A program made the translations under genes and the position numbers. Below, piece after piece: positions 1 through 64,000 of a DNA stretch of 64,000 nucleotides. The stretch lies in the IMG/VR virus record IMGVR_UViG_3300045988_170206, positions 64,001-128,000 of that record. The stretch is one strand, 5' to 3'. Source of the stretch: a virus. Numbering within the stretch: position 1 is the first letter of the stretch; the number at the start of each line of letters is the position of its first letter. The notes beneath the pieces are model-generated. The model was not told the DNA's origin. It ran no database searches and saw only the letters and a program-made list of their open reading frames with translations.

Positions 1-573
1 GATGACCTCCACGCTCTTCGAGAGCGTGAAGATCTTCTTGAAGGTCTCTCCCTTTCCGGTCTCGCTGGGCGGGGCGAGGAGAGTCACGTCCCAGGTGATC
101 TCCAGAGACTCCGGCTTCTTACGCAGGAGCTTCGCAACGAGTTCACGCCCGACGAAGACGGCGTAGTGGAAGCTCCACAGTGTCGTCTCGGACTGTGCCT
201 TCGTCGCAATGGCAGAACTGGGGCGTGTTGCCGACATGGCGAACTCTCGGTCAGCGAGAGGCCCTGCGGCGTACAGGTGAGTTGGTTCACCAGCTGCGAG
301 GCCCTGGGGTGCCCGGAAGATGATCGAGCGGAGCTCGTTGGGCTTGCCATTCACCTCGTCGGCGACGTACTGCTCTGGGATTACGTAATCGTCCCCGATG
401 GCCGCGAAGGCGTTGGGGAGGATCGTGATGGGGCTGGCCTTGCCGTTCACGAGGACAGCAACTCGGGTTTCCGAGTTGCCGAAGTCGATAACCAGGCGCG
501 CCTGCACCTTGGTCTTGGTCTGCTCACTCACTGCGCTGCCTTTCTGTCGGTTTTTCTGCGCTGTTTGCATCAT
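1..573 (-). CDS. actin-fold ParM/Alp-like ATPase, N-terminal 191 codons (ORF continues beyond the left edge)
   Basis: Own minus-strand translation from ATG at 573: MMQTAQKNRQKGSAVSEQTKTKVQARLVIDFGNSETRVAVLVNGKASPITILPNAF... It stays open to base 1. IDFGNSETR resembles the phosphate-1 loop (DxGxxxT/K) of actin/ParM-fold proteins. It is absent from the ORF track because there is no stop in the window. Confidence 0.5.
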   Translation of the reverse strand, partial: MMQTAQKNRQKGSAVSEQTKTKVQARLVIDFGNSETRVAVLVNGKASPITILPNAFAAIGDDYVIPEQYVADEVNGKPNELRSIIFRAPQGLAAGEPTHLYAAGPLADREFAMSATRPSSAIATKAQSETTLWSFHYAVFVGRELVAKLLRKKPESLEITWDVTLLAPPSETGKGETFKKIFTLSKSVEVI

Positions 574-601
574 TTTATCGGTAAATGGCCTGTCTGTGTG
601 T

Positions 602-1441
602 TTAGGCGCGTCTGTGTCGTTGATTAGCGACGTTCGCTTCGAGAGCTCGGGCGTTGACTGTGGCGTTGCTGAGTCCCGGCATGAGGAGTTCTCGGGTGAG
701 GGTTCCTTTCTCCCACCCTTCTTGGATGCGGGCTATCTGAGTGCCGGAGTACTGGAAGCTACCGTCCTCGTTCTGGGAGGAGAGCTGCTGCATGAGGCCG
801 GGAACCGTGTCGGGGATGCGTGTGGCGTACATGTCGGCGAGTGCTTCGAGGGTGTCGGCCTGGCTGTTCCTCGTGAGGGGCAGGTCGGCGAGGATTGGTG
901 CCCGGCTGATCTGGTGGAGTTGTTCCTCGTTGAGGCCTGCGCGCGCGAGGCTGGGGCGCGCGAGGCTGAGGAGGGAGCGTAGGGCCGTGTCGGAGGAGAT
1001 GCCCGCGTTGAGGTAGGGCTTGATGTCCATGCCTTGTGCGAGGGCGCTCTCGTAGAGGGAGAGCTGGGTTTCGCGCATGTACCGGAAGTCGCATCCTGTG
1101 GTGGGGTATCCGCGCGCTGTCCATTCGAGTACTGCTGCGAGGACGGGAACAGTGAGGCCCATCTTGAGGAAGGGCCTGAAGCTGTTGAGGTTGCCCTGGT
1201 TGTGGGCGTGGTTGCGGACGATACGCAGGATGGGGGCGGGGAGTACGAAGAATGGCTCGGGGATGGTTTCGAGCATGGCGAGCCGGATCTGGTGGAGGTC
1301 GTCGGGATCTCGGTCGATGTAGGGCATGATCGGGGTGCCGTCGAAGATGGCGCTGCGTACCTCGTCGAGGATGTCGAGGGGGTAGCCGGTGAGGATTGCT
1401 CGGTAGTTCTCGAGCGTGAGTTCTTTGCCTGCATACTTCAC
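602..1441 (-). CDS. hypothetical protein (279 aa)
   Basis: ORF 602..1687 trimmed to the GTG at 1441, which overlaps the TGA of the upstream gene (GTGA). The 82 codons upstream are R/P/H-rich and look non-coding. No family motif recognised. Confidence 0.6.
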   Translation of the reverse strand: MKYAGKELTLENYRAILTGYPLDILDEVRSAIFDGTPIMPYIDRDPDDLHQIRLAMLETIPEPFFVLPAPILRIVRNHAHNQGNLNSFRPFLKMGLTVPVLAAVLEWTARGYPTTGCDFRYMRETQLSLYESALAQGMDIKPYLNAGISSDTALRSLLSLARPSLARAGLNEEQLHQISRAPILADLPLTRNSQADTLEALADMYATRIPDTVPGLMQQLSSQNEDGSFQYSGTQIARIQEGWEKGTLTRELLMPGLSNATVNARALEANVANQRHRRA

Positions 1442-2088
1442 TGGTCGGTGCCTTTCGTCGTGGTGGTGAGCGCTGCGCGTCGCTGGGCTGTGGCGTGCAC
1501 GAGTTCGTCGAGCACATGAGGGTAGAGGCTGCACATCCAGGAGCGGTTGGTGCTCCACCCGTCGGTGGGATGGTGGAGTGCTGTGGGGATGCGGGCGGCG
1601 TTGAGGCTTTCGAGGTAGGAGGTGACTGCGGCGTGAGGGCTGAGGTCTTTGTAGTGGAGGCGCGCTGTGGGTGGCATGTTGGCCCACGTGTAGGAGCCGT
1701 CGTGCTGCTGCTGGAGTTGCTGTGCGGTTACGTCGAGGATGAGTGCGTCGTAGGCCAGGCCTCGGGTGGCTTCAGCGGCGCGGGTGCCATTGCTCGAGCG
1801 GGGGCTGGTGATGGCGACGGCGAGGACATGTCCGTCGTCGTAGTGGAGGGCGTATTCGTCCTTCTTGATGGTGCGGGCCCCTTCTCGGTTGTAGATGGGC
1901 AGGGGGATGGTGGCGAGGCGCGCGAGAGTGTGCAGGCGAGCGAAAGACGGGTGGGCGCACAGGTCGATGCGGGCCGTTCGTTCGACGGTTGCTCCGGCGC
2001 GTCGGCACGTGGAGTAGGCGACGTGGCCGCGGTGTGGGGCGTGGACCGTCGTGTATGGGGTGGAGCTGATGAGCTCTCGGAGGTTCAT
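1438..2088 (-). CDS. hypothetical protein (216 aa)
   Basis: Long ORF with ordinary amino-acid composition. It has a 4-nt start-stop overlap with the neighbouring gene on each side (operon). Confidence 0.65.
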   Translation of the reverse strand: MNLRELISSTPYTTVHAPHRGHVAYSTCRRAGATVERTARIDLCAHPSFARLHTLARLATIPLPIYNREGARTIKKDEYALHYDDGHVLAVAITSPRSSNGTRAAEATRGLAYDALILDVTAQQLQQQHDGSYTWANMPPTARLHYKDLSPHAAVTSYLESLNAARIPTALHHPTDGWSTNRSWMCSLYPHVLDELVHATAQRRAALTTTTKGTDQ

Positions 2089-3110
2089 TCGTCGTTGTCC
2101 TCAGTGGCTAGGTGTCGTGTCGCTTCGAGCTGTACTCGTTGCGCGAGGTCGGGTGGGGGGAGTTCGCCGTGCGTGTCCCAGGCTGGCGGTTGTCCGTTGA
2201 GGGCTTCGGCGTTCTCGAGCTTGAAGCGTTCACGGTCGAAGTCGATGCCGCGCTGGGAGAGCGCCCAGTAGGCGAGGTCTACCTCGGACAGGATAGTGGG
2301 CGTGAGCTGTCCATCGCGGGTGACGACTGTGGGCACGGTGTTGGTCTGGTCGATGGGTTCGATCATGTACGGCTCTTGGTAGCCGAGGTAGCCGACGGCG
2401 CAGTCGGCGAGATGGTAGGAGGCATCGTGGGGTTGGGGCGGGGCGATGAGGTCTGTGTACTTCCACCTGTCGGCGAGGGGGATGTTGCACAGGTCGGTGA
2501 TGGAGTCTTCGATGGTGCCGTTGATCGGCCAGGCCTGTAGGTCCAGCTGGTCGCTGGTGGCGGGGTCGTTGCGGACAACGGCGAGGGTGCAGCCAGTGAG
2601 GCGCGGGTAGGAGCCTGCCGTTGAGGCGGTGGAGAGGCGCGAGTGGACGACGACGACGCTGCCGGTGGTGAACCAGGCGGCGGCGCGTTTCTCTTCGACG
2701 GTGGCCGGGCGGAACGTGTCGAGCTCGCGGGTGACTCCCTGCCAGAGCACATAGTCGATGTCCCTGTAGGTCGCGTTCGTCGTGTCGATGTCGATGTCGG
2801 GGTTGTTGAGCTGCCAGAGGAGGAGCGCGAGCGGCTGGAAGATGCGTCGGTTCTTCACGTGCGCGACCGGGGGCGTGATGAGCGCTCGCGGGGTGGGGGT
2901 GGTGCGGGCCCAGTGGGCGAGGCCGCTCATGTAGGCGGTGACAGTCTGTGCGTCGGTGAGCTTCGGCTCCGTGGAGACGGTGACGGTCGTCGTGTCTCCC
3001 TCACGGGTGAGGGTGGCGCGCTTGTGGGGGCGCTTCTCAGTGTGGAGTAGGGTCTCCCACTGCTGTTTGTAGGGGAGTGCTTGTCGGGCTTGGGTCTGCG
3101 GGTTCATCAT
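2085..3110 (-). CDS. hypothetical protein (341 aa)
   Basis: Long ORF, translationally coupled to both neighbours (ATGA overlaps at 2085-2088 and 3107-3110). No motif recognised. Confidence 0.7.
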   Translation of the reverse strand: MMNPQTQARQALPYKQQWETLLHTEKRPHKRATLTREGDTTTVTVSTEPKLTDAQTVTAYMSGLAHWARTTPTPRALITPPVAHVKNRRIFQPLALLLWQLNNPDIDIDTTNATYRDIDYVLWQGVTRELDTFRPATVEEKRAAAWFTTGSVVVVHSRLSTASTAGSYPRLTGCTLAVVRNDPATSDQLDLQAWPINGTIEDSITDLCNIPLADRWKYTDLIAPPQPHDASYHLADCAVGYLGYQEPYMIEPIDQTNTVPTVVTRDGQLTPTILSEVDLAYWALSQRGIDFDRERFKLENAEALNGQPPAWDTHGELPPPDLAQRVQLEATRHLATEDNDE

Positions 3111-3880
3111 CGGCGGGCCTCATTTCGGAGCTTCTGGGCAAACATGTACTGGTCGTTCGAGTTGCCGCCGGTGCCGGTGATGAGTGCTGCGACGTAGGCG
3201 AGAGTTCCCGCGTCGAGGGCGTGGAGTTCGTCGTGGATGCGAGCCTTCGAGAACTGCATGACGTAGGCGAGGGTCTGCTGGAGCAGCTCGATGTCTGGCG
3301 AGGCCGTGGAAGTCGTGCCATTGGTCGCTGCTTTGAGTTGGGCGATGAACTCGGAGTCGAAGTAGTCCTCGAGGCTCCCGGTGCCGGTGTCGCGGGCGAC
3401 GGCGCGGTCGAGGGTGCGGGCGGCGGCTGCGAGAGAATCGGGGGTGTCGGTGGTGATGAGGGTGAGGAAGTTCTTCCCGAGGCGAGCTTCGACTTCGCGC
3501 AGTCCTTTTTCGACTTCGATGCGCACGGTTGTCTCTTTGCGGTTGAGGTGCTTGCCGATCTCCTCGTAGCTCATGCCTTTATGGGCGAGCGCCCCATCGG
3601 GAGTGCCGGGGATACGGAGCCGGATTGCCTGCGGGTAGAGGCGGGTTTGCCGGTAGGACGCTCCCCTGATGTAGACGACGGTGCGGTTGATGAGGGTTTG
3701 CGCGTCGGCGGACAGGGTATGCGCGTTTGAGACAAGCCTCGTTAGTTGCGTGTAGAACCTCGCCACGATGCTCTCCTTCTGACCACTGATTGAGGGGGTG
3801 ATCGTTGATGTGGGAAAAACCATCGTTTTTTGTCCACGCGCTTTTGCTGGCGGCGTTTTGGGCCTCCTGGAGGGGTTCAC
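3107..3880 (-). CDS. HTH DNA-binding protein (sigma-70 region-4 / LuxR-like helix-turn-helix)
   Basis: The segment HKGMSYEEIGKHLNRKETTVRIEVEKGLREV looks like a region-4/LuxR-type HTH. It is the first gene downstream of the iteron array. Start is uncertain (GTG 3880 or ATG 3823). Confidence 0.55.
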   Translation of the reverse strand: MNPSRRPKTPPAKARGQKTMVFPTSTITPSISGQKESIVARFYTQLTRLVSNAHTLSADAQTLINRTVVYIRGASYRQTRLYPQAIRLRIPGTPDGALAHKGMSYEEIGKHLNRKETTVRIEVEKGLREVEARLGKNFLTLITTDTPDSLAAAARTLDRAVARDTGTGSLEDYFDSEFIAQLKAATNGTTSTASPDIELLQQTLAYVMQFSKARIHDELHALDAGTLAYVAALITGTGGNSNDQYMFAQKLRNEARR

Positions 3881-4285
3881 CGCCGGTTTGGAGGTGCGCG
3901 TGGACTCAAAATGATGTCTGAAACCATCATTTCACGATCAACATTTTTCATCACTTTGAGCGGTCGGAGGGTCGCAGATTGAGATGCGGGTCGGGCGTTG
4001 GGGACGCGGTAGAGGTGGCTAGAGGGGGTTGTTGGCGCGGCGACGCGAGAGTCAGGAATGGGGTGTTTTATCGGGGTTTGTCCAGTTGTGCCACTGCCGG
4101 GTGCTTGTCGGTGGGATGTAATCCCCGCCTGTGTGGACCTATAGTTGCGCCGTGTATATCCTCGCTTCTCTCGGTGGGAACTGGCTCTAGTGCTACCTAG
4201 ATGTCCGCTAGTACACCCCTGAACTATGTCTAGTGCAACCATGATCTAGGCATGGTTAACCTGGATGTCGATAGGTTCAACCTAT

Positions 4286-4331
4286 ATCTTCTATATTGCG
4301 TGTGGACCTAGCCTCTGGTAGTACCAAGAAC
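4286..4331 (+). repeat. 46-bp direct repeat, copy A (atcttctatattgcgtgtggacctagcctctggtagtaccaagaac)
   Basis: About 41/46 identical to 4521-4566 by hand alignment. It lies inside the iteron array. Confidence 0.85.
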
Positions 4332-4520
4332 TAGCTCTAGTTACACCTGTATCTACGCAGGGTTAACTTGGATGTCGATAGGGTTAACCTGTATCTCGAC
4401 AGGTACAACCACTATCTATGTTTTCTCGTGCTGATCTAGGCCTAGGTACAACCTCTATCTGCGCAGGTATAACCTCTATCGCTACAGGTACAACCGTTAT
4501 CTCGGTCAGGTGCAACCTGT

Positions 4521-4566
4521 ATCTTCGATATTGCGTGTGGACCTAGGGGCTAGTAGTACCAAGAAC
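4521..4566 (+). repeat. 46-bp direct repeat, copy B (atcttcgatattgcgtgtggacctaggggctagtagtaccaagaac)
   Basis: Direct repeat of 4286-4331, 235 bp downstream of it. Confidence 0.85.
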
Positions 4567-4748
4567 CAGGTAGAGGCAACCCGGATGTCGGGAGGGTCAA
4601 CCTAGATGTTGGCGGCGGTGTACCTGGATGTGGGTCTAGTGCTACGCGGATGTGGCGCTAGGTGCACTTCCTTCCCTGTGTGAGCATAAGGAGCGGCCCC
4701 TCGCTCGTGGTTATGAGCCGAGGGGCCGACTTGTTGGAGTGGAAGGTT

Positions 4749-5066
4749 CTAGCGTGAGCACTCCGTGGCGTGGGAGTAGATCTTTGCGAGGTCGTCGGGT
4801 GCGACGTTGGCGAGCGAGTGGGTGTCTTGGATCTGGGAGATGGCTACGGGGTCGAGGTCGCTCCATGATTTCTCAACCATGCACTGTGTGGTGGTGGCCG
4901 TGTACTCGCCGAGGCCAACGATGCCCTCGGGCACGTAGGAGCTGGTCCACGGGTGCCAGAGGGTCACGAGGTAGATGACGGCGGCTGCTAGGAGGATGGA
5001 GAGGATCGACTGGACGATGCCGCGGGTTTTGTGCGCCATGCGGAATGGCGTGAAGATGCTGAACAC
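4749..5066 (-). CDS. small membrane protein (105 aa, one N-terminal TM segment)
   Basis: Hydrophobic stretch IVQSILSILLAAAVIYLVTLW. GTG start at 5066, preceded by GAAAGG at ~9 nt. Confidence 0.6.
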   Translation of the reverse strand: MFSIFTPFRMAHKTRGIVQSILSILLAAAVIYLVTLWHPWTSSYVPEGIVGLGEYTATTTQCMVEKSWSDLDPVAISQIQDTHSLANVAPDDLAKIYSHATECSR

Positions 5067-5078
5067 GGCTGGGGCCTT

Positions 5079-5318
5079 TCAGTTGTTGCGCACGGTGTAG
5101 CGCAGTGGGTGGCGGTCGTGGATGAGGACGGGGCGGGCGAGTGCTTCCTTGAGGCGCTGGTGTGCGTTGTTGAGTTCTTGGAAGGCGTGGGGGTCGCCGC
5201 CCCTGTCGGGGTGGAGGGTGCGAGCTCGGGCGCGGAACGCTCGGTTGAGGTCGGCGAGGGTCGCGGTGGAGGTCACGCCGAGGAGCTTGAGGTCGTGGGG
5301 GTTAGGGCGGGGGGTCAT
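5079..5318 (-). CDS. J-domain (DnaJ-like) protein, J domain only (79 aa)
   Basis: LLGVTSTATLADLNRAFRARARTLHPDRGGD contains the diagnostic HPD tripeptide in a J-domain helix II/III context. 4-nt overlap with the upstream 1526-aa gene. Confidence 0.8.
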   Translation of the reverse strand: MTPRPNPHDLKLLGVTSTATLADLNRAFRARARTLHPDRGGDPHAFQELNNAHQRLKEALARPVLIHDRHPLRYTVRNN

Positions 5319-8300
5319 GCTTGTTCCTTGTTCTTCATCTGCTGGCGGTAGTTGGCGATGCCGCCGCCGATCATGGAGGCGAGGCTGCGCACGCCCCTGG
5401 ATGCGACGTTGGCGGCTCCCATGGCGAGGGTGCCGGTGAGGCCTGCGGTGATGCGCCAGGTCTTGCTCAGGCCTCCGAGGTCGGTGCGCTGCCAGGTCTT
5501 GCGCGTGTAGTCGCTGGCGTTGCGTTGGCCTGTGGAGAGGATGTGCGTGGCGGCGGACATGGCGCGCTGCATTTCGTCGTAGCGTCGCACGCCTGATGGT
5601 GTGCCGTTGATGGTGCTCCAGGTCTGGCGGTCGAACTCTTCGCCTTCGATGCTGATGTGCTGGAGGAGCGGCATGTCAGCGAAGAGCTGGGAGATTGACG
5701 AGTCGGGCTTGTACCCGAGGTCGGGGCAGACGTAGGAGCAATAGAAGTCCCAGGAGTCGAAGGACAGTCGGCGCAGGTTGGGCATCTCCCGTAGGACGGT
5801 CCAGTTCATGATGGGCGCGATGTTGGAGGAGCGGATCGCGTCGGTCATGTACGGGGGGATGACTTGGTTGTTGCGCCAGTCGTCGGTTACCTGGGTGCGG
5901 TAGGCGACTCCGTTCATGATGATGGTTTCGCCGACGACTCCGACGCGCTTGACGCGAGCCCAGGTGCCGGCCCATTCGTTCATGTCGGCGTAGAGCGCTG
6001 CTTGCACTGCGTCGGGGGTCATCTCTGTGGGGGTGATGGTGCGGGGGGTGCTGGTGTTGAACTCGTAGCCGCCGCCGGTGGTGGGTCGCACGGGGCTGGT
6101 GGAGTAGTCCCATGTGGGGGCGGGCGCGTCGGGTTCGTCGGGCATGGCCATGCGGTCGGCGTTGGGGTCGGTGGTGTCGTCCATGTCGGGGACGGTGGGG
6201 GCCGGGGGCATGGGTGGCGGTGGGGGGACAGGTGGGATTGGCGCAGTGGGTGTGGCGACGGTCGGGGGTTGGGGGATCGCTGTGTGCGCGTCTTGGGTGT
6301 CGCTGGCGGCGCGCTCGGCGGCTGGCTTATCGTCGTCGCCGGTGAGGCCGCTCATGTCCCACTCTTCTGCGTCGCTGCCCGCGAGCGCGAAGCCGCTGTT
6401 GGTGTCTTCTGACTCGAAGGCCTGGGGGTAGACGTGACGGAATAGGGTGACGGACTGGGGATCGTACTCGTAGCCCTGGAAGACGTTGTAGATGTCCTCG
6501 ACGGAGGCGATCCACTGCGGGCGCAGGTCGGACACCCATTCTTGCCAGGTGCCCTCGTAGCCGAGTTTGCGGACGGTGAGGTTCGCTGCGTCGGAGAGCT
6601 TCTGGAGTGTGGCCGCGGCTTGCTCGCGGGTGACTCCGGCTTTCGCGAGGTAGCCCTCAAAGCCGAGGGAGGGGTCGAGCTCGCCGGTGTCGGTGGACAC
6701 GTCGCGTCGGACGGCTTCTACGTCCACGCCTGCACTCTTCATGTAGGAGATGGAGTTGTTCCAGCAGTAGCCGTCTTCACTGCCGTCGGCGAACAGGAGG
6801 CCGGGGCGCAGGTAGGTGGCGGTGCGCGCGACGGATTCGTCGCCGTTCATGATCTTGTGGATGTTATCGCCGCTGAATCCGGGGAGGTAGGCGAAGCATC
6901 GCATGGTGGAGGACAGCTTGTCGGAGGCGTAGGAGCCGGGGGTGAGCTGGTTCAGGTAGTTGCGTCCAGGGTGATGGCCGATGAGCACGTCGGTCTTGCC
7001 GATGGAGGCGTAGCTGTAGATGAAGTTGTCAGCCTCCTTGAAGGGGATCGAGATGTTCTTCGTGCTGGCGTTGAGCGGTTTGCCTGCGGGGAAGAACTGG
7101 CCGATGTCAGTGACGGGGTTGACGGGATCCTGGCCGATCATGAAAACGCGGGAGCGTTTGGCTTCGGCGTTGTTGAAGCCTGCGTTGCGTAGCTGGGATA
7201 GTTTCTCGAAGGAGCGGCGCATCATGAAGTACATGCTGGTAAACCACAGTTCGCCGGGGTTCACTTCCTGCTTGGGCTTCTTCTTGTCGTCGAAGTCGGA
7301 CTGCTCCCACGCGACCCACTCGGACTCGTAGTTCGTGTAGCACATGTGGCCTTGCATGTTGGACTGGAAGAACGTCTGGATCTGCTGGTTCGTGTTACTG
7401 ATTTCATCGAACACGATGCAAATACCGTCTTTTCCGCCTAGTTGTTCAGCGATTTCGGGGCTGATTGTGCGGGCTGCGAGCATTCCGAGCGCGAGGATCA
7501 TGTATCGCAGGTAGACGACGGTGCCGAGGGTGCCCGTGTAGCCGGGGGCCCACGCGAGGTTGTTCTTGTTCAGGTACTCGGGGATGTGGGCGCGGGCTTC
7601 GAGCTCGGCGACCTTTGCTGCCGTGTACTGCATGAACATGTCCGTACCCTCTTCGGGGTTGCTGGCGATGTTCGAGCCGTTGATGACGAAAGCGTCGGGG
7701 TTGATCGACAGGAGAAGAGAGGCCATGTCGGGCTTGTTGTCGCCCAGGCCCGGCGCGATGCCGGCGATGAGGTGCATTGCAAGGATCGTCTGCGTGGTCA
7801 GGCCCTTACCGGATCGGGAGCCCGCGAAGATGCCGTGGCTGGTGTGATCGTTGAACTGCCTGATCTCCTTGCCGGTGGTCACTACGTCATCATCGAGGCC
7901 GATGCCGAGGATCATGTTGCTGGCGCTGGGCTTGCGTCCCTGGCGTTGCATCGCGTCGAGGATCTTGCCTGCCCACACGGGTGAGGCGTTGGCGAGTACC
8001 TTGTCCATGTCGTGCCGGAACTCCCAGAAGATCCCCTCGTTGATGGGGTCGTAGTTCTGGGCTGTTGTGCCGCCTGCGAAGCCGAGGGCTTCGACGATGG
8101 CGCGCTCGACGATGTTCTCGCTGAAGCCTTCGTAGGGGGTGAGGACTCGGACCTTGACCTTGACGGGGATGTTGCTCGGGGAGTTGTCGTAGGCGGAGAC
8201 GAGGACGCACGTCGTCATGGCCTTGTAGATGCTCTCGAGCGCGCCGACGACCTTGGTCATCATGGAGGGGTCGTGGTAGGCGAGGCCGTTGTCGGCTTCG

Positions 8301-9895
8301 CTCTTGAGGAGGGCGCGGACGACGGCGGTGAGCATGGCTTGCAGGCTCTTCTTGACTTCGCGTTCGCGGTAGGTGTCCCAGGAGGATGCGTCGCTGTGGC
8401 GGGGGTAGAGGTCTTGCGCGCCGTCGTTGGACTCTCGTCCAAAGGCATACTCGAGCATCTTGTAGGGGAAGTAGAAGCGTGTGCCGTTGGGGTAGGTGTT
8501 GCCCTGGCGGTCCTTCCCGTTAATCAGGATCTCGGCGATCTCGTTGATGTTTCTCGTCGGCATGGGGGTCAAGTGCTGCGCTGCTTGGATCTGTTCCCAG
8601 AGGCGCAGGAGGACGAGGTTGTGGGTGCGCTGGTAGGCGCGTCCGTCGGAGGAGAGGGCCATGAGTCGGCCTTGGCCTTCTTCGTCGCAGGTGAGGACAC
8701 CGGCGGGCTGGAGGACGCTGTAGCCGGACTTGAAGATGCGGTCGTACTCGTCGAGGATGCTTTCGGCGCGGGCGACGATCTGGCCTTGGTAGAAGGTCAT
8801 GGCCTCTTCGGGCACGTTGTCGCCGGCGGTTTCACCATTGAGGGCTGCGAGTACCTTGTCGATGGTGATGTCGCGGGTGATCTTCTCGAAGCCCAGGTTC
8901 GTGCGCGCATCCTGGGGGAGGGAGGCGAGGTAGAGGGCGGCTGAGCGTTCGTCGCTGGCTGCGTCAAGGAGGATGCCGCGGCTTTGAGAGTTGACCTTGG
9001 AGGCGAGTGCCTTGTGGTTGGCGAGGGTTGGCCACCATCCTGGCTGCGTGTCGAGGTCGGTGAGGTCGCGACACTGGGAGGCCATCGCCGCCGTGTAGGG
9101 CTCGCCTTTTTCGAGGCTGGCTTTGAGAAGGGCCAGGATCTTGGTGTGGTGGGGGCTGGTCTCGAAGTCGTGGAGACGATCAGCGAGGTCGTCGCCGGGG
9201 GTGTCCTCGTCGGGCGCGGGGATGCGGGCGGGCGCGTCCGTGTCGGTGTCGTCGCGCATCTGCTCGCGCTTGGGGGCCTTGAGGGAGGACAGGTAGGTCT
9301 CGAGGGTACCGCCGATCTGGTCGGAGGCGTAGACGTTGGGGGCGAGCTGGTAGGACTCGACGACCTGCGCGAAGGGGCGCAGTTGCGTGTAGTGGCCGTG
9401 TGTGGCGAAGTCGGTGGCCAGAGCGAGGCGCGCGCCTTCGGGTGCGTCGGGGATGAGGGGGCGGGGGTCGCCTTTCGCGCCGGAATGGGCCGACATGTAG
9501 GCTTCGCGTTCGAGGCGCAGGCTCCGGGCGATCTGCTCGATGGGGGGCATGATGTCGTCGGGGATCTGGTAGTAGCCGCCAAGGCGCACGCCTTCACTGA
9601 ACATGCTTTCGACGTTGACTCCCTCGAACATGCTGGCGGGGGCGACGATGGCTTCGAGTGCGCCGAACTGCTTGTGGGAGAGGGCGCGCAGCGGAGACTT
9701 CGACGTGGAGGAAGGTTTCGTGGCGGCGCGCGTGAGCTCGCCCTTCGTTTTGCCGTGACGTTCCACGTACACGCCGTCATGGGCGATGATGAGGGTCTTG
9801 ACCGTGTTGGGGGTCCATGTCCCGTAGTCGGTGCCGTCGCCGTCGGTGATGTAGTGGCCTCCGAGGGCCTTGATGGTGTCGTCGTAGGTAGTCAC
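5315..9895 (-). CDS. very large FtsK/SpoIIIE(HerA)-like P-loop protein (1526 aa), putative DNA translocase
   Basis: ILGIGLDDDVVTTGKEIRQFNDHTSHGIFAGSRSGKGLTTQTI matches the FtsK-type pre-Walker-A plus Walker A layout. ICIVFDEIS is Walker B, and RSRVFMIGQDP resembles the FtsK RxG..QRP segment. There is a proline-rich tract (PIPPVPPPPPMPPAP) and a hydrophobic C-terminus. Confidence 0.55.
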   Translation of the reverse strand: MTTYDDTIKALGGHYITDGDGTDYGTWTPNTVKTLIIAHDGVYVERHGKTKGELTRAATKPSSTSKSPLRALSHKQFGALEAIVAPASMFEGVNVESMFSEGVRLGGYYQIPDDIMPPIEQIARSLRLEREAYMSAHSGAKGDPRPLIPDAPEGARLALATDFATHGHYTQLRPFAQVVESYQLAPNVYASDQIGGTLETYLSSLKAPKREQMRDDTDTDAPARIPAPDEDTPGDDLADRLHDFETSPHHTKILALLKASLEKGEPYTAAMASQCRDLTDLDTQPGWWPTLANHKALASKVNSQSRGILLDAASDERSAALYLASLPQDARTNLGFEKITRDITIDKVLAALNGETAGDNVPEEAMTFYQGQIVARAESILDEYDRIFKSGYSVLQPAGVLTCDEEGQGRLMALSSDGRAYQRTHNLVLLRLWEQIQAAQHLTPMPTRNINEIAEILINGKDRQGNTYPNGTRFYFPYKMLEYAFGRESNDGAQDLYPRHSDASSWDTYREREVKKSLQAMLTAVVRALLKSEADNGLAYHDPSMMTKVVGALESIYKAMTTCVLVSAYDNSPSNIPVKVKVRVLTPYEGFSENIVERAIVEALGFAGGTTAQNYDPINEGIFWEFRHDMDKVLANASPVWAGKILDAMQRQGRKPSASNMILGIGLDDDVVTTGKEIRQFNDHTSHGIFAGSRSGKGLTTQTILAMHLIAGIAPGLGDNKPDMASLLLSINPDAFVINGSNIASNPEEGTDMFMQYTAAKVAELEARAHIPEYLNKNNLAWAPGYTGTLGTVVYLRYMILALGMLAARTISPEIAEQLGGKDGICIVFDEISNTNQQIQTFFQSNMQGHMCYTNYESEWVAWEQSDFDDKKKPKQEVNPGELWFTSMYFMMRRSFEKLSQLRNAGFNNAEAKRSRVFMIGQDPVNPVTDIGQFFPAGKPLNASTKNISIPFKEADNFIYSYASIGKTDVLIGHHPGRNYLNQLTPGSYASDKLSSTMRCFAYLPGFSGDNIHKIMNGDESVARTATYLRPGLLFADGSEDGYCWNNSISYMKSAGVDVEAVRRDVSTDTGELDPSLGFEGYLAKAGVTREQAAATLQKLSDAANLTVRKLGYEGTWQEWVSDLRPQWIASVEDIYNVFQGYEYDPQSVTLFRHVYPQAFESEDTNSGFALAGSDAEEWDMSGLTGDDDKPAAERAASDTQDAHTAIPQPPTVATPTAPIPPVPPPPPMPPAPTVPDMDDTTDPNADRMAMPDEPDAPAPTWDYSTSPVRPTTGGGYEFNTSTPRTITPTEMTPDAVQAALYADMNEWAGTWARVKRVGVVGETIIMNGVAYRTQVTDDWRNNQVIPPYMTDAIRSSNIAPIMNWTVLREMPNLRRLSFDSWDFYCSYVCPDLGYKPDSSISQLFADMPLLQHISIEGEEFDRQTWSTINGTPSGVRRYDEMQRAMSAATHILSTGQRNASDYTRKTWQRTDLGGLSKTWRITAGLTGTLAMGAANVASRGVRSLASMIGGGIANYRQQMKNKEQA

Positions 9896-10089
9896 GAGGA
9901 CTCTACCTTTCCGTTGTGGTCGCAGGTGTTCAGTGTGTGAGTGTTAGTGCTGGCGGGATGGTGCCCGTAATGCAGGGCACCCCCACCCATCGAGCGCTTG
10001 TCTCGCTGGTTGCGTCACCTGGTGGCAATAGGTGGCGTTCTCGGCGAGGGGCGTATCGGGGTGAGGGTGCGGCCTGTGGGGGACTGGGG

Positions 10090-10248
10090 TCACCAGTCGG
10101 AGCCACCTCCAGCGGAAGCGGTAGCGATGTCGCTGCGACCTTCGGCGCGGATTTTGCTGCGCTCGACTGCGCGACCGACCTTGTAGCCGATGAAGGCGGG
10201 AACGCCAATGACGGCGATGATGGCGAGGATTGTGAGGGCCAAGTGCAT
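10090..10248 (-). CDS. small membrane protein (52 aa)
   Basis: Own translation: MHLALTILAIIAVIGVPAFIGYKVGRAVERSKIRAEGRSDIATASAGGGSDW. It has one clear TM helix and AAAGGA upstream. It is below the ORF-track length cutoff. Confidence 0.45.
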   Translation of the reverse strand: MHLALTILAIIAVIGVPAFIGYKVGRAVERSKIRAEGRSDIATASAGGGSDW

Positions 10249-10272
10249 GATGGGTCCTTTGCTTGGTTGGGG

Positions 10273-10526
10273 TTAGGCTACGACGAGTGCCGCGGCCTTT
10301 TCGATGCGGTCGGGGCGGAACCCGCCCCAGGTCTCCAGGATAGCGCCGTCCCCACTGCGGACTGCGACGACAGGCGCTTGGCTGTATCCGAGGCCCTTGA
10401 TGAGGTTGAGGGAGTCCTCATCCTTGGTGACATCAACGGACTCGTGGCCACGCCCAGCTTCTTGAGCTTCCTGTAGGTCGCGTCGCACTGGGGGCAGCGG
10501 GGCTTGGAGTAGACGGTGATCGACAT
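10273..10526 (-). pseudogene. nrdH: NrdH-type glutaredoxin-like protein interrupted by a 1-nt frameshift
   Basis: The N-terminus MSITVYSKPRCPQCDATYRKLKKLG (CxxC) is in one frame. HESVDVTKDEDSLNLIKGLGYSQAPVVAVRSGDGAILETWGGFRPDRI (the NrdH WxGFRPD signature) is in the adjacent frame. The switch lies within 10446-10455. Confidence 0.75.
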
Positions 10527-10761
10527 GAGTGGTTCCTTCCTATCCCCACGGTGGGGGCTTGGGTTTGGTCTTCTGGGTTACGAGTATCCATCGTGGGGAG
10601 CGTCATGAGTGTAGCGGCGCACCCAAGGGTGGACATGTGCCCATCATGCCACACAAACTCAGACGTGCACGAACTGGACAGGCCATTCGCAGCGTAAATG
10701 TGCGAGATGCCTAGACGTTCTGTGCTGTTAGGCGCAGATATGTTGCCTCAGAGGTGAGGGG

Positions 10762-10859
10762 GTAGTCCAAGTTTTGGATGACGTTCACCACCCAAGCAGG
10801 TCACTTTTTCGGGGGGGGGTAGTCCAAGTTTGAGACGACCCCGTAGTCCAAGTTCTGGA
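10762..10859 (+). promoter_or_regulatory. three direct copies of GTAGTCCAAGTTnnGGA/GAGA in a divergent intergenic region (operator/promoter candidate)
   Basis: Copies at 10762-10778, 10819-10835 and 10843-10859. They lie between the minus-strand nrdH operon and the plus-strand HTH gene at 11059. The second copy is preceded by a G9 run. Confidence 0.6.
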
Positions 10860-11058
10860 CGTAAACGTATATAGAAACCATTGAAGATAAAGAACTACCC
10901 CCTCTAGTCCCCCAAGCCGTTCACGCGAGGCTGTCCAAAGCGCATGGCTGGTTGAGCAGGCGCGCGCTTCGCGCACGCGAGCGAGAGACACACGTAGTTG
11001 AATTGCACACAAAGGGAGGTGTGTGTAGACTGACGATCACCAGAAAGGAAGGAGCAAC

Positions 11059-11499
11059 ATGCTTACCACCGACCCCGTTATCCAGGCAGGCGTACTCGCC
11101 ACACGCGAGTGCATGATCCCCGGAAGAGCCCGAATCAAGCACTCTGTCCAGTGCTTCCTCCGAGAGCTCATGAGGGAATGGCCTACTGACGAAAGCGAAG
11201 ATCTCCTCTTCAGCATCACCGCCGCCTCTAAGCGCGTTGGCCTCGACCGCTCCGTCCTGTATGTCGGACGGCGCAACCTCGTCGCTGACGACGCGATACG
11301 TTTCCGCCAGCGCGAAGACGGCGGCATCGTCTACTACGTGGACTGGGCCAAGATCGTCAACGCTTACGGTATGAAGCGTCTTGGCGTTCAGGCTCACGGC
11401 GAGTCTCACTCGTTCGAGTCTGCGGGGTGTCCCAAGGAGCCTTGCACCCCGGAGCCGGACCCGAAACAGCACAAGCGCTCATCCAAGAAGGGAGAATGA
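11059..11499 (+). CDS. HTH DNA-binding protein (146 aa)
   Basis: FSITAASKRVGLDRSVLYVGRRNL is a typical helix-turn-helix. GGAAGGAG lies upstream of the ATG. It is the first gene of the rightward operon. Confidence 0.65.
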   Translation: MLTTDPVIQAGVLATRECMIPGRARIKHSVQCFLRELMREWPTDESEDLLFSITAASKRVGLDRSVLYVGRRNLVADDAIRFRQREDGGIVYYVDWAKIVNAYGMKRLGVQAHGESHSFESAGCPKEPCTPEPDPKQHKRSSKKGE

Positions 11500-11502
11500 G
11501 CG

Positions 11503-12138
11503 ATGTCTAGCTTCGAAGAGTGCAACGCGCAGCTCGCAGCACCCAAGCGCACGGGGGAAGATAGCCCCCTGTACGGTCTGGGAGCTGTGTCCCACCCGGC
11601 CATCGCAGTCATCCATTTCGACCCGCTGCTGGAGCACAAGCTCACGCGCAAAGAGAGGGCCTTCATGGTCTGGTTCTTCACGCGCTGGAACGATCCCTAC
11701 GTTGAGTACGACGTTGAGGGGATCATGAAGCTGACAAACATGAAGCGCGATGAAGTGCACATGACTCTCTACAACCTGTGCGCGCGCGACATCATCCGCA
11801 TGAAGGCCATGCAGCGGAAGGATGACGAGACAAAGGTTGCGGTCTTCCTGTACTTCGAGCCCTCCCACCTTTTCGTGCCCGAAGCTGTGAACCTGGCTGG
11901 CTGCTTCAATGGGTGTGTCCACTCGTTCTCCGAGTGGGTTGACCCCGCACGACCAGTCACCCTCGAAGAGATCGAAGCGTCACTGCCTACCTACGAGTGG
12001 ATCGATCCGCGCAACATGAAGTGGCTTCAAGCCCAGCGCGAGAAGGGGAGCAACCAGACCCGAACGCAGAAACGTCTTGCTTTCGAGGCTCAGGCCAAGA
12101 AGGACGAAGCCGGGGCGGAAACCCGGACGCAGAAGTAA
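11503..12138 (+). CDS. hypothetical protein, possible winged-helix (211 aa)
   Basis: Long ORF 3 nt after the previous stop. The central segment (IMKLTNMKRDEVHMTLYNLCARDIIRMK) is wHTH-like. A hairpin terminator follows. Confidence 0.6.
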   Translation: MSSFEECNAQLAAPKRTGEDSPLYGLGAVSHPAIAVIHFDPLLEHKLTRKERAFMVWFFTRWNDPYVEYDVEGIMKLTNMKRDEVHMTLYNLCARDIIRMKAMQRKDDETKVAVFLYFEPSHLFVPEAVNLAGCFNGCVHSFSEWVDPARPVTLEEIEASLPTYEWIDPRNMKWLQAQREKGSNQTRTQKRLAFEAQAKKDEAGAETRTQK

Positions 12139-12143
12139 AAGCA

Positions 12144-12173
12144 AGAGGGGGAACCCCTTGAGGCTCCCCCTCT
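12144..12173 (+). terminator. hairpin (AGAGGGGGA ... TCCCCCTCT)
   Basis: 9-bp perfect stem with a 12-nt loop, directly after the stop at 12138. There is no clear U tract. Confidence 0.5.
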
Positions 12174-12214
12174 CTCATAGAAAGATAGCTATATTGTATC
12201 AGCTTTTTGACGGA

Positions 12215-13642
12215 ATGCACGTGTCTGCACTCCACGCTGCCGTCAACTTCCGCAAGCACCTCAAGGTGGACCTGAGTCGCAGGGAAGTTCTGACACTCAT
12301 GGCGCTGTTCACCTTCTGGCAGTGCAAGATCATCAGCCCCTCCTACAACCTCCTCCTCGAGCGGTGTGTTGGCGCAAAGCGCTCCACGATGTTCACCGCC
12401 ATGAAGTCCCTCGAGGACCGAGGCCTCCTCATTCGACGCTCGTTCCTGGATCGCAAGGACGGGTCGCGCCACGTCGTGTTCTTCCTGGACCTCCCTGGGA
12501 TCTTCACCGACGAATGCTGCGCGCAGCTCGACTCCGATCCCAAGTCGCCGATCACGACCCGTCACACCATCGAAGTGGGGCGAACTGCCAGCACTGAGGA
12601 AATCCTCGCCATGGTCACGTTCGCTGACGTGTCCCAGTGGCAGGAAATCGACTGCAAGCTGACACGTAGGAAGCTGCCACTAGGTAACTTCGACGACCTA
12701 AGCGGCTTCCTCCTGCCCTGCCCGGACAACTTTCCTGTGCACGAAGAGGAAGAGCCAAAGCCGGAGCTGTGCGTCGCAGTCAGCGACAACCAAGGCGATC
12801 TCTTCGACATGCTGCACGAAGCGAAGACACAGGAAACCAGCAACAAGGCCGCGGCAACGCATGGCACGGAAGACCAAGGCGCATATGGCACGTTGTGGCC
12901 TACTGCCGCCACCATCCCTGGCGGCTCAGTGTGGACCCCTGCCGACGTGGAGGACACGTCCACGGTGCCCGCTACTCCAGCAGCGGGAGAGAGCGTCCAG
13001 GAGCGCGCTGAGCGCATCATCCGCGACCATCCTGGCGACGACATGATCGATGCTGAGATCATCGACGTGGAGATCGTCGAAGACGAAACCCCCTCGGACG
13101 CGCTGATCGACGTTCCCGCGTCCCAGGAGCTCGCCATCGCCACCCCTGCGGTGCCCGTGAAGGCCAAGAAGCAGACCGGCTACACCGATGACTTTGAGAA
13201 CTTCTGGCGCACCTACCCGCGCCGCATCGAGAAGAAGTCCGCCTTCAAGGCATGGAAGACTGCGCTCAAGAGCGGAGCAACCGCCGACGAGATCACCGCA
13301 GGCGCAGCCCGCTACGCCAAGTACCGCGCAGGCGAACCCGAGCGCTTCACAAAGCACCCCTCGACCTGGCTCAACCAGGGATGCTGGGAGGACGAGTACT
13401 CGACCGCCGGCATCGGCTACGGATACAACGGCGGCAACGGCACTGGCCTCGTTGCTCGCACACCAGAGGAGGCCGAATACCTCCGCCAGCTCGACAACTC
13501 CTGCTCGGAGATGTTCTACCGCAGCCTCGGCTTCAACAGCGCTGAGGAATACGTTGAGTACCAGCGAGGAATCGCCGAACTCAACGCCCGAGAAGCCGAA
13601 GCTGCATACGCCGAAGCCGCAGCCCGACGCATCGCTTTCTGA
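12215..13642 (+). CDS. winged-helix (MarR/Rep-like) protein with a phage replisome-organizer-like C-terminal domain
   Basis: The N-terminus (KRSTMFTAMKSLEDRGLLIRRSFLDRKDGSRHVVFFL) is wHTH-like. The C-terminus (FENFWRTYPRRIEKKSAFKAWKTAL...HPSTWLNQGCWEDE) matches a module I recall from actinophage replication-region proteins. ORF 12077.. is trimmed to the ATG at 12215, after the terminator. Confidence 0.6.
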   Translation: MHVSALHAAVNFRKHLKVDLSRREVLTLMALFTFWQCKIISPSYNLLLERCVGAKRSTMFTAMKSLEDRGLLIRRSFLDRKDGSRHVVFFLDLPGIFTDECCAQLDSDPKSPITTRHTIEVGRTASTEEILAMVTFADVSQWQEIDCKLTRRKLPLGNFDDLSGFLLPCPDNFPVHEEEEPKPELCVAVSDNQGDLFDMLHEAKTQETSNKAAATHGTEDQGAYGTLWPTAATIPGGSVWTPADVEDTSTVPATPAAGESVQERAERIIRDHPGDDMIDAEIIDVEIVEDETPSDALIDVPASQELAIATPAVPVKAKKQTGYTDDFENFWRTYPRRIEKKSAFKAWKTALKSGATADEITAGAARYAKYRAGEPERFTKHPSTWLNQGCWEDEYSTAGIGYGYNGGNGTGLVARTPEEAEYLRQLDNSCSEMFYRSLGFNSAEEYVEYQRGIAELNAREAEAAYAEAAARRIAF

Positions 13643-13660
13643 CCCCGAAAAGAGCCTCCA

Positions 13661-14464
13661 ATGCCGAACTTCTCATACGACACGCTCGCGAAACTCATGA
13701 AGCGAGCCATCGACACCAACCAGCTGGCCTCGAAACCGAACAGCCCCCAGGAGTTCCCCCAATTCGTCGCATCCTGGGCGGAACTCATCCTCCCCTGCGC
13801 CACAGACAAGAACCTCCAGGAAGCCTTCGCAGCAGTGGTCGGAGGCCAGTACGGCCCCTACAAGATCAGCGTGGCAGCACTCAACCAAGCTATCCGCGAA
13901 GCCCGCTCGAAGCGCGTGAGAGACTGGCTAGAGCGCTCGCGCATCGCCATTGACTTCCAGCCGCCCTACGAGCGGGAACTCCTCTACGAGAAGGTCTTCT
14001 ACGACTGCATCGCCGGCGGTGGCAGCGACACAGCAGCCGACCAATATGGCAGGCAGGCACTCGAGCGCGCCAACGAGTACTTCGCAACAAACAGCAAGAT
14101 CACCTGGCGCGACATCCTTGACCAGACAGAAGCGAGCCTGAAAGCAGGCTCATTCCGCCGCCCCGAACTCGCCCTCCCATCAAGCCGCACAAAGGACAAC
14201 TACCTCGTCTCCGCGCGCGACATCGTGACCATGATCCCCGAAGCGGGACAGAAGCGACAGCTGACAGCAGGCACCCAGACCGCCAGCAATGAGCCTGTGG
14301 AACGTCCTCGTGCCGTCCAGGCAGCTATCGAAGCAGCCCGACGCAAGATGAGCCTCCATGCAGCAGAAGAACGCCGCAAGCAGGAACGCCTGCGCCAGAA
14401 CCTTGACGGACGCTTCCAGCGCCTTACAGGCATCGACCCCACCACCATCGAACCACAACGATAA
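13661..14464 (+). CDS. hypothetical protein (267 aa)
   Basis: Long ORF with ordinary composition in operon context. No motif recognised. Confidence 0.65.
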   Translation: MPNFSYDTLAKLMKRAIDTNQLASKPNSPQEFPQFVASWAELILPCATDKNLQEAFAAVVGGQYGPYKISVAALNQAIREARSKRVRDWLERSRIAIDFQPPYERELLYEKVFYDCIAGGGSDTAADQYGRQALERANEYFATNSKITWRDILDQTEASLKAGSFRRPELALPSSRTKDNYLVSARDIVTMIPEAGQKRQLTAGTQTASNEPVERPRAVQAAIEAARRKMSLHAAEERRKQERLRQNLDGRFQRLTGIDPTTIEPQR

Positions 14465-14477
14465 GAAATCGCACACC

Positions 14478-14873
14478 ATGAACTCCCAGATCGCCCTCCT
14501 CAACATCACCTTTGGAATGCTTGTATGCCTAGTGTGGCATCCCCTGCTCGCATCTCCCTCCTTGTGGAGGAAACGCAAGAATCTGAGCGAAGAACAACGC
14601 GCTAGACTGTATTTCACGCGAGCGCTGGCCATTATCGCCGTACTCGGTCTAGCCCACATGTTGAGTGTAGTAACCCTAGGGTGGTCATCTGCGCATGAGC
14701 TGCTGTCGGCTAAAAGCTACACGCTTCTCATTACTGCGGCGGGCATTTCCTCGTGCATTGTTGGATCATGGATGCTCCTAATTCAACGGAAGCGCGAAAC
14801 CCCCGAATATGACGGGCGATCCTTTATCGCCATTGGGCTGTTCATCCTCGTCACAAACTTCCTCATCTCCTGA
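14478..14873 (+). CDS. membrane protein (131 aa, ~4 TM)
   Basis: ORF 14358.. trimmed to the ATG at 14478. There are several hydrophobic segments. It is locally less GC-rich than its neighbours. Confidence 0.6.
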   Translation: MNSQIALLNITFGMLVCLVWHPLLASPSLWRKRKNLSEEQRARLYFTRALAIIAVLGLAHMLSVVTLGWSSAHELLSAKSYTLLITAAGISSCIVGSWMLLIQRKRETPEYDGRSFIAIGLFILVTNFLIS

Positions 14874-14894
14874 CACGCCCCCGGAAGGACCAAC

Positions 14895-15959
14895 ATGAAC
14901 ACCCAGGAAATCACGCTGGACCACAACAGCGACGACGGCCTCTACACGAAACTCCTACGAGGCCGCTACGTTACCAGCGTCGAAGGCAGCATCATCACTC
15001 TCGACGACGGGACAGAACTCCACATCTACGGCAACGAAGGATGCGGCGGCTGCTCGAGCGGCTGGTACTGGCTCGAAGAAACCTTCAAGCGCGGCAACCG
15101 CAAGGCCCGTATCATGAGCGCCTACGTAGCCTACAGTGAGGACAGGACAGAAGACGAACCTGCCAGATCCGTCTACACGATCTTCGTGCTGGTGGACGGC
15201 AACCCCACCCAGCTTCCCCTCGCGACCGTGCGGGGCACCGACGGCAACGGCTACTACGGCACCGGCTTCACGCTCACCGCCACCATCCAAAAGCCCCCGA
15301 CAGTGACCGCCACGGTCACGTCACGGGACATCATCAACGCGCTCGTGGACGGGCAAACACCCTCTGATGTCCCTGACATCCGCAACCGTGAAGACCTCCT
15401 CAACGCCGTCGTCTACACGCTCCAGCAGACGCGGGGCTTCGACTCTCCTCTGCGCATCACCGGGCCAGAGGCCCAGCTTTTCCGCAAGCTGGCCTCTATT
15501 CAGTACGGAGACCGCGGCCCCTACTATGTGGGCGCATGGTATGGCTTCCACCAAACACTCCTCCTCTGGTTTGCCGACATGGAGGGAGGCCTATCCCTCG
15601 TCCTGCGCGACTTATCCAACGGAGCGGAAGGCTACGTGGCGAAACTACGCGACTTTACAGAACGAGTGCGCGCCTCCAAGGAGCCTATCAAGACCTTCGT
15701 CACCGGCTACGACTTGAAAGGCGACACAGCCACCGTCAACGGAGTCCGAGTGCCGGCCACCGACTTCCTCCTCTCCGAAGTCTGCGGCTTCCACGGCAAT
15801 CGCATCGGCTACGAGAGCACTTACATCCATGATTGGATCTTCTTCCGCTACGGCGCGCGCATCATCAAGCACCGTGCAGGCGGACGCGGAGACGTTACAA
15901 TCACCTCAGACACCCAGAGCGTTTGGGCAGTAAACCCCCAGAAAGGCATCGCATCATGA
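14895..15959 (+). CDS. hypothetical protein, paralog family A (NEGCGxCxSGWY N-domain; TVNGxRVPA C-module)
   Basis: Aligns along its full length by eye with 22551..23651, for example IITLDDGTELHIYGNEGCGGCSSGWY vs ITLDDGTILEVEGNEGCGWCRSGWY. Confidence 0.7.
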   Translation: MNTQEITLDHNSDDGLYTKLLRGRYVTSVEGSIITLDDGTELHIYGNEGCGGCSSGWYWLEETFKRGNRKARIMSAYVAYSEDRTEDEPARSVYTIFVLVDGNPTQLPLATVRGTDGNGYYGTGFTLTATIQKPPTVTATVTSRDIINALVDGQTPSDVPDIRNREDLLNAVVYTLQQTRGFDSPLRITGPEAQLFRKLASIQYGDRGPYYVGAWYGFHQTLLLWFADMEGGLSLVLRDLSNGAEGYVAKLRDFTERVRASKEPIKTFVTGYDLKGDTATVNGVRVPATDFLLSEVCGFHGNRIGYESTYIHDWIFFRYGARIIKHRAGGRGDVTITSDTQSVWAVNPQKGIAS

Positions 15960-16489
15960 CCAAGAAGACCCGCAGCAAGCACCGCGGCGCGCCACGTCGA
16001 GGAACCCCCCTCCGTGGCCTTGCCCGACTCGTCCGCCCACTCACCGCCATCATTGGTGTCGCCAGCGGCATCATGGCATCGTTCGCACTCGCGGACATGA
16101 ACCGAGCCATCAGCATCAACGACGCTGTACTCGCCTCACACCCCCCGCAGGACGCGACAACCACGATCCCTAACCCGCTCCCCGAGGGCACCATCACCGC
16201 TCTCGTCTCCTCCCACGCCGGTAGTGCGGGCTACAGCTCCACCGCCGGAGTCCTCATCGAACCTATCTGGCTCTTCCACCCACGCATGAGCTTCATCCTG
16301 GCACTCATCGCAGTCCTCGCGCTCGCATCCTGGATCACCAAACACAGCAGATGGAACACCCTCCCCTTCGTCCGCAAGTTCCACATCGAGGCCCCCAAAC
16401 CTCGCTGGTGGTGGGAGTTCACCGGCTACGCCGAAGTCTTCCTCCTCGTCAGCCTCACCGCCACCGTGATCTACACGCTCGGCAGATAG
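15956..16489 (+). CDS. membrane protein (177 aa)
   Basis: ATGA overlap with the previous gene. The N-terminus is basic, followed by at least 3 hydrophobic segments. Confidence 0.65.
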   Translation: MTKKTRSKHRGAPRRGTPLRGLARLVRPLTAIIGVASGIMASFALADMNRAISINDAVLASHPPQDATTTIPNPLPEGTITALVSSHAGSAGYSSTAGVLIEPIWLFHPRMSFILALIAVLALASWITKHSRWNTLPFVRKFHIEAPKPRWWWEFTGYAEVFLLVSLTATVIYTLGR

Positions 16490-16502
16490 CACTCAGCACG
16501 AC

Positions 16503-16545
16503 AAAGCGGCCCGGCACCCCACCATGGGGAACGCCGGGCCGCTTT
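16503..16545. terminator. bidirectional hairpin terminator between convergent genes
   Basis: 13-bp perfect stem AAAGCGGCCCGGC / GCCGGGCCGCTTT, with A/T runs on both sides. Confidence 0.75.
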
Positions 16546-16554
16546 CGTATGCGA

Positions 16555-17520
16555 TCAGTCGCCGATCAGGGAACCATCAGCACCGATACGCGCCGTGAGT
16601 TTGTAGGTGTAGCCCCACTTGTACTCCTTTTCCTTGTAGCCGAGGTCGTGAAGCAGCTGCATCCACGACTCGTAGCCGCCCTTGGTGAGAGCGTCACGGA
16701 AACGCTCCAGATCATCCTCTGCGAGCTCAGGCGAAACCTCAACACGCTCAACGCTTGGGAGGATGGGCTCTCGCTCACCAAACGCGCCCAGAACATACGG
16801 CTCCGCACTGTAGATGACTGTCACTTCATGCTCGCCGGAGTCGAGTCCAAACTCAGACAGACGCTCCTTCAACGTGAACCGCTCGCGAGGCTTCCAGCCC
16901 TCGCAACGGTCCAGGCGCTCGCTCAGGTCGCGCACGGCAGCAAGCATCGGACGCGACGCTGCGATGGTCAATGCAGCAAGCTCGAGCGGCACGATGAACC
17001 GATCATCTTCCTCTTCGGCGGGCTTGACGTACTCGAACTCTGCGCCACAGCAGTCAAAGCCGATAGGCGCACTGAATCGCCGCTCCTGCGTAGCATCAGG
17101 GGTCACGGGAACCCGCAGAACAGCAACAACCTCCTCGCCCTTGTTGTACTTGTCGTCAAAAGTCCACGTGAGGACCAGAACACCACCACGCAAGGCAGCT
17201 GAAACGCTGCGAAGAGGTCCAGCGGCAAACGTCACGTCAGACTCCTCGTTGAGATCTACCTCAAAGCACTGAGCGAAGGTCCGCGCAGCGCCCCTGTGAG
17301 AATCTGTTGCGATCAAGCAGTCCACAGCGATATGCGCATAGAGCCTAGGGTTCCCTGACTCAATAGCTCGTTCGACATCGTGCTTGAGGAAGTTCTCGAA
17401 CCAAGTCCGAGCCTTCGCGAAGTCAGGGTGCGCCTTCTCGTAGGCGATGTAGTACTCCTGCTGAGCGGTCTCGAACCTGTCGTGAGCTTCCTTGAGGCTG
17501 GCGGGGGTGTAGGTGGACAT
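16555..17520 (-). CDS. hypothetical protein (321 aa)
   Basis: Long minus-strand ORF with ordinary composition. It ends at the bidirectional terminator. Confidence 0.7.
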   Translation of the reverse strand: MSTYTPASLKEAHDRFETAQQEYYIAYEKAHPDFAKARTWFENFLKHDVERAIESGNPRLYAHIAVDCLIATDSHRGAARTFAQCFEVDLNEESDVTFAAGPLRSVSAALRGGVLVLTWTFDDKYNKGEEVVAVLRVPVTPDATQERRFSAPIGFDCCGAEFEYVKPAEEEDDRFIVPLELAALTIAASRPMLAAVRDLSERLDRCEGWKPRERFTLKERLSEFGLDSGEHEVTVIYSAEPYVLGAFGEREPILPSVERVEVSPELAEDDLERFRDALTKGGYESWMQLLHDLGYKEKEYKWGYTYKLTARIGADGSLIGD

Positions 17521-17555
17521 TGCGGGGCTCCTGACGTTCTGGGTAGTAGGGGGTG

Positions 17556-17723
17556 TTAGCGGTGGTTGAGTCTCGAGCTTCGAGCTGTCACCCGTCGCCT
17601 GTCGGCTTTTGACGCGCGCCGCTTGGAGGAGGGTGCGTAGGTGAACATGAAGACGATGGCGGGGAGTGAACCCAGCACAGGGGCGAGCACTGCAATGAGG
17701 GCAATCGAGCTGGCAAGTGACAT
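17556..17723 (-). CDS. small membrane protein (55 aa)
   Basis: MSLASSIALIAVLAPVLGSLPAIVFMFTYAPSSKRR... AGGGAGG lies 6 nt upstream of the ATG at 17723. ORF 17556..17786 was trimmed accordingly. Confidence 0.5.
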   Translation of the reverse strand: MSLASSIALIAVLAPVLGSLPAIVFMFTYAPSSKRRASKADRRRVTARSSRLNHR

Positions 17724-17857
17724 GTGGGGCCTCCCTTTCTCACATATCCACAGGAGTTGTGAACAAGACTGAGTGTAGCATCCCAAAATGGAGTACGCAA
17801 GTAGGGTAGTAGTCCAACATGGGGACGAGAGAAAGCCTCCCGCCCCTACGCGCGCAT

Positions 17858-18043
17858 CTATCGGCCAATCGCTGCCCGATCACCACCAACACGCTGCCGA
17901 CCAGGAGTTCCCACACCGCTCTGATAGCCGTCCACTTCGCCCCGGCTCACGCCGTTACGGTAGAGCGTCATCCGACTCTTGCTGACACGTTGGTTCGGGA
18001 ACGCCTCATTGATGCGACGCTCAGCACGCGAAGCCCTCCCCAT
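17858..18043 (-). CDS. possible small basic HTH protein (61 aa)
   Basis: Internal ATG of ORF 17858..18229, preceded by GAAGGAG at ~9 nt. RVSKSRMTLYRNGV is reminiscent of resolvase/transposase-type HTH recognition helices. Third-position GC is only moderate. Confidence 0.35.
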   Translation of the reverse strand: MGRASRAERRINEAFPNQRVSKSRMTLYRNGVSRGEVDGYQSGVGTPGRQRVGGDRAAIGR

Positions 18044-18277
18044 GGCCACCAGCTCCTTCGACGTTCCCAATGCTCCATCTCTCACAGCTGCGCGAACTCG
18101 AGCGCAGACAGATACAGAGTAACAACGCACACAACAAGCAACCTGTAGCAGCAGGCCAATACACAGCCCCCTCCACGCCTTACGCCGCAGGAGTCTAAGT
18201 TGGATTACATGGCTTGCGCGACCGTCCAACCTAGACTACAGTCTAACCCAAGGAACTCAGAAAGAAAGAAGGCCGTC

Positions 18278-18748
18278 ATGCTCACCCGGAAAATAATCGC
18301 CATCGGTGCACGCTCCAACCTCGCCGAGGTAACTATCTTCGACAGCAATGAAGTTGTCGAATACCTCAAACAGCGCGACTGGTATCTCCCCAGTGAGTCC
18401 TTCATTAAGATCGCGCCAGACGAATACTGCCTGATCGATAATTTAGCAATCATGCCCGGCATGGATGTCGTTGATGAACAGCGTACCCGTGAGCGGATCG
18501 CAGCCAAAACCGCAGGGCTAAAAGAGTTGCAAAAACGTAAGCGCCATGCAGCTATCATGAGTATGATCCTCGCAGTAGGGATCGCAATGGTGCTCGCATA
18601 TCTGATGCTAAGTACAACTGAAAGTTGGGACCATATGACCACAAAAGAAAGCGTACTTACTTTCGTAATGGCATTTTTTACCTTCTTCCCTTTCGTTGGG
18701 ATCGGCGTCCTGGCAGTAATTGACTTGAAAGGAGGGTGTCATGACTGA
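18278..18748 (+). CDS. hypothetical protein with C-terminal double TM (156 aa)
   Basis: ATG at 18278 after GAAAGAAGG. The C-terminal hydrophobic segments are ILAVGIAMVLAYLML and FVMAFFTFFPFVGIGVLAVI. It lies in a visibly AT-richer islet. Confidence 0.6.
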   Translation: MLTRKIIAIGARSNLAEVTIFDSNEVVEYLKQRDWYLPSESFIKIAPDEYCLIDNLAIMPGMDVVDEQRTRERIAAKTAGLKELQKRKRHAAIMSMILAVGIAMVLAYLMLSTTESWDHMTTKESVLTFVMAFFTFFPFVGIGVLAVIDLKGGCHD

Positions 18749-19052
18749 GGAAGAAACACCCATGGAATGCTTGATTAAGTCTCTGGTGACGGTGGTTCAA
18801 GTCATCGTTATTGCTACCTTGCTCGGTGTGTTTTTCGGAGCGTCAGCTGTTTTCGCGTACAAGGGCACGCTCGTCGCGATTGACGAGTTTGGGTTCACGC
18901 CTGTATGTGTTGCAGCCTTCGTCACCTTCGGATTCCTGGCGGCTGCGGTTCAAGAATGGAAGGAGTCGAGGTGCAAGCAGAGCGACGCTCAACACTCGAG
19001 AGGCGAAGGCCCGGCAGAAAACGACAACCGCCCCACCAAGGATGAGAACTGA
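18741..19052 (+). CDS. small membrane protein (103 aa)
   Basis: 8-nt overlap with the previous gene. It has two hydrophobic segments. Confidence 0.55.
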   Translation: MTEEETPMECLIKSLVTVVQVIVIATLLGVFFGASAVFAYKGTLVAIDEFGFTPVCVAAFVTFGFLAAAVQEWKESRCKQSDAQHSRGEGPAENDNRPTKDEN

Positions 19053-19053
19053 C

Positions 19054-19773
19054 ATGTACCTACAGACCGACCATACGTGCAGCATCGCCGACCTGTACGC
19101 CAGGCGAGACAGTATCGGCTTGTCCCGCAGTGAATGCAAACAGCCTCATCATCACCGCTCCCTGTTTGAGTGGGGGAGGGGTCAGCAAGCCTACTATCTG
19201 AACAATCTCACGCTGAACCTCTCTAGCCCTCCAGTTGTCTACATCTGGGAACCCTCAGACGGGTTTGGTAGGGGCGCTGTCCTGGATGGTCGCCAGCGCC
19301 TCAAAGCATTCTTCTCCTACCTCGATGGCAACTATCGGCGGAGAGAAATTGCCCCTAGTGAATGGGGTGGAAAAGACTTCATCCACCTAGTTGCAAAAGA
19401 CCCATCCCTCGCACAAATACTCCAACAAACCCCAATCCAGGTGGTCACCATCCAAGCTCCCTCCTACTGGGAAGCTGCCATCGCCACCTATCCCCAGATC
19501 TGCGGACACACTCGCGAAACCGTGTCGAATGAGCAGCAGATGCTCATGCACCATCTTGACGCGGGCGACAATATCTTCGGCAGCAGGGACTTCTGCGACC
19601 GAAAAGTAGCGAGCCTGAAAAAGAGCATCAATGGGATCGAGTTCCGCTACGCGGGGCTGCGAGTTCCAGTCCCCCAGCTTTCACCTCGCAACTGCTCAAA
19701 GATCGTAGAGTGGCAGATCAGGGCCACCGAGTTCGTCGCCAGACACCACCACAGAGGAGTCATCCCATGCTGA
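19054..19773 (+). CDS. DUF262 (ParB/Srx-fold, GmrSD N-terminal)-like protein
   Basis: VLDGRQRLKAFFSYLDG resembles the DGQQR signature of DUF262. ORF 18811.. is trimmed to the ATG at 19054, 1 nt after the previous stop. Confidence 0.4.
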   Translation: MYLQTDHTCSIADLYARRDSIGLSRSECKQPHHHRSLFEWGRGQQAYYLNNLTLNLSSPPVVYIWEPSDGFGRGAVLDGRQRLKAFFSYLDGNYRRREIAPSEWGGKDFIHLVAKDPSLAQILQQTPIQVVTIQAPSYWEAAIATYPQICGHTRETVSNEQQMLMHHLDAGDNIFGSRDFCDRKVASLKKSINGIEFRYAGLRVPVPQLSPRNCSKIVEWQIRATEFVARHHHRGVIPC

Positions 19774-20309
19774 GCACATTCATTATCCCTGACCCGGCAA
19801 CTGTCCCCGATGACTACGACCTTCCGACAGAGCTCACCGTCCGCGGCCTCCCTACCCGCTGGATCGGTGAGTTCTGCGAGCACACCGGAAACGATGTCCG
19901 CATCGCCTTCTACGACCAGGCCTACGGGTACGACACCGAGGAAGACGGCGGCGACGCGCTCGTATGGAACCCCAACACTCACGAGGTCTGGTACCTGTCC
20001 AGAGGCGACGTAGAAGCCATACAGCGCACCACCCCCGGCACGCCGTTCGCGCACTTAGGCTACTCGTACTACGTCCTCACCGAGGACATGAACCATGACT
20101 TCGACGTGCTCCAGCGTGAAGGGCTCAACTGCCAGATCTGCGCCAGCCACCTCGACGGAACCGACATGGAACCAGCCATCGACATCCTGGACCTTTACGG
20201 CGACTTCGGCAATCTCGCCTACCCCGGCGACATGATCGTCTACACCAGCGGAGTACTCTACGAAACGATCCCCGAGGAGGTGGTCAAAGCCGTCAGGTCC
20301 ACGTCCTGA
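19767..20309 (+). CDS. hypothetical protein (180 aa)
   Basis: ATG at 19767, preceded by GAGGAG at 7 nt. It overlaps the previous gene by 7 nt. Confidence 0.6.
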   Translation: MLSTFIIPDPATVPDDYDLPTELTVRGLPTRWIGEFCEHTGNDVRIAFYDQAYGYDTEEDGGDALVWNPNTHEVWYLSRGDVEAIQRTTPGTPFAHLGYSYYVLTEDMNHDFDVLQREGLNCQICASHLDGTDMEPAIDILDLYGDFGNLAYPGDMIVYTSGVLYETIPEEVVKAVRSTS

Positions 20310-20414
20310 CCTCCTCATGTATGAAGCGCTCCTCCCCACTGACCACCAGGGGAGGGGTGCTTCCATATGTGGAGGGTTATCGAAAGTGGGCACCCATTAT
20401 GGACTTGCGCCAAC

Positions 20415-20443
20415 TTGCAGTAGTCCAATATGGGATATAGGCT
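20415..20443 (+). promoter_or_regulatory. candidate sigma-70-type promoter (TTGCAG - 17 nt - TAGGCT) with a GTAGTCCAA box in the spacer
   Basis: Hexamers read by eye 25 nt upstream of the ATG at 20468. The same ATATAGGCT string occurs at the 51.66-kb promoter candidate. Confidence 0.35.
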
Positions 20444-20467
20444 GAGGGGCAGAAAGGAGTCCCCTCT

Positions 20468-20995
20468 ATGGCCGCACGTAAGGCGATTCTTGCCCTCGAC
20501 TTCGACGAGGTGTTCATCCTCGCTCCCGGCACCCCAACCGCGAAAGGGGCATACTCAGATCGTGCCCGCACTCTGGTCACGGTCAAGCTCGACAGCGGAC
20601 TCGTGGGCACGGGGGATGTCTGGTACTCGCCCCGCATGATCGAAGCCCTCAACGTCATCGTCAGCGACTCAGACAAGATTCTCCTCGCCTCATCGTGGGG
20701 CAAAGCGAGCATGAAAGCAGTGAAGGCCGTGGGCCTGCACCTCCCGCGTCGAAAGACCGTCAACCTGTTCCCATACCTCACGCCGGGCACCATCAGCCAG
20801 GAGCGCAAGCTCCGCCGTGCCCACGACCTCATCCTCGACCACCTCACCGACACAGACACCCGCATCGCATGGGTGGACGACCAGCACCCCCGAGGCTACG
20901 GGCAGGTAGACGGTATCAACACTATCGGCACCGACCCCATCACCGGCTTAACCCGAGCTGACCTCGCGCACATCCGCGACGTGCTCTTCTACTGA
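20468..20995 (+). CDS. HAD-superfamily phosphatase-like protein
   Basis: ILALDFDEVF matches HAD motif I (DxDxV), LLASSWG is motif II-like, and IAWVDD is motif IV-like. Confidence 0.45.
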   Translation: MAARKAILALDFDEVFILAPGTPTAKGAYSDRARTLVTVKLDSGLVGTGDVWYSPRMIEALNVIVSDSDKILLASSWGKASMKAVKAVGLHLPRRKTVNLFPYLTPGTISQERKLRRAHDLILDHLTDTDTRIAWVDDQHPRGYGQVDGINTIGTDPITGLTRADLAHIRDVLFY

Positions 20996-21007
20996 AAGGA
21001 ACCACCC

Positions 21008-21727
21008 ATGCCATTGACGCTCAAGTGGGCGAACGGCACCTGCACGGGCGACCTCACGCAGGTCGCGAGCCTCGTTACGGCCATCACCCAGAAGAAGCCC
21101 TGGACACAGACGACACGCAAGCCTGGTGGGCTCATCGTGTGGCAGAAGTGGGACGAGTCGGAGCAACTAATGTCAGTGGGTGACCCCACCATCGCTGACG
21201 ACCTCGCCGACCTCCTCGCCGACCACCTGGGAGTCCCCCAGGACGAGGTGACCATCAAGCCTGACCCGCGTGACTCGTCGCAGCTGACCGCCAGCGAACT
21301 ACGCGCTCGACGACTCCGCGCCCACCTCAGCAAGGCCGATCTCGCTGAGATGTGTGGTGTCAATGCGTACACGGTGCGCAACTGGGAGCAAGGCGTGCGC
21401 ACCGTCATCCCCACCCGACTCCTGCGCGTTTTCCAGCGCCTCGACTCCTACAGGGAGGAAGCCCATACAACAGTCCACGCCGAAGCAGTGCGCCTCGCCG
21501 GAAACGAGGACGCGCTCACGCAGACTGACTTCACCGGCTACGCCGTCTACGCGCCCAACGACCACGCATACGCAACCCTCTGGCCGGACGCTGTAATCAA
21601 CGCCGACATGTGGCGTGATGTCATCATCGAGTGCGGGCGCTTCCGCACCGTTGCAAGCGACTACGAGGCAAGACTCATGGGCCTTAAGCTCATGACCATC
21701 GAACCACCACGAAAGGGCAAGCCATGA
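21008..21727 (+). CDS. protein with a central XRE-family HTH domain (239 aa)
   Basis: LRARRLRAHLSKADLAEMCGVNAYTVRNWEQGVRTVIP is a canonical Cro/C1-type HTH. Confidence 0.7.
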   Translation: MPLTLKWANGTCTGDLTQVASLVTAITQKKPWTQTTRKPGGLIVWQKWDESEQLMSVGDPTIADDLADLLADHLGVPQDEVTIKPDPRDSSQLTASELRARRLRAHLSKADLAEMCGVNAYTVRNWEQGVRTVIPTRLLRVFQRLDSYREEAHTTVHAEAVRLAGNEDALTQTDFTGYAVYAPNDHAYATLWPDAVINADMWRDVIIECGRFRTVASDYEARLMGLKLMTIEPPRKGKP

Positions 21728-22539
21728 GAATCGCGCCAGCGCCACAACAACCAGAGCGGCCCACCCTCGAGACCGCCTGGGTCGAAGACGAGAGCGCCCC
21801 TGCGCCATCGCGTAAGCGCGCCATCATCGTCATCCTCATCGCCGTTGTCGCTCTCATCGCGTCAGGTGTCGCAGCATGGGTGTGGAGCACCCCCCAGCCG
21901 CAAACACCCGCACCCCAGCCTGCGGCTACACAGACGGCACGCGCGTACACGGCCAGCGACTACGAGGAAAACCGCGCAATCTGCCGAGAGATGTACGAGA
22001 CCCGCGACCTCCAGCTCTACTGGTCATGCGTCGTCGGCGACATCCGCCTCGGACAGGAAACAGACCCAGCGGTCCCGCTCACGGATCTGCCACCCGTCCG
22101 CCTAGCACCAAAGGCCAGCCTCGGAGGCCAAACCGACATCGCCTTCGCGCCCGACGCAACCGCGCGATGCTACGCCACCGGCTACTGCCTCACCGACGCA
22201 ACCTTCAACGCGGGCCACACCAACGTCAAGGTCATGTTCACGCGAGGCGACGGCGACATCATGGGCATCTTCGTCCCCACAACAGACGCGTCCACCGTCA
22301 TGACGCAAGAAGTCCTTGCACCCTACATGCCCACCGGAGCCGCCCCGGACCCCACCGTCCACCAGGCGACCCTCAGCCGCATCCACATGGGAGCCGACAC
22401 CCTCGTCGGCTACGTGTTCTCACAGCCCCGCTACTGCGGCGACACGCCCGACGAGTGCTCCGCAAAGTACACGGCCCGCACACCCATCCCCTTCACGGGC
22501 ACCACACACATCACCACCCAAGCCGAAGCCCAGAACTGA
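21724..22539 (+). CDS. single-pass membrane protein (271 aa)
   Basis: ATGA overlap with the previous gene. The TM segment is AIIVILIAVVALIASGVAAWVW, followed by a Cys-containing extracytoplasmic region. Confidence 0.65.
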   Translation: MRIAPAPQQPERPTLETAWVEDESAPAPSRKRAIIVILIAVVALIASGVAAWVWSTPQPQTPAPQPAATQTARAYTASDYEENRAICREMYETRDLQLYWSCVVGDIRLGQETDPAVPLTDLPPVRLAPKASLGGQTDIAFAPDATARCYATGYCLTDATFNAGHTNVKVMFTRGDGDIMGIFVPTTDASTVMTQEVLAPYMPTGAAPDPTVHQATLSRIHMGADTLVGYVFSQPRYCGDTPDECSAKYTARTPIPFTGTTHITTQAEAQN

Positions 22540-22550
22540 GAGAGTCCGTC

Positions 22551-23651
22551 ATGTCAGTCGAGAGAACCACCATCGAGCACTACGCGCCCAGTAGCGACTT
22601 CGCGCGCGTCCTCCAAGGCCGCTACGTCGTGGAGATCGACGAAGAGTTCGACACCATCACTCTCGACGACGGCACGATCCTCGAGGTCGAAGGCAACGAA
22701 GGATGCGGATGGTGCAGGTCAGGCTGGTACGACTTCATCAACGTCTTCAAGCAGGGCGACAGCCACGCGCGCATCATGAGCGCCCACGTCGCCTGCGACA
22801 TCGACGAGGAGAACGACGATGAGGGAGCAGTTGACCCACACGTCTACACCCTGTTCGTCATGGTGGACGGCAACCCAGGGTTCCTGCCTCTCGCGACGAT
22901 CCGCGGCGACGACGGTGCTGGCGGTTACGGCACCGGGTTTAGGATCTTCGCGAACGTCGTTGTCCCTCCGACTTCGGCGACGCGCCAAGACCTAGCCAAC
23001 GCCATAGCAGGAGGCCTCTACCCGCTCAACGACACAACGGAAGATGTGCTCACCTTCGTCGCAGGCATCCTCTACGACGCGCGTGGAGCTAACGTCCCCG
23101 TCCGCATCTGCGGCGATGAGGCAACCCGCTTTCACGTGGACCTTCTGGATATGCGCGACCAGACCGACAAGGAGATCGGCCTGCCCTACAAGCCGTCATT
23201 CCATCACCTCGAGAATGGCCTCACTCTCCTATGGCACAAAGACACGGACGGTAGCTTCACGTTCGTCCTTCGAGACCTGAGAGCCCACACGGGAGGACTC
23301 AGCGTGTATGCGCGAAACCTCAGCGCCTTCCTCAACGCCATCCACGAGCGCGCACAGCACGCCGAAGTCGTCAGGTTTGTAGCCGCATCAGCATCACGCA
23401 ACAACTACCTCACAGTAGACGGCGAACGCATCCCCTCATGCGGTTTCCTCCTGTCGGAACTCGACGGCACCTACATGTACGCCGAACAGGAACGATCTGA
23501 CCAACTCGACAAGCCAAGCCAATACGTCATGAACCAGAAAACCGGCAGAGAAATGCGCTATACCTCAAACCTGCGCACCATCAAGCCACTCGCCGATAAC
23601 GGAGTGATCCTCGTGGCCACAAGCGATACGAAGGACGTGTGGGCGCTCTAA
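22551..23651 (+). CDS. hypothetical protein, paralog family A
   Basis: ORF 21876.. trimmed to the ATG at 22551 (MSVERTTIEHY...), because the upstream part is R/P/H-rich junk overlapping the previous gene. Full-length paralog of 14895..15959. Confidence 0.7.
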   Translation: MSVERTTIEHYAPSSDFARVLQGRYVVEIDEEFDTITLDDGTILEVEGNEGCGWCRSGWYDFINVFKQGDSHARIMSAHVACDIDEENDDEGAVDPHVYTLFVMVDGNPGFLPLATIRGDDGAGGYGTGFRIFANVVVPPTSATRQDLANAIAGGLYPLNDTTEDVLTFVAGILYDARGANVPVRICGDEATRFHVDLLDMRDQTDKEIGLPYKPSFHHLENGLTLLWHKDTDGSFTFVLRDLRAHTGGLSVYARNLSAFLNAIHERAQHAEVVRFVAASASRNNYLTVDGERIPSCGFLLSELDGTYMYAEQERSDQLDKPSQYVMNQKTGREMRYTSNLRTIKPLADNGVILVATSDTKDVWAL

Positions 23652-23725
23652 GCGGCGTTACGTTGCATCCTGCTCATCAGCGGATGCTCACACCGTGAAC
23701 CGTCCGCGCACGAAAGGAAACCGTC

Positions 23726-24889
23726 ATGGCGCTCATCAACAAGGACACGCGCATCGCGCGATACTCAGCCGAAGAAGGCGTGGGCTGGGTGCCCCTCGTC
23801 CCCGGCCTGGAAACATCCCCGTCGTTCGACAAGTACCTGGAAGAAACCGGCTACTACATCAACGACTACAGCGACCGTGATGAAGACAATCTGCTTCGAG
23901 ACTCACTCTTGGACCCTCTGGGCCCCGTGTGGGACGACATGAACGAAGAGTTCCTGCTCGACCTCTACGAGGGCTGGGGCCACATCCCCATGGTCGGCCC
24001 GGACACTCCCGTCTTCGCGTTCGTCGAAGGCAAAGCCCCCACCTCGGCACCACTGTCGAAGGCCATCAGCTCACCCCTGATCGGCGGAGGCGAAACACTC
24101 GCCCTGAAAGTCCTGCACGAAGTCGCTGACAGGCGGAACATCTACGTCCCCAGCGACGCGACCGTGTACGACGTTCTGAACCTCATCAGCATGGCAACAA
24201 ACAGCCCCCTCTGGGCCCTCAACTGCCTCCTACGCGCCCAAAGCAGCCAGAGCGGCAACCAGCTCACACTCGGCTACCACGAGAACCAACGCGAAAGCAG
24301 CTGGATCGCAGCCACCCACAACAGCGGCTACGCCTGCGCCTTCGACCTACTCGACCAAGACCTACGACGCGACTACGGCGTGAACTACGTGATCGTCCCC
24401 GACGACGACCACAACGACTACTTCTACACCAACGCCCAGTACCGCGACAAGAACATGAAAGTCATGCGATACAAGGAAAACGGCGTAGTCGGAGACGCTA
24501 TCGAACTACTCGACCTCGACGGCGGCAACGCATACCCCAACCTCCATGGATGCCAGCCCAAGACACGAATGCCTGAACTCCTGCGTCTCGACAAGTACCT
24601 CGCGACGATGAAAAACCTGCCCCAAGGTACTCAGGTACCCATCGCGATCTACTCCACCAACAAGGGGGACACAATCACGATCAACGGTACACGCATCCCC
24701 GCATTCAAGATCGTCGCCGAAGACCTCTACGAGCGCTGTGAACTCTACGACCGCACCGACTTCCGAGTCATGCGGCAACCCATCCGCTCATACGGTCGCT
24801 TCCAACTGCGCCCACAGTTCGGCAAGCACATCCTCACTCCAACACCCAGCGGGAACGCCGTCCTCGCCCACATCCAGAAGCAACGGTGA
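23726..24889 (+). CDS. hypothetical protein (387 aa) sharing the TINGTRIPA C-module
   Basis: GAAAGGAA SD. The C-terminus (KGDTITINGTRIPAFKIVAEDL...PSGNAVLAHI) resembles the C-termini of 14895, 22551 and 27053. Confidence 0.7.
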   Translation: MALINKDTRIARYSAEEGVGWVPLVPGLETSPSFDKYLEETGYYINDYSDRDEDNLLRDSLLDPLGPVWDDMNEEFLLDLYEGWGHIPMVGPDTPVFAFVEGKAPTSAPLSKAISSPLIGGGETLALKVLHEVADRRNIYVPSDATVYDVLNLISMATNSPLWALNCLLRAQSSQSGNQLTLGYHENQRESSWIAATHNSGYACAFDLLDQDLRRDYGVNYVIVPDDDHNDYFYTNAQYRDKNMKVMRYKENGVVGDAIELLDLDGGNAYPNLHGCQPKTRMPELLRLDKYLATMKNLPQGTQVPIAIYSTNKGDTITINGTRIPAFKIVAEDLYERCELYDRTDFRVMRQPIRSYGRFQLRPQFGKHILTPTPSGNAVLAHIQKQR

Positions 24890-24895
24890 CACCAC

Positions 24896-25825
24896 ATGCG
24901 CATCAACGACAAGTCCCTCTTCCCCTACCGGGGGAAGTACGGTTCGCGCCCACCCCTCAACTTTGGGCGCACCAAAACCCACATGCAAAGCTCCATCGGA
25001 ACCAGCATCCTCCTCACCGACGCATACGACGGCCTCATCGGCCCCGTCTGGATCGCCATTCCCGACCCGGCGTTCAGCGACCCCGAGACGATGCCGGTTC
25101 CCCCCTACAAAATCGCCGTAAACCTACGCGCCCGCGAAGTCATCAACCAGACAGTCACGCCCCAGGTTGAGATCGTGGCCTACGCACGTACACACATGTC
25201 CCCCGCGTCTGCGATGCAGGCCAGCATCGACGCGATTGTTCACTTTCCAGGTGGCGGAGCTGGGCTTGCTGAGGTCACCAAAACACGAGACAATCCCAAC
25301 GGCCCAGGCAAGGTGACACGAACATCGACCCTAAAGCCAGACAGTCACCTCGTCATTGGAGCCAACGAGGTCTGGCCCGTAGACCCGATCCCCGTGCGCA
25401 CATGGTCAGGCCGCAACCCCGTGTACGTCCTCCACGCCGACGACGTGAAGAATATGTCCGACAAGACCCTCGACCTCATCCTCCGACGCACCCCATCCGT
25501 GCTCGCACACAACCGAGGTCGCGAGTACGGTGAAATCTGGGACGAAGAACTCGAACAAGACCCAACCGACTGGGACACCCCGTTCCTCCTACGTATTCTC
25601 GCGCGCAGCATCCCCGGAAACACCAAGGTCGGACGATCAGACACCCAAACCAAAGGCCTGTGGACGTACTGGGTGAGCCGCGACGGGCGCAAGCCCCGTA
25701 AGCTCGCCGACTTCACCAACCCGCTGGTCTACACTGGAGCGACCCTCAGCTTCCTCGCCTGGAGCGTGTACGGAAACCTCGAGGAAGACCTCGCAAGAAA
25801 GACAGAAGACCTGCTCCACCGTTAA
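24896..25825 (+). CDS. hypothetical protein (309 aa)
   Basis: Long ORF with ordinary composition. No motif recognised. Confidence 0.65.
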   Translation: MRINDKSLFPYRGKYGSRPPLNFGRTKTHMQSSIGTSILLTDAYDGLIGPVWIAIPDPAFSDPETMPVPPYKIAVNLRAREVINQTVTPQVEIVAYARTHMSPASAMQASIDAIVHFPGGGAGLAEVTKTRDNPNGPGKVTRTSTLKPDSHLVIGANEVWPVDPIPVRTWSGRNPVYVLHADDVKNMSDKTLDLILRRTPSVLAHNRGREYGEIWDEELEQDPTDWDTPFLLRILARSIPGNTKVGRSDTQTKGLWTYWVSRDGRKPRKLADFTNPLVYTGATLSFLAWSVYGNLEEDLARKTEDLLHR

Positions 25826-25845
25826 CCCCCGAAAGGGAACCCCAC

Positions 25846-27039
25846 ATGCTCACACGCGCCCGACGAGTACTCCTCGCTCTCATCGCCGCGGCCACCGTCA
25901 TGCTGCCGCTCACCCCAGCTCCCGCATACGCTCTCCCAGCCAACCCCAATGTCTCCGATGAGGTCATCGAGGCGAACTGGGCGACCCTATCCGCTGAGCA
26001 GCAGGAAGCAGCCAAGCAGGTTGTTGCAGAAGCCAAGGCCGAAGGCTACTCGGCGGAGGCCGCAGCGGCCATCGCCGGTAACTTCTGGCGCGAGTCCCAC
26101 TTCAACGTGGACGCAGTGAACGCCTCATCGGGCGCGTGTGGCATGTACCAGGCCCTCGGAGATCGACAGACCCTCCTGTTCACCTACAACGGAGTCTCAG
26201 GCTGTTCAGGCCTCAAAGCCAAAGAAACCACCCAAGCGGCGCTCGCGGACGGACGCAGCGAATGGCTCGGCTGGCCCACCACCAGCAGCATCTACGGCGG
26301 CATGGCATCCTACGCGCTCAACGAAGCCGACACCTGGGGCATCACCGGCGGCACCGTCCCCTCCGCCGACGACTCATTCGGGAGCCTCGAAGGCTTCAAG
26401 AGCACCGACAACTGGTACTTCGCGACCTGGATCTGGATGACGAACTGGGAAGCCCCCGGCGCAGCTGAAGCAGGCTTCATGGAGCGCGCCTCCTACGCTG
26501 CAACCGTCCTCAAGAAAGTCGGCAACACCGACCCCACCGCAAAGTCCACCACAAGCGGCGCACAGTCCGGCTCAGGCGGGGGAGTCCTCGACGAGTGGTC
26601 CCTCCCTGGTATGCCCAAGAAACCCGAAATCACTAAAGGCCAGTCCCTCACGTTCGCGGACGGTTCACAGCTCACGGCGAAGCAGCGCGCAAACGCCTCC
26701 GACCTGAAAACGCAGCTCGAAGAAGAACGGGACCGAGAAGCAGCTGAGTCAGCTCGAACATGGGTCGCCGTCGTCGGTGTCGTCCTGTTTGTCTACGCTC
26801 TCGTCATCCTCCTAGCCCTCCTGATCGACCTGTCGTTCCCGCTGTTCTCTGTCCTCAAGGGTGTGACCTTCGGGCGGATCAAGTACTCACCGCTACCAGC
26901 CGACGAGCGCCCGAAAGGCACCTACGGAGTCGCCGGAGTCCTAGCCACCTGTTTCGCCTTCGCAGCCCTCGGTGCCCTCATCTTCACGGGCGTGATCCAA
27001 ACCTGGCTCGCGCACCTCGTCATCGCTCTCACCTCTTGA
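25846..27039 (+). CDS. secreted peptidoglycan-hydrolase-like protein (phage-tail-lysozyme-type domain) with C-terminal membrane anchor
   Basis: Signal peptide LLALIAAATVMLPLTPAPAYA. AAAIAGNFWRESHFNVDAVNASSGACGMYQALGDRQ fits the GNxxxES...G.GxxQ pattern of tail-lysozyme-type muramidases. The C-terminus has an LPGMP motif plus about 3 TM segments. Confidence 0.55.
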   Translation: MLTRARRVLLALIAAATVMLPLTPAPAYALPANPNVSDEVIEANWATLSAEQQEAAKQVVAEAKAEGYSAEAAAAIAGNFWRESHFNVDAVNASSGACGMYQALGDRQTLLFTYNGVSGCSGLKAKETTQAALADGRSEWLGWPTTSSIYGGMASYALNEADTWGITGGTVPSADDSFGSLEGFKSTDNWYFATWIWMTNWEAPGAAEAGFMERASYAATVLKKVGNTDPTAKSTTSGAQSGSGGGVLDEWSLPGMPKKPEITKGQSLTFADGSQLTAKQRANASDLKTQLEEERDREAAESARTWVAVVGVVLFVYALVILLALLIDLSFPLFSVLKGVTFGRIKYSPLPADERPKGTYGVAGVLATCFAFAALGALIFTGVIQTWLAHLVIALTS

Positions 27040-27052
27040 AAGGAACCCTCCC

Positions 27053-27736
27053 ATGACCCGCCAGTCCGAAACCGACTTCGCAACGAACCTCGTCACCAAG
27101 TACGGGCAGCAATGCGCCGAGCTCTTCGCCCTGTTCCTCCACACCATCCCCCTCGGATGCTCATGGGCGTTCCTGCACCCCCAGCAGGTCGAAGACCTTG
27201 GCCTGCCCTGCAACCCAGAAGGCCCCGTCCCCCTCATCTGGGATCCCCAACACAAAGCGGTCACCACTCGCACCGCCGCCAACGCGAACGCCTCCACCCT
27301 GACGTTCGTCCTCATCCCCGTCGTCGGTGGCTTCATCCTCGAAACCGCCTACAGCGTCGCCGTCAACGTCATCGAACAGTGCGGGGGACTCTACGACGAA
27401 GACATCCTCACGACAGCGGGGGAGAGCCGCACCAAAGCCAAGGAGCTGTTCGCTAAGCGCCTCGAAAAAGCAATCAACGACGGTGGCGAGCTCCGCTTCG
27501 GCTACTACTGCGTCAACGGCTCCCAGACGATCACCATGAACGGTGTCGCCTACCCCGCCTACTCGCTCCCACTACGCGCCATCGCCGAAATCGCAGCACA
27601 ACAGGGCCTCTCCTTCCGCGTCCCCCAACATGCCCCCATCCTGGCCTCCACTGTCGCCGCAAGCCCCTGGGACACCCTCTCCCGATCAGTTGCAGCCCCC
27701 TCTGGCAACGCAATCCTCGGATCCCTCGCCCGCTGA
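27053..27736 (+). CDS. hypothetical protein (227 aa) sharing the TMNGVAYPA C-module
   Basis: GAAAGGAA SD. The C-terminus is GSQTITMNGVAYPAYSLPLRAI...PSGNAILGSL. Confidence 0.65.
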   Translation: MTRQSETDFATNLVTKYGQQCAELFALFLHTIPLGCSWAFLHPQQVEDLGLPCNPEGPVPLIWDPQHKAVTTRTAANANASTLTFVLIPVVGGFILETAYSVAVNVIEQCGGLYDEDILTTAGESRTKAKELFAKRLEKAINDGGELRFGYYCVNGSQTITMNGVAYPAYSLPLRAIAEIAAQQGLSFRVPQHAPILASTVAASPWDTLSRSVAAPSGNAILGSLAR

Positions 27737-27747
27737 AAGACACTGCC

Positions 27748-28374
27748 ATGTTCATCCACATTCCAGAGCGCCCCACCCATGAAGGCATCGCCCCCACCCT
27801 CGAACTCCAGATCCGCGCCCGACTGGACAACGCCCCGACAGAACCCGCCAGTGAAGCTGTCACCATCAGCTCACCCCAATACGAGACCTTCATCGCGCAA
27901 TGCACAGAAGCTCTCCAGCGCGACAAGTCCATCGACCTCGAAGTCTCACCCGCGAGCGCAAACGACACTGAGACCATCACCATCGTCAATGACTCCGGCA
28001 TCACCGTAGAAGACATGCGCGAAACCCTGAACGACCTCATTGGAGACGCGCCCGACATCGGAGTCACGATTAGCGTCAACGACGGCCAGTACACCATCAC
28101 TCTGACCGCCGTCCCCGACCTGCCCGTCCTCGAAGCCCACGTCGAAACACTCACCTGGTCCGCAGATGGACACACCCTCACGCCCACCATCCACACAACA
28201 ACGGGAACCGAGATCCCCACATGGACCCCGGCGATCCTCGCTCAAACCGAAGCGTACCCAGGTGGGACCGTCCGCTACGTCGATACCACCTACGGGCCGA
28301 TCCCCTGCACCCCACAGGGGACAGTCATCATCGACGCAGCCATAGCCACCTCAATACACCACGCCAGCGTGTAA
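27748..28374 (+). CDS. hypothetical protein (208 aa)
   Basis: Long ORF in operon context. No motif recognised. Confidence 0.6.
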   Translation: MFIHIPERPTHEGIAPTLELQIRARLDNAPTEPASEAVTISSPQYETFIAQCTEALQRDKSIDLEVSPASANDTETITIVNDSGITVEDMRETLNDLIGDAPDIGVTISVNDGQYTITLTAVPDLPVLEAHVETLTWSADGHTLTPTIHTTTGTEIPTWTPAILAQTEAYPGGTVRYVDTTYGPIPCTPQGTVIIDAAIATSIHHASV

Positions 28375-28461
28375 CACTCCTTCCGCATCCCTTCCAGTTG
28401 GTACCCTTAAAGAAACTAGGGCAAAAGCCCCGGTTATGGCACCCGCAGGAAGGGAGGCGCT

Positions 28462-28728
28462 GTGCGCCGCTACATCGAACAAACCACACAGCCCGACGGG
28501 ACCGTCACTGAGACCCCCGTTGACGGCATCGTGCTCACCGAGCGCGAGTACCAGGAACAGCGCGACCAGCTGGAAACCCTCATCGTCACCGCCGACACCT
28601 TCCTCCAGCAAGCACAAAGCGCCCTCGACTCCCTCATGGACACCTACAGGGCACAGCGCCCCACCGACAAGGCGTACCTCGCAGCCTTCGGTCTCGAAGA
28701 CGACCCCCAGCCCGAAACCATCCTCTAA
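28462..28728 (+). CDS. hypothetical protein (88 aa)
   Basis: GTG start preceded by GGAAGGGAGG. Ordinary composition, predicted helical. Confidence 0.5.
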   Translation: MRRYIEQTTQPDGTVTETPVDGIVLTEREYQEQRDQLETLIVTADTFLQQAQSALDSLMDTYRAQRPTDKAYLAAFGLEDDPQPETIL

Positions 28729-28749
28729 GCTCCCATCGAACGGATCACC

Positions 28750-30564
28750 ATGAACGACTACAACGACATTGAAGACCTCGACGAGACGACGGAAGACACC
28801 ATCGTCCTGAACCTTGATGACGACATTGACGACCTTGACGAAGCCGACCTCGAGACCCCAGACGAGGATGAGGACGACTACGACGAATACGAGGACGACG
28901 AAGATGACGATGATGAAGACGAGGACGACGTAACCTCAGCTCCCGTCACCACCTTCGCGCTCACCCCACTACGAGACGAGGCCGACAAGGCCGACGAGGA
29001 TGCTGCGGACGACAGCGACGAAGCGCCCGAGGATGATACGGACCTCAACGAGGGCGCTGACGACGAAACCAGCACCGACACCGAGGGCACTCCCTTCCGC
29101 ATCGACATCGACACGGACAACCTCGACAGTGCGGCAGTCGAAGCGATCAGTAGCGTCAACGACGTTGTGACCGTCAAGAGCGACGCATACTCTGTCCGCT
29201 ACACGCACATCAGCCCTCACCAGGTCGTCGGCACCAAGCCCGTCAAGGACTACCGCGCCGACACCTACAGCGGACTCTTCAACGTGATCCGCGAAATGGG
29301 GGTTATCGTCCCCGTCGTCGTCACGCCGCTCGCTGAGTACGCCGACTTCCTCGCCGCCAACAACATCACCACAGGCGCAGAAGCCGACGAGCTCGGCTAC
29401 GCGGGCCCACGCTACCGAGTCCTCGACGGGTGGCGACGAATCTTCGCGTCCCTCAAGAACCATCATGACGAGATCCCCGCCGCCGTCGTCACCTTCCACG
29501 ACCCCGAGGTTGGGCGCGACCTATCCAACCTCATGCACCTCGTCCTCAACCGCACCCAGGAGCACACGTGGCCCGAGAAGTGGGCGATGCAGCAAGTGTT
29601 GGAAGAGTCTTACTCTCTCACCCCATCCATGCTCGACTGGCTCCTCCTCATCGAGCCGGGCGACTCCATGCGCCTCAAGGAAGTCATGCTCGCCGAGTAC
29701 CCCGAAGTGACTGAGGGCTTCCTGTCGGGCAAGAAAGACCTCACACGGTCCTACAAGGCCCTCGAAAAGCTCCGCAAGGCAGAAGCGAACCCAACGGCAG
29801 GCGACGACGACCGGAAGATCTCCAGCGTTGACGAAGCCGGCGACCTCGCAGCCGCCGACACGGAAGATGCCCCCCTTACCGACGAGGAAGTCAAGAACCT
29901 CCTCGAAATGGGCGACGAACTCCGCGAAGTCCGCGACCTCCTCAACAAGGAAGCCGACACCGACGACGCAGACATCGACGATGAGAACTACGGCGGCGAC
30001 CCCATCCCCGAAAACGCAGCCGAACAGGTCGGCTTCGAGGGCGGCGACGACGACGAGGACATGTTCGGCGAAGTCGATGAGAACACCGTCCAGGACACGA
30101 AGGACCGAAAGCCCCTCTCCAAGGAGCTACGCACGGCGATCCTCGCGCGCGACGAGTTCACCTGCCAGGCCTGCGGCTACGGCAAGGGCATCACGTCCAT
30201 GGTTCACCTCGGACAGCTCGAAGCCCACCACAAGACCAGCGTCTACGTGGGCGGCTCTGACGCGATGAGCAACTTCGTGACGCTCTGCCAGCGCTGCCAC
30301 GGCCTCGTGCACATCCTCGCTGGCTTCAACGCCAAGATCGGCATGACCAAGGAAGAGTTCGAGAACGTCCCCGACAACGATCAGACGATGTTCCGCGTCT
30401 GCATCAAGCTCGCAAAGGTCATCCTTAAGGCTGAGGAGGAGACCGGCAAGGCGCTCAGGAAGTACAAGCCTGTGCGCAACCCGTTCTGGGAGCAGCAGAA
30501 GCAGGCGCAAGAAGTCGTCAAAACCCTAAAGGGTGAGGAAGCATTGGAGGATACAGCGCAATGA
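28750..30564 (+). CDS. ParB-N (ParB/Srx nuclease-like) domain fused to a C-terminal HNH endonuclease, with a poly-acidic N-terminus
   Basis: GLFNVIREMGVIVPVVV...YRVLDGWRRIFAS is ParB N-domain-like. CQACGY...LEAHHKTSVYVGGSDAMSNFVTLCQRCHGLVH is an HNH motif. The N-terminus contains DDYDEYEDDEDDDDEDEDD. Confidence 0.65.
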   Translation: MNDYNDIEDLDETTEDTIVLNLDDDIDDLDEADLETPDEDEDDYDEYEDDEDDDDEDEDDVTSAPVTTFALTPLRDEADKADEDAADDSDEAPEDDTDLNEGADDETSTDTEGTPFRIDIDTDNLDSAAVEAISSVNDVVTVKSDAYSVRYTHISPHQVVGTKPVKDYRADTYSGLFNVIREMGVIVPVVVTPLAEYADFLAANNITTGAEADELGYAGPRYRVLDGWRRIFASLKNHHDEIPAAVVTFHDPEVGRDLSNLMHLVLNRTQEHTWPEKWAMQQVLEESYSLTPSMLDWLLLIEPGDSMRLKEVMLAEYPEVTEGFLSGKKDLTRSYKALEKLRKAEANPTAGDDDRKISSVDEAGDLAAADTEDAPLTDEEVKNLLEMGDELREVRDLLNKEADTDDADIDDENYGGDPIPENAAEQVGFEGGDDDEDMFGEVDENTVQDTKDRKPLSKELRTAILARDEFTCQACGYGKGITSMVHLGQLEAHHKTSVYVGGSDAMSNFVTLCQRCHGLVHILAGFNAKIGMTKEEFENVPDNDQTMFRVCIKLAKVILKAEEETGKALRKYKPVRNPFWEQQKQAQEVVKTLKGEEALEDTAQ

Positions 30565-31724
30565 CAACATGGGTTTACTTCCAGAGGCCAGGTTTTGCTC
30601 TCTACCAGGAGGACGGTGGCGTGCTCACGTCCACCGCACAGACCGTCAAGCGCGCCCAAGCCCTGCGTGACATGGCGACGCGACGCGCGCCCAACCTGCA
30701 AGCCGCACCCTACAACCCGGCAGGCTACGAGTACTGCGCCTACGATGGGCAACGAGTCGTTAGCCTGTTCTCCCGAGACGGCCTCACCATCACCCCCGGC
30801 ACCGTCGTCAAGACAGACCAGGGCAACAAGACCCTCGCGCAGGTTCTCGCCGACTACGAGATCACCGACCAGGGTATCGACCCCAAGGCCGCGGCGTGGG
30901 ACATCCAAGCCCTCCGTGAGGCCGTTCGATACGCCAATGCCTACATGCTCACCCGCATCGACCCCCAAGACGATGGTCCCTTCAAGCCGGCCGGATTCAC
31001 ACGGCCAATCTACTGGGCTCTCACGCGCCCCGAAACTGACACCGAGTGCATCCTGCGCACGTGTTGCTATACGCAAGGAACCCCCCAGGCCCACAAGCCC
31101 ACCCTCGAGGCCCGCATCGGCAACTCCGGCTACTTCCTCGTCTCCCTCCCCAAGGACTGCATCCCCCTGTTCGACGGAACAGGAGCGACCCCTACGCAGG
31201 AAATGCTACGAGCGCTCGCCCGAGCGGTAGACGACGCAGCCGCCAACCCCTTCTGCCTCGAACGAGACATTAAGGGCGTAGCCTATGCCCTTACCCGCGG
31301 CGGCGAACGTCTTGAGTTCTGCCTCGAAAACGTCGGCTCCTTTACCTACACGGGCGACGACTTCGTAGCACACGAGAGTCATGGCGACCCTGCATACACC
31401 ATGGGCCGCTCCATGCTCGTCAAGGGAGCACTCAAGAACTACGGTGGGGGGTGCTTCGCCGGCGTGTATGAGATCATCGACACTCTCGTTCGACAGAGAG
31501 GCGACCGCTCCGACCGTCCCTTACTGTCCGTTGACAGGTATCGAGCTGCGCGAAACGGCAAGTGGGACGTGTACGCCGATGCGCGCACCCCCTACGTGCC
31601 GTCACGCAGCACGCACCCCGAAACTCGACGCAACGAGCCGTACAGCACCTACGACCGCTACGTCATGCACTACAGGAACCTCATCAAAGCCGACGCAGTA
31701 AACGTGACCCCACGAGCAGACTAG
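30561..31724 (+). CDS. hypothetical protein (387 aa)
   Basis: ATGA overlap with the previous gene. Long ORF. No motif recognised. Confidence 0.65.
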   Translation: MTTWVYFQRPGFALYQEDGGVLTSTAQTVKRAQALRDMATRRAPNLQAAPYNPAGYEYCAYDGQRVVSLFSRDGLTITPGTVVKTDQGNKTLAQVLADYEITDQGIDPKAAAWDIQALREAVRYANAYMLTRIDPQDDGPFKPAGFTRPIYWALTRPETDTECILRTCCYTQGTPQAHKPTLEARIGNSGYFLVSLPKDCIPLFDGTGATPTQEMLRALARAVDDAAANPFCLERDIKGVAYALTRGGERLEFCLENVGSFTYTGDDFVAHESHGDPAYTMGRSMLVKGALKNYGGGCFAGVYEIIDTLVRQRGDRSDRPLLSVDRYRAARNGKWDVYADARTPYVPSRSTHPETRRNEPYSTYDRYVMHYRNLIKADAVNVTPRAD

Positions 31725-31732
31725 GCCAGCAT

Positions 31733-32398
31733 ATGAACATGCCCCGTAGTGCCATTGCGCGACGTAACGCCCGCCAGGCGCACACCCATGAGGCGCGCAG
31801 CCGTCTCGAATGGGCGGCAGAAGTCCGCGCCATCCTCGAAGCCGCCGCCACTACCTTCGACGAGACCGTGGTCCAGCAACAGATCACGGTCCCAGCGAAC
31901 CGCACGCGCGGCCCAGTGCAAGCACGAGGCATCCTGGACATGTGCCAGGCCCTCAGCATCGTAGGCATGGCTACCAGCACTCCAACCGGCGATATCATCC
32001 TCACCCTCGCCGGCCACGCCGACCGAATGCAAGCAGCACTCCACCTCGCCCACAGCTACCTCGAGGCCGAACACCTACACCTCAGCCGAGCACACACCGA
32101 CCGCCCCGGCGTAACCCTCAGCCCCGCCAAGGCGCGCCAAAAAACCTACGGGATACTCCTGAGTGCAGCAGCCGAAGCCTCCACCATCATCCGCACAACC
32201 CGCCCCTTCAACGTGCCACTCGACCGGGAGGATGTTGAAGCGGCGCACGCAGTCCTCAGTCAGGGGTGGGTCGGATCAGCCTACCGAGAGCAGCCCCTCC
32301 TAGCTGCCGAAGAAGGGTGTCGCGAGTATGAGAGAATCTATCTCTCGGTTAGTCAAAAACCCCTCGTCAAGTCGTACAGAAAGAACAGCCCGCGATGA
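31733..32398 (+). CDS. hypothetical protein (221 aa)
   Basis: ORF 31562.. trimmed to the ATG at 31733 (MNMPRSAIARRN...), just after the previous stop. Confidence 0.6.
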   Translation: MNMPRSAIARRNARQAHTHEARSRLEWAAEVRAILEAAATTFDETVVQQQITVPANRTRGPVQARGILDMCQALSIVGMATSTPTGDIILTLAGHADRMQAALHLAHSYLEAEHLHLSRAHTDRPGVTLSPAKARQKTYGILLSAAAEASTIIRTTRPFNVPLDREDVEAAHAVLSQGWVGSAYREQPLLAAEEGCREYERIYLSVSQKPLVKSYRKNSPR

Positions 32399-33729
32399 AC
32401 CCACTCCGCACGCCCCGTCACCTCCATCGAGCGTGGCGGGGCTCCGTCGCCCTCACCTTCCTCCTTGCCCTCGTTCTCACGTTCTTCGCACACCCCGCTA
32501 AGGCGTTCACCGAAGACCAGGGACACAACCTCAAGGCCAAGCCCTCCACCTGGTGCCAGTGGTGCGCCGACAGTGACTTCGGGTACGACCCAAACGAAGA
32601 GCGCGGCATGATTACCAACGCCGGAGCAACCATGGGCGAGGCGGCGTGCGGTAACTTCTCCTTCGCATTCATGGAACTTCGCGCGGGAGTTAAAGCCCGC
32701 GGCTCCTACACCGTCAACGACATGCGCGCCGAAGCCATCAAACTGATGCAGGCAGGCAAAGATAGCCCATTCAGCGATGACGGTTGGCTCTACCAGCTCA
32801 ATCCCGAAGGCTTCGCCCAGGGAGTCTCCAACATGACCGGCGGACAGCTCACCGTCGAAGTCCAAGGCGACACCAGCGGAGCGGGACTGGGAGCCAACAA
32901 GTTCACCGAAGACGACGTGCGCCAAGCCATGAACGACGGCTACTTCGTCATCTTCATGGTCCAAACCGACACCGGCGGACGACACTGGATCGCCGGCGAC
33001 TACGTGGAAGGCAACACCGTCCACACCATAGACTCAGGACGACCCCTCACCACCCTCGACCGCTCCCAATACCCCGGCGGTATCGGCCCAATCCTCAAGT
33101 TCTCCCGCACCGACGGCAAGAAACTCCAAGACCTCCCCACCATCGACGACGCAGCCACCAGCGTCGGCGGCAACAACAGCGGTGACACCGCCACCGCAAC
33201 CGACACCGGCATCATCAGCGACCTCGACCTACCCGGTATGCCACCTCGCACCGTCGGACAAAACCACCAGCTCTCCGAAGCCGACAAGCTCGCCTTCGCG
33301 AAAGACACCCTCAAGTTCGCTAACTACACGAACCTGAACACTACACAGAAAGACAACGTTGACCAGATCGTCGCACAGCGACAGCTCGAACAAGACCGCA
33401 AAGTATCGGACTGGTTCAGCACCGGCGCAGCCGTCATCGGCATCATCCTGTTCCTGTACGCCCTCGTCATCGTCCTCGCATTCCTGTTCGACCTCGCCTT
33501 CCCACTGTTCTCTCTCCTCAAGATCGCGACAGCCGGCTCCCTGACTGTGCATCACGAGTCGCAAAGCCGTGCGGGCGTGAAAGAGCTGGGAGCTCCACCT
33601 CGAGGCCGTTGGGCGACATGGGGGAATGTGTTTGTGACTGCCGGGCTGGTCGCAGCGTTGGGTGGTTTGCTCATCAGCGGGACGCTGGTTAGGTGGGTTG
33701 CGTTGTTCGTGCAGATGCTCTACATGTGA
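32395..33729 (+). CDS. secreted putative papain-fold cysteine peptidase with the same C-terminal membrane anchor as 25846..27039
   Basis: Signal/TM segment VALTFLLALVLTFFAHPAKA. The candidate catalytic Cys is in GEAACGNFSFAF and the candidate His in GGRHWIAGDY. The LPGMP motif and C-terminal TM module are homologous to those of the lysozyme-like protein. Confidence 0.45.
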   Translation: MNPLRTPRHLHRAWRGSVALTFLLALVLTFFAHPAKAFTEDQGHNLKAKPSTWCQWCADSDFGYDPNEERGMITNAGATMGEAACGNFSFAFMELRAGVKARGSYTVNDMRAEAIKLMQAGKDSPFSDDGWLYQLNPEGFAQGVSNMTGGQLTVEVQGDTSGAGLGANKFTEDDVRQAMNDGYFVIFMVQTDTGGRHWIAGDYVEGNTVHTIDSGRPLTTLDRSQYPGGIGPILKFSRTDGKKLQDLPTIDDAATSVGGNNSGDTATATDTGIISDLDLPGMPPRTVGQNHQLSEADKLAFAKDTLKFANYTNLNTTQKDNVDQIVAQRQLEQDRKVSDWFSTGAAVIGIILFLYALVIVLAFLFDLAFPLFSLLKIATAGSLTVHHESQSRAGVKELGAPPRGRWATWGNVFVTAGLVAALGGLLISGTLVRWVALFVQMLYM

Positions 33730-33752
33730 CAGGTGAGCATAACCCCTGCATA

Positions 33753-33774
33753 CCTGTGATCTAGTTAACCAGTT
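33753..33774 (+). promoter_or_regulatory. 22-nt box CCTGTGATCTAGTTAACCAGTT (copy 1), followed by hairpin 33776-33802
   Basis: Near-identical to 40285-40306 and partly to 47723-47744. The core TCTAGTTAACC resembles the iterons at 4.2-4.65 kb. Confidence 0.6.
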
Positions 33775-33878
33775 TCCGGGTTGCGCACACAAAACAACCC
33801 GGCCTACACTAAACCCATCACAAACAACACATAATTTAAGAGCGTCCCCTGAACCGCCCTGGATCAGGGGAGCACCCC

Positions 33879-33967
33879 GGAAAGGTGCCCGAGTGGCTGA
33901 AGGGGCCTCCCTGCTAAGGAGGTAAACAGAGGAATCTGTTTCGCGGGTTCGAATCCCGCTCTTTCCG
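33879..33967 (+). tRNA. tRNA-Ser (anticodon GCT), type II
   Basis: Hand-folded. Acceptor GGAAAGG/TCTTTCC, anticodon arm CCTCC-CTGCTAA-GGAGG, long variable arm AAACAG-aggaat-CTGTTT, T arm GCGGG-TTCGAAT-CCCGC. No encoded CCA. Confidence 0.85.
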
Positions 33968-33969
33968 CA

Positions 33970-34046
33970 GGACGCGAGAAGCGCCTGAGACGAGTTACTT
34001 CATTTGGATCGAAACTACACTCGACTCAACTTTTTCTCTCGCGTCC
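33970..34046 (+). ncRNA. structured non-tRNA element 1 (Y-RNA candidate)
   Basis: Closing stem GGACGCGAG/CTCGCGTCC (9 bp). Inner stem GAGACGAGT/ACTCGACTC (1 mismatch). It shares a ~28-nt block (GAGTTACTTCATTTGGATCGAAACTACAC) with 36206.. It lies between tRNA-Ser and the Ro60-like gene. No ORF. Confidence 0.45.
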
Positions 34047-34092
34047 CCCACTTTTGCCCAAAACACAACCAGAACCCAGAAAGGAGAGCGTC

Positions 34093-35664
34093 ATGGCGCG
34101 CATGAATACCCGAGGCGCGAAGCCTCGCAACATGGCTACCACTCCCGTCAGTACGACGACGGGACAGGCCTTCACCGCAGAAGGTGGAATGGGGTGGCAG
34201 CGCACCCCCAAGGGCGAGCTGTTCCTCGCCGCCGTGACCTCCCTCAACGAGGACACCTTCTACGAGACCGCCGATGAGCGCGTCAACCGTATCCAGACCC
34301 TCACCACGGACCCCGAGATCATCAACAGCCCCGAGTGGGCGCTCGGCATGGTCCGCTGGCTCCGCCAGGAAGTCGGACTCCGCTCGATCCCCGGTGTTGT
34401 CGCCATGACCGTCGTTAAGGCACGCCTGGACGCTGGCCTGACCGGCACGAACCGTCAGATTATCGAAGCGGCCATCGGTCGCCTCGACGAGGCCTCCGAC
34501 ATGATCGCCGGGTGGATGAGCCTGTACGGGCGTAACATCCCATCCTGCGTGCGCCGTGGCGTTGCCGACGCTCTGCGCGCCCGACTGTCCGAGCGTTCCT
34601 ACCTCAAGTGGGTTGGCCGCATGAACTCGGGTAGCGTCACGCTCCGCGATGTCATCAACCTGACGCACCCCAAGCCGAAGGGTAAGACGCAGGAAGCGCT
34701 CATCAAACTCGTGCTCGACGAGGGCTACGGCAAGAAGGGCGACGACAAGCAACTACCCACCATCCGAGCACGCCGTCAGTTCCTCGCCATGGACCGTGAC
34801 GCGCAGATTAGCGCCCTCACCGGCCCGGACGCGAAGGATGTCATCCGTAAGGCTGCTCTCACCCACGAGGTGATCGCAGGCGCAATCGGGACGATCCCCG
34901 CCGACGTGTGGGAAACCCTCGTCCCCGAGATGGGTTACATGGCCCTGCGAATGAACCTCCGACGCATCGAAGCATCCGGCGCGTCTCGCGCGCTGATCGC
35001 CACGATCAACGAGCGCCTGAGCGACGTGGAAGAGGCTGCGAAGTCTCGCACCATGCCGGTCGCGTTCTACGCAGCGTACAAGAACGCGCCGCTGGCCTTC
35101 GCCGCCGCCCTACAGGACGCAGCGAACGCTTCGCTCGAGAACGTTCCCGCGCTCAAGGGGCGCACGCTGGTCCTCCTGGACCGCTCCGGCTCGATGAGCT
35201 ACCCCATGTCGGCGAAGTCGTCGCTGAGCTGCCAGGACACGGCCAACGTGTTCGCGTCGGCGCTCGCTATTCGAGGCGAGAGCGTCCGAGTGGTTGCGTT
35301 CGACGATCACATGGAGGACGTGAAGGTCGCCAGCACGGACCTGCTCCGTGTCGTGGACCAGATGCCCACCGCTCGAGGCTGCACCTACACGCCGGATGCT
35401 GTCGCTTACGCCCACAAGAAGGGCGAGAAGTACGACCGCATCATCATCCTCACGGATGAGCAGTACAGGGGCGGCAGCGTCGATAACGCGCTCGACACGT
35501 ATGCTCCCAGGGTTCCGGTGTTCACCTGGAACTTGGCGGGCTATGCGACAGCGCAGATGGAGGCCCGAGAGGGCCGCTGGACCTTCGGCGGACTCTCCGA
35601 CAAGGGCTTCCAGATGATCCCGCTCCTCGAGCGCGGGATCGGCCAGTCCTGGCCCTGGGAGTAA
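34093..35664 (+). CDS. rsr: Ro60/TROVE-domain plus vWA protein (Rsr-like ribonucleoprotein)
   Basis: 523 aa. The C-terminal vWA has MIDAS LVLLDRSGSMS and IIILTDEQ. The N-terminal ~350 aa are a helical-repeat region, and the length and layout are typical of bacterial Ro orthologs. GAAAGGAGAG SD lies before the ATG at 34093. Confidence 0.75.
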   Translation: MARMNTRGAKPRNMATTPVSTTTGQAFTAEGGMGWQRTPKGELFLAAVTSLNEDTFYETADERVNRIQTLTTDPEIINSPEWALGMVRWLRQEVGLRSIPGVVAMTVVKARLDAGLTGTNRQIIEAAIGRLDEASDMIAGWMSLYGRNIPSCVRRGVADALRARLSERSYLKWVGRMNSGSVTLRDVINLTHPKPKGKTQEALIKLVLDEGYGKKGDDKQLPTIRARRQFLAMDRDAQISALTGPDAKDVIRKAALTHEVIAGAIGTIPADVWETLVPEMGYMALRMNLRRIEASGASRALIATINERLSDVEEAAKSRTMPVAFYAAYKNAPLAFAAALQDAANASLENVPALKGRTLVLLDRSGSMSYPMSAKSSLSCQDTANVFASALAIRGESVRVVAFDDHMEDVKVASTDLLRVVDQMPTARGCTYTPDAVAYAHKKGEKYDRIIILTDEQYRGGSVDNALDTYAPRVPVFTWNLAGYATAQMEAREGRWTFGGLSDKGFQMIPLLERGIGQSWPWE

Positions 35665-35674
35665 CCACCCACTA

Positions 35675-35713
35675 GGGGCCTCGCCCAACACTCCCACCAC
35701 AGGGCGAGGCCCC
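35675..35713 (+). terminator. hairpin GGGGCCTCGCCC ... GGGCGAGGCCCC after the Ro60-like gene
   Basis: 12-bp perfect stem with a 15-nt loop and no U tract. It may be a processing or attenuation structure, since tRNAs follow immediately. Confidence 0.45.
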
Positions 35714-35719
35714 ACCAAC

Positions 35720-35793
35720 GCCCCTATAGCTCAGTTGGTTAGAGCTGCGGACTTTTAATCCGAGGGTCGCAGGTTCGAGTCCTGCTGGGGGCA
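35720..35793 (+). tRNA. tRNA-Lys (anticodon TTT)
   Basis: Hand-folded. Acceptor GCCCCTA/TGGGGGC, D arm GCTC-AGTTGGTTA-GAGC, anticodon loop CTTTTAA, T arm GCAGG-TTCGAGT-CCTGC. Confidence 0.9.
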
Positions 35794-35813
35794 CTCAGTG
35801 AAAAACTGAACAT

Positions 35814-35901
35814 GGCGGGGTGCCGGAGTGGACTAACGGAGCTGTCTTGAAAACAGTCGCACCGACAGGTGCCCAGGGTTCGAATCCCTGTCCCGCCGCC
35901 A
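35814..35901 (+). tRNA. tRNA-Ser (anticodon TGA), type II, CCA encoded
   Basis: Acceptor GGCGGGG/TCCCGCC, anticodon arm GCTGT-CTTGAAA-ACAGT, variable arm GCACC-gaca-GGTGC, T arm CAGGG-TTCGAAT-CCCTG, 3' GCCA. Confidence 0.85.
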
Positions 35902-35912
35902 ACTGAATACAT

Positions 35913-35984
35913 GGTCCTATGGGGTAGCGGTCAGCCCGCCAGATTTTCACTCTGGAGACCCGAGTTCGACTCTCGGTAGGACTA
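35913..35984 (+). tRNA. tRNA-Glu (anticodon TTC)
   Basis: Acceptor GGTCCTA/TAGGACT (G1.U72 wobble), anticodon arm CCAGA-TTTTCAC-TCTGG, T arm CCGAG-TTCGACT-CTCGG. Confidence 0.8.
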
Positions 35985-35990
35985 CTCCGA

Positions 35991-36063
35991 TCCGGTGTAG
36001 CTCAACGGACAGAGCGGGGGACTTCTAATCCCAAGGTTGCAGGTTCGAGCCCTGTCACCGGAA
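35991..36063 (+). tRNA. tRNA-Arg (anticodon TCT)
   Basis: Acceptor TCCGGTG/CACCGGA (U1-A72), D arm GCTC-AACGGACA-GAGC, anticodon loop CTTCTAA (G27/A43 mismatch), T arm GCAGG-TTCGAGC-CCTGT. Confidence 0.8.
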
Positions 36064-36088
36064 CTCCAACAACTAAATAACCCACTGA

Positions 36089-36179
36089 GGGTCGTTGGCT
36101 GAGCGGCGAAAGCATCCGGCTGTAAACCGGACACAGGGTAGCCAGTCCCACACCGCAGGTTCGAGTCCTGCACGGCCCA
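36089..36179 (+). tRNA. tRNA-Tyr (anticodon GTA), type II with an unusually long variable region
   Basis: Acceptor GGGTCGT/ACGGCCC, anticodon arm TCCGG-CTGTAAA-CCGGA, ~23-nt variable region, T arm GCAGG-TTCGAGT-CCTGC. Confidence 0.75.
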
Positions 36180-36181
36180 CT

Positions 36182-36290
36182 GGTGGAGTGAAGACGCGAA
36201 TGTGTGAGTTACTTCTTTGCATAGAAAACACATCCTGGGCGTAGACCCAGGGCCCCATTTGCTCGCGCAGCCTTTCAGCTTCACTCCGCC
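36182..36290 (+). ncRNA. structured non-tRNA element 2 (Y-RNA candidate), filling the long Tyr-Gln spacer
   Basis: 12-bp outer stem GGTGGAGTGAAG/CTTCACTCCGCC (one G.U). Inner GACGCGA...CTCGCG (same sequence as the element 1 stem). ATGTGT/ACACAT stem around GAGTTACTTCTTTGCATAGAAA, plus hairpin CCTGGG-cgtaga-CCCAGG. There is no T-loop and no ORF. Confidence 0.5.
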
Positions 36291-36296
36291 CCTCCA

Positions 36297-36367
36297 TCTC
36301 GGATGGTGTAACGGCAGCACACCGGATTTTGGTTCCGGGCATCTAGGTTCGAATCCTAGTCCGAGAG
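36297..36367 (+). tRNA. tRNA-Gln (anticodon TTG)
   Basis: Acceptor TCTCGGA/TCCGAGA, D arm GTGT-AACGGCA-GCAC, anticodon arm CCGGA-TTTTGGT-TCCGG, T arm CTAGG-TTCGAAT-CCTAG. Confidence 0.8.
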
Positions 36368-36371
36368 CGAA

Positions 36372-36414
36372 CTGCGGGCGTGTCCCTGTCGAGAAGATAG
36401 TGACGCGCCCGCAG
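36372..36414 (+). terminator. hairpin CTGCGGGCG ... CGCCCGCAG after the tRNA array
   Basis: 9-bp GC-rich stem with a 25-nt loop, followed by GTTTAC. Weak as an intrinsic terminator. Confidence 0.4.
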
Positions 36415-36442
36415 GTTTACCCAGATCGAAAGGAAAACCACC

Positions 36443-37123
36443 GTGACTATTGGTGAGCGTAAGGCCGCAGCCAACAAGCGCCGACGCGCATTCCACATCT
36501 ACACGATGAGCGCCTTGACCGCCCTCTGCGTGGGCGTATTCGCAGCTCTCGCGTTCGTGGGCCTGATCGGCCCCTCCCAGTGGGCTATCAGCCGACAGGA
36601 AACCACCCTCGGGAAGGTCTTCACCGGCTGGCTGACGACCGTCAACATGCCCGCCGCAGGGTGGGGGAGTGAGACCGTGTTCGTCTCCTCCTACACGGGC
36701 GATACCGCCCACCTGACCACAGGGGAGATGGCCCCCGTCTCGGACCTGACCCTCACGGCACCGCTCTCGGCGACAGCTGAGCACGCCGTCTTCATGAATA
36801 CCCTCACCGCAGCGCTCCTCGCTGCACTCCTGCTCCTTGTGGCCGTTGCTATGTGGCCGTCCTACGTCACCGACCCTGCGCAGCTCGAAACAAACCTGAC
36901 GGGAGCGTTCGAGTGGCCCACTCCCGCGACGAGCGAGAAGCAGCGCCAGAAGGCCCGCGAGCGTCGCCAGCAGCGACTAGAAGAGTTCGCCGCAGCCCGC
37001 GAAGAAGCCGATGACCTCGACGCTGAACACCAGACCGACACAACCCAGAACGACGCGCAGGAACACTCCGCAGGCACCGAGTTTCTAGCCGCCCGCCTCA
37101 TGGAAGGAACCCGCCATGAGTGA
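36443..37123 (+). CDS. membrane protein (226 aa) with acidic/basic C-terminal tail
   Basis: GTG start after GAAAGGA. The TM segments are ALTALCVGVFAALAFVGLIG and LTAALLAALLLLVAVAMW. Confidence 0.6.
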   Translation: MTIGERKAAANKRRRAFHIYTMSALTALCVGVFAALAFVGLIGPSQWAISRQETTLGKVFTGWLTTVNMPAAGWGSETVFVSSYTGDTAHLTTGEMAPVSDLTLTAPLSATAEHAVFMNTLTAALLAALLLLVAVAMWPSYVTDPAQLETNLTGAFEWPTPATSEKQRQKARERRQQRLEEFAAAREEADDLDAEHQTDTTQNDAQEHSAGTEFLAARLMEGTRHE

Positions 37124-37520
37124 ACCTCTCATCGTCGCGTTCGCCGCGGCCCTCGTCGCGTCCGCAGCCTTCATGGTTGCCACTGTCGTCCTCATGGGCG
37201 ACACGGCCTTCAAGCGCAGCGCAGACACCCTCAGCGCCACGCTCACAGTCGCACTCATCAGCGCAGTGTTCGCCTCCCCGATCTTCACCCCGGTCACCTA
37301 CCAGGTGCCCGACGTGATCCACGCCTGGGTGAACTTCGGCCTCGCAGCCCTCGCACTGCTCCTGATGATGGTCACGGTGTGGAACATGTTCCGCCGATAC
37401 CCCGACGTGCCCCTCACGATCCACTGGAGCGCATGGGCCATCAACGGCATCATCGGCTACGCCCTATGCGGCTTCATCCCCACTATCCACTTCATCCATG
37501 CGATCAGCCCGTGGGCCTGA
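37116..37520 (+). CDS. polytopic membrane protein (134 aa)
   Basis: 8-nt overlap with the previous gene. It has four hydrophobic segments. Confidence 0.6.
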   Translation: MSEPLIVAFAAALVASAAFMVATVVLMGDTAFKRSADTLSATLTVALISAVFASPIFTPVTYQVPDVIHAWVNFGLAALALLLMMVTVWNMFRRYPDVPLTIHWSAWAINGIIGYALCGFIPTIHFIHAISPWA

Positions 37521-37533
37521 AAGGAACAACAAC

Positions 37534-38238
37534 ATGAACAAGCGCAAGTGGCTAACAGTTGAACGTGTGTGTGCGATTGTAGGAATCGTCTTCCTCTTGG
37601 CCCTCCACATCTGGCTGTACGGTGTCGTGCATTCGTCAGACGGAGGTAAGTCTGTCAGCAATATGGACACCAGTGCCGTCGCTGACGGAACCCTTAGCGA
37701 CCTCAACGAGCTCGCCGTCAATGACAACCCCACACCGCCCAAGAAGTACAACCGGGTGGAGCAGTTCGGCCCCGCTTGGAAGGACGTGGACCATAACGGC
37801 TGCGACACGAGGAACGACATCCTCGCCCGCGACCTCAAAACCATCAGCGACCGACGTAACGCCTGCGTCATTACCGCCGGCCAACTCGCAGACCCCTACT
37901 CGGGTAAGTGGATCGACTTCCGCAAGAAGGAAGCCTCAAAGGTCCAGATCGACCATGTTGTCGCCCTCGAGAACGCCTGGCAGTCCGGCGCGTACAACCT
38001 CACCCAGGAAGATCGTGAAGCCCTCGCCAACGACCCCGACAACCTCCTAGCCGTCAACGGCCACGACAACATGGCCAAGGGCTCCAAGAGCGCAGACCAA
38101 TGGATGCCACCCAACACCGCATACGCCTGCACCTACGCCTCTAAACAGGTCCAGATCAAGAACCGCTACGCTCTCACAGTGACCACACCGGAAAAGCAGG
38201 CCCTCGCCGACGCACTGGCAACCTGCACCACCAACTAG
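37534..38238 (+). CDS. membrane-anchored/secreted DUF1524 (GmrSD C-terminal, HNH-like) nuclease
   Basis: FGPAWKDVDHNGCDTRNDILARDL...DPYSGKWIDF...VQIDHVVALENAWQSGA...LANDPDNLLAVNGHDNMAKG...C matches the actinobacterial DUF1524 pattern. It has an N-terminal TM segment. ORF trimmed to the ATG at 37534. Confidence 0.7.
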   Translation: MNKRKWLTVERVCAIVGIVFLLALHIWLYGVVHSSDGGKSVSNMDTSAVADGTLSDLNELAVNDNPTPPKKYNRVEQFGPAWKDVDHNGCDTRNDILARDLKTISDRRNACVITAGQLADPYSGKWIDFRKKEASKVQIDHVVALENAWQSGAYNLTQEDREALANDPDNLLAVNGHDNMAKGSKSADQWMPPNTAYACTYASKQVQIKNRYALTVTTPEKQALADALATCTTN

Positions 38239-38251
38239 AAAGGCCATCCCA

Positions 38252-38773
38252 ATGGCATCATTCACGACAGCACAGAAGCGCAAAGTGATCCAGAGACATT
38301 ACCCCACTGCCAACAACATCGCCGTGAAGGGCAACGTCTTCTTCGCCGCCTTCCCCGACGCGGAGCCCATCATCGGCTGGCTCCATTCCCCGCGTGAAAC
38401 CCTGTGGATCCAGGCAGTCGTCCCCGTGAGTACCTGCACCGCCCTACGCACAGTGCCTCCGCTCTGGTTCATCGAAGCGGCCCAACCCTACATGCGGGGC
38501 GACGAGCGAAAGGAGTGGTACCTCTACACACTCCGAGCGGCTCAGCAAACATTCCCATCGGGGGATTACATGCGCTGGATCACTCTCAATGAGGGACATC
38601 CGCTCAGAAAGGCGTTTGGCGACTATTGCGCCTTCGACATCGAAGGCAAGGAGACAGAGTTCCGCATCAAGAACGCCGAGTTGGAGACGGTCAGGACCAT
38701 TAAGAAGGCCGACCTCCTCTACGTGCTCACGGATGAGCCAGGTAGCCTCTTCTACGAAGTAACACCTTTCTGA
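38252..38773 (+). CDS. hypothetical protein, tandem family VPPxWF, copy 1
   Basis: Shares the MA(S)FTT N-terminus, the VKGN/VKGD segment and VPPLWFIEAA with the next two genes. Confidence 0.65.
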   Translation: MASFTTAQKRKVIQRHYPTANNIAVKGNVFFAAFPDAEPIIGWLHSPRETLWIQAVVPVSTCTALRTVPPLWFIEAAQPYMRGDERKEWYLYTLRAAQQTFPSGDYMRWITLNEGHPLRKAFGDYCAFDIEGKETEFRIKNAELETVRTIKKADLLYVLTDEPGSLFYEVTPF

Positions 38774-38778
38774 CGATC

Positions 38779-39282
38779 ATGGCTTTCACAACAAAGGAAG
38801 TGCGCCCCGTCTTCGAGGCTAAAATGGGGCCAACTCGCAGGTTCGTCGTTAAAGGCGACCTAGCGTTCGCTGTCCTCGACTCGGGTAAGCCCGTGCTCGG
38901 GTTCGTCAATTTCTACGGTGGCAGGATTCGCGTAGAGTCATGCGTGACTCTCAACAGCGGTCCTGTTCCTCTGAGCGTCGTGCCACCCCAGTGGTTTGCG
39001 AACGCAGCAAACAAGTTCATCCCTCACCTGGAAATGCGCACACAGCGGGACTACTGGACTACGCTCGTCGCAGCCAGCAAAGCCCTTGGCGGCAACTATG
39101 GACACATTCACCTCGCCAAGCAGCACCCATTTGCGCAGCACACAGGAGCCGTAGTCCTCATTGTGGGGGAAAAGAGAGTGGAGGGTACAAACCAACAGGG
39201 GGAGCCGGTAGGATCCTGGACAAAGCTAGGCATCATGCAGGCCCTCACCGCCAAGCCCGGACCAATCAACTCCTGGTCCTAA
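38779..39282 (+). CDS. hypothetical protein, tandem family VPPxWF, copy 2
   Basis: Contains VPPQWFANAA. Similar length and layout to copies 1 and 3. Confidence 0.65.
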   Translation: MAFTTKEVRPVFEAKMGPTRRFVVKGDLAFAVLDSGKPVLGFVNFYGGRIRVESCVTLNSGPVPLSVVPPQWFANAANKFIPHLEMRTQRDYWTTLVAASKALGGNYGHIHLAKQHPFAQHTGAVVLIVGEKRVEGTNQQGEPVGSWTKLGIMQALTAKPGPINSWS

Positions 39283-39309
39283 TTGCAGCCACATCGGAAG
39301 GACTGAAAC

Positions 39310-39840
39310 ATGCCTTTTACGCCAAGGGACGAAGGCTACGCGCCTCCACATCTCCCGACTATCAAACGCGAAGTTAATAAGTTGATGGATGGCGTGAAGC
39401 GAGTCGGAGCGAAACAGACAAACGTATTCGTTAGCGCCACATCAGGCTACCTAATCGGCCACATCACTAGGGGAGCGTGGGTGGGGATGCTTACCCCTGT
39501 GGAACGATGCCCCGCAATGGATGTAGTTCCCCCTAAGTGGTTTGCTCGCAGCGTCGAAAAGGCCCTACGGGCAGGCACGCCGCAACAGGTCGCCTATGGG
39601 CATACCCTTCTCGTACTGGCTGAAGCTACATACCAGGGGAGCGGGTGCATTACCCTCTCCGACAATCATCCACTAGCTGTTGGAGCTGACGGTCAGCCAG
39701 CAATCGCACAGTTCTGCCTAGATTACGGAACAGCGCGGGCATATGATCGCTACGGCAACATCGTCGGACGACCAATCGGGAAGAACCGACTAGCACAGAT
39801 CCTCACTGCAAACCTGGGTGAGATCGCATTCATGGAATGA
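39310..39840 (+). CDS. hypothetical protein, tandem family VPPxWF, copy 3
   Basis: Contains VPPKWFARSV. The most divergent copy. Confidence 0.65.
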   Translation: MPFTPRDEGYAPPHLPTIKREVNKLMDGVKRVGAKQTNVFVSATSGYLIGHITRGAWVGMLTPVERCPAMDVVPPKWFARSVEKALRAGTPQQVAYGHTLLVLAEATYQGSGCITLSDNHPLAVGADGQPAIAQFCLDYGTARAYDRYGNIVGRPIGKNRLAQILTANLGEIAFME

Positions 39841-39871
39841 AGCCTGAATACCCCCTCATTCTCATCATGAG

Positions 39872-39908
39872 CGGCACCTCCCCTCTGAACACATCAAGGG
39901 AGGTGCCG
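39872..39908 (+). terminator. hairpin CGGCACCTCCC ... GGGAGGTGCCG
   Basis: 11-bp perfect stem with a 15-nt loop, about 30 nt after the stop at 39840. Confidence 0.55.
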
Positions 39909-39954
39909 TCCCATGTCGCCACATACAAGGAATCAACTGAAAGGAACAGTAATC

Positions 39955-40218
39955 ATGACACCAAAACGAAAGCGCCCCACCGACCTCACCCGCGACACGG
40001 TCCACGCGCAGAGAGACCTCGCTCGCGTCCTGCGCGCCTGGGCTGACGACCTCGAGAAGGGAGGTGCAGACATGGATGCGCTCGCCCGACGTGGGGAGCT
40101 TGCTGCGTGGGCTCAGAGGCGCGCTGAGCGTCAGATGCGACATGTGGGTGCGTCGTTTGAGCGCGTGATCGCGTGCGCGTCTTCGGCTGATCGTCGAGGC
40201 GTTACTGGTGGCCGGTGA
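39955..40218 (+). CDS. hypothetical basic protein (87 aa)
   Basis: ORF 39913.. trimmed to the ATG at 39955, after GAAAGGAA. Confidence 0.45.
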   Translation: MTPKRKRPTDLTRDTVHAQRDLARVLRAWADDLEKGGADMDALARRGELAAWAQRRAERQMRHVGASFERVIACASSADRRGVTGGR

Positions 40219-40284
40219 GGCTACGACGCGGAGGCCCTGGGGCTGCTGGTTGGTGGTTCCGGGGTTTTTCTCAACCCTAAACCG

Positions 40285-40306
40285 CCTGTGATCTACTTAA
40301 CCAATT
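40285..40306 (+). promoter_or_regulatory. 22-nt box CCTGTGATCTACTTAACCAATT (copy 2), followed by an imperfect hairpin
   Basis: 20/22 identical to 33753-33774. The downstream AAACCCATAAC matches AAACCCATCAC after copy 1. Confidence 0.6.
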
Positions 40307-40391
40307 AGGTGGATGTTAGCGCTTGCGGGCAAACTAACCCACAAGCTACGATCAAACCCATAACCCAGTCACACGAGAAGGAGACACCCTC

Positions 40392-41207
40392 ATGACCACC
40401 AACACCGCCATCGACTACACTAAGCTCGCCGACACTGCGGCCAAGACCTACACGACCTCCCGAGATGCGCGCTCCCGCGCCGTCGCCAACCTCGCCGTCG
40501 TAGACAGTGACCGACGCGGCTACCAGGACATCATCACCGCCGACGGACACATCGACGTGCCCCTATTCGCCGCCTGGTTCACCCAGGACGAAAAAGACGA
40601 AATCGCTCAGCGAGCGTCCGCCTACTACCTGGCCGCCAACAAGTTCGAGGAGTACACGCGGGGCACCATGCGCTACTTCGAGGACGCGATGGTCGCCAGC
40701 ACCACCCTCGCGCTCACCACCGAGGTCCACCGCCTCGTCCACCAGGACAGCGACATGGGTGCCCTCCTGCGCGAACTACGCGACAGCGAAGAGGGGCAGG
40801 AACTCGCTGTCTATCCCGACTTCTCTAAGATGTTCGCGTTTGTCGCCAATTTCGAGTGCCGCGCCAACAGCGCCAAGGACGCTCTTCTCGATAGCGCATC
40901 TGACACCCTCCGCAAGGCAATGGCACCCTACAACGGGGACGCTGTGACGCTCATGCTCATCCGCTTCTTCAGGAGAGACACAGACGAGCACGGAAACCTC
41001 GTCTACGACAACCACTACTTTAACCTCCGCAACCTCCCCACACTGCACGATGTTGAAGTCAACAACAACATGCGCGCGACCGAATCCAAGCTCTGCACAT
41101 ACGACATCGAACTCACCAGAGGCAACTACGTGGAAGCGCGCGACCGTCTCAGCAAGGCTATCTCGCGCGCCGCCAAGAACATGCAGGAACGCATCAAGAA
41201 TGCGTGA
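40392..41207 (+). CDS. hypothetical protein (271 aa)
   Basis: GAAGGAGA SD. Long ORF. No motif recognised. Confidence 0.65.
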   Translation: MTTNTAIDYTKLADTAAKTYTTSRDARSRAVANLAVVDSDRRGYQDIITADGHIDVPLFAAWFTQDEKDEIAQRASAYYLAANKFEEYTRGTMRYFEDAMVASTTLALTTEVHRLVHQDSDMGALLRELRDSEEGQELAVYPDFSKMFAFVANFECRANSAKDALLDSASDTLRKAMAPYNGDAVTLMLIRFFRRDTDEHGNLVYDNHYFNLRNLPTLHDVEVNNNMRATESKLCTYDIELTRGNYVEARDRLSKAISRAAKNMQERIKNA

Positions 41208-41262
41208 AACAGCCTGTGCGACTAAAAGCAGACGGACACGCAGAAAGAAAGGACAAGACACC

Positions 41263-41622
41263 ATGACCGCCATCACCGCCACCCCCGCCCGCACCCGCCT
41301 CACCGACCCCCAGACAAGCTGGGACGCGGCCCTCGCAGTGAACGCTACGAAGTCGCAGCTCCTCTTCGCAGAACTCAAGACCATTGAAAAGGAAGAATGG
41401 ATCAGTGAAGAGCTGACCGACGAAGCGTTCTTCACTCGCCTCACCCCATCCCGCGCTCGGACCATCGTGTCCGACTGGAAGAAGCGGGGATACGTCGAAG
41501 CCCTGCCCAAGCGCGCCCCGACCTCTACCGGGCGCACCGCCCAGCTCCACCAGCTCACCCCCAAGGGACGCGAGCTCGTCGCAGTCCTCCGTGAGATCAA
41601 CCGAAAGGCCAACCAGCAGTGA
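41263..41622 (+). CDS. winged-helix DNA-binding protein (119 aa)
   Basis: ARTIVSDWKKRGYVEALPKRAPTSTGRTAQLHQLTPKG is a MarR-like wing/recognition helix pattern. ORF 41050.. trimmed to the ATG at 41263. Confidence 0.55.
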   Translation: MTAITATPARTRLTDPQTSWDAALAVNATKSQLLFAELKTIEKEEWISEELTDEAFFTRLTPSRARTIVSDWKKRGYVEALPKRAPTSTGRTAQLHQLTPKGRELVAVLREINRKANQQ

Positions 41623-41837
41623 CAGAAGACCCATCCCCACCCACAAGCCCATCAGTGGCGGAAACACTAGCCCGCCTACAGCTCACACTTAAAGCGCGCC
41701 AGACCAGCGTTGCTCATGCTCTCGTCACGAGGGCACGTATCAACGCCCGAAACTATCCGTCGGAGGCGACACTGCCTCCACGAATCTCTCGCAAGAAAGG
41801 CAAAGACAAACACAATGGCAGCGAAGAAGGAAGTTAA
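41619..41837 (+). CDS. possible small protein (72 aa)
   Basis: The GTG overlaps the previous TGA (GTGA), as in many coupled genes here. It fills an otherwise empty 190-nt gap. Codon bias is only moderate, and it overlaps the next start by 23 nt. Confidence 0.3.
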   Translation: MTEDPSPPTSPSVAETLARLQLTLKARQTSVAHALVTRARINARNYPSEATLPPRISRKKGKDKHNGSEEGS

Positions 41838-42369
41838 AGTCCTCCGCAAGTCAAAGAAGTGGGATGACCTCGCCCCGCGCATCATGGCTTACGCCAAGCT
41901 CCTCAAGGACAGGGTGAAGAACGCCGAGGGCCCCGTCAAGACGTACATTCTCGAAAACCTGGACGAGCGGTTCCCGGCAGTCGCACAGAAGGGCGGCTAC
42001 AAGATTGATGCCGATGTCCACGGTGACTCCGGCACGCTCTCCTACCGCAAGCCCTCTCGCAAGCCGGGAACCGGCCTCAAGATCGTGGATGCCCTCGCAT
42101 TCATGGCTTGGTGCGAGGAGAACGGTATCGAGCACAACGCTCAGCCGACCGTCACGTTCCCCGAGGAGTTCGTGACTCAGGAGAACCTAGCCAAGCTCAT
42201 CGAACAGGCCGGTGGCGTGATGCCTGACGGCATGGATGACGACACCACGCTCAACGCAGCGACCCTCACGGTTCGCATGAGTGAAGAACAGGCCAAGCAC
42301 CTCGTGGACGATAAGCTCACCGTCCGCAAGCTCCTCGAGATGCTGGAACTCAAGGAAGACCTCGCCTGA
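41815..42369 (+). CDS. hypothetical protein upstream of RecT (184 aa)
   Basis: ORF 41710.. trimmed to the ATG at 41815 (MAAKKEVKVL...). Its position immediately 5' of recT suggests a recombination accessory protein. No motif was verified. Confidence 0.6.
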   Translation: MAAKKEVKVLRKSKKWDDLAPRIMAYAKLLKDRVKNAEGPVKTYILENLDERFPAVAQKGGYKIDADVHGDSGTLSYRKPSRKPGTGLKIVDALAFMAWCEENGIEHNAQPTVTFPEEFVTQENLAKLIEQAGGVMPDGMDDDTTLNAATLTVRMSEEQAKHLVDDKLTVRKLLEMLELKEDLA

Positions 42370-42401
42370 CACCCCTCAACATGTAGAGAAAGGTTACCTA
42401 C

Positions 42402-44072
42402 ATGACCCCCAAGGCAAACGACGCGCAGCCTGTCGCCAAGAAGGCTGCATCCAAGACCCGCACGACCAAGGCCACTGAGAAGGCTGAGGAAACCACCGTC
42501 GTCTCGTATGAGATGCCCGGCTACAAGGCGCTCAGTGAGGAGGAAATGCGCCGCGACTTGGCCGAAGCTGGCATCTACGCCCAGGCGCACGCGCTCGTGC
42601 CTTATCAGATGCGAGGAAATACGGGTGACATGTATCTGCTCATGCAGATCGCCAAGCACCTGAACATCCCCCTCATCACCGCCCTGCGTGGCCTGTCGTT
42701 CATCGGCGACAAGGACGTGAAGCCTGCAATGACGGCGCAGCTCATGTCCGCGCTCGTCCGCAACGCAGGCCACACGCTCCGCGAACAGTGGGACGCAGAA
42801 ACCAACACGGCCACCGCCACCCTCATCCGCAAGGACGACCCCTCGTTCGAGCACGTCGCCGTTTGGGACGAGGAGAAGGCCCGCGTCGCTGGCCTATGGG
42901 AATCGACCCCCACGTGGGTCCAGTACCCGAAGGCCATGCTCACCGCCCGCGCCATGAGCGAGGTGTGCCGCCATGCGGCCTCCGAAGTGCTCCTGGGGTT
43001 CAGCTACGTGCCCGAAGAGTTCCAGACCGCTGAGTCGGCCTCGCGTGTCCTGGATATGCGTGAGCAGGTGAAGCACGACATGACCCGACTGAACCTGTCG
43101 AACGAGAAGGTCGCCGAAGTCCTCGACGGCGTGACCCTCCCCGGTATTCCCATCGCCCTCATGACTCCGCGAGAGCTGGAGGAAATCAACGCCCGTATCG
43201 GCGTGATCGAGTACGAGCGCGACAAGGACAAGATCGACGAGGTGCGTGAGCGCATCCAGAAGGGCCGTGACAAGCTGAACCTGAGCGAAGGCGCGTTCGC
43301 TGAGATCGTGCGCCGCAACGTGCGCCCCGGCAGGGGATACGACACTATGAACTTGCGTGAGGCTGAGCAGGTGCTTGACGTGCTCCTGCGCCAGGCGAAG
43401 AAGTCGGGTATCCGTTCCGGCCAGCGTCAGGCTCAGCCTGCCCCGCAGGCCCATGCTCCGCAGCCGCCCGCGCCTCAGCAGCAGGCTCCCGCGCAGCCTT
43501 ACCAGAGCCCGCAGCAGCCTCACCCGCAGGCACAGCAGGGATACACCCAGCACATGCCCACACAGCCCCAGCAGGCCCCCCAGCAGCGCCCAGAACCGGC
43601 CAGCCAGCCCCAACCAGCCCCGGCCCCCACGCAGGAGTCCTACGGCCTCTACGACGAGTCTCAGCGCCCCGAACAGTACCCGCCGCTCGGCTCCCAGAAT
43701 CCGCAGGGCACCTCTGGCCCCATGGCGATGATCCAGCGCACCATGAAGGAGCAGGGTGTCCCCATGGATGAACTGCCCATCGTCCTCTCCTACATCTTCG
43801 GCGAAGATAAGCGTGCAGATGTGGATAACGTGGATGCGCTGACCATGAATGACATGACCACCGTCCTCGACGGTATCCAGCGTTACGCAGCGGAATCCGG
43901 GCCCCTCTCGGAACCCACCGCTGAACTCCCCTTTGACGGCGATGCGCCCGCCGACAACATGGAGGATCTGGAAGAGTCCTACAGCGAGAACGGGGGCGAG
44001 GTGAACGATGACCCTGAAACGTGGAACGAAGGCTGGCCGGAAACGGCAAAGCCCGGCGGCGGCGCGAACTAG
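42402..44072 (+). CDS. recT: RecT-family single-strand annealing protein with a ~250-aa C-terminal extension
   Basis: The core (LVPYQMRGNTGDMYLLMQIAKHLNIPLITALRGLSFI...WDEEKARVAGLW...WVQYPKAMLTARAMSEVCR) is RecT-like. It is followed by helical repeats and a Q/P-rich tract. Confidence 0.7.
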   Translation: MTPKANDAQPVAKKAASKTRTTKATEKAEETTVVSYEMPGYKALSEEEMRRDLAEAGIYAQAHALVPYQMRGNTGDMYLLMQIAKHLNIPLITALRGLSFIGDKDVKPAMTAQLMSALVRNAGHTLREQWDAETNTATATLIRKDDPSFEHVAVWDEEKARVAGLWESTPTWVQYPKAMLTARAMSEVCRHAASEVLLGFSYVPEEFQTAESASRVLDMREQVKHDMTRLNLSNEKVAEVLDGVTLPGIPIALMTPRELEEINARIGVIEYERDKDKIDEVRERIQKGRDKLNLSEGAFAEIVRRNVRPGRGYDTMNLREAEQVLDVLLRQAKKSGIRSGQRQAQPAPQAHAPQPPAPQQQAPAQPYQSPQQPHPQAQQGYTQHMPTQPQQAPQQRPEPASQPQPAPAPTQESYGLYDESQRPEQYPPLGSQNPQGTSGPMAMIQRTMKEQGVPMDELPIVLSYIFGEDKRADVDNVDALTMNDMTTVLDGIQRYAAESGPLSEPTAELPFDGDAPADNMEDLEESYSENGGEVNDDPETWNEGWPETAKPGGGAN

Positions 44073-44418
44073 CACCGGCCCCACCCAGCAAACCCGCGAA
44101 CTCATCTACGGGCGCGACATGTGGCGGTGCGCCCGATGCGGAAAGGATGTCACCTACATCCAATCCAGCATCCAGCACCGCAAAGCCCGCGGCATGGGCG
44201 GCACAAACGACCCGTCGATCAACAGCCCCGCTAACCTCATCGTCCTATGCGGTTCCGGCACCACGGGATGCCACGGCCACGTCGAGGTGAACAGGCGCGA
44301 AGCCCGTAACTACGGGTGGGCGGTCTCCCAATACGCAGACCCCCACGACGTGCCCGTCCACTACAAGGACGGCCTGTTCATCCTCGACGACACCGGCCAC
44401 CGAATCCCCACCACATAA
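44008..44418 (+). CDS. HNH endonuclease
   Basis: CARCGKDV...IQHRKARGMGGT...NLIVLCGSGTTGCHGHVE is an HNH motif. The start is uncertain (ATG 44008 overlaps the recT 3' end; ATG 44119 is too late to include RELIYGRD). Confidence 0.7.
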   Translation: MTLKRGTKAGRKRQSPAAARTSTGPTQQTRELIYGRDMWRCARCGKDVTYIQSSIQHRKARGMGGTNDPSINSPANLIVLCGSGTTGCHGHVEVNRREARNYGWAVSQYADPHDVPVHYKDGLFILDDTGHRIPTT

Positions 44419-44454
44419 CCACACACGCGACCACCACCTGAAAGGGGTGAACTC

Positions 44455-44763
44455 ATGTCCAAGCGACTCTACGTCGCCCTACCTCGCGACTACACGCACG
44501 AGAACTCCTGTGCAGACGGGGATACGCGCATCGCTTTTCTTTACCTTGAACTCCTCGGCTATGAACTGGTCAAACCAGCGGATAGCGACACGAATGGAGC
44601 GGATCCCCTGCGCATGTTGTTGCAGTGCGATGGCGTTCTCATCATGCCCGGCTGGGACACCGATCCCATGAGCGCTCACGCCGCCACTATCGCCCAATAC
44701 CACGGTATCCCCGTGGGCTCATACGACCACTGGTCCGCTCACCCCGTAGAAGAGGGTCAGTGA
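44455..44763 (+). CDS. DUF4406 / nucleoside 2-deoxyribosyltransferase-like protein
   Basis: QCDGVLIMPGWDTDPMSAHAATIAQYHGIPV fits the D.v..lpGW..S.G...E...A...G.PV pattern of that family. The N-terminal motif is weak. Confidence 0.4.
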   Translation: MSKRLYVALPRDYTHENSCADGDTRIAFLYLELLGYELVKPADSDTNGADPLRMLLQCDGVLIMPGWDTDPMSAHAATIAQYHGIPVGSYDHWSAHPVEEGQ

Positions 44764-45248
44764 TGAGCTTCAACGACCAGGACAACGGAGCGCTCAGCTC
44801 TCTCGTCATGCCCGAAGCGTGGACCGAGAGGGGCGCGTGCGCGCGAGCCCTCAACCCTGACGCTTGGTTCCCCGAGCGCGGAATCAGCGATAACCGCGAA
44901 ACCGCCCTCGCCCTGAGAGTGTGCGCCGACTGCCCCGTCAAGGATCTGTGCCTCAAGGAAGCGCTCGCTCAGGGCCCCTCCTGCGAGGGAATCTGGGGCG
45001 GCACCACGCACGCCGAGCGTCGCAAGATGCTCCGCATGGGCTGCACAACCCTCGAGGAGTACAAGGCCCTCACTGAGCCGAAGACCGAGGAACCCGCCCA
45101 GGCCCCCGCCCAGCCCGAGCAGGACACGCCCACCGTTGAACCTGCCGCCCCCGTGAAGGACAAGACCACAACCTTCCCCGACATCCTCTCGGAGGTGATG
45201 CAACTGCCTGGGAACTACACAATCGGAAGCCTGTTCTCGGGCTATTAA
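44763..45248 (+). CDS. whiB: WhiB-family Fe-S transcription factor with an atypically long C-terminal tail that runs into methyltransferase motif I
   Basis: C-x(n)-C-x2-C-x5-C (GACARA...VCADCPVKDLC) plus GIWGG. The ATG at 44763 overlaps the previous TGA. The ORF has no stop until 45246-45248. Confidence 0.8.
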   Translation: MSFNDQDNGALSSLVMPEAWTERGACARALNPDAWFPERGISDNRETALALRVCADCPVKDLCLKEALAQGPSCEGIWGGTTHAERRKMLRMGCTTLEEYKALTEPKTEEPAQAPAQPEQDTPTVEPAAPVKDKTTTFPDILSEVMQLPGNYTIGSLFSGY

Positions 45249-46501
45249 CGGTGGCCTCGACCTCGGCGTACAACTCGCCCTCGGCCCTGCACGCCTCGCA
45301 TGGGTGAGCGACATCGAACCCGGTCCCCAAGCCATCCTCGCCCACCATCACCCCGACGTGCCCAACCTCGGTGACATCACGCGAATCGACTAGCCAGGTC
45401 GAACCTGTAGACGTGATCTGCGGCGGCTCACCCTGCACCGACCTCTCACTCGCCGGCGCTCGAGCTGGCATGACCAAGGACACCCGCTCAGGCCTATGGG
45501 AGTCCATGTTCCACGCAATCACCGCTATCCGCCCCAGGCTAGTCGTCTGGGAAAACGTGCAAGGAGCTCTAAGTGCATCAGCTTTTAGCCTCATGGAACC
45601 CGGAACGGGACATCTGGGAGGACGGACAACCGGACCTGTTCTCCGAGCACTCGGGCGTGTACTCGGAGACCTTGCCTCCATCGGGTATGACGCGACGTGG
45701 ACAGTTGTTCAGGCTTCCGACGTTGGAGCGCCCCACAAGCGGGCCCGAGTCTTCGTTGTTGCTCACCCCCACGGCGAACCTTGGCTCGAACGGTGGGAGC
45801 CAGCCACCCGAGAAGCGCCGGGAGGGCGGTCATGGTCCGACGTTAGCGGACGTGATCGAACACCTCGAACCCTGATCCCCACGCCAACCGCATCAGACTG
45901 GAAGGGCGGCTACCACCAGGAGGGGAAGGGGATGAGCCTGTCTCAGGCAACCAAGCTCCTCCCCACTCCCGTCGCCCAGGCCCCAGGGAACACCGCCGAA
46001 GCCCACCTACGGAAGAAGCCGGGCCGCACGCAAGTCACCGACTTGGGCATCATTGCCCGTGAAGGCCTCTTCACGACCGGAGGGAACCTTCTGCCCACCC
46101 CACAGGCCACCAACGCCACCTACTCATCCAACGGCTACGGCCCCAACCTGCACGAAACAGCAGGAACCCTACGCGACAGTTTCGGCCCCTACGCGCCAGT
46201 CGTCGCCCACTGGGAAACCATCACCGGGCGCGCAGCTCCAGCTCCGACAGAACCCCCTCTACGCGAGGGCGGCAAGCCCCGCCTGTCTGTCCGCTTCGTC
46301 GAATGGCTCATGGGACTCCCCGACGGCCATGTCACGGGCGTAGGCCTCTCCCGCGAGAAAACCCTGCGCGCCCTCGGTAACGGGGTCGTCCCCCTGCAAG
46401 CAGCCGAAGGCATCCTGCGAGCCCTTCAACAAGAACGCCAAGTCGCCCTCGAGGAAGGCTGGCCCGAATATGCGCAACCAACCAGCAAGGAACAGGCATG
46501 A
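45198..46501 (+). pseudogene. C5 cytosine DNA methyltransferase split over three reading frames
   Basis: Motif I start MQLPGNYTIGSLFSGY lies in the whiB frame up to TAA 45246. NGGLDLGV...WVSDIEPG...PNLGDITRID lies in the next frame up to TAG 45391. SQVEPVDVICGGSPCTDLS (IV), VVWENV (VI), GYDATW..DVGAPHKRARVF (VIII), LLPTP repeats and RALGNGVVPLQA (X) lie in ORF 45371..46501. Confidence 0.8.
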
Positions 46502-46797
46502 ATGCCACTGCGTACATCACTACACGAAACCACGAAACCGACGCAGCTTACCTCAATGCCCAAGGCCTCCGCGTCACCATCGAAACAAACCCAGACGGAA
46601 CGCCATTCCTTGCGCTCGCAGTGCCGCGTGGACACCTGCGCGAACACCTGCACTACTTGAATCCGGGCGACGCGCTCATCTGGAACCCCGACCACAAGCC
46701 GATCTCCGCCGCCGTCGTACCAGAACCCCTCGTGACAGCACTCACGGAGCACATCTCCTCACTCATCTCAGCAGCAACCAAGAAGCACTGCCGATGA
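46498..46797 (+). CDS. hypothetical protein (99 aa)
   Basis: ATGA overlaps at both ends. Ordinary composition. Confidence 0.55.
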   Translation: MNATAYITTRNHETDAAYLNAQGLRVTIETNPDGTPFLALAVPRGHLREHLHYLNPGDALIWNPDHKPISAAVVPEPLVTALTEHISSLISAATKKHCR

Positions 46798-47264
46798 ACG
46801 CCGAAGACATCCTCAACGCCCTACGCCGCCACTACCCGACAGCGGCGTTTGTTCCCGAGCTCACCATCAATGACGAGCAGTCTCTCGCGGACTACTACGA
46901 ACAGGGTGAGCATGAGGCATTCACTCGCCGCATCGACGCGCTCATGTTCGACAAGCGCATCCGCACGGCCATCGAGATCAAGGTGGACCGAGCCGACGCG
47001 AAGAGAGAAAGCCTCGCCAAGGTCCGTGCCTGGCGGCAATGCACGCACAGGTTCCTCTACGCCACGCCGGCAGGCCTCATCGACAGCCCTCCCATCATGA
47101 GCGGATCAATCGGCCTCCTCTGGGTCTACCCAGACGGGCGCATTGAGTGGCGCAAAAAGTGCCGCCTCAACCCCTCCCCAGAACCGCTACCCCTGATCGT
47201 TCAAGAACGCATCGCGCACCGAGCCAGTCGCTACGCCCTCGTCCCCAAGGATCTACGTCCATGA
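46794..47264 (+). CDS. PD-(D/E)XK nuclease-fold (MmcB-like) protein
   Basis: RRIDALMFDKRIRTAIEIKVDRADAKRE gives a D...E-x-K arrangement. ORF 46470.. trimmed to the ATG at 46794 (ATGA overlap). Confidence 0.5.
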   Translation: MNAEDILNALRRHYPTAAFVPELTINDEQSLADYYEQGEHEAFTRRIDALMFDKRIRTAIEIKVDRADAKRESLAKVRAWRQCTHRFLYATPAGLIDSPPIMSGSIGLLWVYPDGRIEWRKKCRLNPSPEPLPLIVQERIAHRASRYALVPKDLRP

Positions 47265-47509
47265 CCTTCAACCCGCGAATCACACAAGCCCTACGCCCAG
47301 CCGAAGATGGGACCATGAAGCGCAAGAAGAAGCTCCGCTGGGGCAAGACCAGCTGGTGCGTGAAGCCTCCCCGCAAGATCCGGTACCGCACCAAGCTCGA
47401 CGCGAAGCTCGCCCTCGCCTCCACGCAGCGCTCACGCAACCCGCGACGCGAAGAACGCCGCTACTACAAGTGCCCAGCGTGCAAGGGTTGGCACCTCACC
47501 TCACACTGA
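47261..47509 (+). CDS. small basic protein with C-terminal CPxCxGWHLTS motif (82 aa)
   Basis: ORF 47147.. trimmed to the ATG at 47261 (ATGA overlap). Lys/Arg-rich, ending in YYKCPACKGWHLTSH. Confidence 0.5.
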   Translation: MTFNPRITQALRPAEDGTMKRKKKLRWGKTSWCVKPPRKIRYRTKLDAKLALASTQRSRNPRREERRYYKCPACKGWHLTSH

Positions 47510-47542
47510 CTACCGCACGGTAATAAACAGTGACACTTTGAG

Positions 47543-47581
47543 CGCTTGGGTCTCGTTCTCCACGGGGGCTAGACCCAAGCG
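47543..47581 (+). terminator. hairpin CGCTTGGGTCT ... AGACCCAAGCG
   Basis: 11-bp perfect stem with a 17-nt loop, 34 nt after the stop at 47509. An AT-richer intergenic region follows. Confidence 0.55.
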
Positions 47582-47825
47582 AAGCGAGTCGCATAGTGTA
47601 TAACGCTTGCCCAAAAGGGTTGATATATAGCCGAAAGGTGCACTTTGGAGAACATGTTCCTATGTCCTGGTTTAGGTTCGCGCACTATGGTATCCCATTT
47701 GGCGTGAGGTAAGCATAAATGCACTGTGACCCACTTAACCAAACATGGGGATAATGTGCCCCCAAAACAGTGGTACCGTTGCCACAACAAACCATCCATG
47801 CAGACACGCAGAAAGGAACGTCGCC

Positions 47826-48455
47826 ATGGAACAGAACCAGATCCTCGGATACCTCGGGGGCCTTTTTCAAAAGAACGCGCCGATCACCGACGAGGTGTTC
47901 GGCGCACTCAAGGGGTGCCTGACCCCCTACAACGTCGGCGAAAACACGAAGGTGTCCGGCGACACCGTGCGTATCCGCGCCGCCATCGACTCCCTCGGCT
48001 TCCGCCACGGCATCAACCTCGACGCATACGTCGAATACCAGGAGAATGAGGGAGAAGCACCCACTGTCTTCCTCACCATCGAGTCCGAAGACGGTCACTT
48101 CTCATCTCGACATTCCAAGCTGACCTTCAAGATCAACGAGACCGGCTACGCGAACACTATCCTTGAGTGTTCCAGCCGCAACGGGGAAGGCTGGCACGCA
48201 TACCAGATCCCCACCATGCTCGGCGTGGGTGCAGCGTACTACGCGCTCCTCTCGTGGGAGGCGTACCAGGGCATTAAGACAGGTCGTCTCGAAGCAGTCG
48301 TACCCGAGGACGACTGGAGTAGCTACCTCGAAGACTTTCCCGAGGTTGAAAACGATGAGCGCACAGAGGAAGAATGCCTCACCTCGGCGCTCATGCTCCT
48401 GGCCCAGAACGCCGAAGAAGTCAGCGACGAGGATGACGAAGAGGGGGACGAGTGA
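47826..48455 (+). CDS. hypothetical acidic-tailed protein (209 aa)
   Basis: ORF 47745.. trimmed to the ATG at 47826, after GAAAGGAA. The C-terminus is EEVSDEDDEEGDE. Confidence 0.6.
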   Translation: MEQNQILGYLGGLFQKNAPITDEVFGALKGCLTPYNVGENTKVSGDTVRIRAAIDSLGFRHGINLDAYVEYQENEGEAPTVFLTIESEDGHFSSRHSKLTFKINETGYANTILECSSRNGEGWHAYQIPTMLGVGAAYYALLSWEAYQGIKTGRLEAVVPEDDWSSYLEDFPEVENDERTEEECLTSALMLLAQNAEEVSDEDDEEGDE

Positions 48456-48721
48456 ACGCCACCTACTTGCCCCCGACCGACAAGGCCGCATCTTTCGCGT
48501 CGCAGCTCCAGGTCCACTTGGATCAGGTCGCGCGCGTCACTGATCCTCTCGCGCATTTGGAGAACATCTGCATGGGAGAGCTCCGCGCCCTCGACCGACG
48601 CAACGGTCGCGCTTACCTGCACGACGGCTCCGCCATCACTGCTCGCAAGAAGAGCAGGAGCGCTGAGTGGGTCGTCGAAGCACGCGGCCCAATCAAAAAG
48701 AAAGGACAGTTTATCCGATGA
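48452..48721 (+). CDS. hypothetical protein (89 aa)
   Basis: The GTG overlaps the previous stop. Coupled to the next gene. Confidence 0.5.
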   Translation: MNATYLPPTDKAASFASQLQVHLDQVARVTDPLAHLENICMGELRALDRRNGRAYLHDGSAITARKKSRSAEWVVEARGPIKKKGQFIR

Positions 48722-49155
48722 GCTACAACCAGTACATCTCGGACGTAACGTTCGAGGCGGGTGACCTCTCCAAGGCGACCTTCACGCGAGACGACGAGGA
48801 GATGTTCGAGCAGTGGCTCATCAACTACATCGCTACCCGCGACGAGCTCAGTAAACAGGGATATAGGGGCGACATTTACCTGATGTTCGCCTGGAACTTC
48901 ACCTACGGCCCTGACGGGCAACTCGTAGGCTTGTCAGCCCATTTCCCCTGGGATGACAATTACGTCCCTAGCTTCTTCCCTATCGAGCTGGAGGGAACCA
49001 GCCTGTTCTTCCGTGAGCGCGGCGTGCGCTTCAAGCTGGTCTTCAACAAGGCCGGCGAAGAGGGAGATGACCTCTGGCAGATCACCACCACCCACGGCGG
49101 CGTGTGGGCGGCTCGCGGGAAGATCGTCTACGGCAAGCGTGAGCGCATTGCCTAA
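48718..49155 (+). CDS. hypothetical protein (145 aa)
   Basis: ORF 48667.. trimmed to the ATG at 48718 (ATGA overlap). Confidence 0.55.
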   Translation: MSYNQYISDVTFEAGDLSKATFTRDDEEMFEQWLINYIATRDELSKQGYRGDIYLMFAWNFTYGPDGQLVGLSAHFPWDDNYVPSFFPIELEGTSLFFRERGVRFKLVFNKAGEEGDDLWQITTTHGGVWAARGKIVYGKRERIA

Positions 49156-49159
49156 GTCG

Positions 49160-49612
49160 ATGTCGATAACGGTGTGGGTGCCGGGTAAGCCTGAGACTCA
49201 GGGCTCTACCCGGTGCTTTACTCCCCAAGGGTCACGCAAGCCGGTCATCGTTCACGACAACCCCCGGCTCGGAGCGTGGCGCACTGCCGTCACCTTCCTT
49301 GTCAAGCACGCCGCCCACAAGGCCCGCTGGGACACGCCCCTGGACGAGCCAGTCGAGGTGGTCGCTGAGTTCTACCTCCAACCTCCTAAACGACCACGGT
49401 TCGAACTCCCCGCAGTTAAACCCGACCTCGACAAGCTCCAGCGAGCAATTGGCGACGCTCTCGGCAACGGGATACTCAAAGACGACAGCCGTATCGTCCA
49501 CTGGAACGTGTGGAAGTACTACGGCACAGAACAGGGCGTGAAACTCACGCTCACACGACTCACCCAGAAAGAAGTCACCAGACTCGCTCAGGAAGGAGAA
49601 GATGACCAATGA
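49160..49612 (+). CDS. rusA: RusA-family Holliday junction resolvase
   Basis: ITVWVPGKPETQGSTR...VKPDLDKLQRAIGDALGNGILKDDSRIV matches the RusA PDxDNxxK...DD pattern. ORF 48953.. trimmed to the ATG at 49160. Confidence 0.75.
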   Translation: MSITVWVPGKPETQGSTRCFTPQGSRKPVIVHDNPRLGAWRTAVTFLVKHAAHKARWDTPLDEPVEVVAEFYLQPPKRPRFELPAVKPDLDKLQRAIGDALGNGILKDDSRIVHWNVWKYYGTEQGVKLTLTRLTQKEVTRLAQEGEDDQ

Positions 49613-49974
49613 TGAAGACAGCGAAAATGACGCTGCGTAGCATCCTGTGCGCCGCCCTGTTCGCCCTCGGAACAGTCTCCACGCTCGCGTGGCTCATCGG
49701 CTTCGGCAGCGGCCTCGTAGCCTTGTGCGCAGCACTGCTATACCCCTCCCTCGTCGTCGATGCGGCACTCCCGCTCCTTGGAGCTGGGGCCGTCAGCTTC
49801 GCCGCTAGGGGCATCTCCATCTTCGGCTTGCGCCTCATGACCCCGAACGACAAGCGCCAATCCCTCCGAACCGACCTCATCGGATGGATCGGCTTCGTCG
49901 ATGACGAAACCTTGCGTATGACGCTAGATGCAGGAAAGGAAGTGCCAAATGGGTACGCGAAGACCACCAACTGA
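49609..49974 (+). CDS. membrane protein (121 aa)
   Basis: ATGA overlap. It has three hydrophobic segments. Confidence 0.55.
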   Translation: MMKTAKMTLRSILCAALFALGTVSTLAWLIGFGSGLVALCAALLYPSLVVDAALPLLGAGAVSFAARGISIFGLRLMTPNDKRQSLRTDLIGWIGFVDDETLRMTLDAGKEVPNGYAKTTN

Positions 49975-50260
49975 CCAGCCGCGCCCCTGCCAGCTCAGAC
50001 GAACCCCCGAAGCCATGCAGGTCACCAGCGACAACCTGCGCCAGGTAGCCCGATGGTGCCACGGCGCTCTACAAACCGAGGGCGGCAAGATCGCCCTCAT
50101 CGAGGTCACAAACACCATCACCTCACACACGACCATCGCCCACGTCGGCGACTACATCGTGCGCCGATACCGCGGCAACCGATCCATTTTCACCGCCATT
50201 CCGTGCGACGAGTTCGAGCAGGAATGGACCCTACGACCCATCAAGAAGGAACCCCGATGA
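49949..50260 (+). CDS. hypothetical protein (103 aa), distant paralog of 50729..51016
   Basis: ATG at 49949 after GAAAGGAAG. NLRQVARWCHG...HVGDYIVR...EFEQEW parallels TLEAVAEWCGG...PVGSYLLR...EFNKVY. Confidence 0.5.
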   Translation: MGTRRPPTDQPRPCQLRRTPEAMQVTSDNLRQVARWCHGALQTEGGKIALIEVTNTITSHTTIAHVGDYIVRRYRGNRSIFTAIPCDEFEQEWTLRPIKKEPR

Positions 50261-50709
50261 GTAACAACGACAACGAGCTCCGCATCAGCGGAAACCTGAC
50301 CCGCGACCCCGAGCTGCGCTATACGCAGTCAGGGAAGCCCGTCGCATCATTCACCGTCGCCGTCAACCGCCGAGTCCGCGACCAGTCCGGCAACTGGGTG
50401 GATGGCACCACTCTCTTCGTGCAGTGCGTAGCCTGGGAACAACTCGGCGAGAACGTCGCAGAGTCCCTGCGAAAGGGCGCGAGTGTTGCCGTCGTGGGCA
50501 GGATCGAGCCCAAGGAGTACGACTCGAACGGCATGAAGGTTCGTGGCTTCGAACTGATCGCCGACGATGTCAGTGTCTCCCTGCGCCGCCAGCAGGCCAC
50601 CGTCAAGAAGGCCACCCCCGCACCCAGCGGTCAGGGTAACGGCTACAACTCCTACAGTCCCAACGCTCAGTACACGACGGACCCCTACGCAACAGGGGAA
50701 TACTACTAA
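50257..50709 (+). CDS. ssb: single-stranded DNA-binding protein
   Basis: LRISGNLTRDPELRYTQSGKPVASFTVAVNRR...LFVQCVAWEQLGENVAESLRKGASVAVVGR is a canonical OB-fold SSB sequence. It has a Gly/Asn/Tyr-rich tail. Confidence 0.85.
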   Translation: MSNNDNELRISGNLTRDPELRYTQSGKPVASFTVAVNRRVRDQSGNWVDGTTLFVQCVAWEQLGENVAESLRKGASVAVVGRIEPKEYDSNGMKVRGFELIADDVSVSLRRQQATVKKATPAPSGQGNGYNSYSPNAQYTTDPYATGEYY

Positions 50710-50728
50710 GCCCAGACAGGACACAACA

Positions 50729-51016
50729 ATGGCCAGCGCCTCCCACATGTTTCCATTCATGCTCACTCTCCCTGACGGAACCCTCCACGATACAGTCCGC
50801 ATCTACGCGGAAACCCTCGAGGCCGTCGCAGAATGGTGCGGCGGGGAAGTGGGAGGTGCGGCCATCCCCGGCAAAGGCACCGTCGCCGGCATCCTCTACC
50901 CCACAGGTAAAGGCCACGATGCGTTCGCGCCCGTCGGCTCCTACCTCCTGCGAGGAGCCGTCTCTGCTCAGCATATGAGCGCCGAAGAGTTCAACAAGGT
51001 CTACACGAACCTCTGA
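50729..51016 (+). CDS. hypothetical protein (95 aa)
   Basis: ORF 50567.. trimmed to the ATG at 50729. Confidence 0.5.
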   Translation: MASASHMFPFMLTLPDGTLHDTVRIYAETLEAVAEWCGGEVGGAAIPGKGTVAGILYPTGKGHDAFAPVGSYLLRGAVSAQHMSAEEFNKVYTNL

Positions 51017-51022
51017 CAGTCC

Positions 51023-51505
51023 ATGCCCGCCCAGACAGCGCAGCAGATCATCGCCGCAGCACGCCGCAACGCAGCCGCACTCCCATCCGAGCAAGCCGCC
51101 GCCCGCGAGCGCCGCAACACTGCGCGCAAAGCCGCTCGCAAAGCCCGCGAAGCAGCCAAACCAGTACGCGCTGCACGAGAACTCCCACCCATCGACGGCG
51201 CGCACTGGGCGAAGCGGCGATACGGCTCCAACTGGCTCTACCCCACGATTCAACTCACCAGCTCCCACGTCGCACGCCTCATCACCCAATGGGCACCACG
51301 CACCACCCGCTACGTCGAAACCCCCTCCACGTGGGGCCTGTACGTGTGGAACAGCAGGCGCGGACCTGAACCCGTTCTCGCACAAGAAGGCTGGTACATT
51401 GTGCGCACAAAGTATGGGCTACGAGTAATGCAACCAGCCGTTTTCCAGCAGCTTTACGAACCCTTCGCGCCACAAAACAAGCAATACCCACCTAGCGGCA
51501 GGTAA
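51023..51505 (+). CDS. hypothetical basic protein (160 aa)
   Basis: ORF with an Ala/Arg-rich N-terminus and a Trp/Tyr-rich C-terminal domain. Confidence 0.55.
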   Translation: MPAQTAQQIIAAARRNAAALPSEQAAARERRNTARKAARKAREAAKPVRAARELPPIDGAHWAKRRYGSNWLYPTIQLTSSHVARLITQWAPRTTRYVETPSTWGLYVWNSRRGPEPVLAQEGWYIVRTKYGLRVMQPAVFQQLYEPFAPQNKQYPPSGR

Positions 51506-51636
51506 TGCCTGAAACCGCAACAAAACAAAGGTGACAACAACCACACTATGCGCATTAAAGAGACATTTTTAGTTGCAAAACAACCACTTTCACAACCGCC
51601 ACAAACTAATACGCCAACAAAAACTAGAAAATACGC

Positions 51637-51665
51637 TTGAAAAACATTCAGCGTACATATAGGCT
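51637..51665 (+). promoter_or_regulatory. candidate sigma-70-type promoter TTGAAA - 17 nt - TAGGCT
   Basis: Read by eye in an AT-rich intergenic region, 62 nt upstream of the TTG start of the surface-protein gene. Confidence 0.35.
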
Positions 51666-51726
51666 TTCCGCGAAAGCACGGAGCGAGGGAGTACACACTT
51701 CCTCCATCAACACAGAAGGAGACACT

Positions 51727-53448
51727 TTGTCTACTAAGACCATCAAGCGCTCGGCCCTCACGAAGGCCGTCACGCTCTTCGCCCTCGTGGGCATGGGTAT
51801 TATCGCCCACCCCGCAACGGCGACGTTCGCCGCTCCCGAGAATACGACTGACGACACGCCCGCCGCTGCGCCCGCCCGCTCTGGCAACGACATCACCGGA
51901 AATGATGGTGGCGCATCGACCGCCACCGGCGGCATTCAGATCGACGGCGTGCGCGCCACCCGCGAGTATGACAAGCCGAGCGTTGGCTCGTCCGTAAAGG
52001 TCCACGTGGACTACTCCGGCAAGAAGGTGTCTCAGGGCGCAACCTTCACGATTGGCCTGGGCGAGGGCCTGAAGGTTCCCGCAGGCATGAATAAGGTGAC
52101 TCTCAAGGCCACCACCCTCGACGGTTCCCACGAGGAGAACATCGGTGAGTGCACCGTCACCAACAATGCACTCAACTGTGAGATCACCGCAGACATCGCC
52201 GCCACCCTCGGCGGTAACGGCGACCTCAAGGCCGCATATGTAGACTTCCAGGCGGCTATCGACTCCTCTGCCACCGGCAAGAAGTCCATCGAAATCACCG
52301 TCGCTGGCACCACCTACACGGTGTCCATGGGCGACGGGGTTATCGGTGAGGGTTACGAGAAGGATCCCGGTAAGGGTATGTGGTCCGACGGCATGGAGAA
52401 TGGCCTGCACCGCCACCGCGGCTTCATCTGGACAGGCGAACTCCCCGGCGGTACCGCTGTCACCATCACCGACACGAGCGCCGACGTGCTTGCCAGCAAG
52501 GCGTACTGCACAGCGAATCATTCGTGGGCCAAGAAGGACGAAATCATCGCGGACAACAACAAGCTGTCCGCAGACAAGCACACCATCACCTTCACCATTC
52601 CGGCAGGTGATAACGTCAACTGCCGTGTCGCCTTCAAGATGCTGACCGAGGGCCTGGTCGCACACAACGAGGCCGAAGTTAATGGCAAGACCCTTGTTGC
52701 CGATAACAAGTGGCGCGCGAAGGGCGGCTCCGGCGGCTCCACGGACGAGGATGCAAAGCCCGTCGAGCCTGCTCCTACGCCGGATCCGACCCCGGAACCT
52801 CCCAAGCCGGACCCGAAGCCTACCCCAGAGCCCACGCCTGAGCCGTCTGAGCCTCCGGCTCCCACGCCCGAGCCTTCGGAGCCTCCGGCCCCCACCCCGG
52901 AACCTTCAACGCCTCCGGCCACCCCGGACCCCGAGCCCCCCGCTCCTACGCCGGACCCAACCCCCGAGGCCCCGAAGCCGGACCCCAAGCCTGAGCCGAC
53001 CCCCGAGGCTCCCAAGCCGGACCCGAAGCCCACGCCCGAGCAGCCCACCCCGGATCCCAAGCCGACCCCGGACACGCCTCCGGTCACTCCCGACCCGAAG
53101 CCCAGCGTTCCTCCGGTCACCCCGGATCCCGAGCCCAGCACCCCGTCCGTGACCCCGGACCCGAAGCCCTCGGAGCCCCCGGTTACGCCTGAGCCCTCCA
53201 CGCCTCCGGCTCCCACGCCTGAGCCGAAGCCGTCCGAGCCGACCACACCTGTCACCCCCAACACGCCCAGCACCCCGGACACTCCTCCGGTGACCCCGAA
53301 GGCCCCCACGCCTTCCGCTCCCGCCAGCAATGGCGGTGGCACGCTGGCTAAGACGGGTGCCGACGCTGGCCTGATCGCTGGCGCTGGCGTGCTCGCCGTC
53401 GCCGGTGGCGCGCTCCTGGTGGCCCGCCGCCGCCAGAACAAGAACTGA
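51727..53448 (+). CDS. sortase-anchored (LAKTG) cell-surface protein with a proline-rich stalk
   Basis: TTG start after GAAGGAG. The signal peptide is KRSALTKAVTLFALVGMGIIAHPATATFA. The C-terminus has LAKTG, a hydrophobic segment and RRRQNKN. The stalk is ~190 aa of P(T/E/D/K)P repeats. Confidence 0.8.
   Translation: MSTKTIKRSALTKAVTLFALVGMGIIAHPATATFAAPENTTDDTPAAAPARSGNDITGNDGGASTATGGIQIDGVRATREYDKPSVGSSVKVHVDYSGKKVSQGATFTIGLGEGLKVPAGMNKVTLKATTLDGSHEENIGECTVTNNALNCEITADIAATLGGNGDLKAAYVDFQAAIDSSATGKKSIEITVAGTTYTVSMGDGVIGEGYEKDPGKGMWSDGMENGLHRHRGFIWTGELPGGTAVTITDTSADVLASKAYCTANHSWAKKDEIIADNNKLSADKHTITFTIPAGDNVNCRVAFKMLTEGLVAHNEAEVNGKTLVADNKWRAKGGSGGSTDEDAKPVEPAPTPDPTPEPPKPDPKPTPEPTPEPSEPPAPTPEPSEPPAPTPEPSTPPATPDPEPPAPTPDPTPEAPKPDPKPEPTPEAPKPDPKPTPEQPTPDPKPTPDTPPVTPDPKPSVPPVTPDPEPSTPSVTPDPKPSEPPVTPEPSTPPAPTPEPKPSEPTTPVTPNTPSTPDTPPVTPKAPTPSAPASNGGGTLAKTGADAGLIAGAGVLAVAGGALLVARRRQNKN
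52756..53325 (+). repeat. imperfect tandem nucleotide repeats encoding the Pro-rich stalk
   Basis: Units such as ccggacccgaagcccacgcccgag recur. At the protein level: PTPEPSEPPAPTPEPSEPPAPTPEPSTPPA, and PKPDPKPEPTPEAPKPDPKPTPE. Confidence 0.75.
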
Positions 53449-53464
53449 CACCAGTCAGCAAATT

Positions 53465-53510
53465 GGGAGGCCCCAGAGATGCAATACTCTCCGGGGCCTC
53501 CCACCTTTTT
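53465..53510 (+). terminator. intrinsic terminator GGGAGGCCCC ... GGGGCCTCCC + ACCTTTTT
   Basis: 10-bp GC stem followed by a T run, 17 nt after the stop. Confidence 0.8.
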
Positions 53511-53619
53511 AGTAAACCGAGGTTTTGCCCGGCCATGCAAGGCTTTTAATGTTGCCACAGTAATGCGCGTAATGCTACAGTAGGGCATTAAGAGACAATT
53601 TCGCAGAAAGGAGCAATAA

Positions 53620-53967
53620 ATGCTCAAGAAATACCAGGTCACCAAGATGGTTGACGACACTGACGGGTCCGAAGCCACCCGCACCATCAAGTTCAGCATC
53701 GACGGCGCACACTACGAAATCGACCTGTCTGACAAGAACGCGGACAAGTTCCGCGAGGCCTTCGCGCCCTACATCGCCAACGGTCGGCGCGTGACCTCAC
53801 GAAAGTCATCACGCAAGACCGGCAGCGCCAGCACAGGGCGCGCTCAGCGTCAGAAGACAGCAGAGATCCGCGCCTGGGCCATCAAGAAGGGCTACACGTC
53901 ATCCACGCGAGGCCGACTTGGCCCGACCATCATTGAAGCCTACGAGGCCGCACACAAGGACCACTGA
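53620..53967 (+). CDS. lsr2: Lsr2-family nucleoid-associated protein
   Basis: The N-terminus is VDDTDGSEATRTIKFSIDGAHYEIDLSDKNADKFREAFAPYI. The C-terminus is IRAWAIKKGYTSSTRGRLGPTIIEAYEAA (RGR AT-hook-like motif). Confidence 0.8.
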   Translation: MLKKYQVTKMVDDTDGSEATRTIKFSIDGAHYEIDLSDKNADKFREAFAPYIANGRRVTSRKSSRKTGSASTGRAQRQKTAEIRAWAIKKGYTSSTRGRLGPTIIEAYEAAHKDH

Positions 53968-53997
53968 TACTTAGCAGCTAAGGCAAAGGAAATCATC

Positions 53998-54351
53998 ATG
54001 AAGATTGTGTTTGAGGACAACATCATCGTTGACCCGTCTACCAACTCCGCCACCCCTCTACCCAACATGACCATTACAGTCGGCTACAAGGACATGCCTG
54101 CCGTCGCATCCATCGACATGCGCGGCGAGGTGGACCTGCGCACCCTCCCGGTGGGGACGTTTATCGTCACTGTGGGGCCGACAAAGGACGTTACCCATGA
54201 GGACCGCCAGTACATGAAGTGCAAGCGCTTGTGGCGCGGCTCCGACGAAAGCACCTGGGACGACCATTCCCTCGCGGAAGAGCTCACCGAGCAGACGCTC
54301 GCAGGCCGTCGAGCCATCGTCCGCGACATCCCCAACTACCCCATCTACTAA
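53998..54351 (+). CDS. hypothetical protein (117 aa)
   Basis: ORF with GGAAATCATC upstream. Ordinary composition. Confidence 0.55.
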   Translation: MKIVFEDNIIVDPSTNSATPLPNMTITVGYKDMPAVASIDMRGEVDLRTLPVGTFIVTVGPTKDVTHEDRQYMKCKRLWRGSDESTWDDHSLAEELTEQTLAGRRAIVRDIPNYPIY

Positions 54352-54370
54352 GGGAAGCAGGAGAATCGTC

Positions 54371-57184
54371 ATGTATGATCCCGGTGCTCTCACAGAGCTC
54401 GCCCTCAAGAACGGCGCGAAGATCAAGCGCAGCGCAGATGAGATCGGTAATGCCGTTTTGGCGTCCCCCCAGGCGAAGGTCGCAGAGTTCGACGAACCTG
54501 ACTACATCCACTTCGAGGTGGAAGAGGGGAGCGACACCATCAGCGTGACTTTCGGTGCGCGCGTTTCTGCCCCTGTTAGCGTGTACCTTAGTGACACGCC
54601 ACTTCCCGATGAGGAATCCTGGGTCAGGCTCATGTGCGAAGCAGCATGGGATACCACTTCAATGCGCATCAAAGAGGGATCCCTTCACATCGATGACAAC
54701 AAGTTCAACTCCAACGAGGCTGTGGCCGCAAACAGCGAGAGGCTGACGAAAGAAATCGAGCGGCAGGCTCAGGAGGAGATCGTATTTGATCGCTACCAGG
54801 TAGCAGAGCGCCTGAGTGGCAGTCTCCCCCGCGGCGAGATCGTGTCCCTTTCCTACCCGCATGATGACAGCGGGGAACACGTCGGCGGCTACTTCATGAA
54901 CTACCTCCATGGCGTTCGTCTAGGCCTTGTGGAAAGGCCTGAGCCGTGGGTGCAGGCCCTTGTTGACGATCTGCGCACTCAGTGCCGCGCACTGTTCGAC
55001 GGCGAGGAAACGTACTGCGACCCGACCAACTCGGAAGCCGGGGACGGCTCTTTCCCCAACGACCTGTACCCCATCCGCATCAGGATCCGCAACATCCTGC
55101 GCGCCGGCATCCGTGGTGACGGCGAATGGGCGGCGTATGCTCCGCTGATCCGCGCAGTCACCCCCGAGACCGTGCGCAAGCTGTACAGGCTCCCAGAAGA
55201 ACTCCCGCTGCTGAAGGTGGACGAACTGCCGGTCTCCGCCGAAGACACGAAGACCCTAGGAGAACTACTCTCCACCATGGAGCTGATCGAAGTGTCTACG
55301 CCCGATCAGGGAAAGCTGGCTGAGCACTACCAGCGTTTGCGGAAGCTACACGAAGGCTTCACGCACTACGCCGAGCTCGGGGAGCGTCTTGCAGAAGGGG
55401 ACGCAGGGGAGGATGTGGTTACGCGCATCGCCAACTACAACGAGCAAGTCAGCTCCGTCGAAGACTGCTCCAACACCATCGCAGACGCACTCAGAGCTGT
55501 GGAGCGGACTCTCAAGGTGAACGGCGTTCTCCGTTACCTGTACCAGGCCCAGGAGAAGCGCGGTAAGGTCAAGCCCCTGCAAGACCTGGACTGCCTCGCG
55601 TTAGGCGCATACGTTCAGGACTCGCCCGACGCAGACTCCTTGGGAAGGGTCCATGGTGGGAAACCTCTAAGTGAACTGAACACGTTCTTCACGTATGAAC
55701 AGGATTTCGCTGAAGCTGAGAGTGAGCGTGTGTACAGCGACAACGCTGACTTCCTTGCGCGCTATTTCCCGTTTCCGGTTATCGCAAACATTCCAGGTAT
55801 TCGAGCATGGAATAGCCTGAACAGTATTAGCAACGAAAGGCTGGCTGCCCTAACCATCAGCGCGCTAACGCATAATCGAAAGCCGTGGTCGAAGGACGCG
55901 CATCGTGCTCTAATGACGGCTTTTGTAACTGCGGGAACCTATGACATGTCATACGTAGAGTCTCGTGGTGCAGAGGAATTGTCAGCGGTTGCACCCCATC
56001 ATGAGGTACTGGCTCCGCTGGTCGATGCAGCCAAAACGCTGTATAAGGATCTGCACAAGACGTACATGCTCCCGCATAGCGATGAAAACACTGTCTATGA
56101 AGTTGCTCAAACATTCATTGACGACATTAACGCCATCTTGCCGCTTCTTGACAGCTTGTATGAGCTAAATAAGCAGTGGCTTGCCGTCAAAAACCACCTG
56201 CTGCGCGACGGCAGCACAATGGATAAGGAATACGAGCAGGAGAGGCAGGACCGCGCTCAAGTCGTAGACCTCCTTATGAAGAAGCTGGGCCTTGCAGATG
56301 CGGACCTGGAACGTGTTGGCCTAAGCCAGCAGCTTCTTCTTGGGGAGAGCGAAGCACTCTCTGAGTTCCTGGTGAAGAAAGCACTTATCCAGGTTTCATG
56401 GGTGAACTACCAGTTCATGCGGCCAGAGTATTGGGACGGTAGTCTCCATAGTGCCCGCAATGCGTCACATAAGGGGCTATTCAGAATTGCGGCCCCCGTG
56501 TCGATGATTGGGGCGCGTCATGGTGGAGTGCAGGGCATCGTAGTGGCAGAACTTATCCGAGCGTTTGGCTACTCAAATCACTCTCGACGCGATGTCGTTT
56601 TTACGAAAGAAGAATCAGAGATGGTTCTTGACTACGTTCGTAACGGCGACATTCAATCAGAGGTCCCCGTCGCTTGGGGAACTCAAGCATCCTACGCTAA
56701 CGCTTTTAGCCCTCTCTCACGCAAAGTATGGAAGCCCAGCCTACTAGCTAAGGTAGAGGATCAGGCCGCACTCATTAGAGGCTTGTTTACGAAGCTAGAC
56801 AGTGACGGCCATATCATCATCAGCCAGATGATTGCACCTGATATGGATGATGCGAGTGCAGCAGATGAGCGTGCACGCTTGGCACACGAACTCGAATCAC
56901 ACTGGGTATATAACGCCGGCTACTACGGTTGCATTGGCATAGAGAGCGCGCTCATCGCAGTTGGCGGAACGAGCAAGGGTGACACAAGCGTGTGGAACGG
57001 AGAAGTAATTCCACACTTCCGAGGAACAATCGGCGACCTGTTTGACCTTGACGAAAACGGATACGTGAAGCTCTCCTCGTACAAAAAGGCACAGCTCGTT
57101 GGAGGCGACCCACGGACACAATGCACGTATTGGCGGTTGGAGCGCGGGTTCCAATACGACTTCGTGAGTAGCTACAGGAGATAG
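54371..57184 (+). CDS. large hypothetical protein (937 aa)
   Basis: Uninterrupted ORF. No motif recognised. GC content visibly drops after about 55.6 kb. Confidence 0.7.
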   Translation: MYDPGALTELALKNGAKIKRSADEIGNAVLASPQAKVAEFDEPDYIHFEVEEGSDTISVTFGARVSAPVSVYLSDTPLPDEESWVRLMCEAAWDTTSMRIKEGSLHIDDNKFNSNEAVAANSERLTKEIERQAQEEIVFDRYQVAERLSGSLPRGEIVSLSYPHDDSGEHVGGYFMNYLHGVRLGLVERPEPWVQALVDDLRTQCRALFDGEETYCDPTNSEAGDGSFPNDLYPIRIRIRNILRAGIRGDGEWAAYAPLIRAVTPETVRKLYRLPEELPLLKVDELPVSAEDTKTLGELLSTMELIEVSTPDQGKLAEHYQRLRKLHEGFTHYAELGERLAEGDAGEDVVTRIANYNEQVSSVEDCSNTIADALRAVERTLKVNGVLRYLYQAQEKRGKVKPLQDLDCLALGAYVQDSPDADSLGRVHGGKPLSELNTFFTYEQDFAEAESERVYSDNADFLARYFPFPVIANIPGIRAWNSLNSISNERLAALTISALTHNRKPWSKDAHRALMTAFVTAGTYDMSYVESRGAEELSAVAPHHEVLAPLVDAAKTLYKDLHKTYMLPHSDENTVYEVAQTFIDDINAILPLLDSLYELNKQWLAVKNHLLRDGSTMDKEYEQERQDRAQVVDLLMKKLGLADADLERVGLSQQLLLGESEALSEFLVKKALIQVSWVNYQFMRPEYWDGSLHSARNASHKGLFRIAAPVSMIGARHGGVQGIVVAELIRAFGYSNHSRRDVVFTKEESEMVLDYVRNGDIQSEVPVAWGTQASYANAFSPLSRKVWKPSLLAKVEDQAALIRGLFTKLDSDGHIIISQMIAPDMDDASAADERARLAHELESHWVYNAGYYGCIGIESALIAVGGTSKGDTSVWNGEVIPHFRGTIGDLFDLDENGYVKLSSYKKAQLVGGDPRTQCTYWRLERGFQYDFVSSYRR

Positions 57185-57218
57185 GCGGAAGATCGCCAGT
57201 TGATCGTGCCCTCGCGAA

Positions 57219-57252
57219 GGGGAGGGGTCTACTTTCGGGTAGATCCCTCCCC
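57219..57252. terminator. bidirectional hairpin GGGGAGGGGTCTAC ... GTAGATCCCTCCCC between convergent genes
   Basis: 14-bp stem (one G.T) with a 6-nt loop. Confidence 0.7.
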
Positions 57253-57293
57253 TCTGCTGTGTGCGGGGCTTAGTTCAGCTCACCGTAGTGCCG

Positions 57294-58517
57294 TCAGTCG
57301 GCGAGAAGGTGGTAGATGAGTGAGGGGCACGTGTAGGGCGTTGCTCCGAATCGCCCCTCGAGGTAGTTCTTGGTGATGTTGCTCCCTGACTGTAGGCCGG
57401 TGAAGTCGGAGAGCTGGTAGAGCGTGGTGGCCTGGGCGCTGTTCTTCTCTGTGAACCAGATGCGCTCACGGTTATGGATGGGGCCGCGGCCAATGTCCAT
57501 GAGTGCGATGTCGTTGGTCGTGAAGATGAGCTGGGCTCCCGTCTGGTTGGCGGTGAAGGCGGTGAACCAGTTGATGATGATGCGACCAAGCTCCGTGTGG
57601 AGGGAAGCCGTCAGATCATCCACAACGAGCACCTGTCCGCTAGTGAGCGCGTCAACGGCTGCGGCGGCGAGCGCCAGCCACATGATGCTCCCCGAAGATG
57701 CTGAGAGTGCCGTGTGGGGGACTGTGTGCTCCCCGTAATGGAACTCGAGGAGGTGGGGGAGAGCCTTCGCGAGCGTGACCTCCGCAGCCTCTCTGTCTGC
57801 GGGCGTATGGTGTGTGGAGCGCGCTGGCCGCTGGGGGGTGCGCAGCTCAATGCTCGTAGTGCCAAGGTCTGCAACCTGAGCGAGCGCGCTCAGGGCCGTC
57901 GTGTCGAGGCGGCGCGACAGAAGGTGCCTGGCGATATGCAGGTATGCGTCCTCCATCGAGGGAACGCCGACACGGAAGACCTTGACCCCAGTCGTGAGCG
58001 CGTCGCGGACGGGCTTCACCTGCGGGTCGCCCATGAGGGACGCTCGAGTGAGAACCAGTTCGTTCACGTTGACATGGGGGAGGCCTTTCAGGCCGGTCAC
58101 AGCCCCGTGTATGTCGCGCGAGTAGATGGTGTTCCACCGCTTGCGGGCAACGCGCAGGTGCTCCCCTGCAACGCCGTCTGCGTTCCGAGACAGGCTGTAC
58201 TCGTAGCGCATGTTATCGAGGATGAACTCGATGCTGTAGCAGGTGGGCTTCGATGCGTCGTAGGGCCTGTAGGGGAGCGCGTTCGCCCCCAGGGGCAGGA
58301 GGGTAGTGATCGCACTCTTCATGTGGTGGAAGGCTTCTAGGATGTTCGTTTTCCCAGAGCCGTTGGGACCGTAGATGCCTGCGAGGCGGTGCAGGTAGTC
58401 GCCCCACTGAGTGCCTCCTGGCGGATTGAGGGTGCGTATTGCCGATAGGGCGAGGTTGAGGGTGGCCTCATCCCTGATCGACTTGTGATTGCTAATTGTG
58501 ATGTTGAGCAGTTGCAT
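57294..58517 (-). CDS. AAA_15/AAA_21-type (ABC-like) ATPase, monocistronic
   Basis: Walker A is IYGPNGSGKTNILEAF. Walker B and D-loop are LVVDDLTASLH. LIFTTNDIALMD is also present. ORF 57294..58652 trimmed to the ATG at 58517 (MQLLNITISNHKSIRD, a typical N-terminus for this family). Confidence 0.75.
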   Translation of the reverse strand: MQLLNITISNHKSIRDEATLNLALSAIRTLNPPGGTQWGDYLHRLAGIYGPNGSGKTNILEAFHHMKSAITTLLPLGANALPYRPYDASKPTCYSIEFILDNMRYEYSLSRNADGVAGEHLRVARKRWNTIYSRDIHGAVTGLKGLPHVNVNELVLTRASLMGDPQVKPVRDALTTGVKVFRVGVPSMEDAYLHIARHLLSRRLDTTALSALAQVADLGTTSIELRTPQRPARSTHHTPADREAAEVTLAKALPHLLEFHYGEHTVPHTALSASSGSIMWLALAAAAVDALTSGQVLVVDDLTASLHTELGRIIINWFTAFTANQTGAQLIFTTNDIALMDIGRGPIHNRERIWFTEKNSAQATTLYQLSDFTGLQSGSNITKNYLEGRFGATPYTCPSLIYHLLAD

Positions 58518-58607
58518 ACCCACAAAGTAACACACATAGGCGCATTTATGATATTTTTTATCACGAACGCGCCGAACAGTGCTCCAAACCGAGAAAGCGA
58601 GACCGCC

Positions 58608-59207
58608 ATGAAGGAAGTCCAATACATCCCACTTGGGGATATTTGGCCACAAAACCTATCCAAAGAAACACAGCAGGCGATTCGACACACCGGGTATCTT
58701 GCAGACCTAAAGCCGGACCACCCAGCCTTCACACAGGATACGAATAGCTACACCATCTTCGCGCAGACGCGCCGCCGCACATGTCCAACCCCCGAGCTCC
58801 AGTACCACTGGGACAAAACCCGGCGCTTCCTGGAAGGAGTCCTCCGCATGAAGAGCGTGGACATCTTCCCCGTGGCCTACTGGGCATGGCAGACCTCCCT
58901 GTGGATAAAGGACGCGCAAGATGACTTCACGCGCCAAATGCACGAGCGCAGCGGCGTGCTCGTCGCCCCCGACGACGGGACCGTCGTCGGCTACACGATG
59001 TGTATGCCAGTCAACTCCACCTCCGGCACACAGTGGAGTGAATCCGTGCTCAGGCCCGACACATGCGAAGCCTACGGTCTCGACGCTGACAAGCCCATCC
59101 CGGTGGGGAACGGCTACTGGTTCGTACACCCCGCCATCATGTACGGCCAGCAGATCGCGCACGTCCGCTACGTCAACGTCGGTATGGGGGATGCCATCAA
59201 CTCGTAA
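58608..59207 (+). CDS. hypothetical protein (199 aa)
   Basis: ORF 58485.. trimmed to the ATG at 58608. Divergent from the ATPase gene. No motif recognised. Confidence 0.55.
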   Translation: MKEVQYIPLGDIWPQNLSKETQQAIRHTGYLADLKPDHPAFTQDTNSYTIFAQTRRRTCPTPELQYHWDKTRRFLEGVLRMKSVDIFPVAYWAWQTSLWIKDAQDDFTRQMHERSGVLVAPDDGTVVGYTMCMPVNSTSGTQWSESVLRPDTCEAYGLDADKPIPVGNGYWFVHPAIMYGQQIAHVRYVNVGMGDAINS

Positions 59208-59212
59208 CGAAG

Positions 59213-60025
59213 ATGCGCCCAGACGAAGCAAACGAGATCCCTGTCGAAGCGACGAGCTTGCCCCTGTCGCTTCCTGCTCATGTGCGCGCCGTCGCCCTCG
59301 AGTATGCCTACGTGGGCGTGAGGCTCAGCAAGCATCTCAACCAATATGCAGGGTTTCCGCAACCTCAATCCCTGGATGTGGCAGACGTTGCGCTTGATCC
59401 GTCACATGCAGCGGAGCTCCTGCGCGCTGAATGGGGGCTTTCTGACAGGCCAGTCCACAGCATGATGCGCCTCCTCGAAACGGTGGGAGTGCGTGTCTTC
59501 TCTCTCGGACAGGGGCAAGCAGAGGTCAGCACGTTCTCCTTCATGTGGGAGGGGGTGCCTTACGTGTTCCTGCAAACAGGGTGGGATGCTGTAGCGCAGC
59601 GTTTTTCCCTCGCGAGCGAGCTAGGGCACCTCGCCATGCACGCCATCGACACTGAACCAGTTGGCACGCTGCGCAGGATTGAAGAGGCTAAGGACTTCGG
59701 GAGAGCGTTCCTCATGCCACCGTGCGCACTCTATGCCCACGGGAGCACCTGGACATCGCACGATGTCATCAACGCTTCCGTCATGTACGGAGCGCCTACA
59801 GGGGAACTGCTCTGCCACCTGTACGCTCTCGGTGTCATCAGCCTTCACCAAAAGACTGAGGTCGCCGCCGACATCAAAGGTGATCGCCCTAGCTGTCCTG
59901 TTGAAAGGTCGGAGCATCTACAGCGCATCAGACTCCACGCGCTACGCGAAGCTGCCAGCAAGACCGGCATCAACGTCGCAACAGCATCCGAGTACCTGCG
60001 CGACCTGACCATCCGATCCGTATAA
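59213..60025 (+). CDS. ImmA/IrrE (COG2856, M78)-like protein with a degenerate metal-binding motif
   Basis: FSLASELGHLAMH...AKDFGRAFLMP matches the family layout, but reads SELGH where HExxH is expected. Confidence 0.5.
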   Translation: MRPDEANEIPVEATSLPLSLPAHVRAVALEYAYVGVRLSKHLNQYAGFPQPQSLDVADVALDPSHAAELLRAEWGLSDRPVHSMMRLLETVGVRVFSLGQGQAEVSTFSFMWEGVPYVFLQTGWDAVAQRFSLASELGHLAMHAIDTEPVGTLRRIEEAKDFGRAFLMPPCALYAHGSTWTSHDVINASVMYGAPTGELLCHLYALGVISLHQKTEVAADIKGDRPSCPVERSEHLQRIRLHALREAASKTGINVATASEYLRDLTIRSV

Positions 60026-60090
60026 CCAACTGGCATGAGCCCCTAGCGGCACTCTGCCCCTATAGGCACAATCATCCAGAGAGGAACACC

Positions 60091-61344
60091 ATGAGGACAT
60101 TCTTCATCGTCCGAGGAGCGCCCGGTATCGGCAAGAGCACCTTCCTCAGCCTCTACCAGGCCCGCGGCCAAGTCGTCTCCCTCGACGGGATCCGCGACGT
60201 GTTCGCCATGCCCATCCCCGACTGGGACGGCGTTCCCGGAAGGTCCATCTGTGGGGACACTGAGGGGACGATCTCCCGCGTCCTCGAGTCCGCCCTGCGG
60301 TCACGCTTCGAGCAGGGTGGCGACGTGTTCTTCGACGCGACCAACCCGGAGCTGCAACAGTTCAAGCACCTCGCCGACATGTCCCGAGCCTACGGCTACC
60401 AGGTCGCTGTCATCGACATGCAAGGGAACGCCACCGACGACATGATCCTCGCGCAGAACGCGAAGCGCGCGGGCAGCGTCACCTACGTCCCCGAAGAAGA
60501 CGTTCTCAGGATCTCAACGCGAGTCCGTGAGGGCACCCGCGAGTGCCGCCGGTACGCGGGACGTGGCATGTGGGTGTCCGCCCAGTGGGAAGAACGTGAC
60601 TGTGGGCTGCACCTGGTCAACCTCGATGCCATGCGCGACTTCGTGCGCTCCACCATCGACGGGCGCTACGTCAAGACGATCACCCCGAAAGCGGGGGAGC
60701 GTGTCGTCATTGTCGGGAGCGCCTACGGTGGTGCTCAGCCACTCAGCGCAACGCTCATGGAAGCCTGGGACGCGACCAAGGATGCGCGCGCCGTGACGTG
60801 GGTGTTCCTCGGAGATGCGCTCGCATCCAGCCCGCACGTCACCCAGGCGTGGAAGATCCTCAAGTACTTCGAGACCCAAGCCAAGCAACACGGCCACACC
60901 GTCATCTTCCTTGAAGGGATCGACGAGACTATCCTGCGTGAAATCCTCACCCGCGCCGCCAGCTCCCACGCATTCCCTGACGCTCGAGAAGTCATCGACG
61001 CAATCACCCGAACGGGAACCCAGAAACGCGACCTCCTGCGTCACCTGAACAACCTCACCTGCGCGCTCACCATCCACACGGAAAGCGGAACCTGCTACGT
61101 CACCACCGGCGGCACCGCAAACCAGGACCGCACTCTCACCGCCCTCGAGTGCACCAACGGCGCAAACGACCGCACCAGCACCTACCGTAGGAAGACCAAC
61201 TACGAGGACTACCCTGAACCCCTCAGTGAGGCAGCGGCCCGCGCCGACATTACGATCATCCACGGCCACAGGAACACACCTCACGACATGCCCCGAGTCG
61301 TCGCCGTCGAAACCGGGAAGGCCCCCGGTTACGTGATCCTCTGA
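60091..61344 (+). CDS. P-loop (AAA_33/polynucleotide-kinase-like) kinase fused to a calcineurin-like phosphoesterase-like domain
   Basis: The N-terminus is FFIVRGAPGIGKSTFL...VFFDATN. The C-terminal blocks VVIVGSAYGG / FLGDALASSP / FLEGIDE / IIHGHRN are collinear with the metallophosphatase motifs GDxHG / GDxxDRG / GNHE / GH, but several ligands are substituted. Confidence 0.55.
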   Translation: MRTFFIVRGAPGIGKSTFLSLYQARGQVVSLDGIRDVFAMPIPDWDGVPGRSICGDTEGTISRVLESALRSRFEQGGDVFFDATNPELQQFKHLADMSRAYGYQVAVIDMQGNATDDMILAQNAKRAGSVTYVPEEDVLRISTRVREGTRECRRYAGRGMWVSAQWEERDCGLHLVNLDAMRDFVRSTIDGRYVKTITPKAGERVVIVGSAYGGAQPLSATLMEAWDATKDARAVTWVFLGDALASSPHVTQAWKILKYFETQAKQHGHTVIFLEGIDETILREILTRAASSHAFPDAREVIDAITRTGTQKRDLLRHLNNLTCALTIHTESGTCYVTTGGTANQDRTLTALECTNGANDRTSTYRRKTNYEDYPEPLSEAAARADITIIHGHRNTPHDMPRVVAVETGKAPGYVIL

Positions 61345-61400
61345 CCGCCCATCAACACTCGCAGACCACAACCGCTTTCACGACGAAAGGAACACCCCTC

Positions 61401-63122
61401 ATGGGACAACGAGGCGTACACGCCACCATCACTCAAGACAAGAGCACCGGCCTCATCACCGTCAACCACGTGACGGTCCAATGGAGCTTGAACATTGCTG
61501 GCATCATCCAGTTCGCCCTACAGCACGCGGGCAAGGACGGCTACACCCAGGACGAGTTCCTGAAACTCCTCAAAAAGACCGTCGCTGACATGGAGCACAT
61601 CGGCGCTTTCAACATGGTCGACGAGGACTACGAGTACTACGCCGACCGTGGACCCATGGAGGGGTACTGCTTCGTCGCCCACAACCATGAGGACGGGAAA
61701 GAGTATCTTCTTGGCATCGACAAGAGGGGCGGCGGTCTCCTAGCGAGCTACACGGAGCCTGAACGCTCCTCAATTCCTCGCGCGTTCGCCAAACGTAAGG
61801 CCGCTGAAAAGTTCATCAAGGAACACGGCCACGCTCAGGATGCGGTGTCATACCTGTGGGATCTGGACACTAACCAGTTCACGTTCTTCACCAACTGGGG
61901 GGCTCTCGAGGCCTACGACTTCGCAACCGGCGAGACCGTCGCCTGCAAGGAGATCACCTACAGTCTCGACCAACTGCGCCACCCAAACGCATCAGTCGAA
62001 TACGACGGCAACGCATCATCCAAGCGTGTCATCCGCCTCTACAAAGGCGCACTCCCCGAAGTAGTCCCCGCTGAGGAGGAGAGCGAGTCCGACATTGCTC
62101 TACGCGCAAGCAAGCGCCTCCCCCTCCGGTGGCCAGGCGGCGACACTCCCACCCACGCTCGTGTCGCACTGCTGAATCGCAGCTCAGCCCAATACGTTGC
62201 CGTTGTGTGTGCCGAAGGCAAGGAGTTCCCCGTGAATCTCCTGACCGTCGATCAGACGCTCGAGGGTAGGGTCATTGACCGCAACCCCTTCGTGTACGAC
62301 CCTCACGTCGAAAACGAAGCGCAGCCCGCCTACGTCGTCACCGACTTCTCCGGCAACCCCCAGATCGGAAGCGGCGAATGGGAGTTCTCCAAGATCAGCG
62401 CCAAGACCGGGCGCGCGGACCTGTCCCGCACCTACAAGGTCACCGGCAACCTGGAAGAGAACACCCTCGATGAGCTGTTCAACAAGGCCGTCCAGGGTGG
62501 GGCTCACAAGCCAGACGCATACTACGGGCGTAAGCCTGCGTGGCTGGCAGACCTCATCCGTGACGTGAGCACTGGCTCGTGGACTCTTGGCGACGTTGAG
62601 TACTGGTCGAAGCGCTGCGACGTGCCCTTCGACTACGAGATGCAGATGCCCGACATCCCAGCGGGCCTACAAGAATCGTTCGAGCAGAGCGCCCTGAAGT
62701 ATGCCGACGCGATGGACACCAACCTCGTTGCGTTCCCGAAGGGCACGCCCGTCAAGAAGCGCCTCAACGAGATTCAGCGACGCTGGCTCCTCGGCCTCGC
62801 TGGCCGTCCAGTCGTGCCCGACGAGATCGAACTGTCTCCCATCGCGGACGGAAAGCTCATTGAGGCCTACCTGAAGCCCTGGGACCGCTCCCTCGTCATC
62901 CCCATGGGGGATGCGCTCGACAAGCTCGTCTACCGTGCCCTAGCGGCAGCAGTCTACGACTACGCGGACAACCGCAACGCCCCACTGACGAACCTGCGCC
63001 TCACCGCAAAGGACAGCGAGGTCATCATGTGTGCCGCGTTCTCCCCCGCATGGTCAACAAGTAAGCGCCTCAACAACCGACAGGCCGTCATCAAGTTGAG
63101 CGACTGGATCGCGAAGCACTGA
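61401..63122 (+). CDS. hypothetical protein (573 aa), paralog family B
   Basis: The N-terminal ~230 aa align by eye with the ORF starting at 63197 (for example SYLWDLDTNQFTFFTNWGALEAYDFATGE vs SFLWDLDSDQFTFFAHEGSSLEAYDFADDE). Confidence 0.7.
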   Translation: MGQRGVHATITQDKSTGLITVNHVTVQWSLNIAGIIQFALQHAGKDGYTQDEFLKLLKKTVADMEHIGAFNMVDEDYEYYADRGPMEGYCFVAHNHEDGKEYLLGIDKRGGGLLASYTEPERSSIPRAFAKRKAAEKFIKEHGHAQDAVSYLWDLDTNQFTFFTNWGALEAYDFATGETVACKEITYSLDQLRHPNASVEYDGNASSKRVIRLYKGALPEVVPAEEESESDIALRASKRLPLRWPGGDTPTHARVALLNRSSAQYVAVVCAEGKEFPVNLLTVDQTLEGRVIDRNPFVYDPHVENEAQPAYVVTDFSGNPQIGSGEWEFSKISAKTGRADLSRTYKVTGNLEENTLDELFNKAVQGGAHKPDAYYGRKPAWLADLIRDVSTGSWTLGDVEYWSKRCDVPFDYEMQMPDIPAGLQESFEQSALKYADAMDTNLVAFPKGTPVKKRLNEIQRRWLLGLAGRPVVPDEIELSPIADGKLIEAYLKPWDRSLVIPMGDALDKLVYRALAAAVYDYADNRNAPLTNLRLTAKDSEVIMCAAFSPAWSTSKRLNNRQAVIKLSDWIAKH

Positions 63123-63196
63123 CCCAAACGAGCCTCGGCCACGACACAAAAACCGTGGCCGAGGCTCACCACATCCCCAGCCAGGAAGGCCCCATA

Positions 63197-64000
63197 ATGA
63201 ACGAACAATCAGCTCTCTACGCGACGATCAGCCGCGACGCTCGCACCGGACTCATCAGCGTTGACTACATGACCGTCAACGACGGCGAGTTCACATTCCT
63301 CGCACTTCAACACGCCCTCCAACGCGCAGACAAAGACGGCTACAGCCGCAGCGACTTCCTGAAAGTCCTCAAGAAAACCATTCACGACATGGGTACAGTC
63401 GAATCGTTCGCCCTGATCGACTCGAACGGCGACTACGGCTTCGACGGCAGCGCACCCCTCAAGGGCTACTCCGTCATCCCCTACTACACGGAAGAAGTAG
63501 GAGGCTCCGAGCCTAGCTACGTCGGCCTGAGCAACAGGAGTGTCGTTGAGCGCAGCTGCGAGGCGCGCGCGTTTGCTCGCCGTGAAGCAGCCGAGGCGTT
63601 CGTCAAGACCCACCCCAGCGTCCAGGAGGGCGTGTCCTTCCTGTGGGATCTGGACAGCGATCAGTTCACGTTCTTCGCTCATGAGGGATCCAGTCTCGAG
63701 GCCTACGACTTCGCAGACGACGAGATCAAGACGTGCCGGGAGGTCGCCTACAGCATCGACCAGGTGCGCCGAGCCGCAGGTGAAGTCATGTACGAGAGCG
63801 ACGGAGAAGAGGACACCATCATTCCCCTGTACGACGGGCCCCTTGCTGAGGAAGACGACGAGCTCACGGACCATGAGCGCTGCGTCAAAGCGCACTCGCG
63901 ACTCCCCATCCTCTTCCCCGACAACGCCAACCACGAGATCAAGCAAGTCACCATCGAACTCCACAACCGAGTGCCCTCCCAGTACTTCGCGCTCGCAACG
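63197..64000 (+). CDS. hypothetical protein, paralog family B (5' part; ORF runs off the right edge)
   Basis: Own translation from the ATG at 63197 (AGGAAGG at 7 nt): MNEQSALYATISRDARTGLISVDYMTVNDGEFTFLALQHALQRADKDGYSRSDFLKVLKK... It stays open to base 64000. The antisense ORF 63209..63964 in the track is its shadow. Confidence 0.7.
   Translation, partial: MNEQSALYATISRDARTGLISVDYMTVNDGEFTFLALQHALQRADKDGYSRSDFLKVLKKTIHDMGTVESFALIDSNGDYGFDGSAPLKGYSVIPYYTEEVGGSEPSYVGLSNRSVVERSCEARAFARREAAEAFVKTHPSVQEGVSFLWDLDSDQFTFFAHEGSSLEAYDFADDEIKTCREVAYSIDQVRRAAGEVMYESDGEEDTIIPLYDGPLAEEDDELTDHERCVKAHSRLPILFPDNANHEIKQVTIELHNRVPSQYFALAT

Follow-up and report, generated by a model that had tools for sequence, protein, structure and literature searches.

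Type II and type III centromeres are defined by their layout, a set of repeats gathered in one locus directly upstream of the operon, either continuous or split into blocks; R1 parC comprises 10 × 11 bp repeats, and pSK41 carries contiguous 20-bp repeats (PMC5016525). The winged-helix protein TubR forms a filament or ring on tubC DNA, and also represses its operon (PMC5016525). On CGP3 of Corynebacterium glutamicum, the ~24 repeats of alpS lie upstream of alpA–alpC and are bound by the adaptor AlpA (PMC4446434).

The repeat array described here, found in a 64,000-nt stretch of DNA (the window, meaning the whole stretch that was analysed), resembles each of these systems in part. As in the ParMRC loci of R1 and pSK41, an operon with a gene for an actin-like ATPase (PF21522; phosphate-1 motif DFGNSETR; pXO16 relative annotated as ParM/StbA) is preceded by helix-phased tandem direct repeats, here 22 phased slots ending ~360 bp from the first start codon. 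Judged from the sequence, however, the locus departs from the canonical ParMRC plan: none of the scanned operon proteins, next to the actin-like gene or elsewhere, was recognised as a small ribbon-helix-helix (RHH) ParR, and the candidate binder is instead a 238-aa helix-turn-helix (HTH) protein. In addition, three genes separate this candidate binder from the actin-like gene in a long, multifunctional operon, the array, at 22 slots and 470 bp, far exceeds theirs in size and has a block structure and a second unit type, and the actin-like protein is only weakly ParM-like.

The likeness to AlpA/AlpC/alpS of CGP3 extends to an actinobacterial host, a large mobile element and Lsr2-type silencing. 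In both cases an upstream gene for an adaptor (here a candidate) and an actin-like gene share one operon with many repeats upstream, and AlpA is likewise an adaptor of no known family, co-transcribed with the actin-like protein. However, alpS is a short degenerate motif (TTAAnnG) for which no strictly phased 21-bp arrangement is described, alpA directly neighbours alpC whereas three extra genes intervene here, and AlpAC has been shown to act in efficient replication and transport of phage DNA rather than in the inheritance of a plasmid. The TubZRC systems of pBtoxis and pBsph also combine direct-repeat blocks upstream of the operon with a helix-turn-helix-type binder, but their motor is a tubulin rather than an actin, and TubR is small and not sigma-region-4-like; tubC repeats are 12 bp long and present in 7–14 copies. 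Theta-plasmid iterons (P1 incC/incA, F, R6K and RK2) are 17–22-bp direct repeats placed about two helical turns apart. Our array shares this spacing, and the possibility of multiple clusters, but adjoins no gene for a Rep_3-type or other initiator, and its copy number is several times higher.

Architecture of the repeat array

The array occupies positions 4186..4655 (+ strand) of a gap that runs from 3823 or 3880 to 4749, has 45–50% GC compared to ~61% around it, and is devoid of gene calls on related contigs, in agreement with the ORF-free, AT-richer gap of a preliminary description of this DNA. It comprises 22 slots across 449 bp (total stretch ~470 bp) at a mean period of 21.4 bp. Nineteen slots hold A-type units of 21 nt, found with an iteratively refined position weight matrix, all on the + strand and scoring 10.6–25.1 bits, with the + strand consensus GCAGGTACAACCTGGATCTCG, which reads ...AGATnCAGGTTGnACCTG... 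in the operon sense. The start-to-start spacing of these units is 21 or 22 bp, except for three gaps of 43 bp, each of which corresponds to one slot of a second, B-type unit. The B-type slots, also on the + strand, are TATATTGCGTGTGGACCTAGCC (4292..4313), a degenerate copy GTTTTCTCGTGCTGATCTAGGC (4420..4441) and GATATTGCGTGTGGACCTAGGG (4527..4548); two of the three have TATTGCGTGTGGACCTAG in common, and the B-type unit reappears at 4–5-slot intervals. A lone B-type core, GTGTGGACCTA, can be read at 4132..4142 (+ strand), between the array and the operon promoter region. The information content of the unit, as given by the position weight matrix, is concentrated in specific boxes.

The dense iteron array of the preliminary description was thus recovered in place by matrix, pattern enrichment and autocorrelation, and proved somewhat larger than claimed, the earlier figure of ~17 copies at 21–23 bp being a slight undercount of 19 same-strand units and three variant slots. 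The 46-bp direct repeat noted previously is present, but lies within a 62-nt repeat (4273–4334 and 4508–4569) whose copies are 87% identical rather than perfect, and the array also contains a 5-slot (107-bp) repeat. The palindromic core that had been assigned to several copies, GGTTAACC, occurs exactly at 4254 and 4382, with a near-copy at 4361.

The loose pattern GKNNNAMCNNNWTST has 16 matches in the window versus 4.9 ± 1.9 in shuffled sequence, with none of 100 shuffles reaching 16; 12 of these matches fall at 4190–4631, all on the + strand, and the other four lie elsewhere in the 64 kb. Autocorrelation of the array reveals peaks at lag 21 (z 7.2–7.5), lag 43 (z ~5) and lag 64 (z 4.5), and Tandem Repeats Finder reports two period-21 sub-stretches only. 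Outside the array, the matrix scan returned one site above ~12 bits in 64 kb (46973, – strand), although this count is not independent, since the matrix was built from the array's own units. An Rfam search of 3700–4900 gave no match, and a promoter and terminator scan of 3700–4800 gave counts no better than shuffles. A CRISPR was ruled out by the contiguous units, which have no spacers, and tandem promoters by the lack of a –10-like element at the proper distance.

Genes flanking the array

The operon downstream of the array is encoded on the – strand. Its first gene (3107..3823) specifies the 238-aa HTH protein, the candidate array-binding adaptor and the sole predicted DNA binder of the operon; the longest ORF starts at 3880, and the ATG at 3823 is called on related contigs. 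The protein is all-helical, with a helix-turn-helix resembling sigma-70 region 4 or HTH_38 at a score below the Pfam cut-off (21.6 versus 27 bits), and its family comprises eight clusters only at 50% identity, among 1.84 billion representatives. Its C-terminal region carries a conserved GTGG..SDR motif. Neither Foldseek comparison of its AlphaFold model, whose confidence was too low for use (pLDDT 47.6), to the PDB (E ≤ 0.001) nor PDB sequence and profile searches with the protein and its family alignment produced a match. Scans of IMG/VR and metagenomes with the distant HTH homologues P0082 and P0083 were equally negative, and a GTDB genome scan with P0083 found no relatives.

Genes 2 (2085..3110, 340–341 aa) and 3 (1438..2088, 216 aa) belong to no known family, and are followed by gene 4 (602..1441, 279 aa as called on relatives) and by the 5′ part of the actin-like (ParM/Alp-type) ATPase gene (1..573), which is cut at the window edge. 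The actin-fold assignment made in the preliminary description holds for the full-length homologue, which matches PF21522 (MreB-like_C) at 42.2 bits compared to a cut-off of 27.8. The match of the actin-like protein to NCBIfam ParM is weak (E 1.5e-6, far below cut-off), a PDB sequence and profile search gave a marginal actin/MreB match, and the best annotated relative is a ParM/StbA family protein of pXO16. This ATPase is the sole partition NTPase of a known class among the window proteins scanned. The HTH gene does come first in the operon, as described previously, but the actin-like gene is not the last one; proteins of 453 and 208 aa, of no known family, follow, and then many further genes, including those for FHA, PP2C and Ser/Thr kinase proteins, with a UvrD helicase in other clades. 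The operon of one relative, L040, is syntenic gene for gene, with identities of 32% (HTH protein), 30%, 25%, 53% (gene 4, the best conserved of the operon), 41% (actin-like protein), 30% and 33%.

Two features occupy the margins of the gap. A perfect inverted repeat, AAATGATG-N8-CATCATTT (3909..3932), lies ~90–110 bp upstream of the HTH start codon and looks like an operator; CTGATG-N8-CATCAG is found at the equivalent place in L040 and L049, even though the array units differ between clades. On the opposite side, just past the stop codon of a 105-aa ORF, a GC-rich hairpin, CGGCCCCTCG...CGAGGGGCCG (4694..4728, – strand), was read from the sequence. It is likely to be the terminator of the upstream operon, bounding the array at this end, and was missed by a consensus terminator scan because it has no T-run. 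The 105-aa ORF (4749..5066, – strand) is the last gene of that upstream operon, and is preceded by genes for a 79-aa DnaJ-domain protein (5079..5318, – strand; PF00226, 37.6 bits) and a 1526-aa P-loop protein (5315..9895, – strand). A small-terminase or pac site was ruled out, the neighbouring genes having no PHROG match at all and nothing terminase-like.

The 1526-aa protein belongs to no known family. Its Walker A (GSRSGKG) and Walker B (IVFDE) motifs are readable, but searches of Pfam, PHROGs, NCBIfam and PDB sequences detected no FtsK/SpoIIIE, VirD4, VirB4 or other match, and the label “FtsK-like” previously given to it is unsupported. Foldseek comparison of the modelled ATPase core, again too low in confidence for use (AlphaFold pLDDT 47.5), to the PDB gave no match at E ≤ 0.001, a GTDB genome scan found no relatives, and a homologue with 25% identity is encoded on pXO16. 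The distance of ~660 bp from the array to the 3′ end of this gene was correctly described, except that the DnaJ-domain gene and the 105-aa ORF intervene. As far as its sequence can tell, the protein is a neighbour of the array for which a partner role is not demonstrable.

Arrays in related elements

In close relatives, whose HTH proteins are 85–99% identical, all 17 complete arrays contain 17–22 units. These arrays have evolved by tandem duplication of 4- or 5-slot blocks with the phase kept, as illustrated by perfect, recent duplications in L013 (85-bp block, four copies) and L014 (106-bp block, four copies). The B-type slot, with the consensus GATTTCGCGTGTGGACCTAccc in relatives, was co-duplicated with the blocks in both. 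The combination of phase-keeping block duplication and a copy number of 17–22 suggests a function that tolerates change in number, but not in phase. No clear covariation signal was found within the close clade between small HTH variants and the composition of the array core.

Four more distant clades possess arrays with a 20–22-bp period and different unit sequences. A TTG core occurs on the operon sense strand in every array while the flanking bases differ by clade, the pattern that would be expected of a co-evolving protein and site. In the L037/L040/L049 clade, where the actin-like protein is 41% identical, ~10 units (CTTGGTCATGAA) with a 21/22-bp period lie ~250 bp upstream of the HTH gene, such that the array has kept its place immediately before the syntenic HTH-to-actin operon. 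L057 carries seven 20-bp units (CCTTGAAGTCTG...) that end ~100 bp before the HTH gene, with four more 790 bp away, and two large arrays are present in L056, where one immediately precedes a gene pair encoding a 491-aa protein and an actin-like protein. In L039, a 21-bp array is found downstream of the large gene and the DnaJ gene. Repeats accompany the flanking genes in close relatives and in four clades, but not in the AT-rich clade represented by L063, which has kept the synteny and an 856-bp gap in which no periodic array is detectable.

Proposed function of the array

The array is most likely the element's handle for positioning or segregation in the cell. We consider the chances evenly balanced that it is, more specifically, a parC/alpS-like centromere bound by the HTH protein, in a variant of type II partition. 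This interpretation is favoured by the placement of the array, as a single locus, directly upstream of an operon encoding an actin-like ATPase, by the recurrence in distant clades of the array, the HTH-first operon and the actin-like gene, each with its own repeats, by the location, 6–8 kb away, of the recognisable initiator and of the switch in strand and skew, and by block duplications that change copy number while the phase stays. A need for partition is implied by the element itself, which is circular or circularly permuted and 133–146 kb (~140 kb) in size. Three alternatives (centromere, clt or origin) had been offered previously with none chosen; the centromere is now the best supported, the clt candidate is poorly supported, and the origin is unlikely.

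In the proposed mechanism, the 238-aa HTH protein would bind each ~21-bp unit, contacting a TTG-containing box and a second box (GAT[A/C]). Sigma-70 region 4, which the HTH protein resembles (with a Pfam match below cut-off), reads TTG-type boxes. The two-turn unit spacing would place all of the bound protein on one face of the DNA, where cooperative polymerisation could yield an extended nucleoprotein filament or a ring, and a second factor may use the B-type slots to bend or punctuate the assembly. The array complex would then be captured by filaments of the operon's own actin-like ATPase, which would move or position copies of the ~140-kb circle for inheritance by daughter cells. We infer that the HTH protein binds the array and couples it to the actin-like protein, with segregation or positioning as the outcome; the array complex probably also exerts feedback on operon transcription.

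Several observations count against the centromere. The candidate adaptor is not an RHH protein, and it is encoded first, three genes from the actin-like gene; the operon is long, rather than a dedicated par cassette; 21–22-bp spacing is also classic for replication iterons; and neither L063 nor the examined pXO16 flanks contain a detectable array. A bolder version, which we advance tentatively and judge somewhat improbable, is that the array, the sigma-region-4-like HTH protein and the divergent actin-like ATPase constitute an undescribed actin-based DNA positioning module. Its centromere would be long and strictly two-turn-phased, with higher-order blocks of 4–5 slots and two unit types, and its adaptor would be HTH rather than RHH. 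It would serve undescribed ~110–146-kb circular extrachromosomal elements of human oral Actinomycetes (Schaalia-like hosts), which would be distantly related to pXO16 of Bacillus.

Among the alternatives to a centromere, an iteron origin or copy-control locus, whose initiator would be the HTH protein, acting by itself or together with the 340-aa protein, is unlikely. This initiator would melt neighbouring DNA or handcuff sister copies, in the manner of the P1 incA and F incC iterons. The array does conform to iterons in having ~17–22-bp direct repeats at about two-helical-turn spacing (lag-21 z 7.2–7.5); more exactly, its ~21-nt direct repeats lie on one strand at 21–22 bp, the classic spacing of replication iterons. 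It is also the lowest-GC stretch nearby (45–50% versus 61%), and has a gene for a DNA-binding protein directly downstream. Two distant clades, moreover, have an HTH gene followed by a ~380-aa gene and a UvrD-type helicase gene, an arrangement that resembles a replication module, and the two separate clusters in L056 and L057 would suit handcuffing. Sigma-like HTH partners of Rep proteins are known in actinobacterial plasmids (pAL5000 RepB), which likewise counts for an origin. However, no initiator gene adjoins the array: the four genes beside it have no match to Rep, primase or helicase-loader families in Pfam, PHROGs or NCBIfam. The sole recognisable initiator, a DnaD-like protein (phrog_270, E 2.7e-32), is encoded 7.4 kb away, at 12077–13642. 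A GC-skew analysis, which had been suggested as a means of locating an origin, placed the turn (cumulative maximum) at ~10.5–11 kb and not at the array; this turn coincides with a strand switch to divergent transcription beside the DnaD-like gene, where a small separate repeat cluster is also found (10758–10869). Initiator, strand switch and skew turn all lie 6–8 kb from the array. The 19–22 or more copies are far above typical sets of origin iterons, and the array, at 45–50% GC as a whole, is flanked by no discrete AT-rich block that could be an unwinding element. Were the array an origin after all, the same comparative set would define the replicon of this element family.

A role in transcriptional control alone, in which the array would serve the HTH protein or the element's Lsr2-type silencer as an operator with many sites or as a platform for nucleation, is less likely still; the array would turn expression of the long maintenance operon on or off, with no mechanical part in DNA movement. 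Its position upstream of the first gene and the conserved inverted repeat between array and start codon are compatible with this, as are its low GC relative to the surroundings, given that Lsr2-type silencers prefer AT-richer DNA, and the Lsr2-like (53620–53967) and WhiB-like proteins encoded on the element. The CGP3 alpA promoter region is reportedly also a silencer target, which can be counted on the same side. Yet the 22 phased sites spread across 470 bp, the nearest of them ~360 bp from the start codon, go far beyond the needs of known operators, and the strict phase and clade-specific unit sequences argue for a specific structural nucleoprotein complex. Partition centromeres double as operators, such that control overlaps with the centromere rather than replacing it. 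It is very improbable that the array is a clt-like locus, at which the 1526-aa P-loop protein would pump the double-stranded element into a recipient as Streptomyces TraB does. The array starts 660 bp past the 3′ end of the large gene (the arrangement is similar in L039, and L063 retains a long gap there), the large protein shows Walker A and Walker B motifs and has a homologue on the conjugative plasmid pXO16, and pilus, sortase and cell-wall hydrolase genes occur on the element. Against this, the large protein lacks any FtsK/SpoIIIE, VirD4 or VirB4 signal in Pfam, PHROGs, NCBIfam and PDB sequences; the link to the 3′ end of the large gene is not kept in the sister clade L037/L040/L049, where 9.3 kb and eight genes separate this gene from the array while the HTH operon still follows the array directly; the 21-nt units contrast with the 8-bp repeats read by TraB; and the examined flanks of the pXO16 homologue of the large protein show no array. 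A non-functional minisatellite, maintained by slippage and unequal recombination alone, is scarcely credible. Variable copy number and recent perfect block duplications would be expected of one, but the same period, position and orientation are kept with different sequences in clades whose flanking proteins are 25–50% identical, and the information content of the unit is focused in specific boxes.

The host elements and their relation to pXO16

The elements come from mouth bacteria and carry pilus and sortase genes, and no virion genes were found in the ~95 kb of the element examined. Most of their proteins match nothing known. Near-identity nucleotide searches with window positions 3000–9000 against plasmid and phage collections gave no match, and a literature search for this element in oral Schaalia or Actinomyces returned no relevant description. 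The sole annotated relatives of the 1526-aa, actin-like and 492-aa proteins, at 24–33% identity, are encoded by pXO16 of Bacillus thuringiensis, a large plasmid with mostly proteins of unknown function and with adhesion or aggregation functions (PMC6199540, PMC9673590). The present element is similarly large and mostly encodes proteins of unknown function; on pXO16, however, the large gene and the actin-like gene are ~59 kb apart, the flanks of these two genes (the two regions examined) contain no comparable array, and no HTH homologue was detected.

If the array is indeed a centromere bound by the HTH protein, this sigma-4-like HTH adaptor would represent a third type in actin- and tubulin-based segregation, beside RHH ParR and winged-helix TubR, and the centromere itself would be unusually large, with higher-order repeats that expand and contract in natural populations. 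The clade-specific repeat sequences would then predict incompatibility groups. Together, array, binder and motor would offer an experimental handle on widespread, uncharacterised large mobile elements of the human mouth. Short-read assemblies of these elements also often break at the array.

Organization of the repeat array and its flanking operons

The region 4186-4655 is a dense repeat array in which all units lie on one strand. Scanning with a position weight matrix refined over the array region resolves 19 A-type units, each 21 nt long (consensus GCAGGTACAACCTGGATCTCG), whose starts lie 21 or 22 bp apart; three boxes, AGGT, AACC and ATCT/ATGT, hold most of the unit information. A second unit type, B, fills slots at 4292-4313, 4420-4441 and 4527-4548, each within a 43-bp interval, and two of these three slots read TATTGCGTGTGGACCTAG. 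The A-type units and B-type slots together thus give 22 slots over 449 bp, with a mean period of 21.4 bp corresponding to two turns of B-DNA. The loose pattern GKNNNAMCNNNWTST occurs 16 times in the 64-kb window compared to 4.9 ± 1.9 times in dinucleotide-preserving shuffles (n = 100), none of which (0/100) reaches 16 matches; 12 of the 16 fall at 4190-4631, every one on the + strand. Autocorrelation peaks occur at lags of 21 (z 7.2), 43 (z 5.4) and 64 (z 4.5). The matrix units, the shuffles and the lag-21 peak establish as genuine the dense iteron array claimed in the preliminary description; the 46-bp direct repeat also reported there exists, but belongs to a longer pair of 62 nt with 87% identity. 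At a higher order, the array also repeats over 107 bp (5 slots) and 235 bp (11 slots). Its GC content is 45-50% against a background of ~61%, a scan of the 64 kb found no other large non-coding array, and an Rfam search of the array gave no match.

All genes from 1 to ~10.5 kb lie on the – strand. In the operon upstream of the array (higher coordinates), the gene for a 1526-aa P-loop protein (9895-5315) is followed by that for a DnaJ-domain protein (5318-5079) and by a 105-aa ORF (5066-4749), with a GC-rich hairpin (4728-4694) 3′ of the last. The downstream operon (lower coordinates) begins ~360 bp past the array and, according to gene calls on related contigs, encodes in order an HTH protein (238 aa), proteins of 340, 216 and 279 aa, an actin-like ATPase (397 aa), proteins of 453, 208 and 492 aa, an FHA protein, a PP2C phosphatase and a Ser/Thr kinase, the last three forming a module behind the actin-like genes. 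The actin fold proposed earlier is borne out by the full-length protein, which matches PF21522 above the cut-off (42.2 bits). Matches of the HTH protein to HTH_38 and sigma-70 region 4 are both sub-threshold. Since the 1526-aa protein has no match in Pfam, PHROGs, NCBIfam or PDB sequences, its original FtsK-like label is unsupported beyond the Walker motifs visible in translation; structure predictions for its ATPase core and for the HTH protein (pLDDT ~47) were too low in confidence to use.

An operator-like site, the perfect inverted repeat AAATGATG-N8-CATCATTT (3909-3932), intervenes between the array and the HTH gene, ~100 bp before the start codon of the latter. An equivalent repeat, CTGATG-N8-CATCAG, occurs in relatives whose actin-like protein is 41% identical (L040 ~3530-3560, L049 ~6650-6680). 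Because it is kept between clades with differing array units, it may be bound by a regulator that is itself conserved and distinct from the array binder.

Conservation and divergence of the array

All 17 loci from close relatives that span the region (17/17) keep the array at the equivalent place, with 17-22 A-type units. These arrays differ chiefly by tandem duplication of whole blocks with phase preserved: in locus L014 a 106-bp block of five slots is repeated perfectly, in four copies, and in L013 an 85-bp block of four slots is present four times, with one B-type slot inside each duplicated block. Contigs L006, L012, L013, L019, L037 and L039 end inside an array, and L047, L048 and L054 end ~3.4 kb upstream of the actin-like gene, which is the expected array distance. 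We read such ends as assembly breaks at the repeats, which would make the array a systematic break point for short-read assembly. IS605/IS607-type insertions (serine-resolvase TnpA + TnpB) are polymorphic among relatives (L021 12195-14077; L024 12202-14078 and 2365-3669; L022 2360-3667; L040 1141-3025), and one has landed within the operon that runs from the HTH gene to the actin-like gene, separating its 216-aa and 279-aa genes.

An exhaustive profile-free search of 1.84 billion representatives showed the HTH family to be very small, with just 8 clusters at 50% identity. In the 41% clade (L040, L047-L054; contigs of 110-123 kb), the operon is syntenic gene for gene (HTH 32%, then 30, 25, 53, 41, 30 and 33% identity), and an array of ~10 units with a 21/22-bp period and the core CTTGGTCATGAA / CTTGGTCATATAG precedes the HTH gene by ~250 bp. 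The large-gene homologue of this clade (48% identical) is located 9.3 kb and eight genes from this array, indicating that the array travels with the HTH/actin-like operon and not with the large gene. For the more distant HTH homologues at L055, L056, L057 and L063, identities were measured in the family alignment. L057 (P0086, 26% identical) has seven 20-bp units, CCTTGAAGTCTGMCTT, plus four more 790 bp upstream, the proximal cluster ending ~100 bp short of the HTH start. At L056 (P0083, 26%), double units of CTTGAAGGGTTCG / CTTCAAGGGTTCG make up two large arrays, of which one is directly upstream of a 491-aa gene and actin-like gene pair; the HTH gene of this locus is preceded by a different 22-bp repeat. 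At L039, where the large protein is 36% identical, a 21-bp array with the core CTTGAAGTCC follows the large gene, DnaJ gene and small ORF, and the contig ends within it. Synteny is also kept at the very AT-rich L063 (P0085, 22% identical; 22% GC), where the large gene, the DnaJ gene and a small ORF are followed by an 856-bp gap and the HTH gene. No periodic array is detectable in this gap (8145-9001) at the syntenic position; its repeats may have degenerated beyond recognition, or the clade may lack them. No array was found within 1.28 kb upstream at L055 (P0082, 28%), on a contig too short to judge. In 5/5 array-bearing sets, periodicity at lag 20-21 is strong or dominant and a TTG-containing core occurs on the operon sense strand (GGTTGnACC in the window), with flanking bases that vary by clade.

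A proposed centromere-like role for the array

The array is real, non-random and evolutionarily maintained. Its period, position and orientation are conserved, its unit sequence is clade-specific, and its phase is kept despite varying copy number, which marks the array as a putative cis-acting site for a protein that binds cooperatively and co-evolves with it, rather than as junk satellite DNA. Its position, immediately in front of an operon for an actin-like ATPase, corresponds to that of type II and type III centromeres (PMC5016525). The layout is also like that of alpS in the actinobacterial prophage CGP3, where many repeats similarly precede an operon encoding an actin-like protein: in the AlpA/AlpC/alpS system, an adaptor of unknown family binds 24 repeats upstream of the operon and joins the repeat DNA to actin-like filaments (PMC4446434). 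By analogy, these placements favor a centromere-like role in which the HTH protein would be the adaptor, a reading to which we would give roughly an even chance. In contrast to canonical ParMRC, no RHH ParR was detected among the operon proteins scanned, the candidate adaptor is encoded first with three unknown genes before the actin-like gene, and the operon is long and multifunctional; the module thereby departs from the canonical layout and is directly testable. The array is most plausibly a variant actin-type partition or positioning centromere, carried by a previously undescribed family of large elements from oral actinobacteria.

The 21-22-bp spacing is classic for iterons, and a UvrD helicase gene lies close behind the HTH gene in two clades, so that an iteron origin or copy-control locus is conceivable, albeit unlikely: no Rep family member is adjacent to the array in the window, and the recognisable initiator, which is DnaD-like (12077-13642; phrog_270, E 2.7e-32), and the strand/skew switch are 6-8 kb away. 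Specifically, the GC-skew analysis proposed for locating an origin places the turn in cumulative skew at ~10.5-11 kb, where transcription diverges. A small separate repeat cluster (10758-10869), comprising 3-4 copies of GTAGTCCAAGTT(T)nGGA and then an AT-rich stretch, occupies a divergent intergenic region at this switch, 1.2 kb from the DnaD-like gene, and is a candidate either for a replication origin or for an operator of lysogeny type. A purely regulatory array, a reading that overlaps with the centromere one, is slightly less probable again. Decoupling of the array from the large gene in the L040 clade (9.3 kb apart), and a large protein without any FtsK signal, make a clt-type transfer site highly improbable, and a junk satellite is scarcely credible given the period, position and orientation conserved across clades.

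Nature of the host element

The large, actin-like and 492-aa proteins have their only annotated relatives, at 24-33% identity, on Bacillus thuringiensis pXO16 (5315-9895, 1-573 and L020 16580-18058 compared with pXO16 loci L001 and L035), a conjugative plasmid encoding mostly proteins of unknown function (PMC6199540, PMC9673590). These matches point to a very distant kinship of the actinobacterial element with pXO16. The window also encodes RecT, RusA, SSB, WhiB, Lsr2, a C5 methylase, ParB_N-HNH and Ro60/TROVE, and its replication, recombination and regulation genes are of actinobacterial-phage type. Although the contigs are filed in IMG/VR, no virion genes were found among the ~95 kb of the element examined; with this gene content and the pXO16 relatives, the element, over those ~95 kb, resembles a large plasmid or phage-plasmid more closely than it does a lytic phage. 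Close relatives are plentiful in IMG/VR, ENA, JGI and Logan assemblies (contigs of 133-146 kb) and are assigned to Schaalia sp. via NCBI MAG proteins. A circular permutation sets one contig apart from the rest, and the genome is therefore circular or permuted. Relatives carry, ~15-25 kb beyond the actin-like gene and outside the window, a sortase-dependent pilus cluster (L059 10682-20192, contig IMGVR_UViG_3300045988_174140) with a 1463-aa Ig-like adhesin, a DUF7507/DUF11 protein, a SpaA-type pilin and a sortase.

The window also encodes a ParB_N + HNH nuclease-type protein, read as a nuclease and not as a ParB for partition, together with an AAA_21/AbiEii-like ATPase (28750-30564 and 57294-58652). 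With further genes for zeta-toxin/AAA_33, GmrSD_C and an IrrE-type peptidase, the element thus carries defence or addiction functions. Seven tRNA genes (Ser x2, Lys, Glu, Arg, Tyr, Gln; 33879-36368) flank the Ro60/TROVE-vWA gene (34054-35664), and a tRNA-like sequence likewise adjoins the Ro60 homologue at L037 (~14660-14750). Proline-rich tandem repeats of 30-33 bp at 52831-53169 are coding, within a 603-aa ORF (51637-53448).

What the first reader, a model, noticed from the sequence alone, without database searches (positions are those of the whole stretch)
34093..35664. Ro60/TROVE-vWA (Rsr-like) protein carried by a mobile element and inserted into its tRNA array
A 523-aa ORF has a vWA MIDAS motif (DRSGS in LVLLDRSGSMS) and a long helical N-terminal region, which is the layout of Ro60/Rsr. 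It sits between tRNA-Ser(GCT) and six further tRNAs.

Established knowledge: Rsr/Y-RNA particles adapt exoribonucleases and are linked to RNA repair operons in some bacteria. Carriage on phages or plasmids is known but functionally unexplained. Elsewhere in this window there is a kinase/phosphoesterase-like fusion (60091..61344). Together these hint at an element-encoded RNA quality-control or repair toolkit.
Basis: partly seen in the sequence, partly recalled or inferred. Interest (0 to 1): 0.65.

Follow-up and report, generated by a model that had tools for sequence, protein, structure and literature searches.

The report
Phage Ro60 protein with Y-like RNAs
A large virus-like element of mouth-dwelling actinobacteria carries a genuine Ro60/Rsr ring protein and, packed among its tRNA genes, two small partner-like RNAs that standard searches miss; this kind of module is already known from other phages, so it is a solid but ordinary new member.

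Summary
The ORF at 34093..35664 (523 aa) is a real Ro60/Rsr-type protein. It matches Pfam vWA_Ro60 and TROVE and PHROG 850 over its full length. An AlphaFold model (pLDDT 82) has only Ro60/Rsr structures as its 13 best PDB matches (TM up to 0.70). The MIDAS motif is complete. It lies between tRNA-Ser(GCU) and six more tRNAs, and this order is conserved in about 20 related contigs.

The same rsr-in-a-tRNA-array layout occurs in cultured actinophages whose genes are already annotated "Ro-like RNA binding protein" (Atuin, GiJojo).

I also found two structured RNAs flanking rsr on its strand: A at 33970..34046 and B at 36182..36290. Both belong to a covarying two-helix family (93% of cells paired against 57% in shuffles) found beside rsr in 52 of 56 loci. 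All 83 matches lie on the rsr strand, usually abutting tRNAs. Long members enclose weak Rfam YrlA matches. The window's copies lack the tRNA-like domain and are invisible to Rfam.

Most likely this is a phage Ro60/Y-RNA particle cut out of the tRNA transcript and acting on host RNA decay. That mechanism is inferred, not shown. I rate it a new member of a known kind, of moderate interest. The "repair toolkit" idea is only weakly supported.

The parts
33879..33968 (+). tRNA-Ser(GCU). Its 3' end abuts Y-like RNA A.
   Evidence: ARAGORN. Rfam tRNA 53.6 bits. 98% conserved in relatives. The same tRNA precedes the RNA and rsr in the group whose Rsr is 63% identical.
33970..34046 (+). Y-like RNA A, a short form. 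Layout: P1 GGACGCGAGA/UCUCGCGUCC; 5' loop AGCGCC; P2; conserved GUUACUUC; 3' loop ending in UUUUC; then P1'.
   Evidence: MFE -26.9 kcal/mol, z -3.3. CM R2 76.1 bits, E 5e-16, the best hit in the whole window. Family covariation is shown. 95% conserved, against 80-87% for spacers.
34093..35664 (+). rsr: a Ro60/Rsr ortholog of 523 aa. TROVE HEAT-repeat ring at about residues 39-350; vWA/MIDAS domain at about 357-513.
35674..35714 (+). Conserved hairpin between rsr and tRNA-Lys (GGGGCCUCGCCC, 15-nt loop, GGGCGAGGCCCC). Role unknown: a processing site or an attenuator.
   Evidence: Read from the sequence. A G:C to A:U compensatory change occurs in relatives. It is not a family member (4.3 bits).
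35720..36180 (+). Five tRNAs: Lys(UUU), Ser(UGA), Glu(UUC), Arg(UCU), Tyr(GUA).
   Evidence: Conserved order in relatives.
36182..36290 (+). Y-like RNA B, filling the slot between tRNA-Tyr and tRNA-Gln. Layout: P1 GGUGGAGUGAAG/CUUCACUCCGCC; CGCGAAUG in the 5' loop; a 9-bp P2; GAGUUACUUC; two small apical hairpins; no T or D arm.
   Evidence: MFE -45.8 kcal/mol, z -4.3. R1 19.1 bits, E 1.5e-4 in 4.5 kb. R2 23.2 bits, E 0.0025 in the 64-kb window, the second-best hit. Compensatory changes in P1. The 5' half is 96% conserved.
36297..36368 (+). tRNA-Gln(UUG), the last tRNA of the array. It starts 6 nt after RNA B.
60091..61344 (+). Context only. Protein with an N-terminal PNK/Pnkp-like P-loop kinase domain and an unidentified C-terminal half. 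A link to rsr is not shown.
   Evidence: AAA_33 2e-10 and Zeta_toxin. PHROG 8238 and 505. TIGR04075 E 0.0016. Only the kinase aligns to a kinase-Metallophos-ligase protein. The AF2 model failed.

Best explanation
The locus encodes a phage-type Ro60/Rsr ribonucleoprotein module.

Shown:
- The 523-aa protein is a TROVE ring plus a vWA/MIDAS domain of the Ro60/Rsr family.
- It is flanked on its own strand by two conserved, structured small RNAs, A (33970..34046) and B (36182..36290).
- Both RNAs belong to a covarying stem / internal loop / stem family that accompanies rsr in many actinophage-like elements.
- Longer members of that family enclose the tRNA-like domain typical of YrlA Y RNAs.

Inferred:
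- The RNAs are transcribed with the tRNAs and released by the tRNA-processing enzymes. RNA A starts 1-2 nt after tRNA-Ser; RNA B sits 1-3 nt after tRNA-Tyr and 6-8 nt before tRNA-Gln.
- Rsr binds their closing stem and internal loop, where (A/C)GA(A/U)G sits in the place of the CGAA motif.
- The particle docks on a host 3'-5' exoribonuclease, most likely PNPase, as in D. radiodurans, Salmonella and Thermus phage phiLo. During infection this would redirect or damp decay of structured RNA, for example the phage's own pre-tRNAs and tRNAs or their fragments.

Rough likelihoods:
- Protein is a Ro60/Rsr homolog: about 0.95.
- RNAs A and B are its Y-RNA-type ligands: about 0.7.
- The effector is PNPase or another exoribonuclease: about 0.4.
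For: Protein:
- Pfam vWA_Ro60 and TROVE. PHROG 850 over the full length.
- Sequence match to the phiLo Ro60 chains, 6e-26.
- AF2 model pLDDT 81.9, pTM 0.76. The 13 best Foldseek PDB matches are all Ro60/Rsr: 2nvo TMq 0.70 over 518 columns, 9kop 0.69, 1yvp 0.67.
- MIDAS residues D363, S365, S367, T431 and D455 are invariant in 13 homologs down to 48% identity.
- Equivalents of the phiLo RNA-contact residues K141/K142, R169 and R178, and the THP(K/R)P motif, are kept (alignment; residues from PMC12135203).

RNA family:
- The RNAalifold consensus has two helices; 14 of 16 pairs show compensatory changes.
- On 41 distinct sequences, 93.4% of cells pair, against 57% in shuffles and 35-52% when partners are slid. 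The covariation score is 0.94 against 0.22.
- An unfiltered CM search of the whole window on both strands finds only A (76 bits) and B (23 bits); the next hit scores 13.6 bits.
- In 56 rsr loci there are 83 hits at E<=0.01, all on the rsr strand, present in 52 loci.
- In an rsr-blind motif scan of IMG/VR, 8 stretches carry true family members, and 6 of them have rsr on the same strand (immediately downstream in three, 0.6-3.2 kb downstream in three).
- Long members enclose sub-threshold Rfam YrlA matches.
- 42 of 47 copies abut a tRNA or another copy within 12 nt.
- A and B are 93-95% conserved, against 86% for rsr third codon positions and 80-87% for spacers.

Precedent:
- YrlA RNAs lie within 4 kb of rsr, on the same strand, in 254 bacteria and 22 phages (PMC4201824).
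- phiLo Ro60 binds two upstream Y-like RNAs and host PNPase (PMC12135203).
Against: - No binding or expression data exist for this element.
- Neither RNA is detected by Rfam YrlA or Y_RNA, even at E<=5-10.
- Both lack the T and D arms that define YrlA.
- RNA A has AGAAG instead of CGAA(N)G.
- RNA B is a weak CM hit (E 0.0025 in the window).
- The CM alignment used for pair counts was fitted to the model, so it leans towards the structure.
- One element (L082/L093) carries three family members in a 36-tRNA array with no rsr in the 9.6 kb available. The RNAs may therefore have a role independent of Rsr.
- The protein scores far below NCBI's Rsr equivalog cut-off (31.7 bits against 900).
- PNPase involvement is extrapolated from other systems, and those systems disagree on direction (activation in Deinococcus, attenuation in phiLo).
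Confidence: 0.6

Rival explanations
1. The protein is a true Ro60/Rsr, but elements A and B are not its ligands. Instead they are cis-acting parts of the polycistronic tRNA transcript: spacers or guide structures for RNase P, Z or E processing, an rsr leader, or decoy 'pseudo-tRNA slots'. Rsr would work on other substrates, such as misfolded phage pre-tRNAs threaded through its central hole.
For: - 42 of 47 copies sit head-to-tail with tRNAs.
- L082/L093 has three copies inside a 36-tRNA array and no rsr in the fetched 9.6 kb.
- RNA A lies directly upstream of the rsr ribosome-binding site, so it could be a leader.
- No Rfam Y-RNA model recognises A or B.
- Ro60 is known to bind misfolded RNAs without a Y RNA (established knowledge; PDB 2i91 and 9nep appear among the matches).
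Against: - Sequence motifs (GAWGYG, GUUACUUC, UUCUCU) are kept while both helices covary across Rsr lineages only 26-55% identical. A mere spacer would not need this.
- Tandem copies separated from rsr by tRNAs (L030, Atuin) argue against a leader.
- Long members enclose YrlA-type tRNA-like domains.
- All 83 hits share the rsr strand and cluster next to it.
Confidence: 0.15
2. The module is part of a counter-defence tRNA-repair toolkit. Host anticodon nucleases cut tRNAs. The phage supplies replacement tRNAs (Lys-UUU, Tyr, Arg-UCU, Gln, Glu, Ser). Rsr with its Y-like RNAs collects the damaged tRNAs or halves, and the PNK-like kinase at 60091..61344, together with a ligase, heals them.
For: - rsr/yrlA are co-operonic with rtcBA in Salmonella, and that operon is induced by tRNA fragments (PMC7790460, listed).
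- TROVE proteins in jumbo phages have been discussed alongside RNA ligases, PNK and phosphoesterases (PMC7824862).
- The kinase domain of the 417-aa protein is 32% identical to the kinase of a kinase-Metallophos-RNA-ligase protein.
- It also matches PHROG 'RNA ligase' and 'polynucleotide kinase' families through that domain.
Against: - The kinase gene is 24 kb away from rsr.
- Its C-terminal half matches no phosphoesterase profile, and the AF2 model is unusable (pLDDT 40).
- No RNA ligase (RtcB, Rnl) was found among the window ORFs scanned.
- The distant rsr loci examined show tRNAs and ncRNAs next to rsr, not repair enzymes.
Confidence: 0.2
3. The ORF is only a generic vWA/MIDAS protein with an unrelated helical N-terminus, and the tRNA neighbourhood is coincidental.
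For: - The Pfam TROVE match covers only residues 270-329.
- The NCBIfam Rsr equivalog score is far below its cut-off.
Against: - The PHROG 850 match spans the full length.
- There is a two-segment sequence match to a solved phage Ro60.
- Full-length structural superposition on six different Ro60/Rsr entries gives TM 0.6-0.77. Generic vWA proteins appear only from rank 14, with TMq about 0.2.
- The rsr-tRNA-ncRNA synteny recurs in independent lineages.
Confidence: 0.02

Closest known systems
Thermus phage phiLo Ro60 with Yrl1/Yrl2 (PDB 9KOP, 9L5Y; Hu et al. 2025, PMC12135203)
   Same: - A phage-encoded TROVE + vWA ring protein. It is the best sequence match (6e-26) and the best structural match (TMt 0.77).
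- Y-like RNAs are encoded just upstream on the same strand, with a stem / internal loop / stem layout.
- Several RNA-contact basic residues and the THP(K/R)P motif are shared.
   Different: - Only about 23% identical.
- The phiLo locus has no tRNA array.
- The covariance models built here do not hit the phiLo RNAs.
- The phiLo RNAs carry a strict CGAA motif, whereas RNA A here has AGAAG.
- Binding to host PNPase was shown for phiLo and is only inferred here.
'Ro-like RNA binding protein' genes of cultured actinophages (Arthrobacter phage Atuin, Streptomyces phages GiJojo/BRock/Satis, Gordonia phages Rabbitrun/VanLee)
   Same: - Closest annotated proteins: 32-37% identity over the full length.
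- In Atuin and GiJojo the gene also sits inside a tRNA array.
- The same RNA family occurs there in 3-6 tandem copies filling gaps between tRNAs.
   Different: - Those phages carry long copies with T-arm-like inserts that Rfam YrlA detects weakly (30-47 bits). The window has only two short or medium copies without such a domain.
- The RNAs are not annotated in those records. Two annotated 'tRNA-Arg' genes there appear to be parts of such RNAs.
Bacterial Rsr with YrlA/YrlB Y RNAs (Salmonella, M. smegmatis, mycobacteriophages; Chen et al. 2014, PMC4201824; Rfam RF02553)
   Same: - The RNA is within 4 kb of rsr and on the same strand.
- The closing stem, asymmetric internal loop and second stem match.
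- A YUAY (UUAC) follows the second stem.
- There is a 5' loop motif related to GNCGAAN0-1G.
- More than one Y RNA per locus, including short forms (YrlB-like).
   Different: - No T arm, D arm or acceptor-like stem in the window's RNAs.
- No Rfam YrlA hit.
- The protein scores 31.7 bits against the 900-bit Rsr equivalog cut-off.
Deinococcus radiodurans Rsr / Yrn1 / PNPase (RYPER) complex
   Same: Same protein fold (2nvo, TMq 0.70 over 518 columns). The proposed mode of action is a Y RNA tethering the ring to an exoribonuclease.
   Different: 17% sequence identity. The element encodes no PNPase that I could find, so a host enzyme would be needed. Nothing here tests complex formation.

Membership tests
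Ro60/Rsr (TROVE + vWA) proteins | N-terminal HEAT-repeat TROVE domain forming a closed ring | tested here: met
   Pfam TROVE 6.3e-7, a partial match to residues 270-329. PHROG 850 covers residues 21-513. The AF2 model is all-helical over residues 39-350. It superposes over its full length on 2nvo, 1yvp, 9nen, 9kop and 9l5y with TM 0.6-0.77.
Ro60/Rsr (TROVE + vWA) proteins | C-terminal vWA domain with a MIDAS motif (DxSxS ... T ... D) | tested here: met
   Pfam vWA_Ro60 5.7e-11, above its cut-off. D363, S365, S367, T431 and D455 are invariant in 13 homologs.
Ro60/Rsr (TROVE + vWA) proteins | Conserved basic surface and central-cavity residues that contact RNA | tested here: inconclusive
   In the alignment, phiLo K141/K142 align with R154/R155, R169 with R185, and R178 with K194, and the THP(K/R)P motif is kept. 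R137, R163 and R173 are not matched. The residue list comes from PMC12135203. No residue-level structural check was done.
Ro60/Rsr (TROVE + vWA) proteins | Scores as an NCBIfam 'RNA-binding protein Rsr' equivalog (NF041674) | tested here: not met
   31.7 bits against a curated cut-off of 900. It is a divergent homolog, not a close ortholog of the bacterial Rsr set.
Ro60/Rsr (TROVE + vWA) proteins | Binds Y RNA and/or misfolded RNA | not testable with these tools
   Needs EMSA or RIP.
YrlA Y RNA (Rfam RF02553) | Reaches the Rfam gathering score (69 bits) | tested here: not met
   No YrlA match in the window, even at E<=5-10. Relatives in cultured phages reach only 30-47 bits.
YrlA Y RNA (Rfam RF02553) | Encoded within 4 kb of rsr on the same strand | tested here: met
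   RNA A ends 46 nt before the rsr start. RNA B starts 518 nt after the rsr stop. Both are on the + strand. All 83 family hits lie on the rsr strand.
YrlA Y RNA (Rfam RF02553) | 5'/3' closing stem, internal loop and second stem, supported by covariation | tested here: met
   14 of 16 pairs have double-sided changes, and 93.4% of cells pair against 57% in shuffles. Long members enclose YrlA hits.
YrlA Y RNA (Rfam RF02553) | GNCGAAN0-1G motif near the 5' end | tested here: inconclusive
   RNA A has GCGAGAAG (AGAAG, so the C is replaced and paired as A-U). RNA B has CGCGAAUG (CGAAUG is present, the leading G is absent). The family consensus is NGA(A/U)G(C/U)G, of which CGAAG is one variant.
YrlA Y RNA (Rfam RF02553) | Conserved YUAY after the second stem | tested here: met
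   GUUACUUC follows P2 directly in both A and B and is nearly invariant in the family.
YrlA Y RNA (Rfam RF02553) | tRNA-like domain (T arm, acceptor-like stem, D arm) | tested here: not met
   No tRNA or YrlA model match inside A or B. The apical part of A is about 28 nt. B has a 6-bp hairpin at the T-arm position, but its loop (CGUAGA) is not a T loop.
Metazoan Y RNA (Rfam RF00019) | Match to the Y_RNA covariance model | tested here: not met
   No hit at E<=5-10 in the window.
Pnkp-type RNA repair enzymes (for the 60091..61344 protein) | Kinase + metallophosphoesterase (+ ligase) domains | tested here: inconclusive
   The kinase domain is supported: AAA_33 2e-10, and 32% identity to the kinase of a Metallophos-AAA_33-RNA_lig_T4_1 protein. 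The C-terminal half has no profile or PDB match, and the AF2 model failed. No ligase domain was found.

The most novel reading that the evidence does not exclude
In large actinophages the tRNA array doubles as a production line for Ro60 ligands. Y-like RNAs occupy tRNA slots, are cut out by RNase P and RNase Z, and form a graded series: from copies with a permuted tRNA-like domain down to minimal stem-loop-stem forms such as those in this window.

This would mean two things:
1. YrlA-type Y RNAs arose from junctions of tandem tRNAs in such arrays.
2. The phage Rsr/Y-RNA particle is a dedicated manager of the phage tRNA pool. It could perform quality control of array-derived pre-tRNAs, or act as a decoy or shield against host tRNA-targeting nucleases. 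That differs from a general PNPase adaptor.

In the related jumbo elements the same arrays also hold GOLLD RNA.
Probability: 0.15. Interest if true: 0.7.

Novelty: new member of a known kind. Interest (0 to 1): 0.38.

Why it matters
Ro60/Y-RNA particles are conserved from bacteria to humans, yet what they do in phages is barely understood. Only one phage system (Thermus phage phiLo, 2025) has been studied biochemically.

This locus and its relatives add three things:
- Abundant, uncultured large phage-like elements of human oral actinobacteria carry the module.
- Their Y-like RNAs are missed by the curated Rfam models, so surveys undercount phage Y RNAs.
- The RNAs are embedded in tRNA arrays as if they were tRNAs. 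This suggests how they are made, and perhaps how YrlA-type tRNA mimics arose.

The same RNA family is present in cultured, genetically tractable phages (Atuin, GiJojo, Rabbitrun), so the function can be tested directly. As a single finding, however, it extends a known system and does not reveal a new one.

Tried and rejected
1. Rfam (gathering score and E-value thresholds) on the window and on the rsr region found no Y_RNA or YrlA match. I therefore looked for conserved structure de novo.
2. The hairpin right after rsr (35674..35714) was considered as a Y-RNA stem. It shows a compensatory change but scores only 4.3 bits with the family model, so I left it as an unexplained processing or attenuator element.
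3. Megablast of the locus against the phage and plasmid collections returned only tRNA-sized matches. There is no close cultured relative and no PLSDB plasmid.
4. The genome-contig scan found one distant Myxococcales MAG and no host prophage. The host therefore remains inferred from WhiB and the actinophage relatives.
5. The covariance models were run on the phiLo, Satis, VanLee and CcrColossus loci. phiLo and VanLee gave nothing; Satis and CcrColossus gave only 14-15 bits. The model does not span all phage Y RNAs.
6. The rsr-blind motif scan of IMG/VR returned 25 stretches. 17 of them did not pass the covariance model at E<1e-4 and are treated as chance pattern matches (16 had no hit at E<=0.1; one, L100, scored 21 bits at E 0.029).
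7. The PNK-like protein was examined with homolog search, profile-versus-PDB search, AF2 and pairwise comparison. Only the kinase domain could be assigned. An apparent metallophosphoesterase-like motif order (YGDAH .. FLGD .. EGIDE .. IIHGH) was seen by eye only and is not claimed.
8. PHROG and Pfam scans of 30 further window ORFs gave few assignments and no capsid, portal or terminase. 'Phage' rests on the IMG/VR source of close relatives (the window's own contig was not recovered), on a Caudoviricetes-labelled homolog, and on a phage-tail-lysozyme domain.
9. A resemblance I recalled between these RNAs and human Y1 RNA was not pursued. The Rfam Y_RNA model gives no hit, and my memory of the sequence is not evidence.
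Full report
**1. The observation**

The + strand ORF 34054..35664 (TTG start) has an internal ATG at 34093. ARAGORN and Rfam agree on seven + strand tRNAs:
- Ser(GCU) at 33879..33968, upstream of the ORF.
- Lys(UUU), Ser(UGA), Glu(UUC), Arg(UCU), Tyr(GUA) and Gln(UUG) at 35720..36368, downstream.

**2. The protein**

Sequence evidence:
- Pfam gives vWA_Ro60 (5.7e-11, residues 357-470) and TROVE (6.3e-7, residues 270-329 only), both above their curated cut-offs.
- PHROG 850 'RNA-binding protein' matches residues 21-513 at 9e-44.
- The only PDB sequence matches are the two entries for Ro60 of Thermus phage phiLo (6e-26, two segments covering both domains).

Structural evidence:
- An AlphaFold2 model built on 13 homologs (48-92% identical) has mean pLDDT 81.9 and pTM 0.76. 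It is all-helical over residues 39-350 and alpha/beta over 357-513.
- Its 13 best Foldseek matches in the PDB are all Ro60/Rsr: phiLo Ro60, D. radiodurans Rsr (TMq 0.70 over 518 columns), and Xenopus and human Ro60. Generic vWA domains follow only from rank 14, at TMq about 0.2.
- The MIDAS residues D363, S365, S367, T431 and D455 are invariant among the homologs.
- Several residues that contact RNA in phiLo Ro60 have basic equivalents here: K141/K142 align with R154/R155, R169 with R185, and R178 with K194. The THP(K/R)P motif is also kept (alignment; residues from PMC12135203).

The protein is nevertheless divergent. It scores 31.7 bits against the 900-bit NCBIfam Rsr equivalog cut-off, and it is at most 37% identical to any protein in the phage collection searched (INPHARED GenBank phage records, which also include a few uncultured phages).

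**3. The element**

- The window is 61% G+C. It has no close relative among the GenBank phage records (INPHARED) or PLSDB plasmids searched.
- Proteins 87-97% identical occur on many metagenomic contigs of about 135-147 kb and in IMG/VR viral contigs.
- More distant homologs lie on elements of about 120 kb (63% identical) and on 180-420 kb elements (55% identical). One of the latter comes from an assembly labelled human oral metagenome.
- One homolog is named 'MAG TPA: ribonucleoprotein [Caudoviricetes sp.]'.
- The window encodes the following:
  - a WhiB regulator, typical of Actinobacteria (established knowledge);
  - a RecT-like annealing protein;
  - an HNH/ParB protein;
  - a replication-initiator-like protein;
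  - a phage-tail-lysozyme domain;
  - a GmrSD_C nuclease.
- Most ORFs are unassigned, and I found no capsid, portal or terminase in this 64 kb.

'Large phage or phage-like element of an actinobacterium' is the best description. The viral nature rests mainly on IMG/VR and on the relatives.

**4. The neighbourhood recurs and is already annotated elsewhere**

- The order tRNA-Ser(GCU), rsr, tRNA array is kept in 20 related loci.
- The same kind of arrangement exists in cultured actinophages whose gene is already annotated 'Ro-like RNA binding protein'. These are Arthrobacter phage Atuin (rsr in the middle of more than 25 tRNAs), Streptomyces phage GiJojo, and Gordonia phage Rabbitrun, where the tRNAs begin about 1.3 kb downstream.
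- In the 55% group, rsr sits inside arrays of 23-38 tRNAs.

rsr is thus a regular component of an ncRNA-rich module in several lineages, not something 'inserted' into this one array.

**5. Partner RNAs**

Bacterial and some phage rsr genes are accompanied, within 4 kb and on the same strand, by YrlA-type Y RNAs (PMC4201824). Rfam has that family (RF02553), but it finds nothing in the window, even at E<=5-10.

Two of the noncoding gaps examined fold unusually well into stems that join their two ends:
- 33970..34046 (RNA A): -26.9 kcal/mol, z -3.3.
- 36182..36290 (RNA B): -45.8 kcal/mol, z -4.3.

Upstream of the 63% and 55% rsr genes the same architecture appears. The closing stems there have completely different, compensating sequences, while three short motifs are shared: GA(A/U)G(C/U)G after the first stem, G(U/A)UACUU after the second, and UUCUCU before the 3' strand.

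Family statistics:
- A 15-sequence seed gave an RNAalifold consensus of two helices, with compensatory changes at 14 of 16 pairs.
- A covariance model built from the seed (R1) and a second round (R2) recovered many non-seed members.
- On 41 distinct sequences, 93.4% of cells form pairs, against 57% in shuffles and 35-52% with slid partners. The covariation score is 0.94 against 0.22. The caveat is that this alignment was fitted to the model.

Specificity:
- An unfiltered search of the entire window on both strands returns only A (76.1 bits, E 5e-16) and B (23.2 bits, E 0.0025). The next hit scores 13.6 bits.
- Over 56 rsr loci there are 83 hits at E<=0.01, every one on the rsr strand, in 52 loci.
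- To remove the selection bias, I scanned IMG/VR with a bare sequence motif. Of 25 stretches, 8 pass the covariance model at E<1e-4 (one further stretch, L100, is borderline at 21 bits, E 0.029). Six of those 8 carry rsr on the same strand, immediately downstream in three and 0.6-3.2 kb downstream in the other three. The other two are the same element (L082/L093). They hold three copies in a 36-tRNA array, with no rsr in the 9.6 kb I could see.

**6. Relation to YrlA**

- In Atuin, GiJojo, L084, L088 and L089 the long family members (115-150 nt) enclose the sub-threshold Rfam YrlA matches. Those matches correspond to the T-arm/D-arm domain, at 30-47 bits against a gathering score of 69.
- The two helices of my model are therefore the closing stems of YrlA-type RNAs.
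- The UUAC that follows helix 2 corresponds to the 'YUAY' that Chen et al. describe after that stem.
- The family's NGA(A/U)G occupies the place of the GNCGAAN0-1G / CGAA motif. RNA B has CGCGAAUG. RNA A has AGAAG, with the first base paired as A-U where other members have C-G.
- The window's two RNAs lack a tRNA-like domain. A has a 28-nt apical region. B has two small hairpins, one at the T-arm position but without a T loop.
- They are best described as short, YrlB-like or phiLo-Yrl-like members of a divergent actinophage branch of the Y-RNA family.
- They fail the defining YrlA tests (Rfam score, T/D arms). I do not file them as YrlA, only as Y-like.

**7. Packing with tRNAs and selection**

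- Of 47 family copies in 14 loci, 42 lie within 12 nt of a tRNA or of another copy on the same strand.
- In the window, A starts 1-2 nt after tRNA-Ser(GCU). B lies 1-3 nt after tRNA-Tyr and 6-8 nt before tRNA-Gln.
- No + strand sigma-70-like promoter or intrinsic terminator is predicted in 32300..37200.
- Across 17 relatives, A is 95% and B 93% identical to the window (the 5' half of B is 96%). Five of the seven tRNAs are 97-99% identical (Lys 91%, Tyr 74%), rsr third codon positions 86%, and spacers 80-87%.
- The RNAs are thus under purifying selection, and they are positioned so that ordinary tRNA 5' and 3' processing would release them. That last step is inference.

**8. Mechanism**

Shown: a Ro60/Rsr-fold protein and a conserved, covarying RNA family that co-localises with it.

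Inferred from established systems:
- Rsr binds the closing stem and loop of these RNAs.
- The RNP engages a host 3'-5' exoribonuclease. In D. radiodurans and Salmonella the Y RNA tethers Rsr to PNPase for degradation of structured RNA (PMC4201824 introduction). In phiLo the phage Ro60/Yrl complex binds host PNPase and slows it (PMC12135203).

Which direction applies here, and whether the substrates are phage pre-tRNAs, damaged tRNAs or host RNAs, cannot be decided from sequence. I put about 0.95 on the protein assignment, about 0.7 on A and B being its ligands, and about 0.4 on an exoribonuclease effector.

**9. The 'repair toolkit' suggestion**

The 417-aa protein at 60091..61344:
- It has an N-terminal P-loop kinase: AAA_33 2e-10, plus PHROG 'RNA ligase' and 'polynucleotide kinase' families matched through that domain.
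- That domain is 32% identical to the kinase of a Metallophos-AAA_33-RNA_lig_T4_1 protein.
- Its C-terminal 270 residues match no profile or solved structure, and the AF2 model is unusable.
- Homologs exist only within this element family.
- No RNA ligase was detected among the ORFs scanned.

The idea is in line with published thinking on TROVE proteins in jumbo phages (PMC7824862) and with the Salmonella rsr-yrlBA-rtcBA operon (PMC7790460). Here, though, it remains a weak lead.

**10. Verdict**

The module belongs to a known kind: phage Ro60 with Y-like RNAs. Similar genes are already annotated in cultured actinophages, and one phage system has been characterised biochemically. Novelty is therefore 'new member of a known kind'.

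This analysis adds two previously unannotated Y-like RNAs in the window. It also adds a covariance-supported RNA family that Rfam misses, and the observation that these RNAs occupy tRNA-array slots across several lineages. Interest is moderate (0.38).

Noticed in passing
L030 7639-8025; L059 5633-6019; L095 10021-10416 (-): GOLLD RNA (Rfam RF02032; 219.6, 214.2 and 146.4 bits against a gathering score of 150) lies inside the same tRNA / rsr / Y-like-RNA arrays of the 180-420 kb oral elements whose Rsr is 55% identical. There is none in the window.
   Followed up: partly
L025 3769-3843 (GiJojo 'tRNA-Arg(cct)'); L078 3704-3775 (VanLee 'tRNA-Arg(tct)'): Two tRNA genes annotated next to the Ro-like gene in cultured phages get no Rfam tRNA match. 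Each overlaps a weak Rfam YrlA match, and the GiJojo one also lies inside a Y-like (R1/R2) match. They are probably the tRNA-like domains of Y RNAs mis-called as tRNAs.
   Followed up: partly
window 35674-35714: A 12-bp hairpin with a conserved 15-nt loop sits between the rsr stop and tRNA-Lys. It shows a G:C to A:U compensatory change in relatives, has no U tract, and is not a member of the Y-like family.
   Followed up: partly
L001 11584-11775; also L004, L005, L006, L008 (about 7584-7775): In five relatives a 63-aa ORF overlaps the rsr stop (ATGA). It is followed by a different hairpin (GGCGAAGCC..GGCUUCGCU), and together they replace the hairpin seen in the window. This makes a 185-nt indel between rsr and tRNA-Lys.
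   Followed up: no
L003 6103-6105: One relative, 95% identical in DNA to the window, has TAG instead of TGG at rsr codon 35. This is a premature stop or a sequencing error; all other loci have TGG.
   Followed up: partly
L017 7702-7961; L015 after 7970: The array content varies. L017 lacks tRNA-Ser(UGA), tRNA-Tyr and Y-like RNA B. In L015 no tRNA-Tyr or tRNA-Gln is called and RNA B is absent (replaced by a shorter stretch). tRNA-Tyr is also the least conserved tRNA (74%).
   Followed up: no
L082 (IMGVR_UViG_3300037483_000443) 4986-5064, 7375-7488, 7950-8037 (-): Three Y-like RNA copies sit exactly in slots of a 36-tRNA array, with no rsr in the 9.6 kb fetched from a 135-kb contig. Either rsr lies elsewhere on the contig, or the RNAs can exist without it.
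   Followed up: partly
window 60091-61344: Protein with a PNK/Pnkp-like kinase domain and an unidentified C-terminal half. By eye the motifs follow the order YGDAH .. FLGD .. EGIDE .. IIHGH, reminiscent of a degenerate metallophosphoesterase. It is confined to this element family.
   Followed up: partly
window 37498-38238 and 57294-58652 (-): A GmrSD_C (DUF1524-type) nuclease-domain protein lies 1.1 kb downstream of the tRNA array. Further away is an AAA_21 (AbiEii/OLD-like) ATPase. Both are possible defence or counter-defence genes.
   Followed up: no
L079 2781-2865 (Caulobacter phage CcrColossus); L077 3519-3600 (Streptomyces phage Satis): Weak family matches (14-15 bits) upstream of the Ro-like genes carry GGUUACUUC. 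CcrColossus has GUUACUUCUUUUGCAUAG, almost the same string as RNA B of the window, so the motif reaches beyond actinophages.
   Followed up: partly
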